From Cenarchaeum sp. (GTDB lineage: Archaea; Thermoproteota; Nitrososphaeria; Nitrososphaerales; Nitrosopumilaceae), in the NCBI GenBank assembly GCA_965242695.1, contig CBDESU010000002.1, positions 256,001-320,000 on the forward strand: a stretch of DNA of 64,000 nt, in the 5' to 3' direction. A model generated the notes under the pieces. It saw only the letters and a list, made by a program, of their open reading frames with translations, was not told the DNA's origin and searched no databases. Positions within the stretch are counted from its first letter, which is position 1. The number at the start of each line of letters is the position of its first letter. This document shows, piece after piece, positions 1-64,000 of the stretch. Both the position numbers and the translations under genes were made by a program.

Positions 1-1743
1 CTTTGTCTATGTCATATCCCTCAAAAAACCGCCGGCCGTCGCTTATCGCGTCTATGATCCGGCCTGCGCCTGCGGTGGGCCACGGCAACGTGATGTTCCT
101 GTCGAGCATGGTTCCGCTAAAATTGCCGGCCACAGGCTCGTCGTGGGCATACAGCGCGCCGGACGTGCCCGCGACGCGCAGCCTACTCCCTTCCGACAGG
201 ACGCGCAATACTAGATCGACGGTCGTGCCGTCGCTGGGATCGTCGTTTACGATATTTATGATGTGTACGCCCCGCTCTGGGCCGTGACCGTGCAGGCCTC
301 CGTTGATGCAGACGTGCGCAGCAGGCTTGTCCGCATGGTGGAGGCATCATGATCATATGCGCACACCCTTATTCCGTGTACGGGCATGGGCGCAGTGGTG
401 GAGTATCCCGGCCCGTGCACTCTTCCGGACACGGTGAACAGGCCTGCCCGCTGCTGCTGCTGGCCGGCCGCCCCCGCCTGCGTGCGCGCCGCCGCGGTCG
501 CGTTGAGGATCAGCGCGACATCCTCGTCGTCCGTGTACCACATGTACTCCCTGAAAAAGTCGCGCACCTCGGCTGCGGTATAGTTCCTGCGGGTCAGCAT
601 GTCGTGGACTATCTCGTCCGTGTCGCCCTCGCCCCACCTGTACGCCGCCGCAAGCAGGTCGTCTCCCATGCGGACCGCGTCGGCCTGCTCCTCGGTGTAG
701 CCCATTATGTGCACAAAGAACTCGCGTATGTCGCTGCGCAGGTAGCCCCAGTAGAACAGCTCGTCGACTATTTGGTCCTCGGTGTAGTTTAGCTCGATGT
801 ACCCATTTGCAAACGACGAGAGCATTGTGTTGTACTCCCCGAGTAGCGTGGTCTTGTTGAGGGCATGGGTCGGCACCGACAGCCCGACGTCGTACTCGGT
901 AAACTGCGGCGGCTGCACCTCCTGCCCCCGTGCCATCATGTGGTCCAGGTACGTCTGCCCTGTCGCAGCGTACTCGTCTAGGGGCATGGACTTGTTTTTC
1001 GACACCGCCATGTGTATGTCTAGAAAATCATAATCAAGTCCTAGTCCGACTACTCTTGCGACGCCCTCCTTCAATATCTTGAACTTTGCCTTTACGGTAT
1101 AGGTCTCGCCCGGCTGCGCGACCGTGGTCACGTTGTCGGGATCGTAGGGCCTGAAAACGCCGGGATCGCCCGTCCCTATGTTCGAGACCACATCAAAGAC
1201 GCTGTCCGGCTGGGTGCGGCCGGACATGGTGACTCCCACCACAAGGCTTGCTAGCGGGTGAACTGCGCCAGGGCCAAATACACTCGAGTCGGAGTAGGCC
1301 ACAGTGAACGTCATCTCTGCCACTTCGCCGACCACGGGATACTTGGAGACTGCTAGGGTATTGTGGTGCAGATTCGGCAGGCGCGGGGCGGAGGTGCTAC
1401 TCTGCCCCGCCAGGCTCGGTTCTCGGGCATCTGATGCGTCGGAAGCGCGATCCCGGCCGTCCGGGTGCGTCTCCGAGCCTTGCTCCACATCTTTTGTGGG
1501 CCCCTCTAGCCAACCGCGGTCCACAAGCGTGTCGAGCGACCCCGTAAACACGCATGCCAGTGCCCCTCCAGGCGAGAGCAGCGGTATCCGGCCCTCATTG
1601 CACAGTACGTCGACTGCATCCACCCCCGCTTCCAACTGCTTGAGGGGCGTGGGCACGCCGGAATCGGCCGCCGCTGGAGCCAGCACTGCAAGTGCAGCTG
1701 CCACCACCGCCGTCATCAAGCATGCAACCGTCACGCTACCCAC
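1..1743 (-). pseudogene. Secreted protein, distant relative of the HExxH surface-protein family; 1-bp frameshift near 262; runs off the window edge
   Basis: Probable GTG start at 1743 after TTTTATG (1765-1771), followed by a signal peptide (VACLMTAVVAAALAVLAPAAA). The ORF stops at 256, but a shifted frame continues to base 1 (IINIVNDDPSDGTTVDLVLRV...RIIDAISDGRRFF) and aligns with the pre-HExxH region of the paralogs. Confidence 0.65.
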
Positions 1744-1782
1744 GTTCAGGCCGCCGAATCGTTGCATAAAAGGATTTGACGG

Positions 1783-2036
1783 TGCCGCGGCAAGACGCAA
1801 CCGTCCAGCAAGAGAACGAAGAGCTGCCCGCACGCAACGCTCGGACGCGGCTGATGCTGACCCTCTCACGCCGTCGCGTTGTACAAGCGGATGGAATGAC
1901 GGGCCTTCGGCGGCCGCGCGTGCGGAGAGGATGGTGGACGCCTAGCTACGGCGCCACGCCGGCACACTCTTGCCCGCATCTCCAAGCCGCGGAGCACGCA
2001 CCCGCCTCCAACCGCGCGCGCCGTATTCCCACAGGC
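1783..2036. repeat. Dispersed non-coding element, copy A (homologous to 26954-27230)
   Basis: Shared blocks with 26954-27208: tgccgcggcaag, gaagagctgcc, acgctcggacgcggctgatgc, tctccaagccg, gcgcgccgtatt, ccacaggc. Confidence 0.8.
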
Positions 2037-2409
2037 GGGCGTAACGTCCATGCCGGGGCACTGCTACGGAGCATGTCTCGCGCACGCCAGGCCACGAAGC
2101 GCAAAGCACACCATGAGCTTGCTCCGCGATGCGAAGCCGCGCCGCTAGCGAGCGCAGGTGTAACCTGTGCTACAGCCGCCGTATCCGGCCGGCCCCGCAC
2201 CGCCAGCGCATTCCCTGCATGTTCACGGCGCTGAGGATGGGGAGCATGCGGGCCTCGGCCGGCGGGCGCGCCCAAGATCAAGTCAGTCAAGAAGCGGCTC
2301 CCACCCGGTGCCGCCTCTCCGACTTGCCCCATGCAGGGCACGGCGGGCTCCCGCGCCACCCCGGTGCGCGCCCCGTCCGGCCGCCGCATCCGGCGCCCGC
2401 GCCGCAACC

Positions 2410-5400
2410 TCAGCCGCCGGTGTCAACCCGCACCGAGCTCTGCGTCGAGGGATCTCCGCGCACCCCGACTCGCACCTCGTAGATCGAGTACGGATCCAGG
2501 CCGTCGATCCTGTAGCTCGTGCCGCCCACGGCATTCACCGCCCAGCCGCTTTCGTCCCCAGGGAATCCCGCGGCCGGCGCGGGGGCGACGGCAACGTCGT
2601 ACGCGCGGGCTCCGCCGTGCTCGCTCCACCCCAGCGACACCGACGTGCCGTCTATGATCTTTTCGGTGATCACCACCCTCGTGCCGTTCGAGGACGTCAT
2701 CGCAAACAGCTCGTCGACCGTCAGCGAGTTGCGCGCCGGCGCTGGGGCCGAATCGGACGAGCCCGAGGCCGCCCCCGACGGCGGCGACGCGGCCGGCCTT
2801 GCCACGGAGATATTGACGTTGTCCAGGTAGAACTGCTGCTCGGTATGCATCCTCCAGTCGTCGATCGTGTACACGAACACCTCGCACGGGCACGCCGACG
2901 CCGGGACGGCCTTGGCGTACACGGTAGCGTCCCTCCACCCGCTGTCGCCCTGGCCCGGCGTCCTCTCGTTGGTATACAGCCGCTCCCAGTGCAGGACGCG
3001 CCCCTCCGAGTCGCTTACGATCACGTGCAGGTTGTTTGTTCCCACGACGTTGCTGTACGTGTTAGCGCGCGTGCGGTACTCCAAGTCGATGCGCATGTCC
3101 CCGCCGCCGTGCTCGGCTGGAATGCCCACGTTCTTGGATGCCCCCGCGTCGCCGAACCAGCATGTGTTGACGTAGCCGAGATGCGCCGAGCCCCCGTGCT
3201 CGGTAGAGCGCGACAGGGCGTACTGGACGTTGTCGGCGGATCCCCAGCCGCAGTACATGGCCGTGGCGCGGGCATGGGTCACATGCTTGTACGACCACCC
3301 GTCTAGCGACGACGAGAACGTGCTAGCCGGAACAGCGTGGATCGATGCGTTGCGGACGGTCAGCGTAAACGTCCTGTTGGCCGCCGCGCCGTGCGAATCG
3401 GTGGCCGTGACCGTGACGGCGTACGATCCCGACTGCGACTCGCCGGGCACCCACTCGATCATCCCGTTCCCCGACGCGGCAAGGCCGGGCGCGGGCGGGA
3501 CGGCCGAGGCTGCCACCGACAGGCGGTCGCCGTTGGGGTCGGACGCCCGGGCGTCGTGCCGCAGCCTGCCGGTCTCCGTCACCACCATGTCGGGGATCGG
3601 CGGCATGCGCGGCGGCAGGTTCGGCCCAGCGGCCTCGATGCCGATCACCTGCAGGCCGTCGTCGTAGAACGACGTGACCAGGGCGTACAGCGCGGGCCCG
3701 ATCACCGCCGTCGCAACGCCGCTGGCCGTGTACATCTCGTCAAAGCCGGACGCGCCGTCCGACAGGGCCGCCGCCGGAGCCGGCGAGGCGGGGTTTGTAA
3801 TGTTGACGACCTGCACTCCGTGGTCCCACATCGAGGCCACCACGGCGTACGTGCTCGCGCCGATGCCGGCTACCGCCACGTCGCTCGCACCGCTGAGCCT
3901 CGCAAAGCCGGACGCGCCGTCGGTGGCAGACGAGACGGGGGTCGGCAGGGAGGGGTTCGTAATGTTGACGATCTGGATGCCGCTGTCCGACGACGAGGCG
4001 ACGACGGCGTACGTTGAGCCGCCGATCTCGGCGACCGCCACGCCCGAGGCGCCGGCCAGCTCGTCAAAGCCGGACGCGCCGTCGGTGGCAGACGAGACGG
4101 CGGCCGGGCGGGCGGGGTCTGTAATGTTGACGATTTGGATGCCGCTGTCCGACGACGATGCGACGACGGCGTACGTCGAGCCGCCGATCTCGGCTACCGC
4201 AACGCCCGAGGCGCCGGCCAGCTCGTCAAAGCCGGCCGCGCCGTCGGTGGCAGACGAGACAAGGGCCGGCCGGGCAGGGTCGGTGACGTTTGCGATGTAG
4301 ACGCCCCCCGCGCCCCCTGGCATTGCGGCTATCACGTACGCCGACCCGCCTGCCTCGAACGCGGCGATCCCGCCGGGCTGGCCCGGCCCGTACGTCGAGC
4401 CGCCCCCGCCTGCCGCCAGCGACGAGGCAGGGGAGGGGGAGGCTGGATCCGTAATGTTGACCACCTGGATGCCCCCGTCGCGGGGCGAGACGGCCGCAAC
4501 GTACGCGCCCTCTGCGGCGCCGCCGACGGGCGGCACGACAGCAACGTCCACGGCCCCGCCGAGCCTGTCAAAGCCGCCGCGCCCGTCGACTGCCAGCGAG
4601 ACGTGCTCCGCCCGGTGGGGGTCGGTGACGTTGACGATCTGGACGCCGTCAAGATACCACCACTCGGGGCGCGAAAAAGCCACCACGGCGTACGTCGAGC
4701 CGTCCACCTCGGCCGTGTCGATCCCGCGCGGGTTGGGCGTCATGCCGCCCTGCACGCGGGACGAAAGCGACGATGCCGGCACGGGGCTCGACGGGCCGTA
4801 CAGTATCGGCGGAAATGCGACTGCAATGTCAAACGATGCATCCCGCCTGTTGCCGCCCCCGTCGACCGCCTTGCACGACACGGCGGTCGTTCCCCACCCG
4901 AGCTCGGCGCCCGGCGGGGGCGTGCACTCTACGGGAACGCCCCGCCCCAGGTCGGTCGCCGTCGGCAGGGCATAGTCCGCTACGGCCGGCGCGCCGCCGC
5001 GAAGCCGGTGCATCGCAATGTCGCCGGGAACCCCCTCGATCGCGGGCGGAACGGTGTCGGACACCGCAATTAGCTGCGAGGCACTGGCGGTGTTGCCCGA
5101 CGAGTCGGCTGCACTGTACACCACGACGGCCGTCCCAAGCGGATACAGGCCGCTTGACGACCTGTTGTGCGCAAGGGACGGGGACGGGTCGTAGTTGTCG
5201 GCGACCAAAACCGGCGGCAGTCCGACGGATGTCCCGGCGTAGTGCGCCGCCTCTGCGGACATGTCGGCGGTTCCGTTGGAGGCGATCACGGGCGGCATGA
5301 CGTCGTCGACCCTTATCCTGACCGGCACCGAGTCGGACAGGCCGTGCGCCGTCGCCGTCAGCACGGCCGTAAAGTTTCCGGCTCCGGCCAGTGCGGCCGT

Positions 5401-7575
5401 TGCCTTGACGACTCCCCTGCCGTCCCCAGCGTCGTCTAGCGCGACCCACACCGACTCGGCCCTGCCCGCATCCTCGGGCAGGAGACCGGCAGAGCCGTTC
5501 GGGGTGATCATGCTCCCCCGCACATCGTCCACGGGCGAGAACGCGAGCGAGAGCGAGGCGGCATCGCCGTCCGGGTCAGAGGCGCTGGCATTGACGGCCG
5601 CAGTGCGGCCCTCGCCGACGCGCATGCCCTGCACGGCCCCCATGACGGGGGAAGAGTCGGGGCGGAATACGACGTCGACGACTGCGGCCGAATGGTTCTG
5701 CGACGGAGAGGTGGCGACGAGCCTCAGGTAGGCGTGGCCGCCTCCCTCCACCCGCACGGCATCGACAGCGGCCTCGCGCCACCCCGCAACAGAGCCGTTG
5801 TACGAGGCGGCGCTGGCCCAGGACGAGCCGTCCGCCGAGTGCTGCACGTGCAGGACGGACAGCGGGCCGCCGGCAAGCGAAAAGTTGAACGCCGTGCGGA
5901 CGTACCCGGACGCGTTCACCGCCGCAACGGCAGTGGCCTCGCAGCCCCTGCCGGTACCGCACCCTGACGAGACGAGCGCCGCCGAGCCGCCGGGGCCCGA
6001 TGCCGGGGCCACCCTCCAGTTTCCTCCGCCGGACATTATCCAAGAGCCGCTCCCGTTTTCAAGCCCGTCGGCGAACCCGGCGGCGCTGCCGTTTGTCGAC
6101 AGCAGCAGCGCCTGCACCGTATCCAGGCCGTTGAGGACCATGATGCTCTCCAGCGGCGGACGACCGCCGCCCCTCCAGTCCGCGGCAAAGTCGCCGAACG
6201 AGGCGGCCGTATACGCCTCGCCCGGCCCCCTTGCGCCGTACAGCGCGCTCCATATTCCCGCCGTCGCGTTGCCTACCGTGTCGCCGGCCTCGCCGCCGGC
6301 CCCGTCGTGGATATCCCACAGGGCAGATGCGACCTGGCCGGCCGAGCCGCCGGCAAAGCTTGACCCGGACGACGTGCCGCGCAGCCGCCACTTTGCGGGC
6401 TCGAGATCAAGGGGGTACCGGTGGTCGTGGTACCTGGCCAGCGACTCGCCCAGCGCGAGCGACGGGAAAAAGTACGCCCAGCCGTCCGCCCAGGCGCATG
6501 CGTCCGACGCGGCCCGCGCGATGCCCGCAGTGCACTGGCCGCCGCCCGGGTAGGCCGAGCCGGCCGCCGCGTACGCCGTGCGCATCACATGGTGGCCGTA
6601 CTCGTGCAGTATGGACGCCGGGTACGCCTCGGCCCCATGGCTCGCGCCGCGCTTTACGCCCGACGCGACGGTCATGCTCATGCCGGACGGGTCGTACGAG
6701 CTCGGCACGGCAGATCCGGCGTCGTTGAGCCACCGCACGTCGACGTGCGGCGCGTCGCGGCCGGTCGCGTTGCGGACAGTCTCCCGGCCGAGGGACACCG
6801 CGTCGAGTATCCAGAGGGCCTTGCGGACGTCCTCCGCCGCGCCCACGTCCGCGTTGCCGAGCCTTGTAATGTAGCCGCCCAGGTCGTCGGTGGCATTGAC
6901 GCGCACGGCGTACGTTTGGCCCGCCCCGTCGACGATCGTCGCGTGCGGGCCGGCCGCCGAGGCGTTCAGCCACAGGCGGACGGGGTCGCCGTCGTCGTTG
7001 TCGATGAATATGTGGCCGCCAAAGTACCCGTCGCCTCCCGTAACCTGGCAGGCCGGCTCGTCGGTGACCACGTGCCGGAGCGTCTTGAACGCGCCCGCCG
7101 GCGTGCGGTCGGCCAGGCAGACGGTGGCGCCCGCCTGGGCGCGGATCGATCCGTCCGGCTGGGCGCTGCGCAGCCAGCCGTACGCGAACGTCTCGCCGTA
7201 AAAGATGTCGGCCGGATCGGGAAGGCTTCCCGAAGAGCTGCCCGAGACGGCAGGCTCGGCGCCGCCGTCCGGCGGCTGCGCCGATCCCCCGCGCGCCGCC
7301 AGCGAGGGATGCTCGGCGAGCAGCCGGTCGCGGTACTCTTGCGGGAGGAACGCGGCGTTCTCGGCCAGCCACTGCGATGCATCCGCCGAGGGCGGAATGG
7401 CCCTCTCGAGGTACGGCGCAAGCTGGTCGATCGGGGGAACGCGGGAGTCGGCCTGCGGCTCCCCGCCGCCCGCCCCTTCCCTCTCATGCGGCTCGGCAAG
7501 GGCCGATGGGGCGGCCAGGGCAAGGGCAAGCAGTACGACGGTGGCAGGGAGTGCATGCAGGGCGCCGGCGTGCAA
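2410..7575 (-). CDS. Large secreted zinc-metalloprotease-like surface protein, paralog 1 (HExxH, HYR-like, LVIVD repeats, cadherin/Ig-like, C-terminal FN3-like)
   Basis: 1721 aa; signal peptide; ILHEYGHHVM; HYR-like segments (DTVPPAI...PPPG...TTAVSCKAVD); repeated GIQIVNITDP LVIVD units; FN3-like end (GLDPYSIYEVRV). TTG start with TTAATAC box at 7598-7604. Confidence 0.85.
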   Translation of the reverse strand: MHAGALHALPATVVLLALALAAPSALAEPHEREGAGGGEPQADSRVPPIDQLAPYLERAIPPSADASQWLAENAAFLPQEYRDRLLAEHPSLAARGGSAQPPDGGAEPAVSGSSSGSLPDPADIFYGETFAYGWLRSAQPDGSIRAQAGATVCLADRTPAGAFKTLRHVVTDEPACQVTGGDGYFGGHIFIDNDDGDPVRLWLNASAAGPHATIVDGAGQTYAVRVNATDDLGGYITRLGNADVGAAEDVRKALWILDAVSLGRETVRNATGRDAPHVDVRWLNDAGSAVPSSYDPSGMSMTVASGVKRGASHGAEAYPASILHEYGHHVMRTAYAAAGSAYPGGGQCTAGIARAASDACAWADGWAYFFPSLALGESLARYHDHRYPLDLEPAKWRLRGTSSGSSFAGGSAGQVASALWDIHDGAGGEAGDTVGNATAGIWSALYGARGPGEAYTAASFGDFAADWRGGGRPPLESIMVLNGLDTVQALLLSTNGSAAGFADGLENGSGSWIMSGGGNWRVAPASGPGGSAALVSSGCGTGRGCEATAVAAVNASGYVRTAFNFSLAGGPLSVLHVQHSADGSSWASAASYNGSVAGWREAAVDAVRVEGGGHAYLRLVATSPSQNHSAAVVDVVFRPDSSPVMGAVQGMRVGEGRTAAVNASASDPDGDAASLSLAFSPVDDVRGSMITPNGSAGLLPEDAGRAESVWVALDDAGDGRGVVKATAALAGAGNFTAVLTATAHGLSDSVPVRIRVDDVMPPVIASNGTADMSAEAAHYAGTSVGLPPVLVADNYDPSPSLAHNRSSSGLYPLGTAVVVYSAADSSGNTASASQLIAVSDTVPPAIEGVPGDIAMHRLRGGAPAVADYALPTATDLGRGVPVECTPPPGAELGWGTTAVSCKAVDGGGNRRDASFDIAVAFPPILYGPSSPVPASSLSSRVQGGMTPNPRGIDTAEVDGSTYAVVAFSRPEWWYLDGVQIVNVTDPHRAEHVSLAVDGRGGFDRLGGAVDVAVVPPVGGAAEGAYVAAVSPRDGGIQVVNITDPASPSPASSLAAGGGGSTYGPGQPGGIAAFEAGGSAYVIAAMPGGAGGVYIANVTDPARPALVSSATDGAAGFDELAGASGVAVAEIGGSTYAVVASSSDSGIQIVNITDPARPAAVSSATDGASGFDELAGASGVAVAEIGGSTYAVVASSSDSGIQIVNITNPSLPTPVSSATDGASGFARLSGASDVAVAGIGASTYAVVASMWDHGVQVVNITNPASPAPAAALSDGASGFDEMYTASGVATAVIGPALYALVTSFYDDGLQVIGIEAAGPNLPPRMPPIPDMVVTETGRLRHDARASDPNGDRLSVAASAVPPAPGLAASGNGMIEWVPGESQSGSYAVTVTATDSHGAAANRTFTLTVRNASIHAVPASTFSSSLDGWSYKHVTHARATAMYCGWGSADNVQYALSRSTEHGGSAHLGYVNTCWFGDAGASKNVGIPAEHGGGDMRIDLEYRTRANTYSNVVGTNNLHVIVSDSEGRVLHWERLYTNERTPGQGDSGWRDATVYAKAVPASACPCEVFVYTIDDWRMHTEQQFYLDNVNISVARPAASPPSGAASGSSDSAPAPARNSLTVDELFAMTSSNGTRVVITEKIIDGTSVSLGWSEHGGARAYDVAVAPAPAAGFPGDESGWAVNAVGGTSYRIDGLDPYSIYEVRVGVRGDPSTQSSVRVDTGG

Positions 7576-7597
7576 CGGGCGAGCGGCCGTGCGTCCG

Positions 7598-7605
7598 GTA
7601 TTAAG
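7598..7605 (-). promoter_or_regulatory. Archaeal TATA box for paralog 1
   Basis: CTTAATAC on the minus strand, 23 nt from the TTG start. The same motif and spacing occur at 26521-26528 for paralog 2. Confidence 0.7.
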
Positions 7606-7677
7606 CGATGGGCCGAGGATGCGGGCCGTGATTGAAATCCCTGGGACCCTGGCGCCTCCGGCCCTCCAAGAGGCTGC

Positions 7678-7707
7678 CCACAGGCCGCCAGTCCACGGAT
7701 TCCAAGC
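7678..7707. repeat. 30-bp partial copy C of the dispersed non-coding element
   Basis: ccacaggccgccagtccacggattccaagc matches 27201-27230 at 29/30. Confidence 0.8.
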
Positions 7708-7781
7708 GTGCGTATTTAGGTCGGCCGTTCGTCAGGCGTGGCCGCCGGCACATGCCGCCCTGCTGCTCGACGCCTGCGGGC

Positions 7782-8021
7782 CTATCGCCGCCTTGTGCCG
7801 CTCCGGGTGCCGCTACCGCGGCCGCGGCCGCGGCGGGCCGGTGATGCATCTTCGGGCCCCTTGACGACGACGATCTCGTCCCCGCGCAGCCTGAAGGTGA
7901 TGCTCGCCGGCCTGCCGAGCTTGTCCATGACAGGCATCGGCACGGTGCTCTGGTACCCCCTGTTCCCGCAGATGTTCACGCTGACGGTGTACTCGGTGCG
8001 GTCGACGCTCCACGTAGGCAC
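7782..8021 (-). CDS. Small AbrB/MazE-like DNA-binding protein
   Basis: MPTWSVDRTEYTVSVNICGNRGYQSTVPMPVMDKLGRPASITFRLRGDEIVV shows the swapped-hairpin pattern (xxP..v...LG....I.F...g.EI.v). GTG start at 8021, TTAAAT box at 8044-8049. Confidence 0.6.
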   Translation of the reverse strand: MPTWSVDRTEYTVSVNICGNRGYQSTVPMPVMDKLGRPASITFRLRGDEIVVVKGPEDASPARRGRGRGSGTRSGTRRR

Positions 8022-8092
8022 GGCCAGGGGTGGCGAAATCCCCATTTAACGGCGCGAAGCCTACCTATACGTAGGCTCGGGCGCCGGCGGCA

Positions 8093-10199
8093 ATGCAGAG
8101 GTACGAGACGCAGGACGGCGCGATGAGAAGGGCGCTGGCCGAGGCGCACGCCAGGATCGACTGGCTCGAGGCTGACGGTGCGCGCAAGGACGAAAAGATG
8201 GCCGACATGAGGAAAGAGATGACGGTCATGGGCGTGGAGTCAAGGCGCAAGGACGCCGAGATCGAGCTGTACAAGAAGATGCTCGAGGATGCGGGAATCA
8301 AGATCAAAAAGCTCGAGTCGAGCGAAAAGTACCACGACGGCCCCAACGTTCCCACGTCGACCGGGTCCCTGACGATGCGGCAGATGCAGAGGCAGGCCGT
8401 CGAGACGCGCCGCGCCGCGTCGACCGGCCGGGGCCCGGGCCGCGAGGCCGGCCACGAGGCCGGCCACGAGGGGACCACGGCCAAGATCGCCCCCGGGGCC
8501 CCGTCGAGGAGCGCTTCTGCAGGGCGACCCGGTGCCCGGACTGCGGCGGGACGGACCTGAAGGCCGAGACCGTCACAAAGCAGCTCGTCGACGTGGAGAT
8601 CAAAAAGATCGAAAAGTGGCTCGTCTTCCGCGACCTTGCATGCAGAGGGTGCGCACCCGGATAAGGGCGCCGCGGGACGGCGCCGTGGACGACACGGTGA
8701 TGGGATCCAACCTGCTCGCGATCGCCGGCGCCGTGCACGCCCACTGCCACGGCACGGCCGGCACGATCAGCGCGTTCCTGGACGACGGCCTAAACGTCAG
8801 TATCAAGCCGCCGGCGGTGGGCGCCGCAATCAACGCCGTCGGGCGAGGCCTGGCCGGGCGCGCGCAGCAGATACGCGACAAGGAGGAGATGCAGGCAAAC
8901 CCCGCCGAGGCAGACGAGACGGGCATGGTGACGTTCGTCGAAAAGGAGCCCGAGGACGACGGCAGCGCCCCGGGGACGGGCAGGAACCGGCGCCGGCGCG
9001 AGGCCAAGCGCGGGTACCTCTGGGTCGTACTGTCTAGGACGGCGGCCCGGGTCCACGCGGACCCGAGCAGGGCCGGCGCCGTCCTAGAGTGCAACTTTCC
9101 CGACCGCTGCTACGCCCCCACAGTCCACGACAAGCTCCAGCAGTACTACCACGTGTGCAGGTGCAGCCAGATGGACTACGTCCACCCCGCCCGGCACGCA
9201 AGGCATGCGATCATCAGGGCCGCGGCCGACCCCCAGAAAAGGGCAGTGGCCGAGGCCCTGCATGCGCGGTTCGTCTACGTGTTCAGGCGGGCAAGAAAAA
9301 TGGTCGAGGGCCACGGCGGGGCGTTCCAGGATCCCGACATCAGGAAGAAGGCGCAGTGGCTCGAGGACGAGGTCGCCGCCATAGCCGAGGACTACAGGGA
9401 GGCCGGCATCCAAGAGATGTACACCTACCTGCACGGGGCGGCAGGCCACATCGCCACGTTCATGCTGTATCCGGGCCTGTCGCCCGACACGACTGGCGTC
9501 GAGCGGTTCATGAAGTGGCTCATCGGCTGGCGCAAGAGCGGCGGCAGGACCGTCACGGCGACGGGCAGGAAAATATTCTCAGACATCGCCACGGTCGCCG
9601 GCTCGTACATGGTGCAGGAGCGCAGCTACGCCGACGCGATCAGGGAGGAGCTCGGATCCCCTCCTCCCCCAGAGTACGCCCAGATACGCGCCGAGGGATC
9701 CAGGTGGCACCTGTGTGCGCCCAGCCGCCGGCGCGGCCGCGGCCGGCGCGGCCCCCTGCCGGCTCCGGTCGCGCCGCGTGCCGGGGCCGACCCGCTCATC
9801 GCCGTGCCGGCGCGCGGGCCGGCGTCGAACGCGTGCGGCGCAGGGGCAAGGCCGGCGGGGCCGGAAAGGCAGGCAAAGCCGGGAACGCCGGCAAAGCCGG
9901 CGGGGCCGGAAAGGCAGGCAAGGCCGGCGGGGCCGGAAAGGCAGGCAAAGCCGGCAAAGCAGAGAACTGAAAGAGGGCGTCCCGGCGGAGCGGCACCACG
10001 AAGCGCACCCAAACAAAGCCAGCGGTGCTTTGCCGTGGCGGATGTGCCAGGGAAGGCAGCCGCCGCCGAGAAGGCCGGTAGGAAGCGGCCCGCTGCGCGG
10101 GCCCGTCCAGCTACCGTTCACGCCGCCCCCGTTGCGGCGCCGAGCGGCCCGGGACCTCCGTCGAACCGGGGGCCGCAGAACCTGGTAGCTGCTGCCTGA
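8093..10199 (+). pseudogene. IS66-family (single-ORF type) transposase-derived gene with two frameshifts (~8495, ~8655) and a long low-complexity C-terminal tail
   Basis: Coiled-coil N-terminus then PG...GHEG. The Zn finger CPDCGG...CRGC is in a third frame. ADETG...YLWV, PSRAGAVL, HD, HPARH and GVERFMK match IS66 DDE motifs. Confidence 0.75.
9845..9960 (+). repeat. Imperfect tandem repeats encoding A(K/R)PAGPERQ
   Basis: The unit gccggcggggccggaaaggcaggcaa occurs three times, with shorter variants. Confidence 0.8.
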
Positions 10200-10369
10200 C
10201 CCGATCCAATGGCCTACCGGTCGTCAACGGGACAACGTAAACCCGTACTAGCCCACCTAGCATCCCTGCACTCATATGCCACACAGGAGCAGGTTGACGC
10301 CTATGTCGACCTAAATACGCACGTGGGCCGCGTGCGCGGACTTATAGCCTGGGCGCCCGGGCGGCCGGC

Positions 10370-12811
10370 ATGGTTTGCGGTGCAGGTTCGGCCCGTCCCC
10401 GGCCGCCGTCCCTGTTGCTTGCCGTTGCCGCCGCGGCCGCCCTGTCGTTGCTCCTGCCTGCTGCGGTGCCGGGGCCGGATGCTGCCCATGCCCAGTCCAT
10501 GCCCCCGCCGGCCGCCGGGAATTATACCGCCGGCAACTATACCGCCGGCGACGGCCCCGGCGAGTTCAGGGCGCCGGAGGGCGTTGCCCTGTTTGAGAAC
10601 GGCACGCTCGTCGTTGCCGACACGGGCAACCATCGCATCCAGGTGTTCGGCCCCAACGGCATGTTCCTGTTCGCGTTTGGCTCGGAGGGCGACGGCCCCG
10701 GCGAGTTCAGGGCCCCGGCGGCAGTTTCTATCGACTTGTCGGGTGGTCGGCTCGTCGTTGCCGACACGGGCAACCATCGCATCCAGGTGTTCAATTTCAG
10801 CGGCGCCCACGTCCTCACGTTCGGCTCGGAGGGCAATGGTACGGGGGAGCTCCGGTTTCCGGCGTCGGCCACCGGAGGCATAAACTTCTTTGATGATTTC
10901 GTCGTTGCCGACACGGGCAACCATCGAGTCCAGACCTTCTATGCCAACGGCACTCATGCCCGCACATTGGGATCGCATGCCGATCGTCACTCGTTTGGAA
11001 CGTACGGCAATGACAGTGACTGGGAGTTTGAGAGCCCAATGGCCGTCCTTAGCCGGCTTGGCAGCTTGGAGTTTGCCGTTGCCGACACGGGCAACGATCG
11101 CGTCCAGGTTTTTAACTACCATCACGATCGATTGATCGAGTTGACGTATGAACGGAGTCTAGGATCTCACGGCGACGGCCCTAGGGAGTTTGACGGCCCC
11201 AGGTCGCTTGACTGGGCGCGTGGGTCTAGGATGATCGTTGCCGACACGGGCAACGATCGCGTCCAGCAGGTTGCGAGCACCACTACCGTGTTCGACTTTA
11301 CGTTCGGGTCGCACGGCTCCGGCCCGGGCGAGTTCATGGCGCCGGGGGGCGCATCCATGAACTTTGCCGAAAAGCTTGCCGTCGCCGACACGGGCAACGA
11401 TCGCGTCCAGGTATTCCATCCAAACCGGACGCTACACTTCATACTTGGGTTGCAGGGCGACGGCAACGGCACGGATCCCGTCCGGCGGCCGCCGCCGGAC
11501 GGCAACGGGGGCACGCCGCCGCCGGACGGCAACGGGGGCACGCCGCCGCCGGACGGCAACGGGGGCACGCCGCCGCCGGACGGCAACGGGGGCACGCCGC
11601 CGCCGGACGGCAACGGGGGCACGCCGCCGCCGGACGGCAACGGGGGCACGCCGCCGCCGGACGGCAACGGGGGCACGCCGCCGCCGGACGGCAACGGGGG
11701 CACGCCGCCGCCGGACGGCAACGGGGGCACGCCGCCGCCGGACGGCAACGGGGGCACGCCGCCGCCGGACGGCAACGGGGGCACGCCGCCGCCGGACGGC
11801 AACGGGGGCACGCCGCCGCCGGTGCCGCCGGCCGACCTCTCCCACATCGCCCCTGACCGGAACGGCATGCTTCCGCCCAACCAGACCGGGATCTCGAGAG
11901 AGGCGGCTACAGTCGAGTTTGCCCTCCGCACCAACTTTACCCGCTCCGGCACCGGGGAGGCGTACACCGGGCAGATCAACGTCACGGTTGCCAGCGACGA
12001 GAGGCGGGCGGTAGCCTTGGCCGCTCTTGCGGGGCTTGGGAACGCAAGCGCGGCCGGCAGGATTGGCACCGTCGTGGAGATCGGCAGCCCCGATGCGGAC
12101 ATTGCGCTGGACGGCATCGCGATCATACTGCTCCAAGGCCAGCCGCCGCATGCCAAGCTCTACCACATGGACAGCGCCGGCCGCATAACGGAGGTGCCCG
12201 GGTGCGGCAGCGCCGCGGATCCGGCAGGCTGGTTGGGGGGTGCCCCGGCCTCGACGCCGTTCTGCCATGCCGCATCGGGAGGTAGTGCTGAGATGTGGGA
12301 CTATGCGGTCTACACTTACCGCCTGAGCGCGTTCTTCGCAGTCGGGGCGCCTCTGCTGTTGCCGCCGCCGACGGGCGGCGCGGACAGCTGCTCGATAGGC
12401 CTTGCCGACGAGTCACTTGCCGTGAGCGCCGCCCCGGGCAAGGCCTCGCAGCCGGTCCGGCAGACCATAAACAACACGGGCTCGCTGGTCGTCAAGAGCG
12501 TCGAGATCAGCGCGACGCGGTGGTTTCTCGATCCCGTGGGCGATCCCCCGCACGGCGCGGATGCCGCATCGCTGCCGTCTACCCTCACCGAGATAAGCAC
12601 GGTGGATCCTGCCCGCGGCGCGTTCGCGGCCCTGCCCGCGGACGGGACGGCGTCGCTGCCGCTGGATGACGGCCTGCGGCCCGACGGCGAGCGCCACCTG
12701 TGGTTCAGGATCAACTTGGACGGGGCGGCGCCCCCGCCGCCGCCCCCCGACGGCGGGCTACTCGTGCAGAGTGTGGAGTATATCGCCGAGTGTGCCGCCC
12801 CGCCGCCCTGA
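10370..12811 (+). CDS. Secreted NHL-repeat beta-propeller protein with a Pro/Gly tandem linker
   Basis: Signal peptide; six VADTGN(H/D)R(I/V)Q NHL blades; (PPPDGNGGT)12 linker; Cys-bounded C-terminal domain. Confidence 0.85.
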   Translation: MVCGAGSARPRPPSLLLAVAAAAALSLLLPAAVPGPDAAHAQSMPPPAAGNYTAGNYTAGDGPGEFRAPEGVALFENGTLVVADTGNHRIQVFGPNGMFLFAFGSEGDGPGEFRAPAAVSIDLSGGRLVVADTGNHRIQVFNFSGAHVLTFGSEGNGTGELRFPASATGGINFFDDFVVADTGNHRVQTFYANGTHARTLGSHADRHSFGTYGNDSDWEFESPMAVLSRLGSLEFAVADTGNDRVQVFNYHHDRLIELTYERSLGSHGDGPREFDGPRSLDWARGSRMIVADTGNDRVQQVASTTTVFDFTFGSHGSGPGEFMAPGGASMNFAEKLAVADTGNDRVQVFHPNRTLHFILGLQGDGNGTDPVRRPPPDGNGGTPPPDGNGGTPPPDGNGGTPPPDGNGGTPPPDGNGGTPPPDGNGGTPPPDGNGGTPPPDGNGGTPPPDGNGGTPPPDGNGGTPPPDGNGGTPPPDGNGGTPPPVPPADLSHIAPDRNGMLPPNQTGISREAATVEFALRTNFTRSGTGEAYTGQINVTVASDERRAVALAALAGLGNASAAGRIGTVVEIGSPDADIALDGIAIILLQGQPPHAKLYHMDSAGRITEVPGCGSAADPAGWLGGAPASTPFCHAASGGSAEMWDYAVYTYRLSAFFAVGAPLLLPPPTGGADSCSIGLADESLAVSAAPGKASQPVRQTINNTGSLVVKSVEISATRWFLDPVGDPPHGADAASLPSTLTEISTVDPARGAFAALPADGTASLPLDDGLRPDGERHLWFRINLDGAAPPPPPPDGGLLVQSVEYIAECAAPPP
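11489..11812 (+). repeat. Perfect 27-bp tandem repeat x12 (PPPDGNGGT)
   Basis: Unit ccgccgccggacggcaacgggggcacg; 324 bp = 12 units; in frame. Confidence 0.95.
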
Positions 12812-12826
12812 CGTCAGGGCCGCGGG

Positions 12827-12840
12827 CTTGAATTTTTTTG
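12827..12840 (+). terminator. Putative oligo-T terminator after NHL gene 1
   Basis: CTTGAATTTTTTTG 15 nt after the stop codon. Nearly the same motif follows NHL gene 2. Confidence 0.5.
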
Positions 12841-12898
12841 GGCGGCCGCGACGCCTAGGGCCGAAGCTTTTATTAATACCCCCTCCCGCGTCGTCGGG

Positions 12899-15800
12899 TT
12901 GCCGACGTCTCGGGCCTTCCTGCCGTTGCTCGCCATTGCCGCTGTGGCGGTGGTGTTGGGCGCCGCCCCGCTTGCGGCCTATGCCGAGACCGGTGGCGAT
13001 GCAATGGACGGCCTGCGGCCCGGCACGATCGTTGTTGCCGACACTGCCGGCGATCGCGTCCAGGTGTTCAGCCCCGACGGCGCCCATGCCTTTGACATTG
13101 GCTCGCGTGGCGCAGGCGACGGGCAGTTCTCGGCGCCCGAGGGCGCCGCGATAAGCGCCGACGGCTTGATTGCCGTTGCCGACACTGGCAACCATCGCGT
13201 CCAGGTATTCTATCCGAACGGCACGTTTGCCCGCGCCTTCGGGTCGCAGGGCAGCGCCGTCGGGCAGTTCACGAGCCCCGCAGCCGTTGCGTTCGCGCCG
13301 CAGGGCGACCTGCTCGCCGTTGCCGACACGGGCAACCATCGCGTCTACATTTACCACGTCGACGGCGTGCCGGCATTCATGGCCGGGTCGCAGGGCTCTG
13401 GCCCCGGCGAGTTCTCGGGGCCGAAGGGCGTGGCGATCACGCGCGATCGCCTGCTCGCCGTTGCCGACACGGGCAACGATCGCGTGCAGGTCTTGGAGCC
13501 CGACGGCACGCCCGTATTCGAGTTTGGATCCCGCGGCTCCGGCAACGGGCAGTTTGCGGCCCCCCACGCCGTCGACCTGGACAGGGAGGGCGCGCGGCTC
13601 ATCGTTGCCGACACGGGCAACCATCGCGTCCAGGTGTTCGATTACGTAGGGCGCGGCGAGGCAAATCAAGCCGCCGAGTTCTCGTTTGCCGTGGGCTCGT
13701 TCGGCATTGGTAACGGGCAGTTTGCATCCCCCGCGGCCGCCGCCTTTGATACGGCCGGCGCGCGGCTCATCGTTGCCGACACGGGCAACGACCGCGTCCA
13801 GATCCTAGACGGCGCCGACGGCGGGTTCGTTTCCGAGTTCGGGGGACTTGGCGCGGCAAGTGGGCAGCTCGGCTACATGAAGTATCCATCGGCCGCGTTG
13901 CCTGCGTTGCCGCCGTCGATCATGTCGGTAGCGCTGCCGGGCGGCGCCGTTGGGGCCGGCGCCGTTGGGGCCGGCGCCGTGGGCGGCATGTCTGGCCATG
14001 GGCCGTCTATTTTGCCTCCCCAAGTCAAGTTTAACGCCCCGTTTGCCGTGGTTGATACCGGGCATGACCGTGTCATGTTATTCAGCGGCGAGGGCATCCC
14101 TATTCTCCATTTGGGGAATGCAGGTACTGCCCGCGGCGAGTTCCACACCGTGGTGGCGGCCGCCTATTCCCCGTCGGGTGACATGATTGCCGTGGCCGAC
14201 GAGCACAGGAACCGCATCCTGCTGTTCCACTTCAACGGCACGTTTGCCGACGAGTTCGGATCTGATGATCCCATCCGCGCCAACTTCGGCCGCTCCGGCG
14301 GCTCTGGCCCAGGGCAGTTCAACGGGCCCGTGTCCGTGGCATATTCCCCATCGGGCGACAGGATTGCCGTGGCCGATCATGGTAACAATCGCGTCCAGTT
14401 GTTTTACCCTGACGGCGACTTTGCCCTCGCGTTTGGCAAGTCAGGTACGGAGATCGGGCAGTTTGATCGGCCGTATTCCGTGTCGTATACACCGTCGGGC
14501 GACAGGATAATTGTGGCGCATGAGGGCACTCACGGCGCCCAGATCTTTTACCCCGACGGCACGCCCGCCGGGACGCTTGGATCGTACGGGGGCGGCAGTA
14601 ACGAGTATCAGTTTCCGCGTTCCGCACAGTATACACCGTCGGGCGACAAGATCGCCATGGCTGATTTCAACAACCACGGCGTTTGGGTTATCGGGGCCTA
14701 CGGCGCATTCGCTGACAAGTTCGGAACGAGGGGGTACGGCGCCGGACAGGTTAACTCTCCGTACTCGGCTACCTATTCCCCGACCGGCGACGTGATCGCC
14801 GTCGCCGACACGGGCAACAGCCGCATCACCCTGTTATTCGCCGACGATGGGGCGCCCGCCGGCGAATTCGGGGAACGGCAACCGGGATCACGTGTCTATT
14901 TTCAGTTCCCGCGTGACATTGTGTTCGCGCCGCCGCCCCCACCGCGTTCCCCGTTGCCAGGCATGCTGGCCGTCGCCGACTCCGGCAACGATCGCGTGCA
15001 GATGTTTCGGGGCGACGGCACGTTCGCAGGCAAGTTTGGATCCACCGGCAACGGCAGCAGGGAATTCAACAAGCCAGTCGACGCGGCATGGTCGCCGGAC
15101 GGAAAGAAGATCGCCGTCGCCGACTCCGGCAACGACCGCGTGCAGGTGTTCGCGCCAAACGGCGCCCACATCCTCGCGATCGGCACGTCCGGCACCGGCA
15201 ACGGGCAGTTTGACGATCCGACTTCCGCGGCATGGTCGCCGGACGGAAAGAAGATCGCCGTCGCCGACTCCGGCAACGATCGCGTGCAGGTGTTCAATGC
15301 GACTGACGCCAGCCACATCCGCACGTTCGGCACGTCCGGCACCGGCAACGGGCAATTCAACAAGCCCGTCGCCGCGGCATGGTCGCCCCTTGGCCTTCGC
15401 ATCGCCGTCGCCGACTCCGGCAACGACCGCGTGCAGGTGTTTCGGCCCGACGGCACGTTTACTCTAAAGTTCGGCGAGCGGGGCACCGGCAACGGGCAGT
15501 TTGACGATCCGGCTTCCGCGTCATGGTCGCCGGACGGAAAGAAGATCGCCGTCGCCGACTCCGGCAACGACCGCGTGCAGGTATTCCACGCCAACGGCAC
15601 GTTCATCCTAAAGTTCGGCGAGCGGGGCACCGGAAACGGGCAGTTTGACGATCCGGCTTCCGCGTCATGGTCGCCGGACGGAAAGAAGATCGCCGTCGCC
15701 GACTATAACGACCGCGTGCAGGTATTTCATGCCGACAACGGCACGCTGGACGTCAAGTTCGGCGAGCGTGGCGCCGGAAACGGATACCTTTCGAATCCCC

Positions 15801-17656
15801 GTTCCGTCGCATTCGCGGACGTGTCGATGCCGTCGCCCGATATAGGCCCTGCCGCGCCCCCTGCCGACATGCTAACGCCTGGCATGATCGTCGCAACAGA
15901 GCAGGGCAACCACCGCGTCCAGCTATTCCACGCCAACGGGACGTTCGTATCCGCGTTCGGATCAGAGGGCAGTGCCAACGGCATGTTTACCCGGCCCGCG
16001 TCCGCGGCCGTCAATCCGCACGATCACAAGATCGCCGTCGCCGACATGGACAACCACCGCGTCCAGGTATTCCACGCCAACGGGACGTTCAACTTTGCGT
16101 TTGGATCGCGGGGCACCGACCACGGAAAGTTCGAGTTTCCGAATTCCGTGGCGTATTCCCCAAGCGGCAAGAAGATCGCCGTCGCCGACTATGGCAACAA
16201 CCGCATCCAGGTATTTGATGCCGCCAACGGCGCGTTCGACTTTTCGTTTGGATCCTACGGGTTCCAAAACGGCCAGTTCCAAACGCCGCGCGCGGTAGCA
16301 TACTCCCCGAACGGCGCAAACATTGCGGTTGCCGACGGGTGGAATAACCGCGTGCAGATATTCCACGCCGCCAACGGCGCGCATATCCGCAACGCGGGTT
16401 TGGGAGAGGGCACCGCCGACGGCCAATTCAACCTTGTGCGTTCCGTCGCGTATTCCCCCGACGGGAGCAAGATCGTCGCCGTCGATCGCGGAAACAACCG
16501 CGTGCAGGTATTCCACGCCGGCAATGGATCCCACGCCCTTACGTTCGGGGCCGAGGGGGCCGGCAACGGTAATTTTAACAAGCCGATCGTCGCCGCATGG
16601 TCGCCGGACGGCGCATCAATAGCGGTAGCCGACCAGGGAAACGACCGCATCCAGGTATTCGATGCCGAGACCGGCGCCTTTAACTTCACGCTCGGCGGGC
16701 CCGGTACCGTCAACGGCAGGTTTGATCGGCCCATATCCGTCGCGTTCGTTCCGCCGCCAGCGTTCACATATCTCGCTGTCGCCGACCGCGGCAACCACCG
16801 CATCCAGATATTCGGTGCGGACACCGGCGCCTTTGTTTCCAAGTTCGGGCAACTCGGCAACGACGACGGGGAGTTCAACCTCCCGACAGGTATCGGGTAT
16901 TCGCCCGACGGCGAGCGGCTGGCCGTGGGCGACTATTATTCCAGTCACCGCATCCAGGTGTTCGATGCGGACACCGGCGCATTCGTGTTCAAGTTTGGGC
17001 AGTTTGGTAGAATCGCAAACGGGTCGCTCAACTACCCGACCGATGCCGCATACTCGCCCGACGGCGAGCGGCTGGCCGTGGCCGACTTTAGAAACCACCG
17101 CATCCAGATATTCGATGCGGACACCGGCGCCTTTGTTTCCAAGTTCGGGCAGCGCGGCTACGGCAACGGGTCGTTCTCATATCCGATATCCGTCGCCTAC
17201 TCGCCCGACGGCGAGCGGCTGGCCGTGGGCGACCAGAGCAGCCGCATCCAGATATTCGATGCGGACACCGGCGCCTTTGTTTCCAAGTTCGGGCGAAGCG
17301 GCACCGCCGACGGGTCGTTCGTCGGTATGTTTGGAATTGATTACTCGTTGCCCGACGGCGAGCGGCTGGCCGTGGCCGATCGCTTTAACCACCGCATCCA
17401 GGTGTTCGATGCGGACACCGGCGCATTCGTGTTCAAGTTCGGGCAACACGGCAACGCCAGCGGATCGCTCATCTATCCGAGCGATGTGGCCTACTCGCCC
17501 GACGGCGAGCGGCTGGCCGTGGCCGATCGCTTTAACCACCGCATCCAGGTGTTCGATGCGGACACCGGCGCATTCGTGTTCAAGTTCGGGCAACACGGCA
17601 ACGCCGACGGGTCGCTCTCATGGCCGGTGTCCGTCGACTATTCCCCGTTGCCGTAG
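12899..17656 (+). CDS. Large secreted multi-propeller NHL-repeat protein
   Basis: 1585 aa; TTG start after TTTTATTAATA (~12868-12878); signal peptide; about 30 NHL-type repeats (SPDG.rIAVAD.gN.R(I/V)QVF) grouped by Pro-rich linkers. Confidence 0.9.
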   Translation: MPTSRAFLPLLAIAAVAVVLGAAPLAAYAETGGDAMDGLRPGTIVVADTAGDRVQVFSPDGAHAFDIGSRGAGDGQFSAPEGAAISADGLIAVADTGNHRVQVFYPNGTFARAFGSQGSAVGQFTSPAAVAFAPQGDLLAVADTGNHRVYIYHVDGVPAFMAGSQGSGPGEFSGPKGVAITRDRLLAVADTGNDRVQVLEPDGTPVFEFGSRGSGNGQFAAPHAVDLDREGARLIVADTGNHRVQVFDYVGRGEANQAAEFSFAVGSFGIGNGQFASPAAAAFDTAGARLIVADTGNDRVQILDGADGGFVSEFGGLGAASGQLGYMKYPSAALPALPPSIMSVALPGGAVGAGAVGAGAVGGMSGHGPSILPPQVKFNAPFAVVDTGHDRVMLFSGEGIPILHLGNAGTARGEFHTVVAAAYSPSGDMIAVADEHRNRILLFHFNGTFADEFGSDDPIRANFGRSGGSGPGQFNGPVSVAYSPSGDRIAVADHGNNRVQLFYPDGDFALAFGKSGTEIGQFDRPYSVSYTPSGDRIIVAHEGTHGAQIFYPDGTPAGTLGSYGGGSNEYQFPRSAQYTPSGDKIAMADFNNHGVWVIGAYGAFADKFGTRGYGAGQVNSPYSATYSPTGDVIAVADTGNSRITLLFADDGAPAGEFGERQPGSRVYFQFPRDIVFAPPPPPRSPLPGMLAVADSGNDRVQMFRGDGTFAGKFGSTGNGSREFNKPVDAAWSPDGKKIAVADSGNDRVQVFAPNGAHILAIGTSGTGNGQFDDPTSAAWSPDGKKIAVADSGNDRVQVFNATDASHIRTFGTSGTGNGQFNKPVAAAWSPLGLRIAVADSGNDRVQVFRPDGTFTLKFGERGTGNGQFDDPASASWSPDGKKIAVADSGNDRVQVFHANGTFILKFGERGTGNGQFDDPASASWSPDGKKIAVADYNDRVQVFHADNGTLDVKFGERGAGNGYLSNPRSVAFADVSMPSPDIGPAAPPADMLTPGMIVATEQGNHRVQLFHANGTFVSAFGSEGSANGMFTRPASAAVNPHDHKIAVADMDNHRVQVFHANGTFNFAFGSRGTDHGKFEFPNSVAYSPSGKKIAVADYGNNRIQVFDAANGAFDFSFGSYGFQNGQFQTPRAVAYSPNGANIAVADGWNNRVQIFHAANGAHIRNAGLGEGTADGQFNLVRSVAYSPDGSKIVAVDRGNNRVQVFHAGNGSHALTFGAEGAGNGNFNKPIVAAWSPDGASIAVADQGNDRIQVFDAETGAFNFTLGGPGTVNGRFDRPISVAFVPPPAFTYLAVADRGNHRIQIFGADTGAFVSKFGQLGNDDGEFNLPTGIGYSPDGERLAVGDYYSSHRIQVFDADTGAFVFKFGQFGRIANGSLNYPTDAAYSPDGERLAVADFRNHRIQIFDADTGAFVSKFGQRGYGNGSFSYPISVAYSPDGERLAVGDQSSRIQIFDADTGAFVSKFGRSGTADGSFVGMFGIDYSLPDGERLAVADRFNHRIQVFDADTGAFVFKFGQHGNASGSLIYPSDVAYSPDGERLAVADRFNHRIQVFDADTGAFVFKFGQHGNADGSLSWPVSVDYSPLP

Positions 17657-17692
17657 ACGTTCGCTAGGACGGCGCCGGTAGCGGCTTGTTGT

Positions 17693-17705
17693 CTTGAATT
17701 TTTTG
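17693..17705 (+). terminator. Putative oligo-T terminator after NHL gene 2
   Basis: CTTGAATTTTTTG, the same motif as 12827-12840. Confidence 0.5.
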
Positions 17706-17730
17706 ACGGTTTCCGTGCAGTGCATGCCCT

Positions 17731-17802
17731 GGCGGGCCGGACGGGCCCCGCCCCCATGGCCCATGGGGATGGCCGCCGGCGGGCCGGACGGGCCCCGCCC
17801 CC
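17731..17802. repeat. 25-bp GC-rich direct repeat x2 with a central hairpin
   Basis: ggcgggccggacgggccccgccccc at 17731-17755 and 17778-17802; ccccatgg/ccatgggg inverted repeat between them. Confidence 0.7.
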
Positions 17803-18716
17803 GCCCCAGGCGCCGACGTTGATTATTCGTAAGTGATCAGGTGATCTGGCCGCTCTAGACGTACTTTACGAGCTCCTCCCGGTAGTCCTTGCCCTGCGAC
17901 TTCCACGTCATGACACAGGCGAACAGGTTGCCCATCCACTCCATCGTCTCGACGGCCCGGATGGCCCCGCGTATCTTCCTGTGCACGACGATCTCGCGCA
18001 GCCCGCGCTCGGCGATGTTGTTCGTCGGGGGGATGGTGGGGTCCACCACAAACTCGAACAGGTCGCCGGCGGCCCGGTCCAGCTTGCCCATGAACTTGCC
18101 GAGGACGGGATCGTCGATGTACTGCCGCGCGATGTACCGCGTCCGCCGGATCAGCCGCCTCCGGGCGGCCTTCCTGGCCCCGATCGTCTTGCACGTCTTG
18201 GATGCGGCGACCGCATCGTTGAATATCCTCTCGATCATGCGCGTGACGTGCGCCGCGTTCCAGTCGTCCTGGTTTTTGGCCTGGATGTCGTGCATCTCGC
18301 GCAGTATGTGCGCCCAGTAGCGCTGGATGTGGTACGCCCAGTACGCCTGCCACCCGTCGCAGACGATCGTTCCGGCCCACTTTCCGAGCACCTCCTCAAG
18401 CACCTTGCGGCCCCTCGAGTCCCGTATGACGTAGACCGCCATGCCCGTGATCGGGTCGGTTATGATCCAGACCCACACCAGCTTGCCGTTGAGGCTGAAC
18501 TACGTCTCGTCGACGTTGAGTACGTTGCAGGCTAGCAGCATCGCCGCCAGGATCGCGTTTGCCGGCACCGCCAGGGCCTTGCCCGTCCTCTTGACCACGT
18601 TGTGGGCGGTGCCGGCCGACATGGGGACGCCCCTGCGGGTCATTTTTTCGGCGATCCTGCGGTTCGTCAGGCGGTCGACAAAGTTTTCGGTCGTCTCCAC
18701 GACCACGTTCTTGCCG

Positions 18717-20182
18717 TAGTAAACGAGTTAGGGAATGAGAGTATACGGGGACAAATCTTGGTTGTAGCGGCCAATAGACGGCAATTTTGGCGTCAACGAG
18801 GCAAAAAACCGCCCGAATGTCGCCAAACGAGCAGGGGCCACCAATTTTATGGCGCAGGAACATTTTGGGGTGACACTGCAGGGGAAATCGACCTGAAATT
18901 GGCAGGAAGGTTCGGGGCCGCGGGCCCGCCGCGCGTCCCGCGGCGGCGCGTGTGATGCCAGCGCGCGGATCAGTTGTAGTACGGAGAGTGCACGACCTTT
19001 TTTTCCACCCTGACGGTGCAGCGGCGCGGCCTCGGCCTGTTCTTGTCCCTTGCATACGAGGCGATCGGCACGATCAGGGCGTCGTCGCTCAGCAGAACCT
19101 TGCGCACGCCCTTCTTCAGGGCTTCGGTGTCGGCAAACGCGATGTTGGCAATCGCCTTGCGTATCACGCGCCACTGGATCTCGATCGAGTTGAGCTCGGG
19201 CGTGTACGGCGGCAGGTACACGAGGACCAGGCGGCCGCCGAACTCTTCCTCCAGGCTCTCAATGTTGCCTGCATGGTGGGCCGATGCGTTGTCGAGGATC
19301 GCCATGACCCACTCCCTGCGGGCCAGCTGCTTGCGCAGGAACCACTCGATGGCTTCGCTGTTGATCTTGTCAAAGAACTCTATGTCCAGCTCCCCGTCGT
19401 ACAGGGCGCCGAGCATGTGGGTCCTCTTGCGGGACAGCGTGACGGGCGCAAACCGCGTCTTTCCGGTCGGGTACCAGCCGCGCTGCATGTTCCACCCCGC
19501 GATGAGCGAGGCCGAGTCGATCATGCAAACCGAGCAGCCCTTCCGCCACCCCCTCATGGCGGCGACCCTGCGCTTGAACCTGGCCATTTCCTTCTTGGTG
19601 GCCGCCTTGGGGTGCCGCGGCCGCGGAACCCTGCTGGACAGCCCGATGCGGTGCAGCAACAGCTGCATCCCGCGCACGCCGTAGTCCACCTTGAACTCCC
19701 TCTTGACGACGGGAATCAGACGCCGCGCCGTCCACGCGTCGCCCGAATAGCCGTGCTTGGCGGGGCCCTCCTCGACTATCTCGTACAGCTTCCTGCACTG
19801 GTCGTCGTCAAGGCGGCACCTTGCGCCCTGCCTCTTCTTGAGGTCTAGGGCTGAGGGGCCCTCGCGCGCAACGGCCAGCAGCCAACGGTGCACGGTCGAG
19901 TATGGTACCTCTAGCTCGGCCGCAATGGCCGGAATCTCCATGCCCTTCTTGCGTTTTATGCATGCCTTGATGCGGTCTGCCTTTGTCCTGTTGGTTTCCT
20001 TCTTGAGCATCTTCTTTAGCTTGCCCACGGGATAGTTGATCAAAAGCTTTCCGCCCTTGGGTATCTCCTTACTTATTCTCATTGCCCGGCAGCGATCTAC
20101 ACCGTGTTTTTAATGTATGCCGCCCCGGCAGGCCACGGCCACCTGCCCCCCTGCATTCTCTCATCTTTAGACTCGTTTACTA
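18717..20182 (-). mobile_element. IS630-family element nested in IS66
   Basis: Inverted ends TAGTAAACGAGT (plus atgagag further in). Removing the element and one flanking CG restores GCG TAC GGC AAG in the IS66 reading frame. Confidence 0.9.
18970..20082 (-). CDS. IS630-family transposase (intact)
   Basis: HTH (IAAELEVPYSTVHRWL), winged HTH (WTARRL...LHRIGLS.RVPRP), DDE motifs IDS, LDNASAH and YLPPYTPELNSIE. Confidence 0.93.
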   Translation of the reverse strand: MRISKEIPKGGKLLINYPVGKLKKMLKKETNRTKADRIKACIKRKKGMEIPAIAAELEVPYSTVHRWLLAVAREGPSALDLKKRQGARCRLDDDQCRKLYEIVEEGPAKHGYSGDAWTARRLIPVVKREFKVDYGVRGMQLLLHRIGLSSRVPRPRHPKAATKKEMARFKRRVAAMRGWRKGCSVCMIDSASLIAGWNMQRGWYPTGKTRFAPVTLSRKRTHMLGALYDGELDIEFFDKINSEAIEWFLRKQLARREWVMAILDNASAHHAGNIESLEEEFGGRLVLVYLPPYTPELNSIEIQWRVIRKAIANIAFADTEALKKGVRKVLLSDDALIVPIASYARDKNRPRPRRCTVRVEKKVVHSPYYN

Positions 20183-20573
20183 CGTACGCGCCCTCGTCGG
20201 GGAGGCCCGTCTCGGGAGTAAAGCCCTTCAGCCCGCACTTCTTGCAGTCGTACTCGCCGATGGTGTGCTGCGTGGTGACTTCCTTGGGCGGGGGAGGCGT
20301 CTCCGTGATGTTTCGGGTGTGCTCACCCGTCCTCTCGATCTCTTCGCTCTTGCACCTGCGGCAGTTCTTCGCCGCGTGCTCCTTGAACTCGGTCGGCTTT
20401 GGCTTCCGGGTGGTTCCCTTGTGGCCCTTTTGCCCGCCTGGGCGCCTCGCGGTCGTGTCCGCCGCCTTTTTGGCGCGGGCGGACCGCTTCTTGCGCGCCT
20501 TCTCTGCCTTTCCAGACAGGGTGTTGTGCGAGGGGGGGCGTATGCGGCCCGCCGTCGTGCGCGTTTGCGCGCT

Positions 20574-20715
20574 TGAGGGCCTCGATCTCGGCATCCTTGC
20601 GCTCGTTGTCGGCCCTGAGGGCCTCGATCTCGGCATCCTTGCGCTCGTTGTCGGCCCTGAGGGCCTCGATCTCGGCATCCTTGCGCTCGTTGTCGGCCCT
20701 GAGGGCCTCGATCTC
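20574..20715 (-). repeat. 42-bp tandem repeat x3+ encoding coiled coil RADNERKDAEIEAL
   Basis: Three identical units plus a partial unit in the IS66 N-terminus. Confidence 0.9.
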
Positions 20716-21302
20716 TGCCCTCAGGGCCTCGATCTCGGCGGCGGCAGGGTGATCGGCCCGCTTCCCATGATCGGGCTTTTCGACCAAGATCGCTTCGCAC
20801 GCTGTCTTGCGCATGCCGCCTATGCCCCCATACGGTACTTCATCCCCGTTGTGAAGAAAAATCGACCAAAGGGCCAACCAGATCTACACTTGGCACGTCA
20901 TTTGACGCCTGTAGACCGCCCCGATCACCTGATCACTTACCAAAAAAGTGGCCGTCGTTTGAGCGGGAACATGCGATTGCCAGGCAGATCGAGGACAAGG
21001 GCGGCTACATACTGCCGGTTACGATGGACGGCACCAGGGTGCCCGGCCTGCCCACGACAGTATTCTACGAGGATGCCCGCAAAAGGTCCCCGCAGGAGAT
21101 TGCAGAGGCGTTCGTGCGCCGCCTCCGCCCTGGCCCCGATGCCGACTAGTGCGGCGCGGTCGGGCGGCATGCAGGATCAGCCCGCAAGTCGACCCGGATC
21201 AAGCCCGGCGGGCCACTACCCGGCCGTCGGGGCACGTCTCACGCGGGGCGCCGGCGCAAGCCGGGCGCGCAACCCGCCCGAATGCCGCATCCCGCAGCCC
21301 CC

Positions 21303-24300
21303 TCACCCGCCGGTAAGCACGCGCACCGAGCTCTGCGTCGAGGGATCGCCGCGCACCCCGACGCGCACCTCGTACTCCGAGTAGGGATCGAGGCCATCGA
21401 TCCTGTGGCTCGTCCCGCTTGCTGCGTGCACCTCCCAGCCGTCGTCCCCGTCGGATCCCGAGACGGGCACAACGGCCACATCGTACGCACGGGCGCCGCC
21501 GAGCCCGTCCCACCCCAGCGAGACCGACGTGCCGTCTATGATCTTTTCGGTGATCGCAACCCTCGTCCCGTTCGAGAACATCATCGCAAACATCTCGTCG
21601 ACCGTCAGCGAGTTGCGCGGCGGCGCGGGCGCGGAGCCTGCCGAGCCCGATACCGCGCCCGACGATGGCGGCGCCGACTCGGCCGGCCTTGCAACGGAGA
21701 TGTCGACGTTGTCCAGGTAGAATTGCTTGTGGTGCTGCATCCTCCAGCCGTCGTGCGTGAATACGAACACCTCGCACGGGCACGCCAACGCCGAAGCCCC
21801 CTCGGCGTACACGGTCGCGCTCCTCCACCCGCTGTCCTCCTGGCCCGGTATCCTTTCGTTGGCGTAGATCAGCTCGCTGGCAAGGGCGCGCCCCTCCGAG
21901 TCGCTCACAGCCACGTACAGGTTGTTCGATCCCCCGCCGGTCCTGTATATGGTGGCCAGCGTGCGGTAGTCGAGGTCGATGCGCATGTCGCCGCCGCCGT
22001 GCCCCGCCGGAACGTCCACGCTCTTGGCCGCCCCCGCGTTGCCGAACCAGCACTTCGAGTTGACGTAGTCTAGGTGCGCCGAGCCTCCGCGCTCGGCCGA
22101 GCGCGACAGCCCGTACTGGACGCTGCCGGCCCAGCCCTGGCCGCAGTGCGCGGCCATGTTGCGGGTGTCGACGACGTGCTTGTACGCCCACCCGTCGAGC
22201 GACGACGAGAACGCGCTCGTCGGAACGGCGTGCACCGATGCGTTGCGGACGGTCAGCGCAAACGTCCTGTTCGCCGACGCGCCGTGCGAATCGGTCGCCG
22301 CGACCGTGACCGAGTACAGGCCCGACTGCGACTCGCCGGGCACCCACTCGAGTGCCCCGTCCCCGGACACGGCAAGGCCGGGCGCGGACGGGACGGCCGA
22401 GGCTTCCACCGACAGGCGGTCGCCGTTGGGGTCGGACGCCCGAGCATCGTGCCGCAGCCTGTTCGTCTCCGTCACCGCCATGTCGGGGATCGGCCGAATG
22501 CGCGGCGGCAGGTTCGGCGCCGCCGCCTCGATGCCGACGACCTGCAGGCCGTCGTCGTAGAGCGACGTGACCAGGGCGTACAGCGCGGGCCCAATCACCG
22601 CCGTCGCCACGCCGTTGGGCGTGTACAGCTCGTCGAACCCGCCGGCGCCGTCGGCCAGGGCCGCCACCGGGGCCGGCGAGGCCGGGTCCGTAATGTTGAC
22701 TATCTGAACTCCTCCGTCCGGGTGCACCGCCGCATACCAGCGCGAGCTGGTCGCAAAGTCCGGCGCCGCCACGACGGCGTACGTGTTCGAGCCGATGCCC
22801 GCTATCGCCACGTCGCTTGCGCCGTTGAGCTTTGCAAAGCCGGCCGCGCCGTCGGTCGCAGACGAGACGGGAACCGGCAGGGCGGGGTTTGTAATGTTGA
22901 TCACCTGGATGCCGCTGTCCCGCGTCGATGCGACGACGGCGTACGTAGAGCGGCCGATCTCGGCGACTGCCACCCCCGAGGCTCCTGCCAGCTCGTCAAA
23001 GCCGGCCGCGCCGTCGGTCGCAGACGAGACGGCCGCCGGGCGGGCGGGATCCGTAATGTTGATTATCTGCACCCCGTCGTCCGACGACGAGGCGACGACG
23101 GCGTACGTATTCCCGCCGATGCCGGCGACTGCCACCCCCGAGGCTCCTGCCAGCTCGTCAAAGCCGGCCGCGCCGTCGGTCGCAGACGAGACGAGGGACG
23201 GCCGTTCGGGGTCGGTGACGTTTGCGATGTAGACGCCCCCGGTCCACGGCATCGCGGCTATCACGTACGCCGACCCGGCGCCCTCGAACGCGGCGATTCC
23301 TCCGTCCTGGCCGGGGCCCGACGTGTAGCCGCTCCCCCCCACCGCCAGCGACGAGGCAGGGGACGGGAGGGCGGGGTTTGTAATGTTGATCACCTGGATG
23401 CCCCTGTCGCGGGGAGAGACGGCTACTGCGAACGTGCCCGTGCCGTTCCCGGCGGCCGGCACGACCGCGACGTCCATCGCCCCGGCGAGCCTGTCAAAGC
23501 CGCCCCGCCCGTCGCTGATCCACGAGACGTGCTCGGGGCGGTACGGGTCGGTGACGTTGACGATCTGGACGCCGTCGTAGTTCCACCACTCGGGGCGCGA
23601 AAACGCCACCACGGCGTACGTCGAGCCGTCCACCTCTGCCGTGTCGATCCCGCGCGGGCTGGCCATCATCCCGCCCTGCACGCGAGCCGAAAGCGACGAC
23701 ACCGGCACGGGGCTCGACGGGCCGTGCAGTATGGAAGGGAGCGCAACGGCAATGTTGAACGATGCAACCCGCCTGTTGCCGCTCTCGTCGACCGCCTCGC
23801 ACGACACGGCGGTCGCGCCGTACCCGAGATCGGTGCCCGGCGGGGGCGTGCACTCTACGGGAACGCCCCGCCCCAGGTCGGTCGCCGTAGGCGGGGCGTA
23901 GTCCGCGACTGCCGGCGCGCCGCCCCGCAGCCGGTGCAGCGCAATGTCGCCGGGGACTCCCCCGATCGCCGGCGGGATCGTATCGGACACTGCAATCCGC
24001 TGCGATGCGCCCGCGCTGTTGCCCGACGAGTCGGCCGCGCTGTACAGCACGACTGTGGTCCCTATACGATACAGGCCGCTTGACGACCTGTTGTGCGCAA
24101 GGGACGGGGACGGATCGTAGTTGTCGGCGACCAGAACCGGCTCCAGTACGACGGGGGTGCCTTCATAGTGCGCCGCCTCTGCGGCCCTGTCTGCAGTCCC
24201 GTTGGCGATCACGGGCGGCATGACGTCGTCGACGCGTATTCTGACCGGCGCGGAGTCGGACAGGCCGTGAGCCGTCGCAGTCAGCACGGCCGTAAAGTTT

Positions 24301-26498
24301 CCGGCTCCGGCCTGCGCGGCCCGCGCCTTGACTATCCCCCTGCCGTCCCCGACGTCGTCTAGTGTGACCCACACCGACTCGGCCCTGCCGGCGCCGTCTG
24401 GCAGGAGCCCGGCCGAGCCGTTCGGGGTGATCGTACTCCCCCGCACGTCGTCCACGGGCGAGAACGCAAGCGAGAGCGAGACGGCATCGCCGTCGGGATC
24501 CGAGGCGCCGACAATGGCGGCCCCTGCGCGGCCCTCGCCGATGCGCATGCCCTGCACGGCCCCCACAACGGGGGGCGAGTCGGAGCGGAACACTATATCG
24601 TCGACAACGGCTGAATGGTTCTGCGACGGGGAGTGGGCGACGAGCCTCAGGTAGGCGCTGTCCCCTTCCACCCGCACGGCATCGACAGCGGCCTCGCGCC
24701 ATCCCGCAACCGAGCCGTTGTACGAGGCGGCCGTGGCCCAGGACGAGCCGTCGGCCGAGTGCTGCACGTCCAGAACCGACAGCGGGCCGCCGGCAAGCGA
24801 AAAGTTGAACGTGGTGCGGACGTATGCGGACGCGTTCACGGCCGCAATGGCCGTGGCCTCGCAGCCCCTGTCCGCGCCGCACCCGGACGAGGCGAGTGCT
24901 GCCGAGTCGTCGTGCCCTGCCGCCGGCGCTGCGCGCCAGTTGCCGCCGCCGGACATTATCCAAGAGCCGGCCCCGCCTTCAAACCCGTCGGCGAACCTGG
25001 CCGCACTCCCGTTCGCCGCCTCTGCAAGCAGCAGCGACCGCACCGTCTCTAGGCCGTTGAGGACCATGATGCTCTCGAGCCGCGGATGCCCGCCGGCCCT
25101 CCAGTCCGCGGCAAAGCCGCCGAACGACGCTGCCGTATACGCCTCGCCCGGCCCCCTTGCGCCGTGCAGCGTACTCCATATTCCCGCCGTCGCGTTGCCC
25201 ACCGTGTCGCCGGCCTCGCCTCCGGCCCCGTCGTGGATGTCCCACAGTGCAGCTGCGACCTGGCCGGCCGAGCCGCCTGCAAAGCTCGACCCTGCAGACG
25301 AGCCGCGCAGCCGCCACTTTGCCGGCTCTAGGTCAAGGGGGTACCGCTGGTCGTGGTATCTGGCCAGCGAGTCGCCCAGCGCGAGCGACGGGAAAAAGTA
25401 GGCCCAGCCGTCCGCCCAGGCGCATGCGTCCGACGCGGCCCGTATGATCCCCGCCGTGCACTGGCCGCCTCCCGGGTAGGCCGAGCCGGCCGCCGCGTAC
25501 GCCGTGCGCATCACGTGGTGGCCGTACTCGTGCAGTATGGACGCCGGGTACGCCTCGGCCCCGTGGCTCGCCCCGCGCTTCACATTCGACGCCACTGTCA
25601 TGTTCATGCCGGATGGGTCGTATGAGCTCGGCGCGGCCGAGCGGGGGTCGTTTAGCCACCTCACATGGACATGCGGCGTGTCGCGGCCGGTCGCGTTGCG
25701 TACCGTCTCCCAGCCGAGCGAGACCGAGTCGAGTATCCAGAGCGCCTTGCGAATGTCCTTCGTTGCGCCCATGTCCGCGTTGCCGAGCCGCGTAATGTAG
25801 CCGTCCAGGTCGTCGGTGGCGTTGACCTGCATATGGTACGCCCTGCCCGCCCCGTCGATGACCGTCCCGCGCGGGTTGACGGCCGAGACGTTCAGCCACA
25901 GGCGGACGGGATCGCCGTAGTCGTTGTCAATGAAGATGTGGCCGCCAAAGTACCCGTCGCTTCCCGTAACCTGGCAGGCCGGCTCGTCGGTGATCGCATG
26001 CCTGAGGGTCTCGAGCTCGCCCTGCTGCGCGCGGTCGGCCAGGCAGACGGTCGCGCCGGGCTGGGCGCGGATCGATCCGTCGGGCTGGGCGGCGCGCAGC
26101 CAGCCGTACGCGAACGTCTCGCCGTCGTATATGTCGGCGGGATCTGGAAGGCTGGGCGAGGAGCTGCCCGAGACGGCAGGAGGCGGGCCGCCGGGCTGGG
26201 GCTGCGCCGATCCAGTGCGCGCCGCCAGCGAGGGATGCTCGGCGAGCAGCAGGTCGCGGTACCCCTGCGGCAAGAACCCGGCGTTGTCGGCCAGCCACTG
26301 CGATGCGTCCGCCGAGGGCGGGATCACCCTCTCAAGGTACGGCGCCAGCTGGTCCATGGGCGGAACGCGGGCGTCGGCATGCGGCCTCTCGCCGCCTTCC
26401 TCCTGCGCATGCGAGGCGGCAAGGGGCGCCGGGGCGCCAAGGGCGAGGGCGAGCAGTGCGACAATGACCGGGACGGCATGCAGGGCGCTGGCGTGCAA
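21303..26498 (-). CDS. Large secreted metalloprotease-like LVIVD/HYR/FN3 surface protein, paralog 2
   Basis: Collinear with and highly similar to paralog 1 (ILHEYGHHVM). TTG start at 26498 inferred from homology and the TTAATAC box 23 nt upstream; the ORF-track extension to 27008 is probably spurious. Confidence 0.85.
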   Translation of the reverse strand: MHASALHAVPVIVALLALALGAPAPLAASHAQEEGGERPHADARVPPMDQLAPYLERVIPPSADASQWLADNAGFLPQGYRDLLLAEHPSLAARTGSAQPQPGGPPPAVSGSSSPSLPDPADIYDGETFAYGWLRAAQPDGSIRAQPGATVCLADRAQQGELETLRHAITDEPACQVTGSDGYFGGHIFIDNDYGDPVRLWLNVSAVNPRGTVIDGAGRAYHMQVNATDDLDGYITRLGNADMGATKDIRKALWILDSVSLGWETVRNATGRDTPHVHVRWLNDPRSAAPSSYDPSGMNMTVASNVKRGASHGAEAYPASILHEYGHHVMRTAYAAAGSAYPGGGQCTAGIIRAASDACAWADGWAYFFPSLALGDSLARYHDQRYPLDLEPAKWRLRGSSAGSSFAGGSAGQVAAALWDIHDGAGGEAGDTVGNATAGIWSTLHGARGPGEAYTAASFGGFAADWRAGGHPRLESIMVLNGLETVRSLLLAEAANGSAARFADGFEGGAGSWIMSGGGNWRAAPAAGHDDSAALASSGCGADRGCEATAIAAVNASAYVRTTFNFSLAGGPLSVLDVQHSADGSSWATAASYNGSVAGWREAAVDAVRVEGDSAYLRLVAHSPSQNHSAVVDDIVFRSDSPPVVGAVQGMRIGEGRAGAAIVGASDPDGDAVSLSLAFSPVDDVRGSTITPNGSAGLLPDGAGRAESVWVTLDDVGDGRGIVKARAAQAGAGNFTAVLTATAHGLSDSAPVRIRVDDVMPPVIANGTADRAAEAAHYEGTPVVLEPVLVADNYDPSPSLAHNRSSSGLYRIGTTVVLYSAADSSGNSAGASQRIAVSDTIPPAIGGVPGDIALHRLRGGAPAVADYAPPTATDLGRGVPVECTPPPGTDLGYGATAVSCEAVDESGNRRVASFNIAVALPSILHGPSSPVPVSSLSARVQGGMMASPRGIDTAEVDGSTYAVVAFSRPEWWNYDGVQIVNVTDPYRPEHVSWISDGRGGFDRLAGAMDVAVVPAAGNGTGTFAVAVSPRDRGIQVINITNPALPSPASSLAVGGSGYTSGPGQDGGIAAFEGAGSAYVIAAMPWTGGVYIANVTDPERPSLVSSATDGAAGFDELAGASGVAVAGIGGNTYAVVASSSDDGVQIINITDPARPAAVSSATDGAAGFDELAGASGVAVAEIGRSTYAVVASTRDSGIQVINITNPALPVPVSSATDGAAGFAKLNGASDVAIAGIGSNTYAVVAAPDFATSSRWYAAVHPDGGVQIVNITDPASPAPVAALADGAGGFDELYTPNGVATAVIGPALYALVTSLYDDGLQVVGIEAAAPNLPPRIRPIPDMAVTETNRLRHDARASDPNGDRLSVEASAVPSAPGLAVSGDGALEWVPGESQSGLYSVTVAATDSHGASANRTFALTVRNASVHAVPTSAFSSSLDGWAYKHVVDTRNMAAHCGQGWAGSVQYGLSRSAERGGSAHLDYVNSKCWFGNAGAAKSVDVPAGHGGGDMRIDLDYRTLATIYRTGGGSNNLYVAVSDSEGRALASELIYANERIPGQEDSGWRSATVYAEGASALACPCEVFVFTHDGWRMQHHKQFYLDNVDISVARPAESAPPSSGAVSGSAGSAPAPPRNSLTVDEMFAMMFSNGTRVAITEKIIDGTSVSLGWDGLGGARAYDVAVVPVSGSDGDDGWEVHAASGTSHRIDGLDPYSEYEVRVGVRGDPSTQSSVRVLTGG

Positions 26499-26953
26499 CG
26501 GACGCTCCGCCGTGCGGCCTGTATTAAGAGATCCGGGAGGGCAGCTCGCCGGCGCGATCGGCCGGCACTGGCTTGCGCGCCTCGCGTACAACGCGGCGCG
26601 TGCGCGCAGCGTGCGGCCGTGTGCGCAGGGGTGTGCGTACGCGGCAAGGAATCCCGGATCGGAGCCGGTCGCAGGTGCCGCGGCAGGCCGATCAACGCGT
26701 GCGCAAACATCATGCGCCTCGGGTTTGGCCGCCCGGGGAGGAGGGCCAGGCGGCGGCGGATTGCCGCGTCTGGCGGCCGTGGGAAGAGGAGAGCAATCAG
26801 CAGGGCGGCCAACGGAGCCTACCGGGCGGCGGCACAGCCGGCGCCGATGCCGCGCGGCAAGAACGCCGATGCGATCGGGCGCGATCATCCCTGCCATCTG
26901 AACTCCCCCCTCGGTGACCCTCCACATAGGGCTACTTTTTGTACAACAGACGA

Positions 26954-27230
26954 TGCCGCGGCAAGGCGCAAGCGTGCAACAAGAGAGCGAAGAGCTGCCT
27001 GCACGCATACGCTCGGACGCGGCTGATGCGGATCCCCCTCGCCGTCATATTGTACAGGCGGACGGAGGCATGGGTTGTGAGGCGACATAGCCTGCGCATT
27101 CGGGGAGGATGTCGAGGGCGGCGGCGTGCCGTGCAGCTCTTGTCAGCCTCTCCAAGCCGTGTAGCGCCCTCCCCTCCGCTCTGTGCGCGCCGTATTACCT
27201 CCACAGGCCGCCAATCCACGGATTCCAAGC
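26954..27230. repeat. Dispersed non-coding element, copy B, between divergent paralogs 2 and 3
   Basis: Homologous to 1783-2036 and 7678-7707; ends 10 nt before the TTTTTAT box of paralog 3. Confidence 0.8.
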
Positions 27231-27270
27231 CAGCACGTCGTTTTTATGGCAGGGCCCTTGGCGCGGGTTC

Positions 27271-30200
27271 GTGCCAGCCGCGACACGGGCCGCCGTTGCG
27301 ATTGCTGCGGTCGCCGTCGCCGCGGCGGCATACGCGGCGCCCGCAGAGGCCGCCGCCGGCGCGCAGGACGGCCTGGACGCCGCCGAGGTGCTTCCCCCAA
27401 CGGACCCGCTGGCGCGGTACCTAGAGAGGGTCATCCCCGACGAGGCAAGCGCCCGGCAGTGGCTGGCCGACCACGCGCCACACCTTCCTGCCGAGTACCG
27501 CGACAGGCTGCTGGCGGAAAATCCGTCCCTGGCCTCGCGGACGGGGACGGCGCCGCCGGCCGCCTCTGGCCAGAGCTCGATACAGTACCCCGACATTACG
27601 GAGGTCTACGACGGCGAGACGTTCGCGTACGGAGCCCTGCGCAGCGCATCGCCCGACGGCGCGCTGCGCGACCAGCCCGGCATCACGGTATGCCTTGTCG
27701 ACCGGCTGGCATCCGGCTCGTTCGCCCCGCTGCACGACGTCGTCACGTTCGAGCCGGCCTGCCAGGTCACGGACATGGACGGGGCGTTCTGGGGGCACAT
27801 ATTCATCTACGGCGACCACGGCGATCCGGTCGACCTGTGGCTGAACGTGTCCGCCGCCGCCCCCGCCGGCAGGGTCGTAGACGGTACGGGCAGGACGTAC
27901 GCCGCATACGTCGACGCATCCGACGGCCTGGACGGCTACCTCACGGGGCTCGGCGCCACAACCATGGACGGGGACGACGGCATGCGCAGGACGTTTTGGA
28001 TACTCGACTCGGTCGCCCTCGGGCGCGAGGCCGCGCACAACGCGACAGGCCGCGCGATGCCGCCCCTGGACATAGTATGGCTCAACGACACGAGGTCGCG
28101 CGTGCCGAGCTCGTACGACGGCACGGGCATGAACATGACCGTCTCGTCGTCCGTAAAGCGCGGCGCAAGCCACGGGGCCGAGGCCTACCCGGCGTCCATC
28201 CTGCACGAGTACGGGCACCATGTAATGCGCGACGCCCGCGGGGCGACCGGATCGGCGGTCCCCGGCAGCGCCGCCTGCTCGGATGCAATCATGAGGCAGA
28301 CCACTCCGGCCTGCGCCTGGTCCGAGGGCTGGGCCCACTTCTTCCCGGCGCTTGCCCTGGACGGCCGGCTCCTGCAGTACCAGGAGCAGCGCTATCCGAT
28401 CGACCTGGAGGCGGCAAAGTGGAGGGTGCGCGGGCAGTCGGGGGCCGGCTTTGCGGACGGCTCGGCCGGCCGGGTCGCCTCGGCCCTGTGGGACCTGCGC
28501 GATGCGGCCAACGAGGGCGGCGACACAGTGGACAACGCGACGGCCGCTGTATGGGCGTCCCTGTACGGAGCGGGAAACGGCAGCGCGGCGCGCACCCCCG
28601 CAGCGTTCTCCGACTTTGCGGCAGGCTGGAGCCGCGCTGCGCCAGGCCACCCGCCGCTCGGCAGCGTCATGGTCCTCAACGGGCTCGCCTCGATCCCGCA
28701 GCTGCTGGCCGCATCGGCCGGCACGGGGCGGTTCCACGACGGGTTCGAGTCGGGCACCGGCTCGTGGGCGATGTCGGGCGGCGGAAACTGGCGCGCGGCG
28801 CCGGCCGCGGGCCAGAACGGCTCGGCGGCCCTCGTGTCGTCCGGGTGCGCCCCGTCCGCCGGCGGCTGCGTGGCGACCGTACTCGAGGCGATAAACTCGA
28901 CCGGATACGCGCGCGCCTCGCTGCGCATGTCGCTCGCCGGCGGCCCGTCGTCGGCCGTGGCCCTGCAGCACTCTGCGGACGGCCTGTCCTGGGCCAACGC
29001 GTCCTCGCACAACGGCACGATATCCGGCTGGCGCGGCGCAGACGTCGATGCGATACGGCTGGGAGCCGAGGGGGATCCGGCCCGCTCGTACTTTAGGCTC
29101 GTCGCATTCTCCGGCGAGGCGAACCAGTCGGCCGCAGTCGACCACATCATGATCCGCGCCGACTCTGCCCCCACGGTCTCCGTCGCGCCGAGCGTCCGCA
29201 TCGGGCACGACCGCCTGCACAGGCTCGCCGTCGGCGCCTCCGACCCCGACGGGGATGCCGTGTCCCTCTCGCTGGAGATCGGCGCCGGCGCCGCTCCAAG
29301 CGGGGTGTCCGCTGTCCTGCGCGACCTTGGAAACGGCACCGGCATCGCAGAGGTGCGGGCATCCCCGTCGAGCGCGGGGAACTTTGCGGCTACCGTAACC
29401 GCGACCGCGCACGGCCTGTCGCGCTCGGCCCCGCTGGCCATAGCCGTCGACGACGTAGAGCCGCCGGCCATAGGCGGCGACACCGGCCACAGGACCGTCG
29501 AGGCGACCGCCCTGCCCGCCACGCCCGTCATACTGGGCCCCGTCAACGCCACCGACAACCACGATCCCCGCCCGTCCCTTGCGCACAGCCGCGCGCCGGG
29601 CGGCGCGTACCCGCTTGGAACGACGATCATACGGTACAATGCCACCGACGCGTCGGGCAACACCGCGGCGATACTCCAGAACGTGACCGTACTCGACACC
29701 ACGCGGCCGGCGTTTGGCGCCATCGGGCCGCTTGCCGTGCGGCTCGGGATCAGCGGGGCGCCGGCGCCCGTCGACTATGCCGTCCCCGCGGCGACCGACC
29801 TAGAGGGGCCGGTCCCCGTGCGCTGCGATCCGCCGCCGGGATCGCTGTTTTCGGCCGGCACGACGAGCGTGTCGTGCACCGCGTCCGACGGGAGGGGAAA
29901 CACCGCGACTGCCACGTTCGCCGTCACCGCGGCGCCGCCTCCCGCGCTGAACCACCCGTCGAGCCCCGTCCCGGTCTCGGCGTTCCGCATGGACAACCCC
30001 CGCGGGAGCGACACGGCCGAGTTCAACGGATCCACGTACGCCGCCGTGGCCTACTCTTATCCCGTATGGTGGTACGCCGACGGCGTCATGATCATCGACA
30101 TTACCGACCCGCACCGCCCCGCGTACGCCTCGTCCCCGCGAGACGGGCACGACGGGTTTGGCACGCTTGGCGGGGCAAGGGACGTGGCGCTTGCGATCGT

Positions 30201-32364
30201 CGACGGCGGGATGTACGCGGCGGCCGTGTCGGCCGGCGACGGGGCAATCCAGGTGATCAACGCCACGAACCCGGCCCGCCCGGCCCCCCTCCCGTCGCTC
30301 GCGGTGCCGCGGTCGGGCAGCGCGGGCGATCCCGGGCACGGCGCGGCAATCACGTCGTTCAGGTCGGGCGCGTCGACGTACGTGGCGGCCGCCGTCCCGG
30401 GCTACGGCCGGGGCGGGGGCCTCTACATTGCAAACATTACCGACCCCGCCTCGCCCGTCCTCTTGTCGTCGGCCGTCAACGGCACGGGCGGGTTCGACAC
30501 GCTCGCCGGCGCGTCCGGCGTCGACGTGGCGCGCATCGGGTCCTCGACGTACGCCGTCGTCGCATCGTCCTGGGACGGCGGGATCCAGATAGTCGACATT
30601 ACGAGCCCCGCATCTCCGGCGGCCGTCGCATCGGCGAGGGACGGGATCGGCGGGTTTGACGAGCTCGCGGGGGCATCGTCTGTCGCCATAGCCCATATCG
30701 GCCCGTCGACGTACGCCGTCGTCGCGGCGGCGAGGGACGACGGCGTCCAGATCATCAACATTACCGACCCCGCCTCGCCGGCGGCCGTCGCATCGGCGGG
30801 GGACGGGACCGGCGGGTTTGAAAAGCTCGACGGCGCGTCGGACGTGGCGATCGCATCCCTCGGGGGCGCCACGTACGCCGTCGTGGCCTCGCCCGACCGT
30901 GCGACCAGCACGTACTGGTACGCGGCGGTCCACCCCGACAGCGGCGTCCAGATCATCAACATTACCGACCCCGCCTCGCCGTCCCCCGCCGCGGCCCTGA
31001 CCGACGGCGCCGGCGGGTTCGACGAGCTGTACACTGCGAGCGGCGTGTCCGTGGCCGCCGTGGGGCCCGCCCTGTACGCGGTCGTCTCGTCGCTCTACGA
31101 CGACGGCCTGCAGATCGTCGGCATCGGCGCGGCGCAGCCCAACCTGCCGCCCGCCGTCGACGTATCCCCGAACGCGACCGTGCTCGAAACGGGCCGCCTC
31201 CGGCACGCCGTCCACGCGCACGACCCGAACGCCGACCGCCTCAACGTCACCGTGTCCTCGAGCCCGCCGGCGCCCGGCCTTGCGCTGTCCGGGGACGGGG
31301 CCGTCGTGTGGACGCCCGGCGAGTCGCAGTCGGGCTCGTACACCGTAAGCATTACCGCCGTCGACCCGCACGGCGCGTCCGCGAGCGGGCAGTTCGAGCT
31401 GGCCGTATCCGACGCGTCCGTCTCGCACAGGTCGCACGATGCGTTCGCATCGTCGCTCGGCGGGTGGTCGTACAAGCAGGTCTGGGATCCCGGGGGCGAC
31501 AGGACCTGCGGGGCCACCTCGCACGTCGTGCAGTACGGCATGCGGCACTCTGCCGAGCACGGCGGCTCGGCGCACGTCAGCGGCAACGGAAACTGCTGGA
31601 AGGGCAGCGCTGGGGCCGCCCGCAGCGTGTCCGTCCCCCCGTCTCACACGGGGGGCGACATCCGCATCGACCTCGAGTTCCGCACCGGCAGCATCATATA
31701 CAGGACGGGGAGCTGGACGAACAACCTGGCCGTCGACGTGACCGACTCGCAGGGGCGCTCCCTCGCGGACGAGCCCCTGTACGGGAGCGAGAGGGTGCCC
31801 GGCCAGGGCGACAGCGGCTGGTCGAGCGCGACCGTGTACGCAAGGGGCGTCGACTCGTCGGCATGCCCGTGCGAGGTGTACGTGCACTTCCACGACTTCT
31901 GGGAGATGAACCACGGGCAGAACTTTTACCTGGACAACGTCAACATCACCGTGTCAAAGCCGGCCGCCGTTGCGGCCGGCGCCGGCGGCGCCGGCGGCGC
32001 CGGCGGGGCGGCCGGCCAGGCCGGCGACGAGGCGCACCGGGAACGGGAGCGCAGCCCGCCGGCGATCGACGCGGCGTCCCCCGCGGCCCACGCCAACGGG
32101 ACGCGCGTGGCGATCACCGACAGGATCGTCTACGGCACGACCGTGTCGCTGGCGTGGGACGCATACGGCGGGGCCAAGGGCCTGCTGTACGATGTCGTCG
32201 CGGTGTCGGCCCGCGGCGGCGGGGAGGTAGCGGCATCGGCCATAGTAGATGGCACGTCCGGCCAGCTAGACGGCCTAGAGCCGAACACGCGCTACGAGAT
32301 CAGCGTCGAGGTGCGCGGCGAGCCGGACACGCGCAGCACCGTGCTGGCAGCGACATGGGAGTGA
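27271..32364 (+). CDS. Large secreted metalloprotease-like LVIVD/HYR/FN3 surface protein, paralog 3
   Basis: Same architecture, ILHEYGHHVM. GTG start at 27271 after TTTTTAT (27241-27247) gives a clean signal peptide (AAVAIAAVAVAAAAYAAPAEA). Confidence 0.85.
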   Translation: MPAATRAAVAIAAVAVAAAAYAAPAEAAAGAQDGLDAAEVLPPTDPLARYLERVIPDEASARQWLADHAPHLPAEYRDRLLAENPSLASRTGTAPPAASGQSSIQYPDITEVYDGETFAYGALRSASPDGALRDQPGITVCLVDRLASGSFAPLHDVVTFEPACQVTDMDGAFWGHIFIYGDHGDPVDLWLNVSAAAPAGRVVDGTGRTYAAYVDASDGLDGYLTGLGATTMDGDDGMRRTFWILDSVALGREAAHNATGRAMPPLDIVWLNDTRSRVPSSYDGTGMNMTVSSSVKRGASHGAEAYPASILHEYGHHVMRDARGATGSAVPGSAACSDAIMRQTTPACAWSEGWAHFFPALALDGRLLQYQEQRYPIDLEAAKWRVRGQSGAGFADGSAGRVASALWDLRDAANEGGDTVDNATAAVWASLYGAGNGSAARTPAAFSDFAAGWSRAAPGHPPLGSVMVLNGLASIPQLLAASAGTGRFHDGFESGTGSWAMSGGGNWRAAPAAGQNGSAALVSSGCAPSAGGCVATVLEAINSTGYARASLRMSLAGGPSSAVALQHSADGLSWANASSHNGTISGWRGADVDAIRLGAEGDPARSYFRLVAFSGEANQSAAVDHIMIRADSAPTVSVAPSVRIGHDRLHRLAVGASDPDGDAVSLSLEIGAGAAPSGVSAVLRDLGNGTGIAEVRASPSSAGNFAATVTATAHGLSRSAPLAIAVDDVEPPAIGGDTGHRTVEATALPATPVILGPVNATDNHDPRPSLAHSRAPGGAYPLGTTIIRYNATDASGNTAAILQNVTVLDTTRPAFGAIGPLAVRLGISGAPAPVDYAVPAATDLEGPVPVRCDPPPGSLFSAGTTSVSCTASDGRGNTATATFAVTAAPPPALNHPSSPVPVSAFRMDNPRGSDTAEFNGSTYAAVAYSYPVWWYADGVMIIDITDPHRPAYASSPRDGHDGFGTLGGARDVALAIVDGGMYAAAVSAGDGAIQVINATNPARPAPLPSLAVPRSGSAGDPGHGAAITSFRSGASTYVAAAVPGYGRGGGLYIANITDPASPVLLSSAVNGTGGFDTLAGASGVDVARIGSSTYAVVASSWDGGIQIVDITSPASPAAVASARDGIGGFDELAGASSVAIAHIGPSTYAVVAAARDDGVQIINITDPASPAAVASAGDGTGGFEKLDGASDVAIASLGGATYAVVASPDRATSTYWYAAVHPDSGVQIINITDPASPSPAAALTDGAGGFDELYTASGVSVAAVGPALYAVVSSLYDDGLQIVGIGAAQPNLPPAVDVSPNATVLETGRLRHAVHAHDPNADRLNVTVSSSPPAPGLALSGDGAVVWTPGESQSGSYTVSITAVDPHGASASGQFELAVSDASVSHRSHDAFASSLGGWSYKQVWDPGGDRTCGATSHVVQYGMRHSAEHGGSAHVSGNGNCWKGSAGAARSVSVPPSHTGGDIRIDLEFRTGSIIYRTGSWTNNLAVDVTDSQGRSLADEPLYGSERVPGQGDSGWSSATVYARGVDSSACPCEVYVHFHDFWEMNHGQNFYLDNVNITVSKPAAVAAGAGGAGGAGGAAGQAGDEAHRERERSPPAIDAASPAAHANGTRVAITDRIVYGTTVSLAWDAYGGAKGLLYDVVAVSARGGGEVAASAIVDGTSGQLDGLEPNTRYEISVEVRGEPDTRSTVLAATWE

Positions 32365-32492
32365 GGCGGCGCGGGGCAGGGCCGTCCTGCCAGGCGGCGC
32401 CCCTGCGGCCCCGCCCGGCGCCTAGGCCCGCGAGGCCCCGCGCCGCACGCAGGTGCAAACGCTTTAACGGGGCCCAGCCACAGGCGGAGGCA

Positions 32493-34295
32493 ATGGCGGC
32501 GAAGGCCCCCACGTACAACGTTCTCCTCCCGGTGCGCAACGGGGAGGCGACCATCGAGACAACAATGGACAGCATCCTAGGCCAGTCTCTGCCCCCGTCG
32601 GCCGTAAGCGTGGCAGAGGACGGCTCGACGGACGACACGGCCGCAATACTGGGGCGGTACGAGAAGGACTACCCCGGCACTGTCCGCGTAACACACACGG
32701 GCAGCACGACGACGGACTTTACGCGAATCCCGCGGCTCCTCAACATGGGCCTGGACAGGAGGTACGACTACCACATGCTCGGCGCCGGCGACTGCGACTT
32801 CGCGAGGGACTATGCGGAGATCATCGTGTCCAGAATGGAGTCCGATCCGTCCATAGCGGTGGCATCGGGCGACTACAACGACCCGCCCGCCCACGACCCG
32901 CGCGGGGCGGGCCGGTTCGTCAGGCAGGCGTGGTTTTTTTCCGAGCGCGGCCGCTATCCGGAGATGGTCGGGTTCGAGCCGGAGACCGTGCTCAGGGCGA
33001 AGATGTCCGGCATGTCGGCCGCCGTCTACGCCGATGCCAGGTACGTCCACCTAGACAGGCTGGGCCACAGCCACAACTTTTCCGAGTTCGGGCACTCGAT
33101 GAGGGCGCTCGGGTACCATCCGCTGTACGCGCTCGGCAGGTGCGCCAAGTGCATGCTCGGCTCGGACATTCCGAGGAGGGGCGCGCTCAACATGCTGTGG
33201 CAGTACGCGGCGTACCGGCCCTCGGGCGGCTACTACTCGGCGTATCCGGCCGAGTTCCGCGCGGGCGTGCGCCGCATGCAGTCCGCGGCGATCAGGCGGG
33301 CGCTCGGCCTCGGCCTCCGCGCTAGCCGAGGCGGCGCGCCCGCATCGGAGAAGAGGCCGTTCACCGTGGTCGTGCCGTTCCGCGACACGCCCGCGGGCCG
33401 CGCCTTTGCCAAGAGGTCGCTCCCGTCGGCCGCCGCCCTGGGCCCCGACGAGATCGTCGTCGGCGTCGACGCCCCGGCCGCGCCCGGCCTGGAAGAGTTC
33501 CTGGCCGGCGCGGCGGCGGCGGCGGAGGGCGGCGGCGCGCGCCGCGTCCCGCTGCGCGCCGTGCCGGTGGAGCGCTCCGGCGAGTGGCGCATGCATGCCG
33601 CCCATGTGGTCCACGAGTGCCTTTCGCGGTGCCGCACCGATGCCGTCCTGCTGTACAACATCGACACCGTCCTGCGCCCTGGCGCGCTCGGCGGCCTCTC
33701 CGCCGTCGGCAGGGACGGCGTCTCGCTCGTCTCGTACGCCCTGCGCATGCGCACCGACAGCCCGGGCGCGCGCCTGCGGTACCTGGCGTACCGCGCGCGC
33801 TCGCGCGTGCGCGGCACGGCCAACTCGGGCATGTTCTGGCTGCACCTCCCAGACTACCGCTCCCGAATAGACCCCGCCGAATACGCAACCATAGCCAACG
33901 GCTTTGACACGTACATATTCGAGGCCATGGCGGCCGGCCCCGGCACCCGCGCAGTCACTGTCGGGACGCTCGGCGTCGACGCCATGGACCGCGAGAACGG
34001 CGATCTGGAGTGGAGGCAGTTCGGGTACGGCCTGTGGCTGTACGCGCGCCGGAGCCGGGCGGGCGGAGGGCGGGCATCGGCGCTGCGCGGCGCGGCGGCC
34101 ATCCTAAAGCACGCCGCGGTCAACTGCCACCCGTACAGCCTGAAGGGGTGGAACTGGGCAAGGTCCCACCCCGAGTCCGAGCCGGTCAGGATCGCCGCCA
34201 AGTCGGACTACATCGAGTGGACGACGTACCACGAGCCGGGGCAGGTTCGCAGCCTGGCCGACTGGCCCGAGAGAGGCACGGGGTTTGCCGGGTAG
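32493..34295 (+). CDS. Two-domain GT-A (GT2-like) glycosyltransferase
   Basis: ATG at 32493 after TTTAA. YNVLLPVRNGEATI...EDGSTDDT; the second domain is FTVVVPFRD...EIVVGVD...NIDT. Confidence 0.8.
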   Translation: MAAKAPTYNVLLPVRNGEATIETTMDSILGQSLPPSAVSVAEDGSTDDTAAILGRYEKDYPGTVRVTHTGSTTTDFTRIPRLLNMGLDRRYDYHMLGAGDCDFARDYAEIIVSRMESDPSIAVASGDYNDPPAHDPRGAGRFVRQAWFFSERGRYPEMVGFEPETVLRAKMSGMSAAVYADARYVHLDRLGHSHNFSEFGHSMRALGYHPLYALGRCAKCMLGSDIPRRGALNMLWQYAAYRPSGGYYSAYPAEFRAGVRRMQSAAIRRALGLGLRASRGGAPASEKRPFTVVVPFRDTPAGRAFAKRSLPSAAALGPDEIVVGVDAPAAPGLEEFLAGAAAAAEGGGARRVPLRAVPVERSGEWRMHAAHVVHECLSRCRTDAVLLYNIDTVLRPGALGGLSAVGRDGVSLVSYALRMRTDSPGARLRYLAYRARSRVRGTANSGMFWLHLPDYRSRIDPAEYATIANGFDTYIFEAMAAGPGTRAVTVGTLGVDAMDRENGDLEWRQFGYGLWLYARRSRAGGGRASALRGAAAILKHAAVNCHPYSLKGWNWARSHPESEPVRIAAKSDYIEWTTYHEPGQVRSLADWPERGTGFAG

Positions 34296-34450
34296 CGGCC
34301 AGCGGAAGGGCGTGGCATGGGGTGCGGGCGCCGTCCCCTAGCAGGACGGCCGCGGAACGGACGGCGGCGCCGGCCGCATCCCGCGGACCGTGAAAGCGAC
34401 AGAGTGCGGAGGCGCCGGGGCGTTGCCGCAACCTGCGCGCCGCCGCCCGA

Positions 34451-35599
34451 TCACGGCGGCGCCGGCCGCCCCTCGACAAGCGCGAGCATGCGGCGGTGGA
34501 ACTCTTCCTCGGCGAACCCCTTGGCATGCTCGCGCAGGCGCGGCAGGTACGAGTCGTACCGGCCGTCGGCGGCGGCGCGCACCTTTTCGGCCGCCTCTTC
34601 CTCCGTGTCGTACCGAAGCTCGCCAAACGGCACCGTCTCGACGTGCGCCGAGTTGTTTGGCACTATCGGAACGCAGCCGGCCGCGATCCCCTCCACCACG
34701 GATATGCCAAAGTCCTCGACGCAGGCGTGCAGGTACACCCTTGCCGCGCCGACGATCTCCTCCAGGCGGGGGCGCGCCGCATTGCGGTATAGCGAGACGT
34801 CCCCGCCCGCCTTGGCGGCGCCCCGCTCTATTGAGCGGAACACGCGCTCGTGCTCCGGCACCAGCGTGCCGCCGACAACGTCGAGCGGCACGCCGGCGGC
34901 CACCGCAATGCGGACGCTCGCATCGTGCATCTTGCGCTGATCGAACGTGCCGACCGTCGCGGCCCGCCTCGCCTTGGGCCCTCCCGCGCGCCGGGCCATC
35001 CCGCCCACGTCGACGGGCGGGTACACGGCCCCGTGCGCCGCGCGTCCGAACGCCCGCTCAATCCTGCCCCTTGCAAACTCCGAATTCGGGACAAGGACGA
35101 TCTTTGGGTCGGCCAGCTGCCCGATGCGCCTTGCCACGAGGCGCGCCCGTATGCGCGCCCTGACGCCCCTCTTGCGGCCCGCGGCATCCGGAAGATGCGA
35201 AAAGTAGGCCGTGTCCCCGGCGTAGTCGGGGTTGACTCCCGCGCCCGTGTGCGGCATCAGCTGCGAGTGGAAGTAGAACAGGACGCGATCGGCGCTGTTC
35301 CTTCCCATGAACACGCCCCAGTCCGAGACTATGATGACGTCGCTGTCCCCCGCCATGTCGAACAGCGGCTTGTGGTCCGTGTGCAGCACCGAGTACCGGC
35401 GGGCCAGCGGCGGCGTCGGCCGGCGGCGCCACCACGGGGGCACCTCCACGCGTATCCCCTCCGGCACCTCCGCGGGCGGCTTGAGCGTGTACAGTACAGT
35501 CTCGTGGTCCGTCCCGGCGAGCATGCGCAGCATCGACAGCGTGACGCGCTCGGCGCCGCCGCTGCTCATAAAGTAGCGCTCGATTACCCCGACCTTCAA
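34451..35599 (-). CDS. GT-B (GT4 family) glycosyltransferase
   Basis: GGAERV N-terminus, NSEF, VYPPVD, and EDFGISVVEGIAAG (EX7E motif). Confidence 0.9.
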   Translation of the reverse strand: MKVGVIERYFMSSGGAERVTLSMLRMLAGTDHETVLYTLKPPAEVPEGIRVEVPPWWRRRPTPPLARRYSVLHTDHKPLFDMAGDSDVIIVSDWGVFMGRNSADRVLFYFHSQLMPHTGAGVNPDYAGDTAYFSHLPDAAGRKRGVRARIRARLVARRIGQLADPKIVLVPNSEFARGRIERAFGRAAHGAVYPPVDVGGMARRAGGPKARRAATVGTFDQRKMHDASVRIAVAAGVPLDVVGGTLVPEHERVFRSIERGAAKAGGDVSLYRNAARPRLEEIVGAARVYLHACVEDFGISVVEGIAAGCVPIVPNNSAHVETVPFGELRYDTEEEAAEKVRAAADGRYDSYLPRLREHAKGFAEEEFHRRMLALVEGRPAPP

Positions 35600-35693
35600 G
35601 GCCGTCCGCCTCTCCCTTCGCCCGTGGGCATGCCCAAGTGCATGCGACGCCCCCTGCGCAACGGTATATTAGGAATTGCGGGCGCCCTAGCTC

Positions 35694-36785
35694 GTGGCGG
35701 CCGCGTCCAACGCTGGCAAGGTATCCATACTCATACCGGTGTACAACCGGGCAGACTTGGTCGGGCAGGCCATCGACTCGGCACTAGCCCAGACATACCC
35801 CGACAAGGAGATAATCGTGGTAGACGACTGCTCGACGGACGGCACGGCGGCCGCGCTCGATCGGTACGGCGGCCGCATCACCGTCGTCAGGCGCAGCGAG
35901 AACGGCGGAATAGGGGCCGCGCTGAGCACCGGACTGGCCGCATCCGCGGGCCGGTGGATAAAGCGGTGCGACTCGGACGACGTGCTGTATCCGAACGCCG
36001 TGCGCGACCTGCTCGACGCCCACTCTAGGCTCGGCCCCGGCGAGAAGACGATGCCGTTCATGAGCGCAGGCACGGCCGACGGCCGAACGTACCCGTACCG
36101 GCCAGGCCCCATGATCAACCGGCTTGACGCGTTCGGGCAGGCCGTCCTAGTCCTTGACGGGTACTTTATGCACCACGGGACGTGCATCTTTCCCCGGTCC
36201 ATACTAGACCGCATGCCGTACAACCCGGGCTACAGGTGCTCCGAGGACTGGGACCTCGACCTGCGGCTGGTGCTCGCCGGGTACCGCCTGCGCCACATCG
36301 AGCGGCCCGTCTACGGGTGGCGGATGCACAGCGGCCAGCTCTCCCGGACGGACATGGCGCGGAAAGAGTACAACGCGGCGCACCGCCGATCCATAGGCAG
36401 GGAGTTTGCCCTGATGGACGCCGGGCGCAGGAAGCTGCTGCGCGGCGCCCTAGCAAGGTACCAGAGGCGCAGAAGGTACCTGCGCGGCAAGTGGGTGGCG
36501 GCAAACCCGTCCATGCTGCAGGACCTGCGGCAGGGCCCTCGCGGCAGGCTGGCCGGCTCGTTCCTCGGCAAGATCGTCCGCAGCCAACCGCTCGCATGGG
36601 CGGCCCGGCGCTCGATCCACCAGCGATCCGCGCGGTACTTGGCAGGCGCGGCGGCTTGGTACGCCGGGAAGAGGGGAGAGAATTGGCGCGGCTCGGGCCT
36701 GCGCGGCCTGAGCTACAACGATGTCCAGTACGGCATCTGCGTCGACGACGCCCTGCCGGCGCATGTAGGGGACGGAGCGACATGA
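35694..36785 (+). CDS. GT2 family glycosyltransferase
   Basis: VSILIPVYN, VVDDCSTDGT, DSDD, SEDWDL. Confidence 0.92.
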   Translation: MAAASNAGKVSILIPVYNRADLVGQAIDSALAQTYPDKEIIVVDDCSTDGTAAALDRYGGRITVVRRSENGGIGAALSTGLAASAGRWIKRCDSDDVLYPNAVRDLLDAHSRLGPGEKTMPFMSAGTADGRTYPYRPGPMINRLDAFGQAVLVLDGYFMHHGTCIFPRSILDRMPYNPGYRCSEDWDLDLRLVLAGYRLRHIERPVYGWRMHSGQLSRTDMARKEYNAAHRRSIGREFALMDAGRRKLLRGALARYQRRRRYLRGKWVAANPSMLQDLRQGPRGRLAGSFLGKIVRSQPLAWAARRSIHQRSARYLAGAAAWYAGKRGENWRGSGLRGLSYNDVQYGICVDDALPAHVGDGAT

Positions 36786-36879
36786 CAGTTGGGCGGGGGC
36801 AGGGCGGGCCTCTCCAATGACGTGAGCATGTTTGAAGACCCGGTGCAGGCGGCATGACCTGTCGGCGGGGGGGCGGGCC

Positions 36880-37767
36880 TCAGGGCCGCCGCCCCGGCAG
36901 GGCCGCGAACAGCCTCGAGTATGATCCGTGCGTGCCGATATCCATGCGGTGCTCACCGTCGCCGAGCAGGACGCCGACGGCCGTCCGGCCGTCCTTGATG
37001 GCAAGTCGGAACGCCTCGGCGAGGCGCGCCCCGGGCGGCACATCGGCGGCTGCATCCAGGTACCCAAAGATCGACGGCCTGAACATGTAGATGGCCACGA
37101 TGGCATGCCTAGACGCCGGGCGGGCCGGTTTTTCGCGCACGGCCCTGACGTCTACGACACCCCCTCCCATGTCGGGCCCCTCTACCACTCCGTACTGCGA
37201 CGGATCGTCGACGTCCTCGAGCAGGAACGCAATGTCGGCGCCGTTCCCCTCAAACGCCTCTTCCAGCCGACGCAGGTGGCCGGCACCCTCGGACACGACT
37301 ATATCGTCGCCGGCGTGCAGGATGAACGGCTCGCCGTCGCCGCGGTCCATCATGCCCCTCCCCCTCGAGACCGCATCGCCAAAGCCTAGCGGTCCCGGCT
37401 GCCGGACAAACGCGATATTCGAGCCGGCCAGCATATCCTCGTACCGCTGCGCCTCGGCGGCCAGGCCTTCCAAGCCCTGCTCCCTGAGGCGCGCCGGCGC
37501 GCCGGGATCCGGCGTAAAATGCCCCTCGACGGCGCCCTTTGACCGCCCCGTCACAAGGCAGTACTCGCGCACTCCGTGCGCGTAGAGACTCTCGAATATT
37601 ACCTGCAGGGCAGGCTTGAGCAGGACGGGGCCTCCCGGGCCGCCCGGCGCCTCTGGAAGCGGCAGCCCGGCCGGCACCGGAAGGAGCTCCTTTGGCACCT
37701 CCCTGGACACGGGATGCAGCCGCGTGCCAGAGCCGGCCACCGTAAGCAGGCACCGCCTCGCTCCCAT
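36880..37767 (-). CDS. Sugar-1-phosphate nucleotidyltransferase (GalU/RmlA-like)
   Basis: AGSGTRL.P.S..VPKELLPV, RQPGPLGFGDAV, YGVV, EKP, DIGT. ATG at 37767 after a TTAAAT box. Confidence 0.88.
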   Translation of the reverse strand: MGARRCLLTVAGSGTRLHPVSREVPKELLPVPAGLPLPEAPGGPGGPVLLKPALQVIFESLYAHGVREYCLVTGRSKGAVEGHFTPDPGAPARLREQGLEGLAAEAQRYEDMLAGSNIAFVRQPGPLGFGDAVSRGRGMMDRGDGEPFILHAGDDIVVSEGAGHLRRLEEAFEGNGADIAFLLEDVDDPSQYGVVEGPDMGGGVVDVRAVREKPARPASRHAIVAIYMFRPSIFGYLDAAADVPPGARLAEAFRLAIKDGRTAVGVLLGDGEHRMDIGTHGSYSRLFAALPGRRP

Positions 37768-37975
37768 GCGTCCGGGCGGGGGAAGCCCCAATTTAAGGGC
37801 GCGGGCGCCGGTTGCAGGATGCCGGCTCGATGCGGCAAGGCGAGCCCAAAGGCCGTGATCCCTGCCTGCAAACCCGTCGGCGTCGCCATGGCACGCAAGG
37901 TGCGGCGGCGGCCGCGCTCGCCATTGTGTCGCCGTATCGCATCTGCCGTCTCGCCCGCGCCGCCGGTAGCCGGGA

Positions 37976-38836
37976 TCATCCCCCGTAGTGCCCATGCAGC
38001 CGCGCCACGACGGATTCGGGCCGGTGCGCCTCTGGAAGCCCCTCCAGCTTGTCTAGGTTGTGGTCGACCACCTTTAGCCCCATCGCGAGCGCCTGCAACC
38101 CCGTCGTGCTCAGCGCCGCCATTACCTTGCCGATCGGCAGCCATTTTATGTCGATATAGTACTCGTACCCGGAGAGAAAGGCCGGCATGTCGGGGTACGA
38201 AACCGGGGACTCGTTCGTGTCGTGGACGGTGCAGTCTAGGCCGGCGCCGGCGTCTTTGAGCAGCCCCAGCTTGACCTCGCGTGGCTCGTCACGTATGACA
38301 AAGTAGACGGCCCTGCCGTTGCGGGCCGGCGGACCGGCCGGCGCAAAGAGGTCCGTGTCGACCGGGTTTGGAAGCCACTCGTGCCCCCCGTACTCGCATA
38401 GGTCGGGGGTGCTGACGAGCACCCTGTCCGCGTGCCGATCGTGCTCGTCCCTGTACGCCGGGTTCATATCCCTGAGATTGTCGCCGTGGTGGTGCAATAT
38501 GATCCTCTTGCCGGGGTGCCTTCTCCTGAGCACGGTGACCAGCTCGGGGCTACCGCCGTGCACGTGCAATACGTCGTATCCGGGAGCCATTCTGCTCAGA
38601 ATGTCCTCGAACCGCACCGCCACGGCAATCCGCCTCGTCGCGCCGGCCCGCCACAGGGGCGAGTACCGCCACGGCACGCGGCGCCACTCGTCTGACCCAT
38701 AGTACGAGGCGATCCCGTGCGGCAGGCCGAGCGCCCTTGTGACCACGTCGGCGCGGCACAGCCCGCTCCTGTTCTGGTACTTTGCCAGTATGTAGGGAAT
38801 GCCAGAGGCATCGCCTATGTGTAGCACGCGCAGCAC
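37976..38836 (-). CDS. GT-B-like glycosyltransferase
   Basis: LRVLHIGD, YDVLHVH, LHHHGDNLR, LPNPVDTDLF, GLQALAMG. Confidence 0.75.
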   Translation of the reverse strand: MLRVLHIGDASGIPYILAKYQNRSGLCRADVVTRALGLPHGIASYYGSDEWRRVPWRYSPLWRAGATRRIAVAVRFEDILSRMAPGYDVLHVHGGSPELVTVLRRRHPGKRIILHHHGDNLRDMNPAYRDEHDRHADRVLVSTPDLCEYGGHEWLPNPVDTDLFAPAGPPARNGRAVYFVIRDEPREVKLGLLKDAGAGLDCTVHDTNESPVSYPDMPAFLSGYEYYIDIKWLPIGKVMAALSTTGLQALAMGLKVVDHNLDKLEGLPEAHRPESVVARLHGHYGG

Positions 38837-39365
38837 GGCGCCCCCCTCCGCGGGCGCTAGTTATAGATTGGCCGCCCCGTGGCGGAGCATCGTCACTGCC
38901 CTCCCCTGCACCGCGCGGCAACGCGGCGCAGGGAATCATGACGGGCATGCCCCGGTCAAAGCAAATGTTAGACCACAGGAGCGTCAACGCGGGGCGCACT
39001 TGCCAAGACAGAGGGCGGGGCAACGGCCCTGACGGCGGCTGAGCGTGGGTCAAATCTGCCCACATCCGACAAGCGGCGCCCCCATCTACGCCTTGACGCT
39101 GCACCGTGGCAAACCTGACGCGCGCGGGGCGCTGCACCCCGCGATCGCATCCCCTCCCCCTTCCATCCCACACGCACGGTCTCGGCTTAACAGTGGCCAA
39201 CCCACCCGTCATTCTCCGCGCGCTAGGGGCGCGGCACATCCCGGCGGAGAGCCCCGCGGAGGTGCCGCGGGCCAGCGCTGTGGAGATACCAGATAGGATG
39301 GCAGAAGGACGCAGACGGCAGGCGCCCCAACAGGCCGAGCCCCGCGGCCGGCGCCGCGGGTAGGA

Positions 39366-40262
39366 CTACAGCCCGTCGTTCCTGATCCTGTGGTACGACC
39401 TGACCACGCCCCTGGCCGCGCTCTCGGGCACGCATGCGAACAGGGCCCTGTGCGCCGCCACCCTTACCCTGTCGGAGAGGGGGCCGCGCGGCATCCTCAC
39501 CCGGGCCGCTGCCTCGACGTACCTCCCGCGCAGGTCCGCGGGCAGCTGGTCCAGCACCATCGACCTGATCCGGTCGTTCTTGGCCTCTATCTCGCCGGCG
39601 CGCGTCTGCGTCAGCTGCGACGGGTGCACCCGGGACACGGATATGTTGCGCGGGACCAGGTGCATGCCGCAGCCGTGCAGTAGGCAGCACCTCAGCCAGA
39701 ACTCATAGTCCTCGGCAAACCCGATCCCCTCGTTGAACGGCCCGCACCTCTCGAAGACCGACCTGTGGAACATGCTGGTGTTGCCGTTGCCGTAAAAGTG
39801 GTGCAGCAGTATGGCGTTGCGCTCAAAGTCGGTCTTGCCGTTGTGGTCCGGCTCTATGCTCCTGAGCCGGCCGGCCCTCCCGCCGCGCTCGTCGACAAAG
39901 TCGTACCTTGCGTAGAAGATGCGGTCGGCCGGCCAGCCGAGCGATCGCGCCGCCCCCGCAAGTGCGTCCACGGCGTGTGGCCTTAGCGCATCGTCGGCGC
40001 TGAGCCACTTGAACCAGTCGCCGCGCATCTGGCGGTAGCCGTGGTTGAGCGCGGATGCGGTCCCCCCGTTGGGCTTGCGAAAGACGCGGATGCGGTCGGC
40101 GTACCCGTCGAGTATCTCTGGGGAAGAGTCGGTCGAGCCGTCGTCGACGGCTATTATCTCTGTGTTGGGATAGGTCTGGTCGAGCGCGGAGCGGATGCAC
40201 TCGTCGAGGTACGGCTCGGCGTTGTACACGGGGATGACGATGGAGACCTTCACGCACGGCAC
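39366..40262 (-). CDS. GT2 family glycosyltransferase
   Basis: VSIVIPVYNAE.YL, VDDGSTDSS, NGGTASALN, SADD, AEDYEFWLR. Confidence 0.93.
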   Translation of the reverse strand: MPCVKVSIVIPVYNAEPYLDECIRSALDQTYPNTEIIAVDDGSTDSSPEILDGYADRIRVFRKPNGGTASALNHGYRQMRGDWFKWLSADDALRPHAVDALAGAARSLGWPADRIFYARYDFVDERGGRAGRLRSIEPDHNGKTDFERNAILLHHFYGNGNTSMFHRSVFERCGPFNEGIGFAEDYEFWLRCCLLHGCGMHLVPRNISVSRVHPSQLTQTRAGEIEAKNDRIRSMVLDQLPADLRGRYVEAAARVRMPRGPLSDRVRVAAHRALFACVPESAARGVVRSYHRIRNDGL

Positions 40263-40403
40263 CTCCCTGAACTATTGAGCGGCGAGGGAAGGGGCGCGAA
40301 CGGGCATCGCAGGCGGCCGGATGCACCCCCGGTGCGGGCGGGAGCGTTGCGAAGGACTGGCAACCATGTCGTAGCGCTGGACAACACTACAGGGAGGGCG
40401 AGG

Positions 40404-40505
40404 GTGGCTGTAGGGAGACGGTGCGGAGGGGTCAGCACGCAGTGCACAGGTACACCATGCACGCGCCGATCAGGAGTGGCTGTAGGGAGACGGTGCGGAG
40501 GGGTC
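40404..40505. repeat. 30-bp perfect direct repeat x2 (72-bp period)
   Basis: gtggctgtagggagacggtgcggaggggtc at 40404-40433 and 40476-40505. Confidence 0.85.
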
Positions 40506-40891
40506 TGCATGGATGCCCGGAGGCCGAGGCGGTCCCCAAGGATGCGGACAGGATCACCGCCGGGCATGTGGGGCATTGGCAGGTGCATGCCGTCGCAGGT
40601 CGGGAAGGCCATGCATGGACGGCGGTGATGGCCCATATAAGGGCGACAGGTTAGGAGATGGGAGGGCTCGGCAGGGCACCCACCAATACGGCAGGCTTGG
40701 GCCTAGCGAACTCTATGCCGCGTGCCGTGCCAGTGGGTACGGCGGTGGAGGATGACCGTACGACCTTGGCACACGAAGGCGGTGATACGGAACAGCACCT
40801 TCACCACCATGCCAATCTCGCCTCACTCGCCCCCGCCCCGGTTTTTTCATAGGTGCACGCCGCATCGCAGGGCGCTTCGTAGGTGGGGGCA

Positions 40892-41066
40892 TCAGCCACT
40901 CTGTGCCCCCCCCCCCCCCGCAAAGACGACGTCGTGCGGCGGCTCGATGGAGCGCAGGACTGCGTCGTGGTAGGTGCGATCTAGTGCCTTGAGGCGAGAC
41001 GTGTGGACATATTCGCCGCCGCCGAGCCTGTGGCTCTGGTGGACGACGACAATCTTCACAACCATG
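40892..41066 (-). pseudogene. N-terminal fragment of a GT4 glycosyltransferase ending at a G14 tract
   Basis: VKIVVVHQSHRLGGGEYVHTSRLKALDRTYHDAVLRSIEPP aligns with MKVGVIERYFMSSGGAERVTLSMLRMLAGTDHETVLYTLKPP of the 34451-35599 gene. Confidence 0.6.
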
Positions 41067-41316
41067 CCTTGAGGCGAGGGTCTATGACTTCCATGTCGCG
41101 GCCGGCGCCACCTCGTCGACCGTATGCTGGCCTCAGCAGGCTGCAATGCCACCACGGCTAGCCTTTGTAATGCAACCGTGCTCCCGATAGGCGGCAATGC
41201 CCCTGCCGCCATGCAACGGGTTTGGTACGCAACTCTATCCAGCACGCGCCAGTGCCTCCACGAGTGCGGGGCAGGGGCAACCAATGCTAATATACGCTCG
41301 GCAGGCCCCGCCGCGC

Positions 41317-42126
41317 GTGCTTGACAACGGCAAGTGGGACTACCCAAAGGTGGTCCTGTACTGCCAGATCGGCAAGGCCACGGACATGCTAGACTTCTCC
41401 TTGGGCCAGGCCGTCGCCAACGCGGGGATGCCCAAGGAGGACTATGACATCGTATTCGTGTGCTGGCGCACCTCGGAAGAGGTCTACGACTACCTCAGGG
41501 CGAGGAACTACAAGTACGTCGACATGGAGCACGACGCCGACAAGGACTTTTTGTGGAACCTGTACAAGGGCTGGAACTTTGGGTACGAGATTGGGTACAG
41601 ACATGCCGACTACGTGTGCCCCATCGCCACCGACCACGCCTTCTATAGGGACTGGCTCAAGAACCTCTACTCCTGGGCCGCCCCCAACCGCATCGTCAAC
41701 TGCAGGCTCATTGAGCCCGGCACGCTGCCGTCCCTGCACACAACCAGGAACCTCGGCCTCACCCTGCCCGACGAGTTCGACGCGGCGGGGTTCGAGGAGC
41801 TAGCCTCCGAGGTGCACAGGGACGAGATGGCCACCGACGAGGCCGCCTACGGGCACCGCTTTGATGCGATGCCGTTCGTCTGCCCGCGCGACGTATGGGA
41901 CAGGTTCGGCCCGATGCGGCCGACGCTCACCGACGACGGCATCACTGGCGACACGGACTTTTTCGACCGCTGCCGCGCAGGCGGCGTCGAGATTACAAAG
42001 GCCCTCAACGCGATCAGCTACCACTGCGGAGGGCTTGAGACGAGGCGGAACGAGCCAGAGGCCGCCGCCCCGCCCCCACGCGCCGGCGCGGCCCAGAAGC
42101 TGCTAGGGAGGCTGAAGAGGCGTTGA
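41317..42126 (+). CDS. GT-A-fold glycosyltransferase-like protein
   Basis: First gene of an overlapping operon. YKGWN.G, TDHAF..DWLKNL, RLIEPG and GDTDFF parallel the C-terminal domain of the 44406 gene. GTG start inferred from TAATATA at ~41288. Confidence 0.65.
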   Translation: MLDNGKWDYPKVVLYCQIGKATDMLDFSLGQAVANAGMPKEDYDIVFVCWRTSEEVYDYLRARNYKYVDMEHDADKDFLWNLYKGWNFGYEIGYRHADYVCPIATDHAFYRDWLKNLYSWAAPNRIVNCRLIEPGTLPSLHTTRNLGLTLPDEFDAAGFEELASEVHRDEMATDEAAYGHRFDAMPFVCPRDVWDRFGPMRPTLTDDGITGDTDFFDRCRAGGVEITKALNAISYHCGGLETRRNEPEAAAPPPRAGAAQKLLGRLKRR

Positions 42127-42914
42127 GGATAGGAATAGTCGGCGTCGGCACCGTGGGATCGGCCGTCCAGTTCGGGCTAGAGAAGAAAAGGGGGCACGAT
42201 GTCGCCGTGCATGACGTCAAAATGCAGGGGACAAGCCTAGAGCAGGTGTACGATTCCTCGGACATGATATTCGTGTGCGTCGGCACGCCGCAGAACCCCG
42301 ACGGAACGTGCGACACGTCTGCCGTCGAGCAGGTCTGCACCTCGATCGAGGCGATGGCCAGGGAGAGGGGCGAGACAAAGGACGTCGTGGTAAAGTCGAC
42401 CGTCATACCGGGCACCGTCTCCAAGCTCGAAAAGGCCTGCCCGTCGCTCAGGCTAGCCATGAACCCCGAGTTTTTGCTCGAGCGCGCCGCGGTGCAGAAC
42501 TTTTGCGACCAGGACGTGTGCGTCGTGGGGACAGACCACGACGACCTGTACGGCCGGATCGTCGAGGCCCACGGCAACCTGGCAAGGGAGTACGTCCGCA
42601 CCACGCCGGTCAACGCCGAGACCGTCAAGTACTTTCTGAACGTGTTCAACTCTACGCGGATCATATTTGCAAACCTCTTCTACGAGGTGTGCGGCAAGGT
42701 CGGCGCCGACTACGACGAGGTCAAGGGCCTGGCAGTCAGGCGCGACAACATGATCGACTCGTACCTAGACTGCAACAAGAACCTTCGCGGGTTCGGCGGG
42801 GCGTGCTTGCCGAAGGACACGGAGGCGCTGTTTGCGCTCGCATCGAGGGAGGGCGTGCAGTACGACTTCCTGAAGGGCGTGCTGGCTGACAACAGGAGGA
42901 TCGGCGATGTCTGA
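42123..42914 (+). CDS. UDP-glucose/GDP-mannose dehydrogenase family (short form)
   Basis: GIVGVGTVG, CVGTP, KSTVIPG, NPEFL.E, GFGGACLPKD. Ends shortly after the catalytic Cys motif. Confidence 0.9.
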   Translation: MRIGIVGVGTVGSAVQFGLEKKRGHDVAVHDVKMQGTSLEQVYDSSDMIFVCVGTPQNPDGTCDTSAVEQVCTSIEAMARERGETKDVVVKSTVIPGTVSKLEKACPSLRLAMNPEFLLERAAVQNFCDQDVCVVGTDHDDLYGRIVEAHGNLAREYVRTTPVNAETVKYFLNVFNSTRIIFANLFYEVCGKVGADYDEVKGLAVRRDNMIDSYLDCNKNLRGFGGACLPKDTEALFALASREGVQYDFLKGVLADNRRIGDV

Positions 42915-43962
42915 CGGCGGCAGGACGGCGCTCGTCACCGGATCGCAGGGGTTCATCGGCTCGTACCTGTGCGCCGAGCTGCTCGGGAAGGGGTACTCGG
43001 TCGTCGGCATCGACGACTACTCAAAGTACGGCCCGCTCGTGCGCCCGCACGACTCGCACCCGTCGTTCAGGCTGGTCAGGGCAGACTGCTCGTCGGACAG
43101 GTTTCGCGAGAGCTTCCTGGAGGGAGAAGAGGCGGGCACGCGGTTCAACTACGTGGTCGCCGGCGCCGCCATGATCGGCGGCATCTCCTACTTTCACAAG
43201 TACGCGTACGACCTGCTGGCCAAGAACGAGCGCATACAGGCCAACACGTTCGACATCGCCATCGACAGGCACAAGAGGGGGATGCTCGACCGAATCGTCG
43301 TCGTCAGCTCCAGCATGGCGTTCGAGAACGCCGCCGTGTGGCCTACCCCCGAGGGGCACCAGCGCGAGTGCCCGCCGCCGTCCTCCACGTACGGCTTCCA
43401 AAAACTCGCGTCCGAGTACTTTGCGCGCGGCGCGCTCGAGCAGCACGGCCTGCCCTACACGATCGTACGGCCGTTCAACTGCATAGGGGTAGGCGAGGAC
43501 AGGGCGTTAGGCGAGGAAGAGGTCATGTCGGGCAACGTAAGGCTGCTCATGTCCCATGTGGTGCCCGACCTGGTCAACAAGTGCCTGCTCGGGCAGGATC
43601 CGCTGCACATACTGGGTTCGGGCTGGCAGGTGAGGCACTACACCAACGGGAGGGACATCGCAAGGGGCATCCGGATGGCAGCCGAGTCGCCCGGCGCCGT
43701 AAACGAGGACTTTAACATATCGACGGGGGCAAGCACGACCGTGATGGAGCTGGCCCGGATGATATGGGAGAGGATCAACCCGGACAGGCCGTTCCGCACG
43801 GTCTCGGATCCTCCGTACGAGCACGACGTGCAGAGGCGTGTGCCCGACGTGGAAAAGGCCAGGCGCGTGCTCGGCTTCGAGGCAGAGATCGGGCTGGACG
43901 AGAGCCTTGGTGAGGTGATCTCGTGGCTGCGCGCCAGGATGCCGGAGGCGAGGGCCAGGTGA
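42907..43962 (+). CDS. NAD-dependent nucleotide-sugar epimerase/dehydratase
   Basis: VTGSQGFIG, SSS, YGFQK (YxxxK), RPFN. Confidence 0.92.
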   Translation: MSDGGRTALVTGSQGFIGSYLCAELLGKGYSVVGIDDYSKYGPLVRPHDSHPSFRLVRADCSSDRFRESFLEGEEAGTRFNYVVAGAAMIGGISYFHKYAYDLLAKNERIQANTFDIAIDRHKRGMLDRIVVVSSSMAFENAAVWPTPEGHQRECPPPSSTYGFQKLASEYFARGALEQHGLPYTIVRPFNCIGVGEDRALGEEEVMSGNVRLLMSHVVPDLVNKCLLGQDPLHILGSGWQVRHYTNGRDIARGIRMAAESPGAVNEDFNISTGASTTVMELARMIWERINPDRPFRTVSDPPYEHDVQRRVPDVEKARRVLGFEAEIGLDESLGEVISWLRARMPEARAR

Positions 43963-44387
43963 GCGAGGGATGCGAGGGCCAGGCCGCGGACGGCCGCGCA
44001 CCGGCAGCGGCGGCGGGCAGGGATGCCAAGGTGTTTGCCGAATATGGCCCCCCCATGGACGAGGTCGCCGAGTTTGTCAACTCGTGCAACTCGTTCTCCG
44101 AGCTCGTGGACCGGCTGTGCATCGAAAACGTGCGGCTGTGGCACATACTCGACGACACGGCCGAGCTCAAGCGCGAGCTGGAGGAGGCCGAGGCGGGCGG
44201 CGACGGGGCCAGGCGCACCGAGATACTCGAGAGGATTGCAAAGAAGTCGTTCGAGAACATAGAGACAGTGAAGAGGAGGTCGGCCTTCAAGAGGGCCATC
44301 GACGAGTCGCTCAAGCACAACGTTGGGCGGATGGTGCGCGGCGGCGACCCAAGCGTGTGCATCGAAAGCAAGAGCTACGGCAGGTGA
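43959..44387 (+). CDS. Small helical protein, DUF4254-like
   Basis: ELVDRLCIENVRLWHILD...R....AID; GTGA overlap with the epimerase stop. Confidence 0.55.
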   Translation: MSEGCEGQAADGRAPAAAAGRDAKVFAEYGPPMDEVAEFVNSCNSFSELVDRLCIENVRLWHILDDTAELKRELEEAEAGGDGARRTEILERIAKKSFENIETVKRRSAFKRAIDESLKHNVGRMVRGGDPSVCIESKSYGR

Positions 44388-44405
44388 CCGGCGGAGGCAT
44401 TCCGC

Positions 44406-46634
44406 CTACTCGTCCTTTTCGCCCTCCTGCACATGGTACACGATGCTGTCGAACGCCGTGACGTGGGACACGCCCATCGACTTCAGCGTCTCGTAGAAGT
44501 ATATGGCATCGCCAGAGGTCGTCGAGCCGTCCGGCTCGGTCCTGTTCCCTATGGGATAGCCGCCGCTGCGCCGGAACGTGTCGGCGTATATGGCGCACGG
44601 CATGAACAGGCCGCCCTGCTTGGCCTTGTCCTCGGAGATACGGCTGGCAAACTCTTGGAACGCCTCGTCGTCGAAATTCGAGTGCGTCGTGCCAAAGTCC
44701 CTCTCGATCCCGTACTTGCCAGAGCTCATCTTTCCCGACTCTACTAGGCGGGACGTGACGATCGTCTTCTCGTCTAGGCGCCTGAGCAGGTTGTCGAGCC
44801 ACCCCGGCGTAAAGGCCATGTCAGAGTTGACGAACACTAGGACGTCGCCGCCGGCTGCCATGCCGCCGTGGTTCCACGCGCGGTACACGCGGCTCATGTA
44901 GTGCTCGTCGGGGTCGGGGCTGCGGAATACGGTGTGCCTCATGCCCGAGGAGCGCAGGAACTCGAGGAGCCGGTCGGTCGGGTCGTTGGCCACGAACGTA
45001 AACTCGACGTTGCCGTACCTTGCGCCGCGGCCCCTGCCGGTGTGGCGCTCGAACGAGTCGTGCACGAACCTGGCGTAGGCGGGGGACTTGTATACGAGGC
45101 AGACTACCGAGACGCTCAGGGCCGACGGGGGGAACCAGTCCCGCGAGAACGGCTCCGTTTGCAGCGTCGACTCGTCCCTTATGCGCTCGAGCATGCGGCC
45201 CGCCTGCCCGTGCCGCTTGTAGTTTTCGTACTTTTGCGAGATGGAAGTTCCCGTGGAGAACCCGTAGTGGATCACCCTCGTGGTGGCAAGCTTGGACCTG
45301 CCGAGGCCGGCGGGAGACTGCTGGTGATGCAGGCCCTCGCGCACGTCGAATGCAAGGCGGCCGGTGTTTCTCCACAGCTTGGTCTGCCAGGCCTTGAACC
45401 ACAGCTCGTCCGTCCTGTACCTGTCCAGGGACTTCCACAGGTTGTAGTACCTGAACCGGAATGCATCGATTCCCTTTTGGTCACCGTGCCTGCACAGGGA
45501 CCGTATGTCGCCTAGCTCGCCGGAGCGGTCGAAGACCTCGTCGGCGTCGAGCCAGACTAGCCAGTCGGGGTCGAGGCGCAGCGCGGCCTCGAGCATCTGC
45601 TGCTTGACGTACAGCTCGCGCCTAAAGTCGTCGGGGGCCGTCATGATGTTGGAGGTGAAGCGCTCGGCGATCCGGAGCGAGTCGTCGGTCGAGCCGTTGT
45701 CGCATGCCAGTATGTCGTCGCAGAAGCGGACCATGTGGCGCAGGCACCGCTCCAGGTTGCCGCTCTCGCTCCCCTCGTTGCGGAACTTTACGAATCCGAC
45801 CAGGCGAACGCCGTCGTTCCTGCCGCCGTTGCACAGGCGGGACGCGTCCACTATGGGCGGGTCGCGCCAGTCCCTGTACGAGAGGATCGCCCGACGCGCG
45901 ATGCGGCGGGGAAGAGATCGGCGGATCGGCGTCGCGGAGGGGGCGGGCGGGGCAGGGGCGGGCGGCTCAGGCATGCGAACCGCCTCCCCCCCCCCCGGCC
46001 GCGGAGCTGGCGGCCGCGTTTTTGACGCAATGAACTGGTTCTTGATCTCTAGGACGCGATACCCCCTGCTGCGAAATTCGCCCGGTTCCCAGCCGCACAG
46101 ATGCCTTTCCAACTTGCTGTGGTGCAGTCTGACGTTGTACTCGGCGTCGACGAATCCGACTGGCGTGGCGATGACCAGCAGGCGGCCGTACATGCCTTCC
46201 AGCGTGGCCAGCAGGCGCCGGCCGTCGTCCTTTGGCAAGTGCTCTATGACATGGTGGCATATGACGACGTCAAAGCGGCGGCCGAGCACTCGCACGTCCC
46301 TTGCGTCCATGATCCTGTAGTCCCCCGGGGGCCCGTTCTTCTCCCTCCACTTCACGCATGGTGGGAATGCATCTATTCCTGTCACCTCGTATTCGCCGCC
46401 GCGGCATATCTCGTGCAGTATGTCCTCGGTCATTGGATTGCCATCGTGCAACATGCCGCAGCCGACATCTAGTATGCTGTGCGCATCTGGAGGGATCAGG
46501 CCTGTGATGTGCGGTATGTTGTCGCTGTTCTTGGCGGCATCAACGGGGCTGGGCGGCGCCGCAGGCAGGGCCCCGGCCTCCCACCGTCCAAGGCGCCCCG
46601 CCGCTCGCCGCACGGCGGCGGCAAGAGACGTCAT
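44406..46634 (-). CDS. Class I SAM methyltransferase joined to a two-domain GT-A protein (probably two genes joined through a G11 tract)
   Basis: ILDVGCG and HVIEHL in the N-terminal part; DNGSTDDS, LDADE and NSDMAF downstream; internal ATG at 45974. Confidence 0.75.
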   Translation of the reverse strand: MTSLAAAVRRAAGRLGRWEAGALPAAPPSPVDAAKNSDNIPHITGLIPPDAHSILDVGCGMLHDGNPMTEDILHEICRGGEYEVTGIDAFPPCVKWREKNGPPGDYRIMDARDVRVLGRRFDVVICHHVIEHLPKDDGRRLLATLEGMYGRLLVIATPVGFVDAEYNVRLHHSKLERHLCGWEPGEFRSRGYRVLEIKNQFIASKTRPPAPRPGGGEAVRMPEPPAPAPPAPSATPIRRSLPRRIARRAILSYRDWRDPPIVDASRLCNGGRNDGVRLVGFVKFRNEGSESGNLERCLRHMVRFCDDILACDNGSTDDSLRIAERFTSNIMTAPDDFRRELYVKQQMLEAALRLDPDWLVWLDADEVFDRSGELGDIRSLCRHGDQKGIDAFRFRYYNLWKSLDRYRTDELWFKAWQTKLWRNTGRLAFDVREGLHHQQSPAGLGRSKLATTRVIHYGFSTGTSISQKYENYKRHGQAGRMLERIRDESTLQTEPFSRDWFPPSALSVSVVCLVYKSPAYARFVHDSFERHTGRGRGARYGNVEFTFVANDPTDRLLEFLRSSGMRHTVFRSPDPDEHYMSRVYRAWNHGGMAAGGDVLVFVNSDMAFTPGWLDNLLRRLDEKTIVTSRLVESGKMSSGKYGIERDFGTTHSNFDDEAFQEFASRISEDKAKQGGLFMPCAIYADTFRRSGGYPIGNRTEPDGSTTSGDAIYFYETLKSMGVSHVTAFDSIVYHVQEGEKDE

Positions 46635-46979
46635 TGTAGATCCGATCCCAGCTGCGCCGGGACGGCCTGGTGTCGCATGGAAGGGAGCAGAAGAGAGGAG
46701 GCGGCGGCCAACCAAGGAGCGGCGCTACGGGGTCCTAGACGGGACGGATTTGCGCGTAGGCGCGATCCCGTAGTCACAGTTCGCTGCGGCCTCACGCGCC
46801 GCGCGTCGCACCAGTGCCTTATTGGTGTTATCTGCGCGGGCGCGGGCGGTGGAAGTGGGACATCGGCGGACGGGGGCAGGCGGCCCGGAGCGCCGCCGGC
46901 GATGGCCGCCTGTGCGGCGGCGACCGGCACACCTGCGCCTCTCCCGCACATAAATACGGGCGCGGCACGGGCTGCCGCA

Positions 46980-47705
46980 ATGAAGGCGGTCAGGGCAGGC
47001 CTCGCGTGGGCCAAGATGCGGAGCAGGGGCCGTGGCGGTGGGCATCACGGCGCGGCGGACGAACCGCGGGAGCGCTTTGACTATGCGTACTCGGCAGATA
47101 CGGCCATGGGATCGGCGTGGGCGGCCCACTACGTCATGTACGCAGAGCTTGCAAGGCATGCCCTGGCGGAGGCGCCGACGATGGACCTCTGCTGCGGGTC
47201 GGGGCCGGGGACGAGGTACCTGCGCGGCGAGCTTGGATCCGATATCGTCGGCGTGGACTACTCGGAAGATGCGTTGCGGTACGCCAGGGACAACAACATG
47301 GCGGACGGGATAGAGTTCGTCAGGATCGATCTCCGTAGCGAGTTGCACGCCCTGCGCGGGCTCGCTAGGCGGAGGAGCATCCGGCAGGTGTTCTTTGTCG
47401 AGGGAATGGAGCACGTGACAAACCACCTAGAGATCATCGACGCCCTGTTCGGGGAGGGTATTGAAAAGGTGCTGGTGTCGACGCCTAGGGAGAGGGAGGG
47501 AGCTGCCCCGGCGGACTGGCATGTCAACCCGATCACCCCGAGGAGAATGGGGGAGCTGGAGGAGAGGTACGTGCTGGAGATGTACGGATACTGCAGGTTT
47601 GTCGACTGCGCGCGGTCGGCAGGGAGGGATCCGGCAGAGTACGTGACGGACAAGGTGGAAGAGGGAGTCAACTACGTCTTTAGCCTAGGCCCGAACCGCA
47701 GCTAG
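46980..47705 (+). CDS. Class I SAM-dependent methyltransferase
   Basis: MDLCCGSGPG, VGVDYS, EGMEHV. ATG at 46980 after ATAAATA (46950-46956). Confidence 0.85.
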   Translation: MKAVRAGLAWAKMRSRGRGGGHHGAADEPRERFDYAYSADTAMGSAWAAHYVMYAELARHALAEAPTMDLCCGSGPGTRYLRGELGSDIVGVDYSEDALRYARDNNMADGIEFVRIDLRSELHALRGLARRRSIRQVFFVEGMEHVTNHLEIIDALFGEGIEKVLVSTPREREGAAPADWHVNPITPRRMGELEERYVLEMYGYCRFVDCARSAGRDPAEYVTDKVEEGVNYVFSLGPNRS

Positions 47706-48274
47706 GCTCGGGCGACGTCGGTGTTCCACGGGTTTTTTGCCCGAGGCCCGGCCAGCAGGGGCCTAGAATGGTGCGGCAAAGGATGGCGCCCCGCCAAGCG
47801 ACTGCCAGAGGCGCGGAGGTTGCGCCAGCTTCGGCCAAGGCCCGCCCTGCGCCATACCGCCGGCCTGCTCAAGGCGGGTTTTGCCGGTAGGGCCGGTGCG
47901 CGGCCCTGCCACCGTCCTGCTCCGCATCCAAGCGATCGCATCGGTACTGCCCGGCCCCGCCTTTCCGATCCAGCCACGCAGCTCGCCGCATCGCCACTGC
48001 CTCCGCCCGGTCAGATGCGTCACGCCGGCAGCCGACGTCCGGCCTAGGCAACAGAATGCGCTGCGAGTTCGCGGATCAGCCCGAGGTTGCAACGCGGAGC
48101 TCCTAGCACCGCAAGGGCCCATACCTGCGCCGGTCATGGCATCCGAGTGGCAAAACGGTGGAGCATGCAGGGCCCGTAGGCGCAGCGCGCTGAGCCCGAC
48201 GCGGCGCAGGCCGCCGCACGCCGTCGTCCACTAGCATGCGGGAGCCAGAGGGTGCGCAGCCCCGCGCCGCGGCG

Positions 48275-48871
48275 CTACTTCGGCTCTTCGGGGCCGAACC
48301 ATGCAGGGCCCGGGAACGGCCGCCGCACGCCCTCCTTGTCTAGCGAGCCCGACGCGGTCTCGCCTTCCATGTACCTATCTATGGCGGCGCGAATCTTTAC
48401 AAGCTCGGCCTTCAGCTCGGGATTCCTGGTCGTAGAGATCATCAGGTCCACCAGCGCGTGGTTGTACGTCTCCAGAAACACCTCCTTCGAGCGGGGCGTG
48501 AGCAGGTCGATGTACGGGTTGAGGTGCGTGAGCCTGCGCGTCTCGGTCTTTTGCTGCGTGCGGTTGTGGCGGTGGCCGACCAGGACGGACACGGGAACTA
48601 TGACGGACAGCGTGGCCAGCACGAACCAGTGCAGAGGGTAGTCCTTGAACCAGTCTGTCAGGCCGTGGAGGAGCAGTATAAAGTTGGCAAAGCCGAACAT
48701 GAACGCCATGTACGTGCCGTAGCCGACGCGCATCTCGAACCAGCGGCGGCCGGCCCACTCGGCGTCCAGGCCCGCTCGGCGGCTGGCACTGCCCCGGCCT
48801 GCGCCGCCGCGCGAAAAGATGCGCCGCCGGAGCCCGGGCCGCCGAGGGGTGCCGCCGCGCTTGGTGGGCAC
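48275..48871 (-). CDS. Two-TM membrane protein, tandem paralog B
   Basis: RRWFEMR.GYG.Y..F.FGF.NF.L.LHGLTDWFKDYPLHWF...HNRTQQKTE...LNPY, shared with the adjacent gene. Confidence 0.75.
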   Translation of the reverse strand: MPTKRGGTPRRPGLRRRIFSRGGAGRGSASRRAGLDAEWAGRRWFEMRVGYGTYMAFMFGFANFILLLHGLTDWFKDYPLHWFVLATLSVIVPVSVLVGHRHNRTQQKTETRRLTHLNPYIDLLTPRSKEVFLETYNHALVDLMISTTRNPELKAELVKIRAAIDRYMEGETASGSLDKEGVRRPFPGPAWFGPEEPK

Positions 48872-48874
48872 TGG

Positions 48875-49339
48875 CTACACCCCCTCCTTTTGAAGCGCAT
48901 CCATGGACGACTCTCCGTCCAGGATCTTCCTGCACACCCTTCCGAGCTTCTTGTTGCGCTCGGCCAGCTCGGGCTCGTCGCACCTTTCGGCCATCTCGAC
49001 CATCCATGCGGCCTGGGCAAGCAGTATGCGGTAGGCAAACTCCTCCTTCGAGTCTGGTATGATCACGTCGATGTACGGGTTGAGGTGCGTGAGGTTGCGC
49101 GCCTCGGTCTTTTGCTGCGTGCGGTTGTGGTGGTAGCCGACGGCAATGGCTACGGGGACGATGGCGCCTATCGCGGCCAGTGCGAACCAGTGCAGCGGGT
49201 AGTCCTTGAACCAGTCGGTCAGGCCGTGGAGGATGAGGACAAAGTTGCCGAACCCGAATATGAACCCCAGGTATATGCCGTAGCCGGCGCGCATCTCGAA
49301 CCAGCGGCGGCCTATCCACTCGCGGTCGGGTCGGTTCAT
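48875..49339 (-). CDS. Two-TM membrane protein, tandem paralog A
   Basis: ATG at 49339; core nearly identical to the 48275-48871 gene, C-terminal helix diverged. Confidence 0.75.
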   Translation of the reverse strand: MNRPDREWIGRRWFEMRAGYGIYLGFIFGFGNFVLILHGLTDWFKDYPLHWFALAAIGAIVPVAIAVGYHHNRTQQKTEARNLTHLNPYIDVIIPDSKEEFAYRILLAQAAWMVEMAERCDEPELAERNKKLGRVCRKILDGESSMDALQKEGV

Positions 49340-50360
49340 CGCGGGATACCTCCCGCTGCGGCACGGCGGCGCCTCATTGCAGCTTGACGGCCGCGGGGGC
49401 CGGCCGGATATACCTTGCGGGGGCCGGCGGGCCCAGTGTCCCCGCCCCCCGGGACGGGCGCGGGCGGGCTCGGGATGCGCCCGCGGCCCGCGCAGGGCGT
49501 GGGGACGGACGGGGCCGCGCAGGCGATCGCCGGCGCCAGGGCCGCATGCATGGGGATCATGCGCCCGCCCTCCCATACGCCTGCGGGCGCAGCCCGCGGT
49601 TCTGGCCGCATCGCGCGGCCGCGCAGCGCCATGCAGGGCGCCGCGCCGGATCCGATCGCCTTCCCGTGGGAGGAGGCCCCGGGCGGATGTGATCGCCGGA
49701 TCCGATCGCCTTCCCGGAGGTGGCTACCCCGACAGGGCGGGGCGCCGCCAGTGCCGGCGGCCAGCCCGCAGGGGCCGGATATGGCGGCGGCGGACCGCTG
49801 CCCCGCACTGCCGGGATCGATGCCCGTCCAGCCGCCGCTAGGGGGCACGCGGCGGGAACCCGCGCAGCGCCGGCAACGGACAGGGACGCCCCCGAGGGGC
49901 CGGCCGCCGCATCTTGCCCCCCTACGGGCAGGGCGGCCGCGCCCGGGCCTCTTTCCGGCCCGGCATCCGCCCTGCATCCGCCCGTCCCGGCGGCGCTGCC
50001 ACCGGGCGGAGCGATCGTGCCGGGCGGAGCGATCGTGCCGGGCGGAGCGGACGGCGTGCTGCGGCGCGGGCGGCGCGCCGGGCTGGACGACGGGGCGCAG
50101 CTGCGGCGCGGGCGGTGCCCGGGCAGGCGCCCTCCGCCCCCGCCACGTCCCCTGCATCCGCGCAACTCCACGCGCAGGCAAAAGACGAAGCGGCGTGGCC
50201 TTGCGCAGGGCTCGCAAGGCAGGTCCAGGGATGCGAGGCGTTGGGGCGCGGGAAGGCGGCGATGGTGGGGGAGCCGTGCAGCCCCGGAGGCACAAGGGGC
50301 GTGGCGGGTGCGGATCTCCGCCGGCCAGGCGGCCGACCTGTGCGAAAGCGGCGCGAGCTG

Positions 50361-52304
50361 TCATGCCGGGCTCGAGCCTCCCGCCGCGCTGCCGTCCAGT
50401 ATGGCCTCGACTATCCGCCCCAGCCGTTCGGGGCGCATGCCCCTCTGCTCCATCTCCCGCATCATCAGGTAGGCAAGCAGTGGCTTCTTGTCGCTCCTGC
50501 CACTCAGCCCGTACTCCCGCCTGAACCGTACGGCGAGCGGTGCGTGTATTTCCTCCCCCATGTCGGAGCGCAGCATGCATTCCATGTCGGCCTCGCAGCA
50601 GGCAAAGTCGGGGGTGATGGCCCCGAGCCAAGCGCCGGCGTCGATTTCGTCCCGGGGCATCCCGAGCAGCGACAAGAGGCAGGCGTTGTTCTTTTTTTCG
50701 CTCTCCTTATTGTTGTCCCCGTCCCAGACGACGTACGTGCGCACGCCTAGCTCCTTGAACATGGCAAGGGGGGCGTGCAGGTTGCCCTTTGGCCCGCACG
50801 ATATGACGGCCACGCCCCTCTCGTCAAGCGGCGTGCCGAGCATCTCGGCCGCCCTCATGACTGCTATCCGGTCGGTGTCGCCCTCTACTAGAACCACCCT
50901 GTCGGCAAAGAACCCCTCGCTCATCATAGGAGTCAGGATGCGGTCAAAGTCGTGCTCTAGCCTGCCCGGGTCGGTGCGCCTTGTGGCGCCTGCGTCGACA
51001 AGCCTCTTTCGGATGCTGTCCATGTCGGTCCGCCATACGCGGGTGGTTTTGGGCTTGTCCCTGCCGCCGTCTACCTTGCGCAACATGCGCACCTGTCCGA
51101 TCCGGTCGGCGCCGACAAAGTACGGCGAATGGGTTGTGTAGACTACCTGCATGCGGTCGGCCACGCCGTCAAGCCCACTTTGGGACATCGAGCGGAACAG
51201 GCCTGCAAGATGGCGCATTCGAGTCGGGTGCTGGTAGATTTCCGGCTCCTCGACGGCAAGCACGACCGACGGCCTTTCATGCGTCCCACCCTTGGGTCCG
51301 TCAAGGTTTTGCAACCAAGGAAGCTGCCGCAGGGCGGCCATGATGACAAACGCCCTCTGCAGGCCGTGCCCCGCCGTACCGACCGGCGACACGTACTCGT
51401 CCTCTGCGAGGCGCGGCTCGGCCCGTGGCATGTCGCCGTCCGGGCTTGGCGGGTGCCACTCTAGTTTGACTTGAGAGCCGGGTACAATGCTTTCGAGTGT
51501 CTTGGTCACCTGTGACTTGAGCTCGTCAAGCTCGGAAAGGCCTTCGCCCCGCATAAAGGCAGGGGTCATATCTTTGAGCGCGGTTCGTGAGTCTTGATGT
51601 ATGATCGTTCTGGCAAATGCGTTTTTGGTGGTTTCGTCCAAGAGGCCGCCCAGAACCGAGCCCGCGCCTCCCCCTTTTTTCCCTGCTGCCGCATCACGCA
51701 CGGCAGGGATGTAGAGGATGTATACGTGCTCTTTCAGGTAAGCGGCGCCGTCAACGCCGTCCCCCATGAGCGCCTCGTCGTCGTGGCGGGCATTGTACTT
51801 GTCGGGGTTGTCTTGTACCCAGTCTCTCAAGTAGTCGCGTATTTTGCTGGCTGATGTCAATTCGGGGAAGTTAGAGTACTTGGACATTTCAAACAGTTCG
51901 ACATAGTACCTGAGGGTGGCATCATCGTCTGATTCGTCTAGGGCATCCTCAAAGTCGGGGTTGCCAGGATAGCATCCGTGAAGTGAGCTTGCCGTCTCGT
52001 CGTCCTTCCAGCGAATAATGCGTTTGATGCCAAGTTCGTTGTCACTGGTGTACTTTGGAAACGCGGTCATGACTGCATTTGGAAGATCGGTAAATGTGAT
52101 CTGGATGCTTATATCTTGCGTGGTGTCCCTGTTGTGGTAGTCGTCCTTGCAGGCGGTCATGTCTCCTTGGAACAGCATCAGGGCGTGCAGGAATGTGGAC
52201 TTGCCGGCACCGTTGGGGCCGACTAGGGCGGTGAGGCCGTCAAGGGCCAAGGTGCAGTCCTTTACGGCGCGCAGGTTCTGCACGCGGATCCTCTTGATGC
52301 GCAA
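50361..52304 (-). CDS. OLD-family ATP-dependent nuclease (ABC ATPase + TOPRIM)
   Basis: TTG start MRIKRIRVQNLRAV; Walker A GPNGAGKST; signature-like GHGLQR; Walker B/D-loop VEEPEIYQHP; TTHSP; TOPRIM LVEGDTD and WDGD. Confidence 0.9.
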   Translation of the reverse strand: MRIKRIRVQNLRAVKDCTLALDGLTALVGPNGAGKSTFLHALMLFQGDMTACKDDYHNRDTTQDISIQITFTDLPNAVMTAFPKYTSDNELGIKRIIRWKDDETASSLHGCYPGNPDFEDALDESDDDATLRYYVELFEMSKYSNFPELTSASKIRDYLRDWVQDNPDKYNARHDDEALMGDGVDGAAYLKEHVYILYIPAVRDAAAGKKGGGAGSVLGGLLDETTKNAFARTIIHQDSRTALKDMTPAFMRGEGLSELDELKSQVTKTLESIVPGSQVKLEWHPPSPDGDMPRAEPRLAEDEYVSPVGTAGHGLQRAFVIMAALRQLPWLQNLDGPKGGTHERPSVVLAVEEPEIYQHPTRMRHLAGLFRSMSQSGLDGVADRMQVVYTTHSPYFVGADRIGQVRMLRKVDGGRDKPKTTRVWRTDMDSIRKRLVDAGATRRTDPGRLEHDFDRILTPMMSEGFFADRVVLVEGDTDRIAVMRAAEMLGTPLDERGVAVISCGPKGNLHAPLAMFKELGVRTYVVWDGDNNKESEKKNNACLLSLLGMPRDEIDAGAWLGAITPDFACCEADMECMLRSDMGEEIHAPLAVRFRREYGLSGRSDKKPLLAYLMMREMEQRGMRPERLGRIVEAILDGSAAGGSSPA

Positions 52305-52629
52305 AGCTAATTCAAACCTCCGTCTGGGCGGGGGGCGCGTCGACGATCGCCTGCACGCGCTGGCAACCGTGAGGCTCGGGGCTGGGCTGGGCGGGAAGCG
52401 GTGCACAGTTGACGGACGGGTGCAGCCCACCGGCAGCCCGCGGGGACCGAGCGGAGCGGGGCGAAGGTGTGGGGGAGGGAGTGCTGGCGTAAGGGGACGC
52501 CAAGTGAACGTTGGTGGAATTCGAGGGCAGCGGCGTGCCGGACGGCCGTGGCGGGGGCAGTTAGCGGGATGAAGGTGCGGCGTGCGGCTGGGCCCTGAGC
52601 GGCGGCGGCACCTTCCCAAGCGGCGGCGA

Positions 52630-55600
52630 TCACTGTCCCTCCACCCCCTTACGGATCGACGGCGGTGGCGGCGCAGCCGGCCCAAGCAACTCTTCCGCAT
52701 ACCGGCCGATCGCCTTGTCCGGCAGACCGAGCTCGGACAGGCAGGAGAGCCGCCCGGCGCGCGCGTCGGCGTTGTCGGGGCTCAGTTCGAGCGCCCGGTC
52801 AAAGTGCCCGAGCGCCTCGCGGTGCATCTTCAGGCTCTGCAAGGAAAAAGCCTTGTTGCAGTACAGGCCAAAGTTGCCCGGCTCGAGCGCGATCGCCGCG
52901 TCAAAGTGCCCGAGCGCCTCGCGGTCCCTGTCCATCTCCGCCAGCACGATCCCCGCGTTGTTGTGCGCCCCGGTGTTGCGGGGATCCAGCTCGGCGGCCC
53001 GCCCGTACTCCTCCAGCGCCTCGGCCAGGCGGCTGATCGCCTGCAGGGACATCCCGCGGTTGTAGTGCAAGATGGCCTGCGTCGGCTCGATCCGGATCGC
53101 CCTGTCAAGGCAGTCTAGCGCCTCCTCGTGGCGGCCGAGCTCCGCGAGCATGCCGCCCATGTTCGAGAGTGCGCGCGGGTCGTCGGGCGTGGTCGAGACG
53201 ACCGCCTCGCAGTGAGGCAGCGCCTCACCAAAGCGGCCCAGATCGCGTAGCAGGTAGGACGCAAGAGCGCGAAAGTCCGTCTTGGTGGGATCGAGCTTGA
53301 CGGCCCGCAGGCAGTGAGGCAGGGCCTCTTCCTGGCGGCCCAGCGCGCGCAGGGAGAGCGCCATGACAAAGTGCGGCCTGGGATCCGACCGGTTCGCCTC
53401 GATGGCCCGGCCGCACAATCGCAGGACCTCTTTGTGGCGATCAAGCCGTTGCAGCAAGGCCACTAGCGGCATATACGAGTCGACGCGGCCGGGCGCGGCC
53501 TCGATTGCCCTGCGCCCGTACAGCATGGCCTCCTCGTGGAGGCCCATCTTCGACAGGCAAGTGGACACCCTCTCGTGGGCCAGCGGATCCTCCGGCGCGA
53601 TCTCGGCGGCCCTTTTCGCATGCTGCAAGGCCTCTTCATACCGTTCAAGGTGAAACAGGGTGAATGACGCGTCGTGGTGCGTCTGCGCGCTGCTCGGATC
53701 GAGGCTTGCCGCCCTCAGGCGGTGCGGCAGGGCCTCGGCGTGGCGGCCGAGCGCAGACAGGAAGCGGCCCGTGGCGGCATGCACGGCGGCGTTCGAGGGA
53801 TCCGCCCTGATTGCCGCCATGCAGTGCTCCAGCGCCTCCTCGTGCAGGCCCATCCCCGTCTGGGACTGGGCCATCCTGAGATGCAGGGCGGCATCGGGCG
53901 CGCCCAGCCCAGCGGCCATCTTGTAGGCGTCATACGCCTTGTCGTACCTCTTTTCCTTGAAGAGGCGGTCGCCGCGGTCCACGTACCCTTGGCGCTTTGC
54001 CGCCCCATCATCGCATCCGTTGCCGCCGCCGGCGGAGGCTACGGAGGGGGATGCCAGTCCAGCCGGCCTGCCTTGCGAGGTGGGCCCGCCTGGCGGCGCT
54101 CTAGGCATCTGCGACAGGGCAGAAGCGGGGGGCGGACGGAACGGGGAGCCGCCATCCCCCCGAAAGTCGGCGGACATGAATTTTTCGTGGGAGACTATGT
54201 CGACTCCCATGTGCCGCGAGATCAGAGGCTCGTGTTTGGTCACTATTACAGTGTGCACAGCATAGTCGTAAAATGACTCTTCCAGGTCAAGGCCGAAGTT
54301 CTTCAGGCTTGCAAAATGGCGCTTGAAAAGACGGCGCCGCCGGTGGTGCCTCTTGGCGTGCTCGAGCAGGCCGCGCCGCCCGTCAAGCACCAGCTGGCCG
54401 ACCATAGTCGTCCCTGCCTTGGAAGAGGGCGAGATGTCCTCATACTTTGCCTCTACGAGCACGATGACCTTTTTTGCGCGATCGACGGCTATGCAGTCGA
54501 ACTCTGTCTTTGCGTTGTCGAACGACATGCGCAGCTGCGGCCGGTTGGGCCCGGGGTGGACTTCGAACCCGTCGTCGCGCAGCTTTTGCCTTATTTTTTC
54601 CTCGAAATGGTGCGCGGCGACCTGTCTTTTTTTGTTGTATGTTGTCTGCCCCGCTTCGGTCTGCGTGCCGGAAGTCGAGGTGTTGTTTGAAAACAGGTAT
54701 AATAAGTAAAGAAGCATGGCAGGGTAATCGAAGTAATACCTTTCGCCGTCAAAGACCAGGATCGGCGCGTACGTGTGGCCGGACGTGTAGTCCTCTAGAA
54801 ACCTGCCAAAGTCCCCCTGCATGTTGTTCATCACGGCGGCACCGTCGTAGATTTCGCGGAGGCGTTCCTCGGTAATGATTCCAACGCCGCCCGGCGGGCA
54901 CGTCCTCCAGACGGAAAACAGCGCGGCAAAGTCTTCCGATCGGGACGGGTAGCGGTGCATCTTTGAGATATCGTGCCCCATTTTGAATATATGGTTGAGC
55001 GAGCCGACGAGGGTCAGAGAGTTGTCGTAGATTGTCTGAAAGTCGAACGCGCTTTCCGCGGGCCTGCCTCCGGACTTCCGGTCTATGTCATAGAACGAGT
55101 AGCATGCGGCCCGATCCTGCCGGTTACCGGCGTTGACAAGTCCAAAGGCCATGTCGAAGCTCTGCAAAGCGCGGTGGTACTTTATGACGTATGGCTCTGC
55201 ATTTGCGGTGGTGATGTAGTACTTGGAGCACAGGTTTTCCACTAGTTGCAGTGTGTCAAAGTGGTCATAGTACTGGTCGAACTCGCGGCGGAACTCCGAG
55301 TAGTCTTCCGAGCGGCCCCATTCCGCATTGCCGCTCAGGCGCGTCAGCAGGTAGCCTATGGAGGAGAGGATGCCCAGATTCATGTCGTTGCCTTTGAACA
55401 GCTTTGCGCACTCGTGCGCCCTGGCCTCGAAGAGCTTGCGGAACGCAAACCCCCTGCTGAACCTGCGGAACTGCCGTACGCTCTCGGCGCACAGGTCCCT
55501 TGCGCGCTCCGGCCCCTCGTCGCCGCTGACGTCACCGGAAAACTCCCCCCTGCTCGCGTAGGCATCGCATGCGCGGTTGAAGCACACCCCTTCCGCCGTG

Positions 55601-55746
55601 CCGTCATTGACGTAGAGTGGATCGTAGCAGAAGAGGCACAGGTAGTCGGAGTCGGTGCCGGCCAAGGCGGACTTGTCGTACCTGTCGGCGCGCGCCCGGC
55701 CCGTCCCACTTGGAACGCCCGCAGGGCGGGAAGGTGCGGGGGTCAT
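52630..55746 (-). CDS. Zn-finger + PD-(D/E)xK (NERD-like) nuclease fused to a C-terminal TPR array
   Basis: CLFC...CFNRAC; FEEKI...EFDCIAVD...VLVEAK; about 12 TPRs (GRHEEALDCLDRAIRIEP). Start position uncertain. Confidence 0.75.
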   Translation of the reverse strand: MTPAPSRPAGVPSGTGRARADRYDKSALAGTDSDYLCLFCYDPLYVNDGTAEGVCFNRACDAYASRGEFSGDVSGDEGPERARDLCAESVRQFRRFSRGFAFRKLFEARAHECAKLFKGNDMNLGILSSIGYLLTRLSGNAEWGRSEDYSEFRREFDQYYDHFDTLQLVENLCSKYYITTANAEPYVIKYHRALQSFDMAFGLVNAGNRQDRAACYSFYDIDRKSGGRPAESAFDFQTIYDNSLTLVGSLNHIFKMGHDISKMHRYPSRSEDFAALFSVWRTCPPGGVGIITEERLREIYDGAAVMNNMQGDFGRFLEDYTSGHTYAPILVFDGERYYFDYPAMLLYLLYLFSNNTSTSGTQTEAGQTTYNKKRQVAAHHFEEKIRQKLRDDGFEVHPGPNRPQLRMSFDNAKTEFDCIAVDRAKKVIVLVEAKYEDISPSSKAGTTMVGQLVLDGRRGLLEHAKRHHRRRRLFKRHFASLKNFGLDLEESFYDYAVHTVIVTKHEPLISRHMGVDIVSHEKFMSADFRGDGGSPFRPPPASALSQMPRAPPGGPTSQGRPAGLASPSVASAGGGNGCDDGAAKRQGYVDRGDRLFKEKRYDKAYDAYKMAAGLGAPDAALHLRMAQSQTGMGLHEEALEHCMAAIRADPSNAAVHAATGRFLSALGRHAEALPHRLRAASLDPSSAQTHHDASFTLFHLERYEEALQHAKRAAEIAPEDPLAHERVSTCLSKMGLHEEAMLYGRRAIEAAPGRVDSYMPLVALLQRLDRHKEVLRLCGRAIEANRSDPRPHFVMALSLRALGRQEEALPHCLRAVKLDPTKTDFRALASYLLRDLGRFGEALPHCEAVVSTTPDDPRALSNMGGMLAELGRHEEALDCLDRAIRIEPTQAILHYNRGMSLQAISRLAEALEEYGRAAELDPRNTGAHNNAGIVLAEMDRDREALGHFDAAIALEPGNFGLYCNKAFSLQSLKMHREALGHFDRALELSPDNADARAGRLSCLSELGLPDKAIGRYAEELLGPAAPPPPSIRKGVEGQ

Positions 55747-55988
55747 GGGCGCCCCCCACCAAAGTCCCGCCGCCCCCCTTGGGGCAGGCGCACGAAGGCC
55801 CCACCCGGCAGGGTACGGGACACGGCCCGGCGGCGGCACTGTTCGAGCCGATCGGCAGGACGCCGTGCGATCGCTTCCGCCCGCACCGGGGGGCAACCAG
55901 AGTCCACAGAGGGCGGCAGGCCGCTAGCCAACACGTTTATCGTCCCGCCTGTGTCACAACTGCGGCATGAGACCTTGCCCGTGGCCAT
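55743..55988 (-). CDS. Small Cys-rich ORF, first gene of the leftward unit (possibly a degenerate Zn-ribbon gene)
   Basis: ATG 23 nt after TTTAAATA; CRSC motif; its TGA overlaps the next ATG (ATGA at 55746-55743). Confidence 0.45.
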   Translation of the reverse strand: MATGKVSCRSCDTGGTINVLASGLPPSVDSGCPPVRAEAIARRPADRLEQCRRRAVSRTLPGGAFVRLPQGGRRDFGGGRP

Positions 55989-56011
55989 TGTAAGGGGCCG
56001 CCACACGAGTG

Positions 56012-56048
56012 TATTTAAAGGGTATTTTTCCACCGCATACCGTGCACA
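56012..56048 (-). promoter_or_regulatory. Leftward TATA/BRE promoter with an adjacent partial protospacer for spacer 1
   Basis: TTTAAATA at 56019-56012 preceded by purine-rich GAAAAA. Minus strand 56048-56031 is TGTGCACGGTATGCGGTG, preceded by TTG. Confidence 0.75.
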
Positions 56049-56246
56049 CAAAAGGATATTAGGGGCCAAAAATGCGCGCCCTTGATGGCTCACAGGTAGG
56101 CGGGGATGACAGGACAGGATCGCCCTACCGCTACGGCAGGGCCGACTGCATGCCCTAGGCGCAGCTGGCGTGCGAGACCGATCGCCGGCGTGCAGTGTAG
56201 TTGCAGGAACGAGGTGGCGCATGCCGCACCGCGCGCCTCGGATCGC

Positions 56247-56414
56247 GTTCCGCACCTCGGGTGCGGCCCCATTGAAGCTGTGCTCGGTACGCGGTGCTGT
56301 GCCCGATCGCGCCACTTCCGCACCTCGGGTGCGGCCCCATTGAAGATGCGATCGGCGTGCAGCGTGCTGGGCGGGCGCAGCCGTCCCGCGCCGCGCATGC
56401 GGCCCCGGTGCGCT
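56247..56414 (+). CRISPR. Orphan CRISPR-like mini-array: 2 intact repeats, 1 degenerate repeat, two 36-nt spacers; type I-G (I-U)-like repeat
   Basis: 32-nt repeats at 56247 and 56315 share ttccgcacctcgggtgcggccccattgaag (hairpin ccgcacc-tcg-ggtgcgg; ATTGAAG 3' end). A degenerate copy lies at 56383 (19/24 over its first 24 nt), keeping the exact 68-bp period. Confidence 0.85.
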
Positions 56415-56503
56415 GCACGGCAGGGGCAGGCGGCTACAGGGCGCTGGAAGCGGCGCTGTGCCGCACACCCCGCTGGACGATCAACAAGCAGGAGGAGGCT
56501 ACC

Positions 56504-59500
56504 GTGCTGAGCGAGAAAGAGGAAAAAATCGCAAGGATGCTGGAGGGCAGGTACGGCGAAGAGGTGGCGGGCGCGTTCAGGGGCGGCATCAAGGTCCTCG
56601 ATCACGACAACGAGGACAGGGTGTGCCAGTCGGCGCACTCGCTGCGGGAAGTTCTGGTGATGGTCTACAAGCAGGAAAAGATGGACAGCAAGAAGGAGCC
56701 CAAAGGCGAGGCCGAAAAGGACAACAAGAAAGGGTTCGCGCACAATTTGTCGGTTGTGATGAACCGCGTTGGGCAGCCGACGCACGATGACACCCTCTAC
56801 AGAAAAATAGCCAAAAACAAGGAGCGGCTCGACGGCATTGCGCATCACAGCAGCCGGCGTGACAAAAGAAAGTACAGACTTACAGTGAAGGAGTTTGAAG
56901 AGCTGCTTGAAGAGCTGCTAGCGCCCCACTTTAATGCGCTGGACGACGTCGAGCGCCTCATAAAGAAGCAAACCCCGACGAAGTCTGACTTTGAGGAGCT
57001 GGAAACGCTGCTGTCGAAGAACGACTCGCTGCGCGACTATTTTTTTCAGAACGCAGGGCCGGAATGGCTCGCCCGCCTGGTAGAGGAGGGCTACTTTTCA
57101 AGATCGCATAGGGCAAAAGGAGGGGACGGTGGCGCAATCCTTGCCGACAGGACACTGGCCGGATACCTAGCAGGATGCGCAAAGGAGATGCCCGAGCTAG
57201 CCGCCGGGCCGCTGGCCAGCATGCTGGAGGCAGGCGGCTGGCCGCAGGATCCGATAGTGCAGCTGCATGCGGTGCGCGCCGCCCTCGCCATGCCGCCCGA
57301 TCACGCGCTCAGAATCGCCCGGCAAGTACGACCGGGGCGGCAAGGCCACCCCCTCCACTACTCGGTTGCGGTGCAGGAGGTCGGCGAGCTGGCCGTCCAT
57401 CTGGCGGGATCGCACGCCGGCGACGCGGTCAAGCTGGCCGGGACCCTCTTGTCGGTGACTAGCCGGGTGGGCAGAACCGACACACTGGGTGGCCTTAGAA
57501 TCGAGCACATCGACGTAGTGCCCGTGGTGGGAAGCTACTATTTCGGACTCGCCCTGAAGGACGCAGTATCGCGCCTGTTCGACAAGGCGCCCGTCCAGAC
57601 CACGGCAATGCTGGTGCGCCGCTTGGCCAGGATCATACGCATGGAAAACACGGCGCTCCCCGAGAGCGAGCGCGACGGCGACGCGTCTGTCTACTGGCGG
57701 CCGGCGATCGAGGACCATGCAAACAACCCGCCCGACTTCAAGTCGGATTTGACCGGGACGCTGGCCAGGCTCCTGGTGGAGCTGGGCAAGAGGTCGATTG
57801 CGGAGCTGAAAGAGGCGCTGCGGGCGCTGGCGGAAAAAGGCTATCCGGTGTTCAGGCGCATCGAGCTCCACGTCTACAGGGCCCTCCCAGAGGCCTTTGA
57901 AGACGAGATCAACGCCGCGGTCGGGGCCTGCTTCGGCAGGCGGGAGATGAAGCACGAGTACTTTTGGCTGCTCAGGGGCAGGTTCAGGCACCTGCCCGAG
58001 GCAGTCCGCAGGGGGTACCTGGACAGGGTAGCGGGCGGCCCGGGCGAGCCGTATGTTCAGATAGCGGGCGAGCTTGAACGGGAGGGCAGAGGCCCGCCGC
58101 CCGACGAGGCCGTACGGCGCTGGAAGGTGGACAGGCTGGCCCCCGTGCGCGACCAGCTGACCGAGGCCGAGATGGGCATCGTGGGGGATGCTGTACGAGA
58201 GGACTTCCGCTCGGCCTGTCCAGACTTTGTTGTGCAGTACGGGCCGGCCCGGGTCGGGATCGACACCACGTCACTCAAGAAGGGGCTGGAGCCGGACGCC
58301 GTGATGGAGGCCCTGCGATCGTACGGCGGCAGGGACGACTACTTTTGGAACACGGACGGCACCCCGGAGAGGTTCCAAGAGTACTGCAATGAGTATCCAG
58401 GCGAGTACTCCAAGCGGGCCGGCGAGCTGGCCGGGTACCATCCGCGCCTGAGGGCGGCGCTCTTCGCCGGCCTTCAGGCGGCGGCGGGCAAGAATGCCGA
58501 CATTGACTGGGACGGCGTCCTAGGCCTCTGCGCCTCCACCGTCAAGTCGGTCACGGACGGGGGCGCCGCGTTCGGCGACGAGACAGGGGCGCTTGGCACG
58601 GCGGCGGCGCTGCTCAGAACCGCATTGAGCAAGGACCTCATCGAGCACTCGAAGAGGGACGAACTATGGGGCCTGCTAGAAGGCATGGTGATGCTGGGTG
58701 GAGAAGACGATCTGTCGGACGAGGAAAGAGCGGCCCAGACAGGTGGCGATGCGGCGTCGACGATTCACAACACGGTCGGCGGCATGACGCTCTTGGCCGC
58801 CGGCGAATACGCCATGTGGCGGTCTAGGCATGCAGGCGAAAAGCCGGGCCTTGCGCCAGAGGTGAAGGGGCTCCTCGACAGGTACATCGGCATGGACATC
58901 TACAACACGCCCTCGAGGCATGCGGCGGTAGGGAACATCCTGCCCCTCCTGTACCGGTGCGACAAGGGCTGGATCCAAGGAAGAATAAAAGGTGTATTCG
59001 GCGGCGGCACAGGGGAGCTCACTCGCGCCGCGTGGTCGGGCTATCTCGTCAACGATCCCGACTGGAACTCGTTCGGCGACATGGTTTGGATGTACAGGGC
59101 AGGCGTGGCCAGCCCGAAGAGCCCGTCCGCTGACGACGGCGGCGACTTTATGCCGTACAGCAAGGGCCTCATCAACCACGTCACGCAGGGGCACCTCCTG
59201 CGTATGGGCGAGGCCGACGGGCTGTTCGAGGACATGTCAAAAAACCTCAACAAGAGCGGCAGATCGCACTGCGCATGGATCGTCTATTTGATCCTAAAGG
59301 CCCACAACGGCCACCAATGCGAGTCGTTCGACAGCGAGAGGCTCAGGAGCATATGGAAAGACAGGAGGTTTGCGTTCAACGACTCTCTTAGCGGGTGGGT
59401 CGAGTTCAGCCCCCTAGAGCCGGAGGAGACGCTGGAGCTGCTGCACGGGTCGCTAGAGGCGGCGCCCGACAATGCCATGCCGATGTTCCTGCTAAGGGAG

Positions 59501-59740
59501 CTGAGGCCATTCGCGGACAGGCATCCCGAGAAGGTGCTGGCGTGCCTGGAGGATGTGGCTTACAACGAGTCCCTGCACGAGGAGATCCGCTTTGGCGGGG
59601 ACGACCTGCAGAGCATCCTCAAGGCACTTCTCAAAAACAGGCCGACGCGCCGGCGCGCGACCGAGGTGATAAACAGGGTGGGCGAGCTCGGCTACAACGA
59701 GTACTGCGCCCTGCTGGGCGGAGATGGTACGGGCGCATAG
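56504..59740 (+). CDS. Putative defence protein: N-terminal HEPN-like nuclease domain + long alpha-helical region
   Basis: GTG start after GGAGGAGG; N-terminal QSAHSLRE...RLDGIAHH; internal YWRPAIEDH.NN motif reminiscent of helical regions of SIR2/DUF4020-type defence proteins (recalled, unverified). Confidence 0.6.
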   Translation: MLSEKEEKIARMLEGRYGEEVAGAFRGGIKVLDHDNEDRVCQSAHSLREVLVMVYKQEKMDSKKEPKGEAEKDNKKGFAHNLSVVMNRVGQPTHDDTLYRKIAKNKERLDGIAHHSSRRDKRKYRLTVKEFEELLEELLAPHFNALDDVERLIKKQTPTKSDFEELETLLSKNDSLRDYFFQNAGPEWLARLVEEGYFSRSHRAKGGDGGAILADRTLAGYLAGCAKEMPELAAGPLASMLEAGGWPQDPIVQLHAVRAALAMPPDHALRIARQVRPGRQGHPLHYSVAVQEVGELAVHLAGSHAGDAVKLAGTLLSVTSRVGRTDTLGGLRIEHIDVVPVVGSYYFGLALKDAVSRLFDKAPVQTTAMLVRRLARIIRMENTALPESERDGDASVYWRPAIEDHANNPPDFKSDLTGTLARLLVELGKRSIAELKEALRALAEKGYPVFRRIELHVYRALPEAFEDEINAAVGACFGRREMKHEYFWLLRGRFRHLPEAVRRGYLDRVAGGPGEPYVQIAGELEREGRGPPPDEAVRRWKVDRLAPVRDQLTEAEMGIVGDAVREDFRSACPDFVVQYGPARVGIDTTSLKKGLEPDAVMEALRSYGGRDDYFWNTDGTPERFQEYCNEYPGEYSKRAGELAGYHPRLRAALFAGLQAAAGKNADIDWDGVLGLCASTVKSVTDGGAAFGDETGALGTAAALLRTALSKDLIEHSKRDELWGLLEGMVMLGGEDDLSDEERAAQTGGDAASTIHNTVGGMTLLAAGEYAMWRSRHAGEKPGLAPEVKGLLDRYIGMDIYNTPSRHAAVGNILPLLYRCDKGWIQGRIKGVFGGGTGELTRAAWSGYLVNDPDWNSFGDMVWMYRAGVASPKSPSADDGGDFMPYSKGLINHVTQGHLLRMGEADGLFEDMSKNLNKSGRSHCAWIVYLILKAHNGHQCESFDSERLRSIWKDRRFAFNDSLSGWVEFSPLEPEETLELLHGSLEAAPDNAMPMFLLRELRPFADRHPEKVLACLEDVAYNESLHEEIRFGGDDLQSILKALLKNRPTRRRATEVINRVGELGYNEYCALLGGDGTGA

Positions 59741-59918
59741 GCACAACTCGAGAATGGCTTTCTGACCATTTCACATGCGTACGTTGGGAGTCGATGCGTC
59801 AAAAAGGGGATCAGAAACTTGTGCTCGTGACTATAGTCTGCACGGGCCCCTATCGGATGCCCATATGTTGTGAAATTGCATGCCAAGGGCGCCCACGCAT
59901 TGGCGTCGGTTGGACATC

Positions 59919-61034
59919 CTAGCGTATTTCAAAATAGATCCCCGGTTCGTCGCTCGATATCCCGTATGTGCAGTTCTTCCGCACATTGCTACGCAAAAAA
60001 TATTTTTTTGATCTTACAATGTTAATTCTTTCCAGTGCAGACTGGGCCAAGTGGTTGACCGCAGCGACAGTATCGCCACGATCAAGTTCTAGATATGTGT
60101 TCTGAAACGCCTCGGAAGCGGGCAAGCAGAAGATTGTTTTGTTTTCAGACAAGGGCGGCATCGTTGCGTGGGTTTTGTACTCGAACCCCCCGTCGCGGAT
60201 GATACCGCCGTCCAGCGCGGCTTGAAGAATCGAATTGATTATGCTGGACCAGGCCCCCACAATGAGCGTCCCGCTATCGCCCACCTGCTCCGAGACGCGT
60301 TTGTCTAGAACAACATCCCCGGCGATTTTTCTAGCAAAATCGTCCAGCAAGGCCTGCTTGTGCACGCCTGTCATTAGGACGGTCTTCACGTCTACAAAGA
60401 TACCGTCTACCGACAGGTCGGGCTGCCTGTTGTTGTGCCTAGGATGCAGCTTTACGCATGAGCTGTTCTGGCGGTACGCCGACAGGGCCTCAGCAAGAAT
60501 CCGGTTGTGATGCAGCTTGAGCGCCGTGTCGGTGTCATTGAGGAGGGCGTCTCGCTCCGCAGGCGTGGCCCCGCCAAGCGCATGCCAGAGCGCCAATATC
60601 TCGTACAGAAAATAATACGTTTGCCGGTGGTGCTTCTCAAACTCCGTGGCGATCTTGAGCAGGTTGCCCTCAGTAGCAGCCACCCATTGCCGCATCTTGC
60701 TGATCTCTTGCTCTTCAAAGTGGTCGTCAAGCTGCATGAACATCCATTCGTCTTGCCCGGTCTGCACGTTGATCGACGCACTGTCGTCCATAATTGAACC
60801 AGGAATGAGTAGATCGTGGTACTTTATTCTAAATTGCACCCCGCGGTCCGTCACCGCTATGTCACGGAGTAGGAGCATCCTCAGCATGGGAGGGGGCGGC
60901 GAAACCTGGATCCGCTTGAGGATGCGTGCGCCGAGGGAGGGGACGCGTGACCTTGAAAACGTACCTGGCGATACTCCAAAGTGTGTGGTGTTGTTCCAAT
61001 CGAAATCTACGCGTTCGTTACCATAGTTGTCCAT
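59919..61034 (-). CDS. Hypothetical protein with a probable PD-(D/E)xK nuclease motif
   Basis: QPDLSVDGIFVDVK; lower GC than flanks; TATAATA box at 61059-61065. Confidence 0.6.
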   Translation of the reverse strand: MDNYGNERVDFDWNNTTHFGVSPGTFSRSRVPSLGARILKRIQVSPPPPMLRMLLLRDIAVTDRGVQFRIKYHDLLIPGSIMDDSASINVQTGQDEWMFMQLDDHFEEQEISKMRQWVAATEGNLLKIATEFEKHHRQTYYFLYEILALWHALGGATPAERDALLNDTDTALKLHHNRILAEALSAYRQNSSCVKLHPRHNNRQPDLSVDGIFVDVKTVLMTGVHKQALLDDFARKIAGDVVLDKRVSEQVGDSGTLIVGAWSSIINSILQAALDGGIIRDGGFEYKTHATMPPLSENKTIFCLPASEAFQNTYLELDRGDTVAAVNHLAQSALERINIVRSKKYFLRSNVRKNCTYGISSDEPGIYFEIR

Positions 61035-61147
61035 ACCACTGCGGCGGTGTGTCTCCCCTATTATACCATCCCTTGGTGCGATACACGCCGTTGCGGAGGC
61101 CGCAACAGGGACGCCGCCTGCACTGCCGAAGGCCGCCTTTCGACAGG

Positions 61148-61155
61148 TATAAAAA
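61148..61155 (+). promoter_or_regulatory. TATA box of the HEPN gene, separated from it by an IS insertion
   Basis: TATAAAAA would lie 23 nt before ATG 62671 once the IS and one TTG are removed. Confidence 0.65.
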
Positions 61156-61173
61156 TCCCGCGGATGCCCCTTG

Positions 61174-62662
61174 GAAGCTTACGGGTAATTAGCGGCTAAG
61201 TCTTACGGTTGAATACGGGGGATGGGTGAAAGGCCGTCGCCGTACCCCCGCCTCCGCCCTCACATAGCCCGGCGTGGAACTTTTCTAGCGAGCCGTGTCT
61301 TGCCATAGTGCCAAACAAGGTGCAGGGGTGGAAGCCATCCCAGTCTTTCATCCATTAACATTATCGATTTAGATGGAGAATGCCCCATGCATTCTTGCGT
61401 ATTTCTCGTTGGAATGTAGGCCTAATACTTCCAACCTTCTGGCTGTGGAACACGTTCGCACGGCCTGCGATTTCGGTGCCCCCAATCTACAGGGTTTCTC
61501 CTCCTACATTTTTTGCGGAAATTGATTAGTCCGCAGACGACTTGAAAGATCATGTCCATCCGTTCGGTCTCAAACCAATGAAGCTTATCCAATATGTGGT
61601 AATTCTTAATGTGTGCATTTGTTTGTTCAACATAGTACTTTTGGCTGTTTATGTACGAGTTCTTCTTGTGGCTCTCCTCGGATAGCTCACCGCCAGGTGG
61701 TTTTTTATCGCCGTGGATTAGCGTGATATCTGGAGACTTTTCGACATGGTAGTACGCTCTGTCGGCAAACCACTTTTTCAGTGCACGGAGTAGCTGGTAG
61801 TTGCGCGTCCTGTGATAAAGGGCGGCGTCGTTGATCGCGGCCCGTACGGGCCGCGTCGCATCGATGATATACCCATTGCCATCCAAGGATGTCTGCACGT
61901 TAAGACCCACGCCCTTTTTACGCCTAGAATAGGACTTCAGGACATCCCTGTCGCGGGGCTTTGTGGTGTTGACGACCAATGCGTCTATGACACCCATCTC
62001 CAGATCTAGGTAGTCATCAAGGGGACGGTCGCGTCTAGGCCTAGAAACCCTCCGTCCAAGCCGTCTTGGAATGTCGAGAATCATATGGAGGATGGGTAAC
62101 AACTCCGTCAGTGCCGCTCGTGCTGTGTCATGAGACACATCAAACACCAGCGCCACATCTTCTTCTGACTTACCTCTGAGCTGCATTAGTGCCATGACAA
62201 GCCTGTCACGAAGGCCGAATTCATGTTGTCTCCCGGCTCCATACTTTCTTGTTCTGCCATGTTTATGAAAACGGCGGTACGCCTGGCGTAATGCGACGGG
62301 CTTAACTTCAGCATAGAGTTCGTCGACTTCACTGATTTTTAACGACGTAGCCGATAGGTGCGTGGAGGGGCGCGTCCATTCTGCAACACGGGATTTTCTT
62401 CGTCCGCCCACAACCAACCTCTCTAGTTTTTCCGGCATTCGGCGGCGGGCCACACCGGGATGATATAACACTTTGGTTTTGAAATAGGGCGTGTGGACGC
62501 TAAATTTGGTTTTGCGATCACCGATCAATGCTTGAATTGCAATCACTGGTGAAAGTGAAGTTGGAATTCCTGTCTTTAAAATGATTAGACGGTCTATTAC
62601 AGAATACTGGATTCGTACCGCATCCAACCGTAGAACTTAAGCGCTAATTACCCGTAAGCTTC
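61174..62662 (-). mobile_element. IS5-family (ISL2-like, DDE_Tnp_4) insertion sequence
   Basis: TIR GAAGCTTACGGGTAATTAGCG (21 bp perfect, ~42 bp imperfect); 3-bp TTG duplication at 61171-61173 and 62663-62665; low GC. Confidence 0.9.
61422..62438 (-). CDS. Transposase (HTH_Tnp_4/DDE_Tnp_4-like)
   Basis: VIDA, YSRRKK, NDAALY, ADRAY, KKPPGGELS...N...VEQTNAHIK. ATG at 62438 after TTATAT (62463-62468). Confidence 0.85.
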   Translation of the reverse strand: MPEKLERLVVGGRRKSRVAEWTRPSTHLSATSLKISEVDELYAEVKPVALRQAYRRFHKHGRTRKYGAGRQHEFGLRDRLVMALMQLRGKSEEDVALVFDVSHDTARAALTELLPILHMILDIPRRLGRRVSRPRRDRPLDDYLDLEMGVIDALVVNTTKPRDRDVLKSYSRRKKGVGLNVQTSLDGNGYIIDATRPVRAAINDAALYHRTRNYQLLRALKKWFADRAYYHVEKSPDITLIHGDKKPPGGELSEESHKKNSYINSQKYYVEQTNAHIKNYHILDKLHWFETERMDMIFQVVCGLINFRKKCRRRNPVDWGHRNRRPCERVPQPEGWKY

Positions 62663-62670
62663 TTGGCGGC

Positions 62671-63600
62671 ATGGCAGGCAAGGCGGATCAACAGACTGTG
62701 GCACAGAACCAACCCGCGGCGAAAGCTCCGGACGCTGGTGATTGGCTTGAAGCCGCGCAGCAGGACATCGAAGTGATGGACATGTGCTACGATAAAGAGC
62801 ACTATGGGGCATCGGCCTACCACTGCCAGCAGGCGCTGGAGAAGACCGTAAAATTCATGGTTGTCAAATACCGGTTGATGGAAAATCCCGCGCATCTAAA
62901 TCATGATCTCATCAGGAAGCTGCTTCGCAGGTGGAAAAAGATGGGCTCGACGCAGAATGAGTGGGCAAACGATGCAATCTCAACGTCTTGCGACATGTTG
63001 GATGAAATTGTCAGAGGCTCACGAAGCTGCTCTAGGGAAGCCGGCAAAACTCGTGCTGAGGGCGCTCTCTCGCTCAAAGAGTGGATATGGGCCTACTCGC
63101 TTGGCATACCCGTGCCTAGGTCAGCGGTGGAGAGATTTCGCATCAGAATGGAAGCCCCGCCCCCACAGCTGATAAACAAATTCCTCGACCGGCATTTTTC
63201 AAAGAAGGCCAAAAATAGAATCCAGAAAAAGCTGAAAAAGGCCAGGGATAAAAAAGACAATAGCGCCATAATCACGACGGCGTATGAAGAGTGCGTCAGA
63301 ATTCTCTGGATCGAATTCCAAAGAAGGTACAAGCCGCATGCGGGCCGCAAACACCTCCCCGGAGAGGTTGCTGAAGCATGCCTGTTGCTCTGGATGATGG
63401 CAAACTTAGACACTTTGCTCAAGATCATTCCCCACGAGGAATACGGACGCTATCCCGATGTACTGGACAAAAAATCGTACGCCCAGTTGTACGTCGAATA
63501 CTCGAAGGGCCTCTTAGACCTAAAAGAATTGGTTCGTGGATCTATTAACGAGCTGCTCAAGATGATCGGGCGCGAACGGCGCGTTCAGATGGCTAAATGA
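62671..63600 (+). CDS. HEPN-domain protein (MNT-HEPN type) with a large insertion
   Basis: WLEAAQQDI...YHCQQALEKTVK...HDL, and a distal RYP. Confidence 0.8.
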   Translation: MAGKADQQTVAQNQPAAKAPDAGDWLEAAQQDIEVMDMCYDKEHYGASAYHCQQALEKTVKFMVVKYRLMENPAHLNHDLIRKLLRRWKKMGSTQNEWANDAISTSCDMLDEIVRGSRSCSREAGKTRAEGALSLKEWIWAYSLGIPVPRSAVERFRIRMEAPPPQLINKFLDRHFSKKAKNRIQKKLKKARDKKDNSAIITTAYEECVRILWIEFQRRYKPHAGRKHLPGEVAEACLLLWMMANLDTLLKIIPHEEYGRYPDVLDKKSYAQLYVEYSKGLLDLKELVRGSINELLKMIGRERRVQMAK

Positions 63601-63798
63601 GGGACGCAAAGACATGTCCGCTGTGGTCAAGGGGCGCCCGGAGAGGCGATCGCCGTCTTGTCTGAGTTCGGGAAGATCCAGCCAGATGCAGAATGCCTGC
63701 GCGCCCCGCCCCAGCGCGCCCCGCCCCAGCGCGCCCCGCCCCGCCCGCGCGGTGGCCCACCGGCCAAGGCATAAAGGGCAGGGTTCCGGCCGCCTCAC

Positions 63799-64000
63799 GT
63801 GCAGGGCGACAAGGACGGCGGAGCAAAGGACTACGCCGACATGTTCAACAGGTTCTTCAGGGATGCTAGGCTGTCGAGCACGTACAAGCCGGTCCTTGTG
63901 GCTGCGCTCGTCGACATCAGCGGCGGGGGCGCGGGGGCGCCGCTGCCGGCCCGGGGAGAGTGGGCGCGCCGCGAGGGGGACCGCATGCGCGTGGACCTCA
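63799..64000 (+). CDS. 5' end of a probable HNH restriction-type endonuclease (truncated by the window edge)
   Basis: Open frame from GTG 63799 after a CATAAAG box: FNRFFRDARLSSTYKPVLVAALVD. This STYK N-terminal motif is typical of such proteins, but the HNH motif itself is not visible. Confidence 0.45.
   Translation, partial: MQGDKDGGAKDYADMFNRFFRDARLSSTYKPVLVAALVDISGGGAGAPLPARGEWARREGDRMRVDL

Follow-up and report, generated by a model that had tools for sequence, protein, structure and literature searches.

A chromosomal CRISPR mini-array remote from the cas genes in a Cenarchaeum genome is a candidate guide for type I-G Cascade repression of an adjacent promoter

Two divergent gene units at the locus

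We analysed a 64,000-nt stretch of DNA (the window; positions 256,001 to 320,000 of contig CBDESU010000002.1, assembly GCA_965242695.1) from Cenarchaeum sp. The leftward unit contains a gene for a 1038-aa protein (52630-55746, minus strand) with a Zn-ribbon-like cysteine cluster, a PD-(D/E)xK-type domain and C-terminal TPR repeats, here called nuclease-TPR. Its PD-(D/E)xK-type domain has an Upx-like fold (Foldseek match to 9wuf, E 2.4e-6, with a TM score of only 0.37), and the protein Atlas gave mere leads for this domain (Upx-like, NERD). The next gene (50361-52304, minus strand) encodes an OLD-family ATPase-TOPRIM nuclease, with matches to Pfam AAA_15 (3e-30), OLD-like TOPRIM (2.5e-18), PADLOC Old (1.7e-51) and PDB 6p74 (7.6e-25). 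The preliminary description placed the start of this gene at 52700; it is most likely the TTG at 52304, which follows a GGAGGT motif. The 325-nt gap ahead of the OLD gene showed no TATA-like motif. The pair formed by nuclease-TPR and OLD was found again in two other loci, and the nuclease domains make toxicity of the leftward genes plausible.

Ahead of nuclease-TPR lies a leader with an 81-codon frame (55747-55988, minus strand) that runs from the ATG at 55988 to a stop overlapping the next ATG (ATGA). It had been described as a Cys-rich ORF (55988-55743), a view that we do not retain. Its GC content by codon position (.72/.68/.75, against.64/.46/.80 in the neighbouring genes) carries no coding signature, and two of the eight substitutions in strain X6 fall at third codon positions. 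The frame probably does not encode a conserved protein. A protein search with the translation of a spurious frame across the intergenic region, intended to recover the DNA of other strains, found nothing.

The rightward gene (56504-59740, plus strand) encodes an all-helical, HEAT/ARM-like alpha-solenoid protein of 1078 aa. In PADLOC, this protein shows weak similarity to the C-terminal portion of Dsr1; it falls in unnamed clusters of the protein Atlas, has no relative by sequence in PDB and matches by fold only generic HEAT/ARM solenoids. The leader of this gene contains the mini-array.

Anatomy of the mini-array

The mini-array (56246-56414, plus strand) consists of two 33-nt repeats, identical at 30 nt and with a period of 68, plus a degenerate third. 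Repeat 1 (56246-56278) has a 7-bp stem, a 3-nt loop, CCCC and an 8-nt handle, ATTGAAGC; from the processing described in the available part of PMC9638904, Csb2 is predicted to cut it before 56271. Spacer 1 (56279-56313, 35 nt), the guide part, is followed by repeat 2 (56314-56346, 33 nt), which keeps the hairpin of repeat 1, ends in A rather than C and would supply the 3' hairpin of a predicted 68-nt mature RNA (56271-56338). Spacer 2 (56347-56381, 35 nt) differs among strains and has no significant target genome-wide, the best runs being 15-16 and none having TTN. In the degenerate repeat 3 (56382-56414) the stem is partly kept, CCCC is kept and the handle is gone. The 11-nt seeds of both spacers also occur in a three-copy, coding-looking repeat on another contig, which we take as chance; these sites have no TTN flanks.

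The mini-array differs from an ordinary adaptive array in several respects: its upstream 250 nt bear no likeness to the leader of the main array of this genome, cas1 and cas2 lie on another contig, and no mobile element was matched. Phage and plasmid collections gave no match to the main array and the locus DNA used as queries, and an Rfam scan of the window found no family.

Spacer 1 matches a site in the divergent intergenic region

Spacer 1 positions 1-5, 7-11 and 13-18 are identical with the minus strand at 56048-56031, giving 16 identities in 18 positions with mismatches at 6 and 12 only; positions 19-35 show no identity (0/17) with the reverse complement of 56014-56048. The 18-nt target lies about -43 to -60 from the ATG, or likely start site, of the leftward unit, and is flanked on its 5' side by TTG (56049-56051, minus strand), which fits the type I-G PAM TTN given in the available part of PMC9638904, a PAM from the literature that may not be that of this host. 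Re-reading the sequence confirmed in full the match, its two mismatches, its end at position 18 and its flank, as the preliminary description had reported them.

The target is 231 nt from spacer 1 and is the best seed match on both strands of the 3,887,671-base genome. When every sixth base is ignored, the match extends over 18 positions here and over 12 at the runner-up genome-wide. From base composition, its probability is 2.2e-9 per position and 4.3e-6 over 2000 local positions, or 1.2e-7 with a TT flank. As an empirical control, we searched the genome with the main-array spacers at positions 1-5, 7-11 and 13-17: 27 of the 329 match somewhere, with 50 matches in total (about 2e-8 per position) and a TTN flank in none of the 50. 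The match of spacer 1 exceeds chance. For two mismatches in 18 positions, the probability that both fall on 6, 12 or 18 is 3/153.

The target appears to adjoin a promoter. A candidate TATA box of the leftward unit, TTTAAATA (56012-56019, minus strand), lies 11 nt from the target and, as previously stated, 23 nt before the ATG at 55988. This motif occurs 24 times in the genome, and in 13 of the 24 cases an ORF start follows within 300 nt (median 22 nt). The paired segment sits upstream of the TATA box and does not cover TTTAAATA. Were a complex bound, the unpaired positions from 30 to 35 of the spacer, and the region past them, would overlie TTTAAATA.

On the other side, directly at the PAM, starts an AT-rich stretch (56050-56075, plus strand) that is a candidate BRE/TATA of a rightward transcript. 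It is the sole AT-rich stretch in 56030-56503 and by eye resembles the element upstream of cas3; we infer that it is the promoter of the mini-array and the alpha-solenoid gene. The target is thus placed within the only AT-rich island of a 757-nt non-coding stretch, between its only TATA-like elements. The sole candidate rightward promoter lies before the mini-array and the 1078-aa gene after it, and no T-run terminator separates that promoter from the gene.

A complete type I-G system is encoded on another contig

No cas family was matched among the window genes scanned, in agreement with the preliminary description, which had postulated a Cascade encoded elsewhere. Such a locus does exist in this genome. 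We detected a complete type I-G locus on another contig, encoding Cas3g (602.7 bits, cut-off 400), Cas8g2 (111.2 bits, under the cut-off of 125), Csb1/Cas7g (142 bits), Csb2 (219.6 bits), Cas4g/Cas1g (688.3 bits) and Cas2 (35.6 bits), which flanks the main array of 330 repeats and 329 spacers. All NCBIfam models named for type I-G were matched, four of the five above cut-off, and the helicase and HD motifs of Cas3 are readable by eye. The host type I-G system is apparently intact. The mini-array (C2:312246-312414 in contig coordinates) and the cas genes (C1:1065868-1098883) are on different contigs, at least about 1.38 Mb apart by summed coordinates, so that the mini-array lies neither within nor directly beside the cas operon.

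The mini-array repeat and the host repeat share their 5' part, the last 17-18 nt, the 8-nt handle and the layout of stem, CCCC and handle, and the mini-array holds the only copies of a host-type repeat outside the main array. One stem pair is changed on both sides (CCGCAAC/GTTGCGG in the host repeat, CCGCACC/GGTGCGG in the mini-array), and the loop has 3 nt in the mini-array repeat against 6 nt in the host repeat. The mini-array repeat resembles the repeats of bacterial type I-G-like arrays more than it does the host repeat: it has the stem found in arrays of three bacterial MAG contigs, and compared with one of these it differs only in lacking three loop bases. Csb2 cuts such a layout of stem, 4 nt and handle and leaves an 8-nt handle, according to the available part of PMC9638904; given the differing stem pair, the shorter loop and the bacterial-like repeat, loading by the host Csb2 is a prediction only.

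The same source, as far as available, reports that each Cas7 of type I-G holds 6 nt of crRNA, that Cas3 belongs stably to the effector even before a target is bound, that stable binding of dsDNA requires it, and that Cas3 nicks the non-target strand at R-loop position 8 in vitro without ATP. Because Cas3 is held in the type I-G effector and nicks in vitro, binding that spares the DNA is still hypothetical for type I-G.

Two of the 329 main-array spacers match their own genome perfectly, with 5' flanks CGC and AAT and TAA on the 3' side; we interpret these as probably flipped, harmless spacers. The 754 spacers of two congeners gave only low-complexity matches in this genome, and 20 kb of the main array found no match in a phage collection and in two further genomes (G001 and G003). 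The last two main-array spacers have no CreR-like seed match within the cas locus.

Conservation among strains and distribution in other genomes

A comparison of strains bore out the persistence of the PAM and of the block formed by repeat 1, spacer 1 and repeat 2 across variants. This block shows no differences in the contigs of other strains, spacer 1 being unchanged in those of four runs where it is covered, and its haplotype flanks are 10-16% divergent. Three promoter haplotypes are present over 55954-56190 in run X4, with 0, 23 and 38 differences, the differences listed for the two divergent records leaving out target positions 56032-56048. In the same run, 56217-56354 is found in a single record with no differences at the full depth of the bin. 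Spacer 2 and repeat 3 are variable, positions 56361, 56368 and 56369 differing in X4. A 534-nt record from X6 has 21 differences, all listed, of which two lie within the target: one at position 18, which is unpaired, and one at position 15, where T replaces C on the target strand, leaving a G:T wobble. There are none in the PAM, the TATA box, repeat 1 and spacer positions 1-13, the coverage of this record leaving out spacer positions 14-28. The PAM is retained in all variant contigs with listed indels.

The locus is missing from all four other genomes of the genus. The closest homologous operons (57-59% identity in G004, 50% in a paralogue in the same genome, and others in G317 and G022) have no mini-array alongside. 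Among 41 genomes, a 901-nt blastn query found nothing but CRISPR repeats, these in two other genomes; the exact core of the mini-array repeat had no match in metagenome contigs, and the locus had none in a plasmid collection. We found a solitary repeat of the mini-array repeat family on a viral contig. Close protein homologues exist for the rightward gene (P0005-P0008, 87-64% identity) and for nuclease-TPR (P0021-P0023, 86-62%), and a family-wide protein search with the rightward gene found distant homologues only, at no more than 32% identity, in 15 of 400 other genomes.

Comparison with known guide RNAs that regulate defence and toxin genes

The preliminary description regarded a module of this kind as undescribed. 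This stands for the subtype I-G, the archaeal host and the site unlinked to cas; Cascade-guided promoter repression itself is already known, from type I-C, including for Gabija (Shu et al., 10.1101/2024.12.27.630466, in its available text). There, a crlRNA with 16 bp of promoter complementarity and a mismatch at position 6 represses Nezha, and another represses Gabija, whose GajA is an OLD-family nuclease. In this arrangement, named CRISIS, a repeat-bearing guide pairs partly with the PAM-flanked promoter of a defence system and Cascade represses, as we propose here; the suggested pay-off is control of autoimmunity together with protection from anti-CRISPRs. CRISIS is bacterial and of type I-C and is inserted in the cas operon, where it separates cas3 from cas5c and its repeat unit immediately precedes cas5c, whereas the present guide belongs to a type I-G setting in an archaeon, on a contig separate from cas and within a divergent gene's leader, and has an Upx-like nuclease-TPR and OLD as partners. 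The text of Shu et al., as far as available, mentions neither archaea nor type I-G nor sites outside cas operons, and its supplementary data may list cases.

The haloarchaeal type I-B CreTA is likewise archaeal, with two repeats flanking a guide, positions 6 and 12 free and auto-repression of the operon promoter; CreA pairs with the promoter at positions 1-5 and 7-11, next to the PAM (Cheng et al. 2021, PMC8501985, as far as available). In CreTA the toxin CreT is a small RNA, the repeats are degenerate and the module adjoins the cas operon or forms part of it. In the present case, large proteins would be regulated, the pairing is longer and reaches position 18, neither of the two repeats is a degenerate copy of the other and the locus is remote from cas. 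The mini-arrays of Shmakov et al. 2023 (PMC10120712, available in part) also have two repeats, one spacer and partial promoter complementarity, with mismatches at 6 and 12 noted. Their predicted targets are mostly cas promoters and include cargo such as toxin-antitoxin and defence genes; the search was confined to CRISPR-cas loci and recorded a mini-array in a fraction of 0.04 of 235 type I-G loci. We found no type I-G case in the available main text, and the supplementary files may list some. CreR RNAs are grouped with the regulatory mini-arrays in CRISPR-cas loci (10.1101/2023.03.10.532045, in the part available). Racr (PMC10651486) and Cracr (10.1101/2024.10.29.618823), as far as these sources are available, are off-cas repeat units that use host Cas proteins, as here; they are carried by mobile elements and their silencing is directed at cas genes or CreT toxins, whereas the present unit would act on its own adjacent promoter in a chromosomal defence island. 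Three of the features that mark crlRNAs are found at this locus: host-related repeats outside the array, cognate effector genes and a PAM-proximal partial match to a promoter, the promoter being called from sequence only.

A model of Cascade-mediated repression and its alternatives

We consider it probable that the mini-array encodes a crRNA-like guide through which Cascade represses the promoter. What the analysis gives directly is the anatomy of the locus, the presence of cognate cas genes, the match statistics and the conservation among strains, and all predictions that could be tested in silico held. The mini-array would be transcribed rightward from the AT-rich stretch at about 56050-56075, and the host Csb2 would cut 4 nt past each repeat hairpin. 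The product would be the 68-nt RNA, composed of the handle ATTGAAGC, the 35-nt spacer and a 25-nt 3' hairpin part, and would be taken up by the type I-G Cascade whose genes lie on the other contig. The complex would bind 56031-56051 through TTG and 16 bp in three 6-nt segments, with the mismatched bases 6 and 12 flipped out. The rest of the 35-nt footprint would cover the BRE/TATA of the leftward unit, and its PAM end would adjoin the candidate rightward promoter. Because the pairing ends sharply at position 18, we propose that the R-loop stays partial and that the DNA is bound rather than destroyed. The Upx-like nuclease-TPR and OLD genes would be repressed, and through feedback probably the mini-array and the alpha-solenoid gene as well. 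Loss of Cascade, its titration or an anti-CRISPR block would switch these genes on. [quoted passage not shown]

It is unlikely that the mini-array is a functionless remnant, either an orphan array or part of an imported island, whose spacer 1 match is due to chance or to decay of a self-derived spacer. Two good repeats and one degenerate repeat do resemble the end of an ordinary array, the mini-array is unique to this genome among five of the genus, spacer 2 has no target, and three-block seed matches exist somewhere in the genome for the 27 ordinary main-array spacers mentioned above. However, the local chance probability is about 1e-6 to 1e-7, decay should scatter the identities rather than leave 16 of 18 followed by 0 of 17 with the mismatches on the flipped positions, and the block of repeat 1, spacer 1 and repeat 2 is free of differences between flanks that differ by 10-16% among strain haplotypes. 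Quite improbable in our estimation is a role in counter-defence or competition, in which the repeat RNA of a mobile cassette soaks up or redirects the type I-G effector, like Racr and Cracr, and the nearby match is secondary. Viral and plasmid crlRNAs that hijack Cas proteins have been described (10.1101/2024.10.29.618823, as far as available), and both the closeness of the repeat to bacterial type I-G-like arrays and the solitary viral copy of this repeat family would suit such an origin, but no integrase, transposase or viral gene was found among the window genes scanned, which cover part of the window, and the phage and plasmid collections gave no match. Moreover, neither spacer seeds in the cas locus, and the sole significant target is the cassette's own promoter.

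The two remaining alternatives keep a function for the locus and change its nature. The mini-array could be a cis element without Cascade targeting, that is, a structured leader at the 5' end of the alpha-solenoid transcript, which Csb2 might cut to control this mRNA, with the 18-nt likeness serving as an inverted repeat for a protein or for long-range RNA pairing. This is compatible with the location of the mini-array, which follows the sole candidate promoter and precedes the 1078-aa gene with no intervening T-run terminator, and the two 18-mers do form an inverted repeat; yet with promoters at the AT-rich boxes, neither transcript would hold both arms, and neither RNA pairing nor a protein operator would lead one to expect a match that starts at the first spacer base, is flanked by TTG and fails exactly at 6 and 12, so that we regard this explanation as very unlikely. 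We give least credence to a guide that brings the Cas3-containing effector to act on the DNA, through nicking, primed spacer uptake, recombination or diversification of the island. Position 8, at which the pre-bound type I-G Cas3 nicks without ATP (PMC9638904, as far as available), is paired here. Against this, chronic chromosomal nicking next to a promoter would be costly, the partial-match guides characterised in the available sources all repress without cleavage, and the locus is intact, with the site retained in the reference haplotype.

Building on Cascade-mediated repression, a broader proposal is possible, and we put it forward tentatively as the less likely part of our interpretation. 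The locus could be a portable, trans-acting, CRISPR-supervised cassette, in which a single promoter region serves two divergent defence units, the guide gene is housed in one of their two leaders, and any resident type I-G Cascade serves as repressor. It might form a Cascade-dependent back-up, unlinked to cas, that fires when Cascade is lost or blocked, the bacterial-like repeat hinting at movement between bacteria and archaea; the Cas3-containing effector would have to bind a partial target stably and leave it uncut.

Implications for CRISPR-guided regulation

The Cascade-guided regulators of toxin or defence genes described in the available texts of Shmakov et al. and Shu et al. are all inside or beside cas operons, where those searches were confined. 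A convincing case far from cas would mean that CRISPR effectors are able to supervise genes anywhere in a genome, and orphan mini-arrays, usually dismissed as debris, would then merit a seed-plus-PAM search of their surroundings. With its 68-nt guide, 18-nt site and TTG PAM, the locus is a compact object for testing. If our interpretation is true, the principle reaches type I-G, in which Cas3 is inside the effector, and an archaeal lineage beyond the haloarchaea, and a second immune system of this Cenarchaeum would be under CRISPR control from a remote position in the genome.

Mini-array and resident type I-G system

The source genome (G000; 3.89 Mb in two contigs, 67% G+C, rRNA genes archaeal by score) carries on the plus strand of the window (C2:256001-320000) a mini-array of two good repeats of 33 nt each (56246-56278 and 56314-56346), identical to each other at 30 nt, and a degenerate third repeat (56382-56414). 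Between the repeats are two spacers of 35 nt each (spacer 1, 56279-56313; spacer 2, 56347-56381). In 55747-56503 no frame has the distribution of G+C over codon positions seen in the genes on either side. Both good repeats fold into a hairpin (stem of 7 bp, loop of 3 nt), behind which come CCCC and an 8-nt tail (ATTGAAGC in repeat 1). Elsewhere in the window, long tandem repeats presumably sit in repeat-domain surface proteins; they have units of 162 nt (3736-4279, 22835-23193 and 30479-30884), 144-147 nt (15045-15723 and 16793-17617), 27 nt (11488-11822, perfect, 12.4 copies) and 42 nt (20574-20715, perfect, 3.4 copies).

The preliminary description proposed that the genome should encode type I-G cas genes elsewhere, and we detected an apparently intact set on the other contig, around a main array of 330 repeats (G000:C1:1072557-1096394; period about 72, spacers of 31-40 nt with a mode of 36). 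On the same strand as this array are Cas4g/Cas1g and Cas2 upstream, and Cas3g, Cas8g2, Csb1/Cas7g and Csb2 downstream. Five NCBIfam models named for type I-G were matched, four of them above cut-off (the exception is Cas8g2, at 111 with the cut-off at 125), as was the general Cas2 model, and the helicase and HD motifs of Cas3 are legible by eye. Nine spacer sequences of the main array are present twice. Other genomes of the genus also have very large type I-G arrays, with 531 repeats in G002 (C1, around 2939600-2982000; the repeat differs in the loop) and 231 in G004 (C2, around 2348900-2365700; identical repeat).

Following a variable dinucleotide, the host and mini repeats agree over 7 nt, and they agree again over the final 17-18 nt. 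Their stems differ in one base pair, both bases of which are changed (host CCGCAAC/GTTGCGG, mini repeat CCGCACC/GGTGCGG), and the loop has 3 nt in the mini repeat versus 6 nt in the host repeat. Type I-G Csb2 is described as cutting 4 nt past the hairpin base, leaving an 8-nt 5' handle, and as remaining on the 3' hairpin; the effector takes 6 nt of crRNA per Cas7, and a TTN PAM has been demonstrated in vivo (PMC9638904). The mini repeat fits the hairpin and handle layout given there exactly, so that the predicted mature RNA spans 56271-56338 (68 nt). Two main-array spacers have perfect self-matches, at G000:C1:975632-975669 (38/38) and G000:C2:698844-698878 (35/35, within a 3-kb stretch of 52-59% G+C). 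Their 5' flanks are CGC and AAT, neither of them TTN, and TAA lies directly 3' in both, as would fit harmless spacers that were selected at TTA and flipped.

Spacer 1 matches a nearby putative promoter region

The pairing in the preliminary description was confirmed from the sequence: spacer 1 is identical at 16 of 18 positions to the minus strand at 56048-56031, with mismatches at positions 6 and 12 and a 5' flank of TTG. Beyond this site, spacer positions 19-35 have none of 17 bases in common with its continuation. When every sixth base is ignored the run is 18 positions long, and the next best genome-wide is 12. Base composition gives the 15 specified bases a chance of 2.2e-9 per position, or 4.3e-6 over 2000 positions (up to 500 nt away, both strands) and 1.2e-7 with a TT flank required. 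As a control, the 329 main-array spacers were given the same test: 27 of them have three-segment matches at one or more genomic positions, 50 in all and about 2e-8 per position, none of the 50 with a TTN flank. The feature is genuine, and its statistics are robust.

For spacer 2, a genome-wide seed search gave no match above the control background. A coding-looking three-copy repeat (G000:C1:892747, 908271 and 993586) contains 11-nt seeds of both mini-array spacers, 44 nt apart and in opposite orientation; spacer 2 is matched in only two copies, and no match has a TTN flank.

The region is AT-rich only at 56010-56075. A TATA-like box, TTTAAATA (56019-56012, minus strand), is found downstream of the site at a distance of 11 nt; the ATG at 55988 follows 23 nt after it. 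This sequence has 24 copies in the whole genome, 13 of which are followed within 300 nt by the start of an ORF with a coding signature (median 22 nt; 40 nt or less in 8), versus 7 of 24 in the reverse-orientation control. Its rarity and its spacing suggest that many genes are leaderless or nearly so; by eye, lone TATA-like boxes of similar kind also occur at the rRNA operon and the CRISPR leader.

A complex paired at positions 1-18 would hold the other 17 spacer positions over 56030-56014, so that the BRE and the greater part of the TATA box would be covered, and its PAM end would touch the A-rich stretch at 56050-56063. We infer that this stretch is the only candidate promoter of the rightward transcript. 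Since neither a T-run nor an AT-rich box was found from there to the GTG at 56504, the mini-array is most likely part of the rightward gene's leader. Both promoter assignments are putative, made from sequence.

Conservation of the putative guide between strains

Most of the stretch is present in five sequencing runs, four of which were compared as assembled contigs; these strain contigs possibly come from closely related samples. In run X4, 55954-56190 occurs as three haplotypes with 0, 23 (plus 1 gap) and 38 (plus 9 gap letters) differences, at depths of 80.9, 46.8 and 54.2, respectively. A single record with zero differences spans 56217-56354 there and so takes in both good repeats and spacer 1; its depth of 238.7 is the whole depth of bin 56278-56311. 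Spacer 2 varies at 56361, 56368 and 56369 and the degenerate repeat at 56397. The indels among those listed flank the site (56020, 56023 and 56030; insertions behind 56049, 56051 and 56054) and, by our reading of the rows listed for the divergent haplotypes, would leave the TTG intact.

Run X6 has a 534-nt record with 21 differences, two of them inside the site. The one at 56031 falls on spacer position 18, which is unpaired; the other, at 56034 (position 15), is C-to-T on the guide-pairing strand and would give a G:T wobble. Repeat 1, positions 1-13 of the spacer, the putative PAM and the TATA box are all free of differences in this record; X6 covers spacer 1 outside positions 14-28. The strain data speak for a conserved guide, not for covariation of guide and site.

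Neighbouring genes

Leftward of the site, an 81-codon frame on the minus strand starts at the ATG at 55988, a position that suits a leaderless start, and its stop overlaps the start of the following gene (ATGA). Because it lacks coding composition and only two of eight strain substitutions fall on third codon positions, we take it for a leader or, at the very most, for an upstream frame under no constraint. The next gene (minus strand) encodes a 1038-aa protein with C-terminal TPR repeats, an invariant Cys cluster and, in an alignment of 24 sequences, invariant E415, D417 and K434. Residues 1-532 were modelled (pLDDT 85.7), and among the Foldseek results listed for the model the only strong match is the defence nuclease Upx (9wuf; E 2.4e-6, TM 0.37); matches to PD-(D/E)xK proteins are weak and rank below it. 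In this Upx-like family, 46 of 47 database relatives have no Pfam domain and the remaining one has TPR families only.

Beyond a 325-nt G+C-rich gap, in which no TATA-like box was found, is an OLD-family ATPase-TOPRIM gene (minus strand). Upx-like and OLD genes also lie together in the congener G004 and at a second, paralogous locus of G000, with no mini-array at either; the pair is a candidate two-gene nuclease-NTPase defence system. At these loci (G000:C2:484057-491210 and G004:C2:690300-694900) the Upx-like Zn-ribbon/PD-(D/E)xK and OLD genes vary in order, and in the G000 paralogue the TPR part is a separate gene.

The rightward gene (plus strand, from the GTG at 56504) encodes a solenoid protein of 1078 aa that is all helical; PADLOC gives it a weak match to Dsr1 (C-terminal part), and a search for enzymatic domains found none. 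Adjoining the putative defence genes, glycosyltransferase, methyltransferase, epimerase and UDP-glucose dehydrogenase genes form a surface-glycan cluster (39366-46724).

Origin of the repeat family

Across five genomes of the genus, the mini-type stem is confined to the mini-array. Full arrays with this stem are present on three contigs of bacterial MAGs (Planctomycetaceae, Victivallales and Lentisphaeria by title). Beyond the first two bases, the only difference between the mini repeat and the Planctomycetaceae unit is that the former lacks three loop bases. This type I-G repeat family is therefore common to bacteria and this archaeal genus. The bacterial arrays (MAG contigs L034-L037) have the same handle and CCCC as well as the same 7-bp stem. 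The mini-array may have come with the island rather than from duplication of the host repeat; whichever the origin, its handle and stem design are those of the host.

A solitary repeat of the family (stem, CCCC and handle) was found on an IMG/VR viral contig (L059:11151-11195, minus strand), with no second copy within 150 nt, and is a candidate RNA anti-CRISPR or viral crlRNA. The other 15 viral matches of the 16-mer look like chance.

Relation to known systems

The geometry of spacer 1 is like that of CreA, which pairs at positions 1-5 and 7-11 and leaves 6 and 12 free to vary (PMC8501985), and like that of regulatory mini-arrays, in whose survey type I-G appears as a table row only (PMC10120712). 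Closest are the "CRISPR-supervised immune systems" (CRISIS) of type I-C, in which one crlRNA, with 16-bp complementarity to its promoter target and a mismatch at position 6, represses Nezha, and a second represses Gabija, a system with an OLD nuclease, GajA (10.1101/2024.12.27.630466). The preliminary description had held such a module to be apparently undescribed; the principle is already in this preprint, and a search of the main texts found no type I-G case, no archaeal case beyond type I-B haloarchaea and no module unlinked to cas genes. CRISIS and CreTA as defined so far lie inside a cas operon. Since the mini-array lies elsewhere, we file it as one that would work like a crlRNA/CRISIS module, yet not as a member of either.

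Type I-G Cas3 is reported as a stable effector subunit that nicks the R-loop at position 8 in vitro (PMC9638904), so binding without cutting is not to be presumed for this subtype. The preliminary description had a spacer-1 RNA and a Cascade encoded elsewhere silence the promoter of the leftward nuclease unit. Judged from sequence, the mini-array is probably a crRNA-like guide by which the resident type I-G Cascade would repress that promoter.
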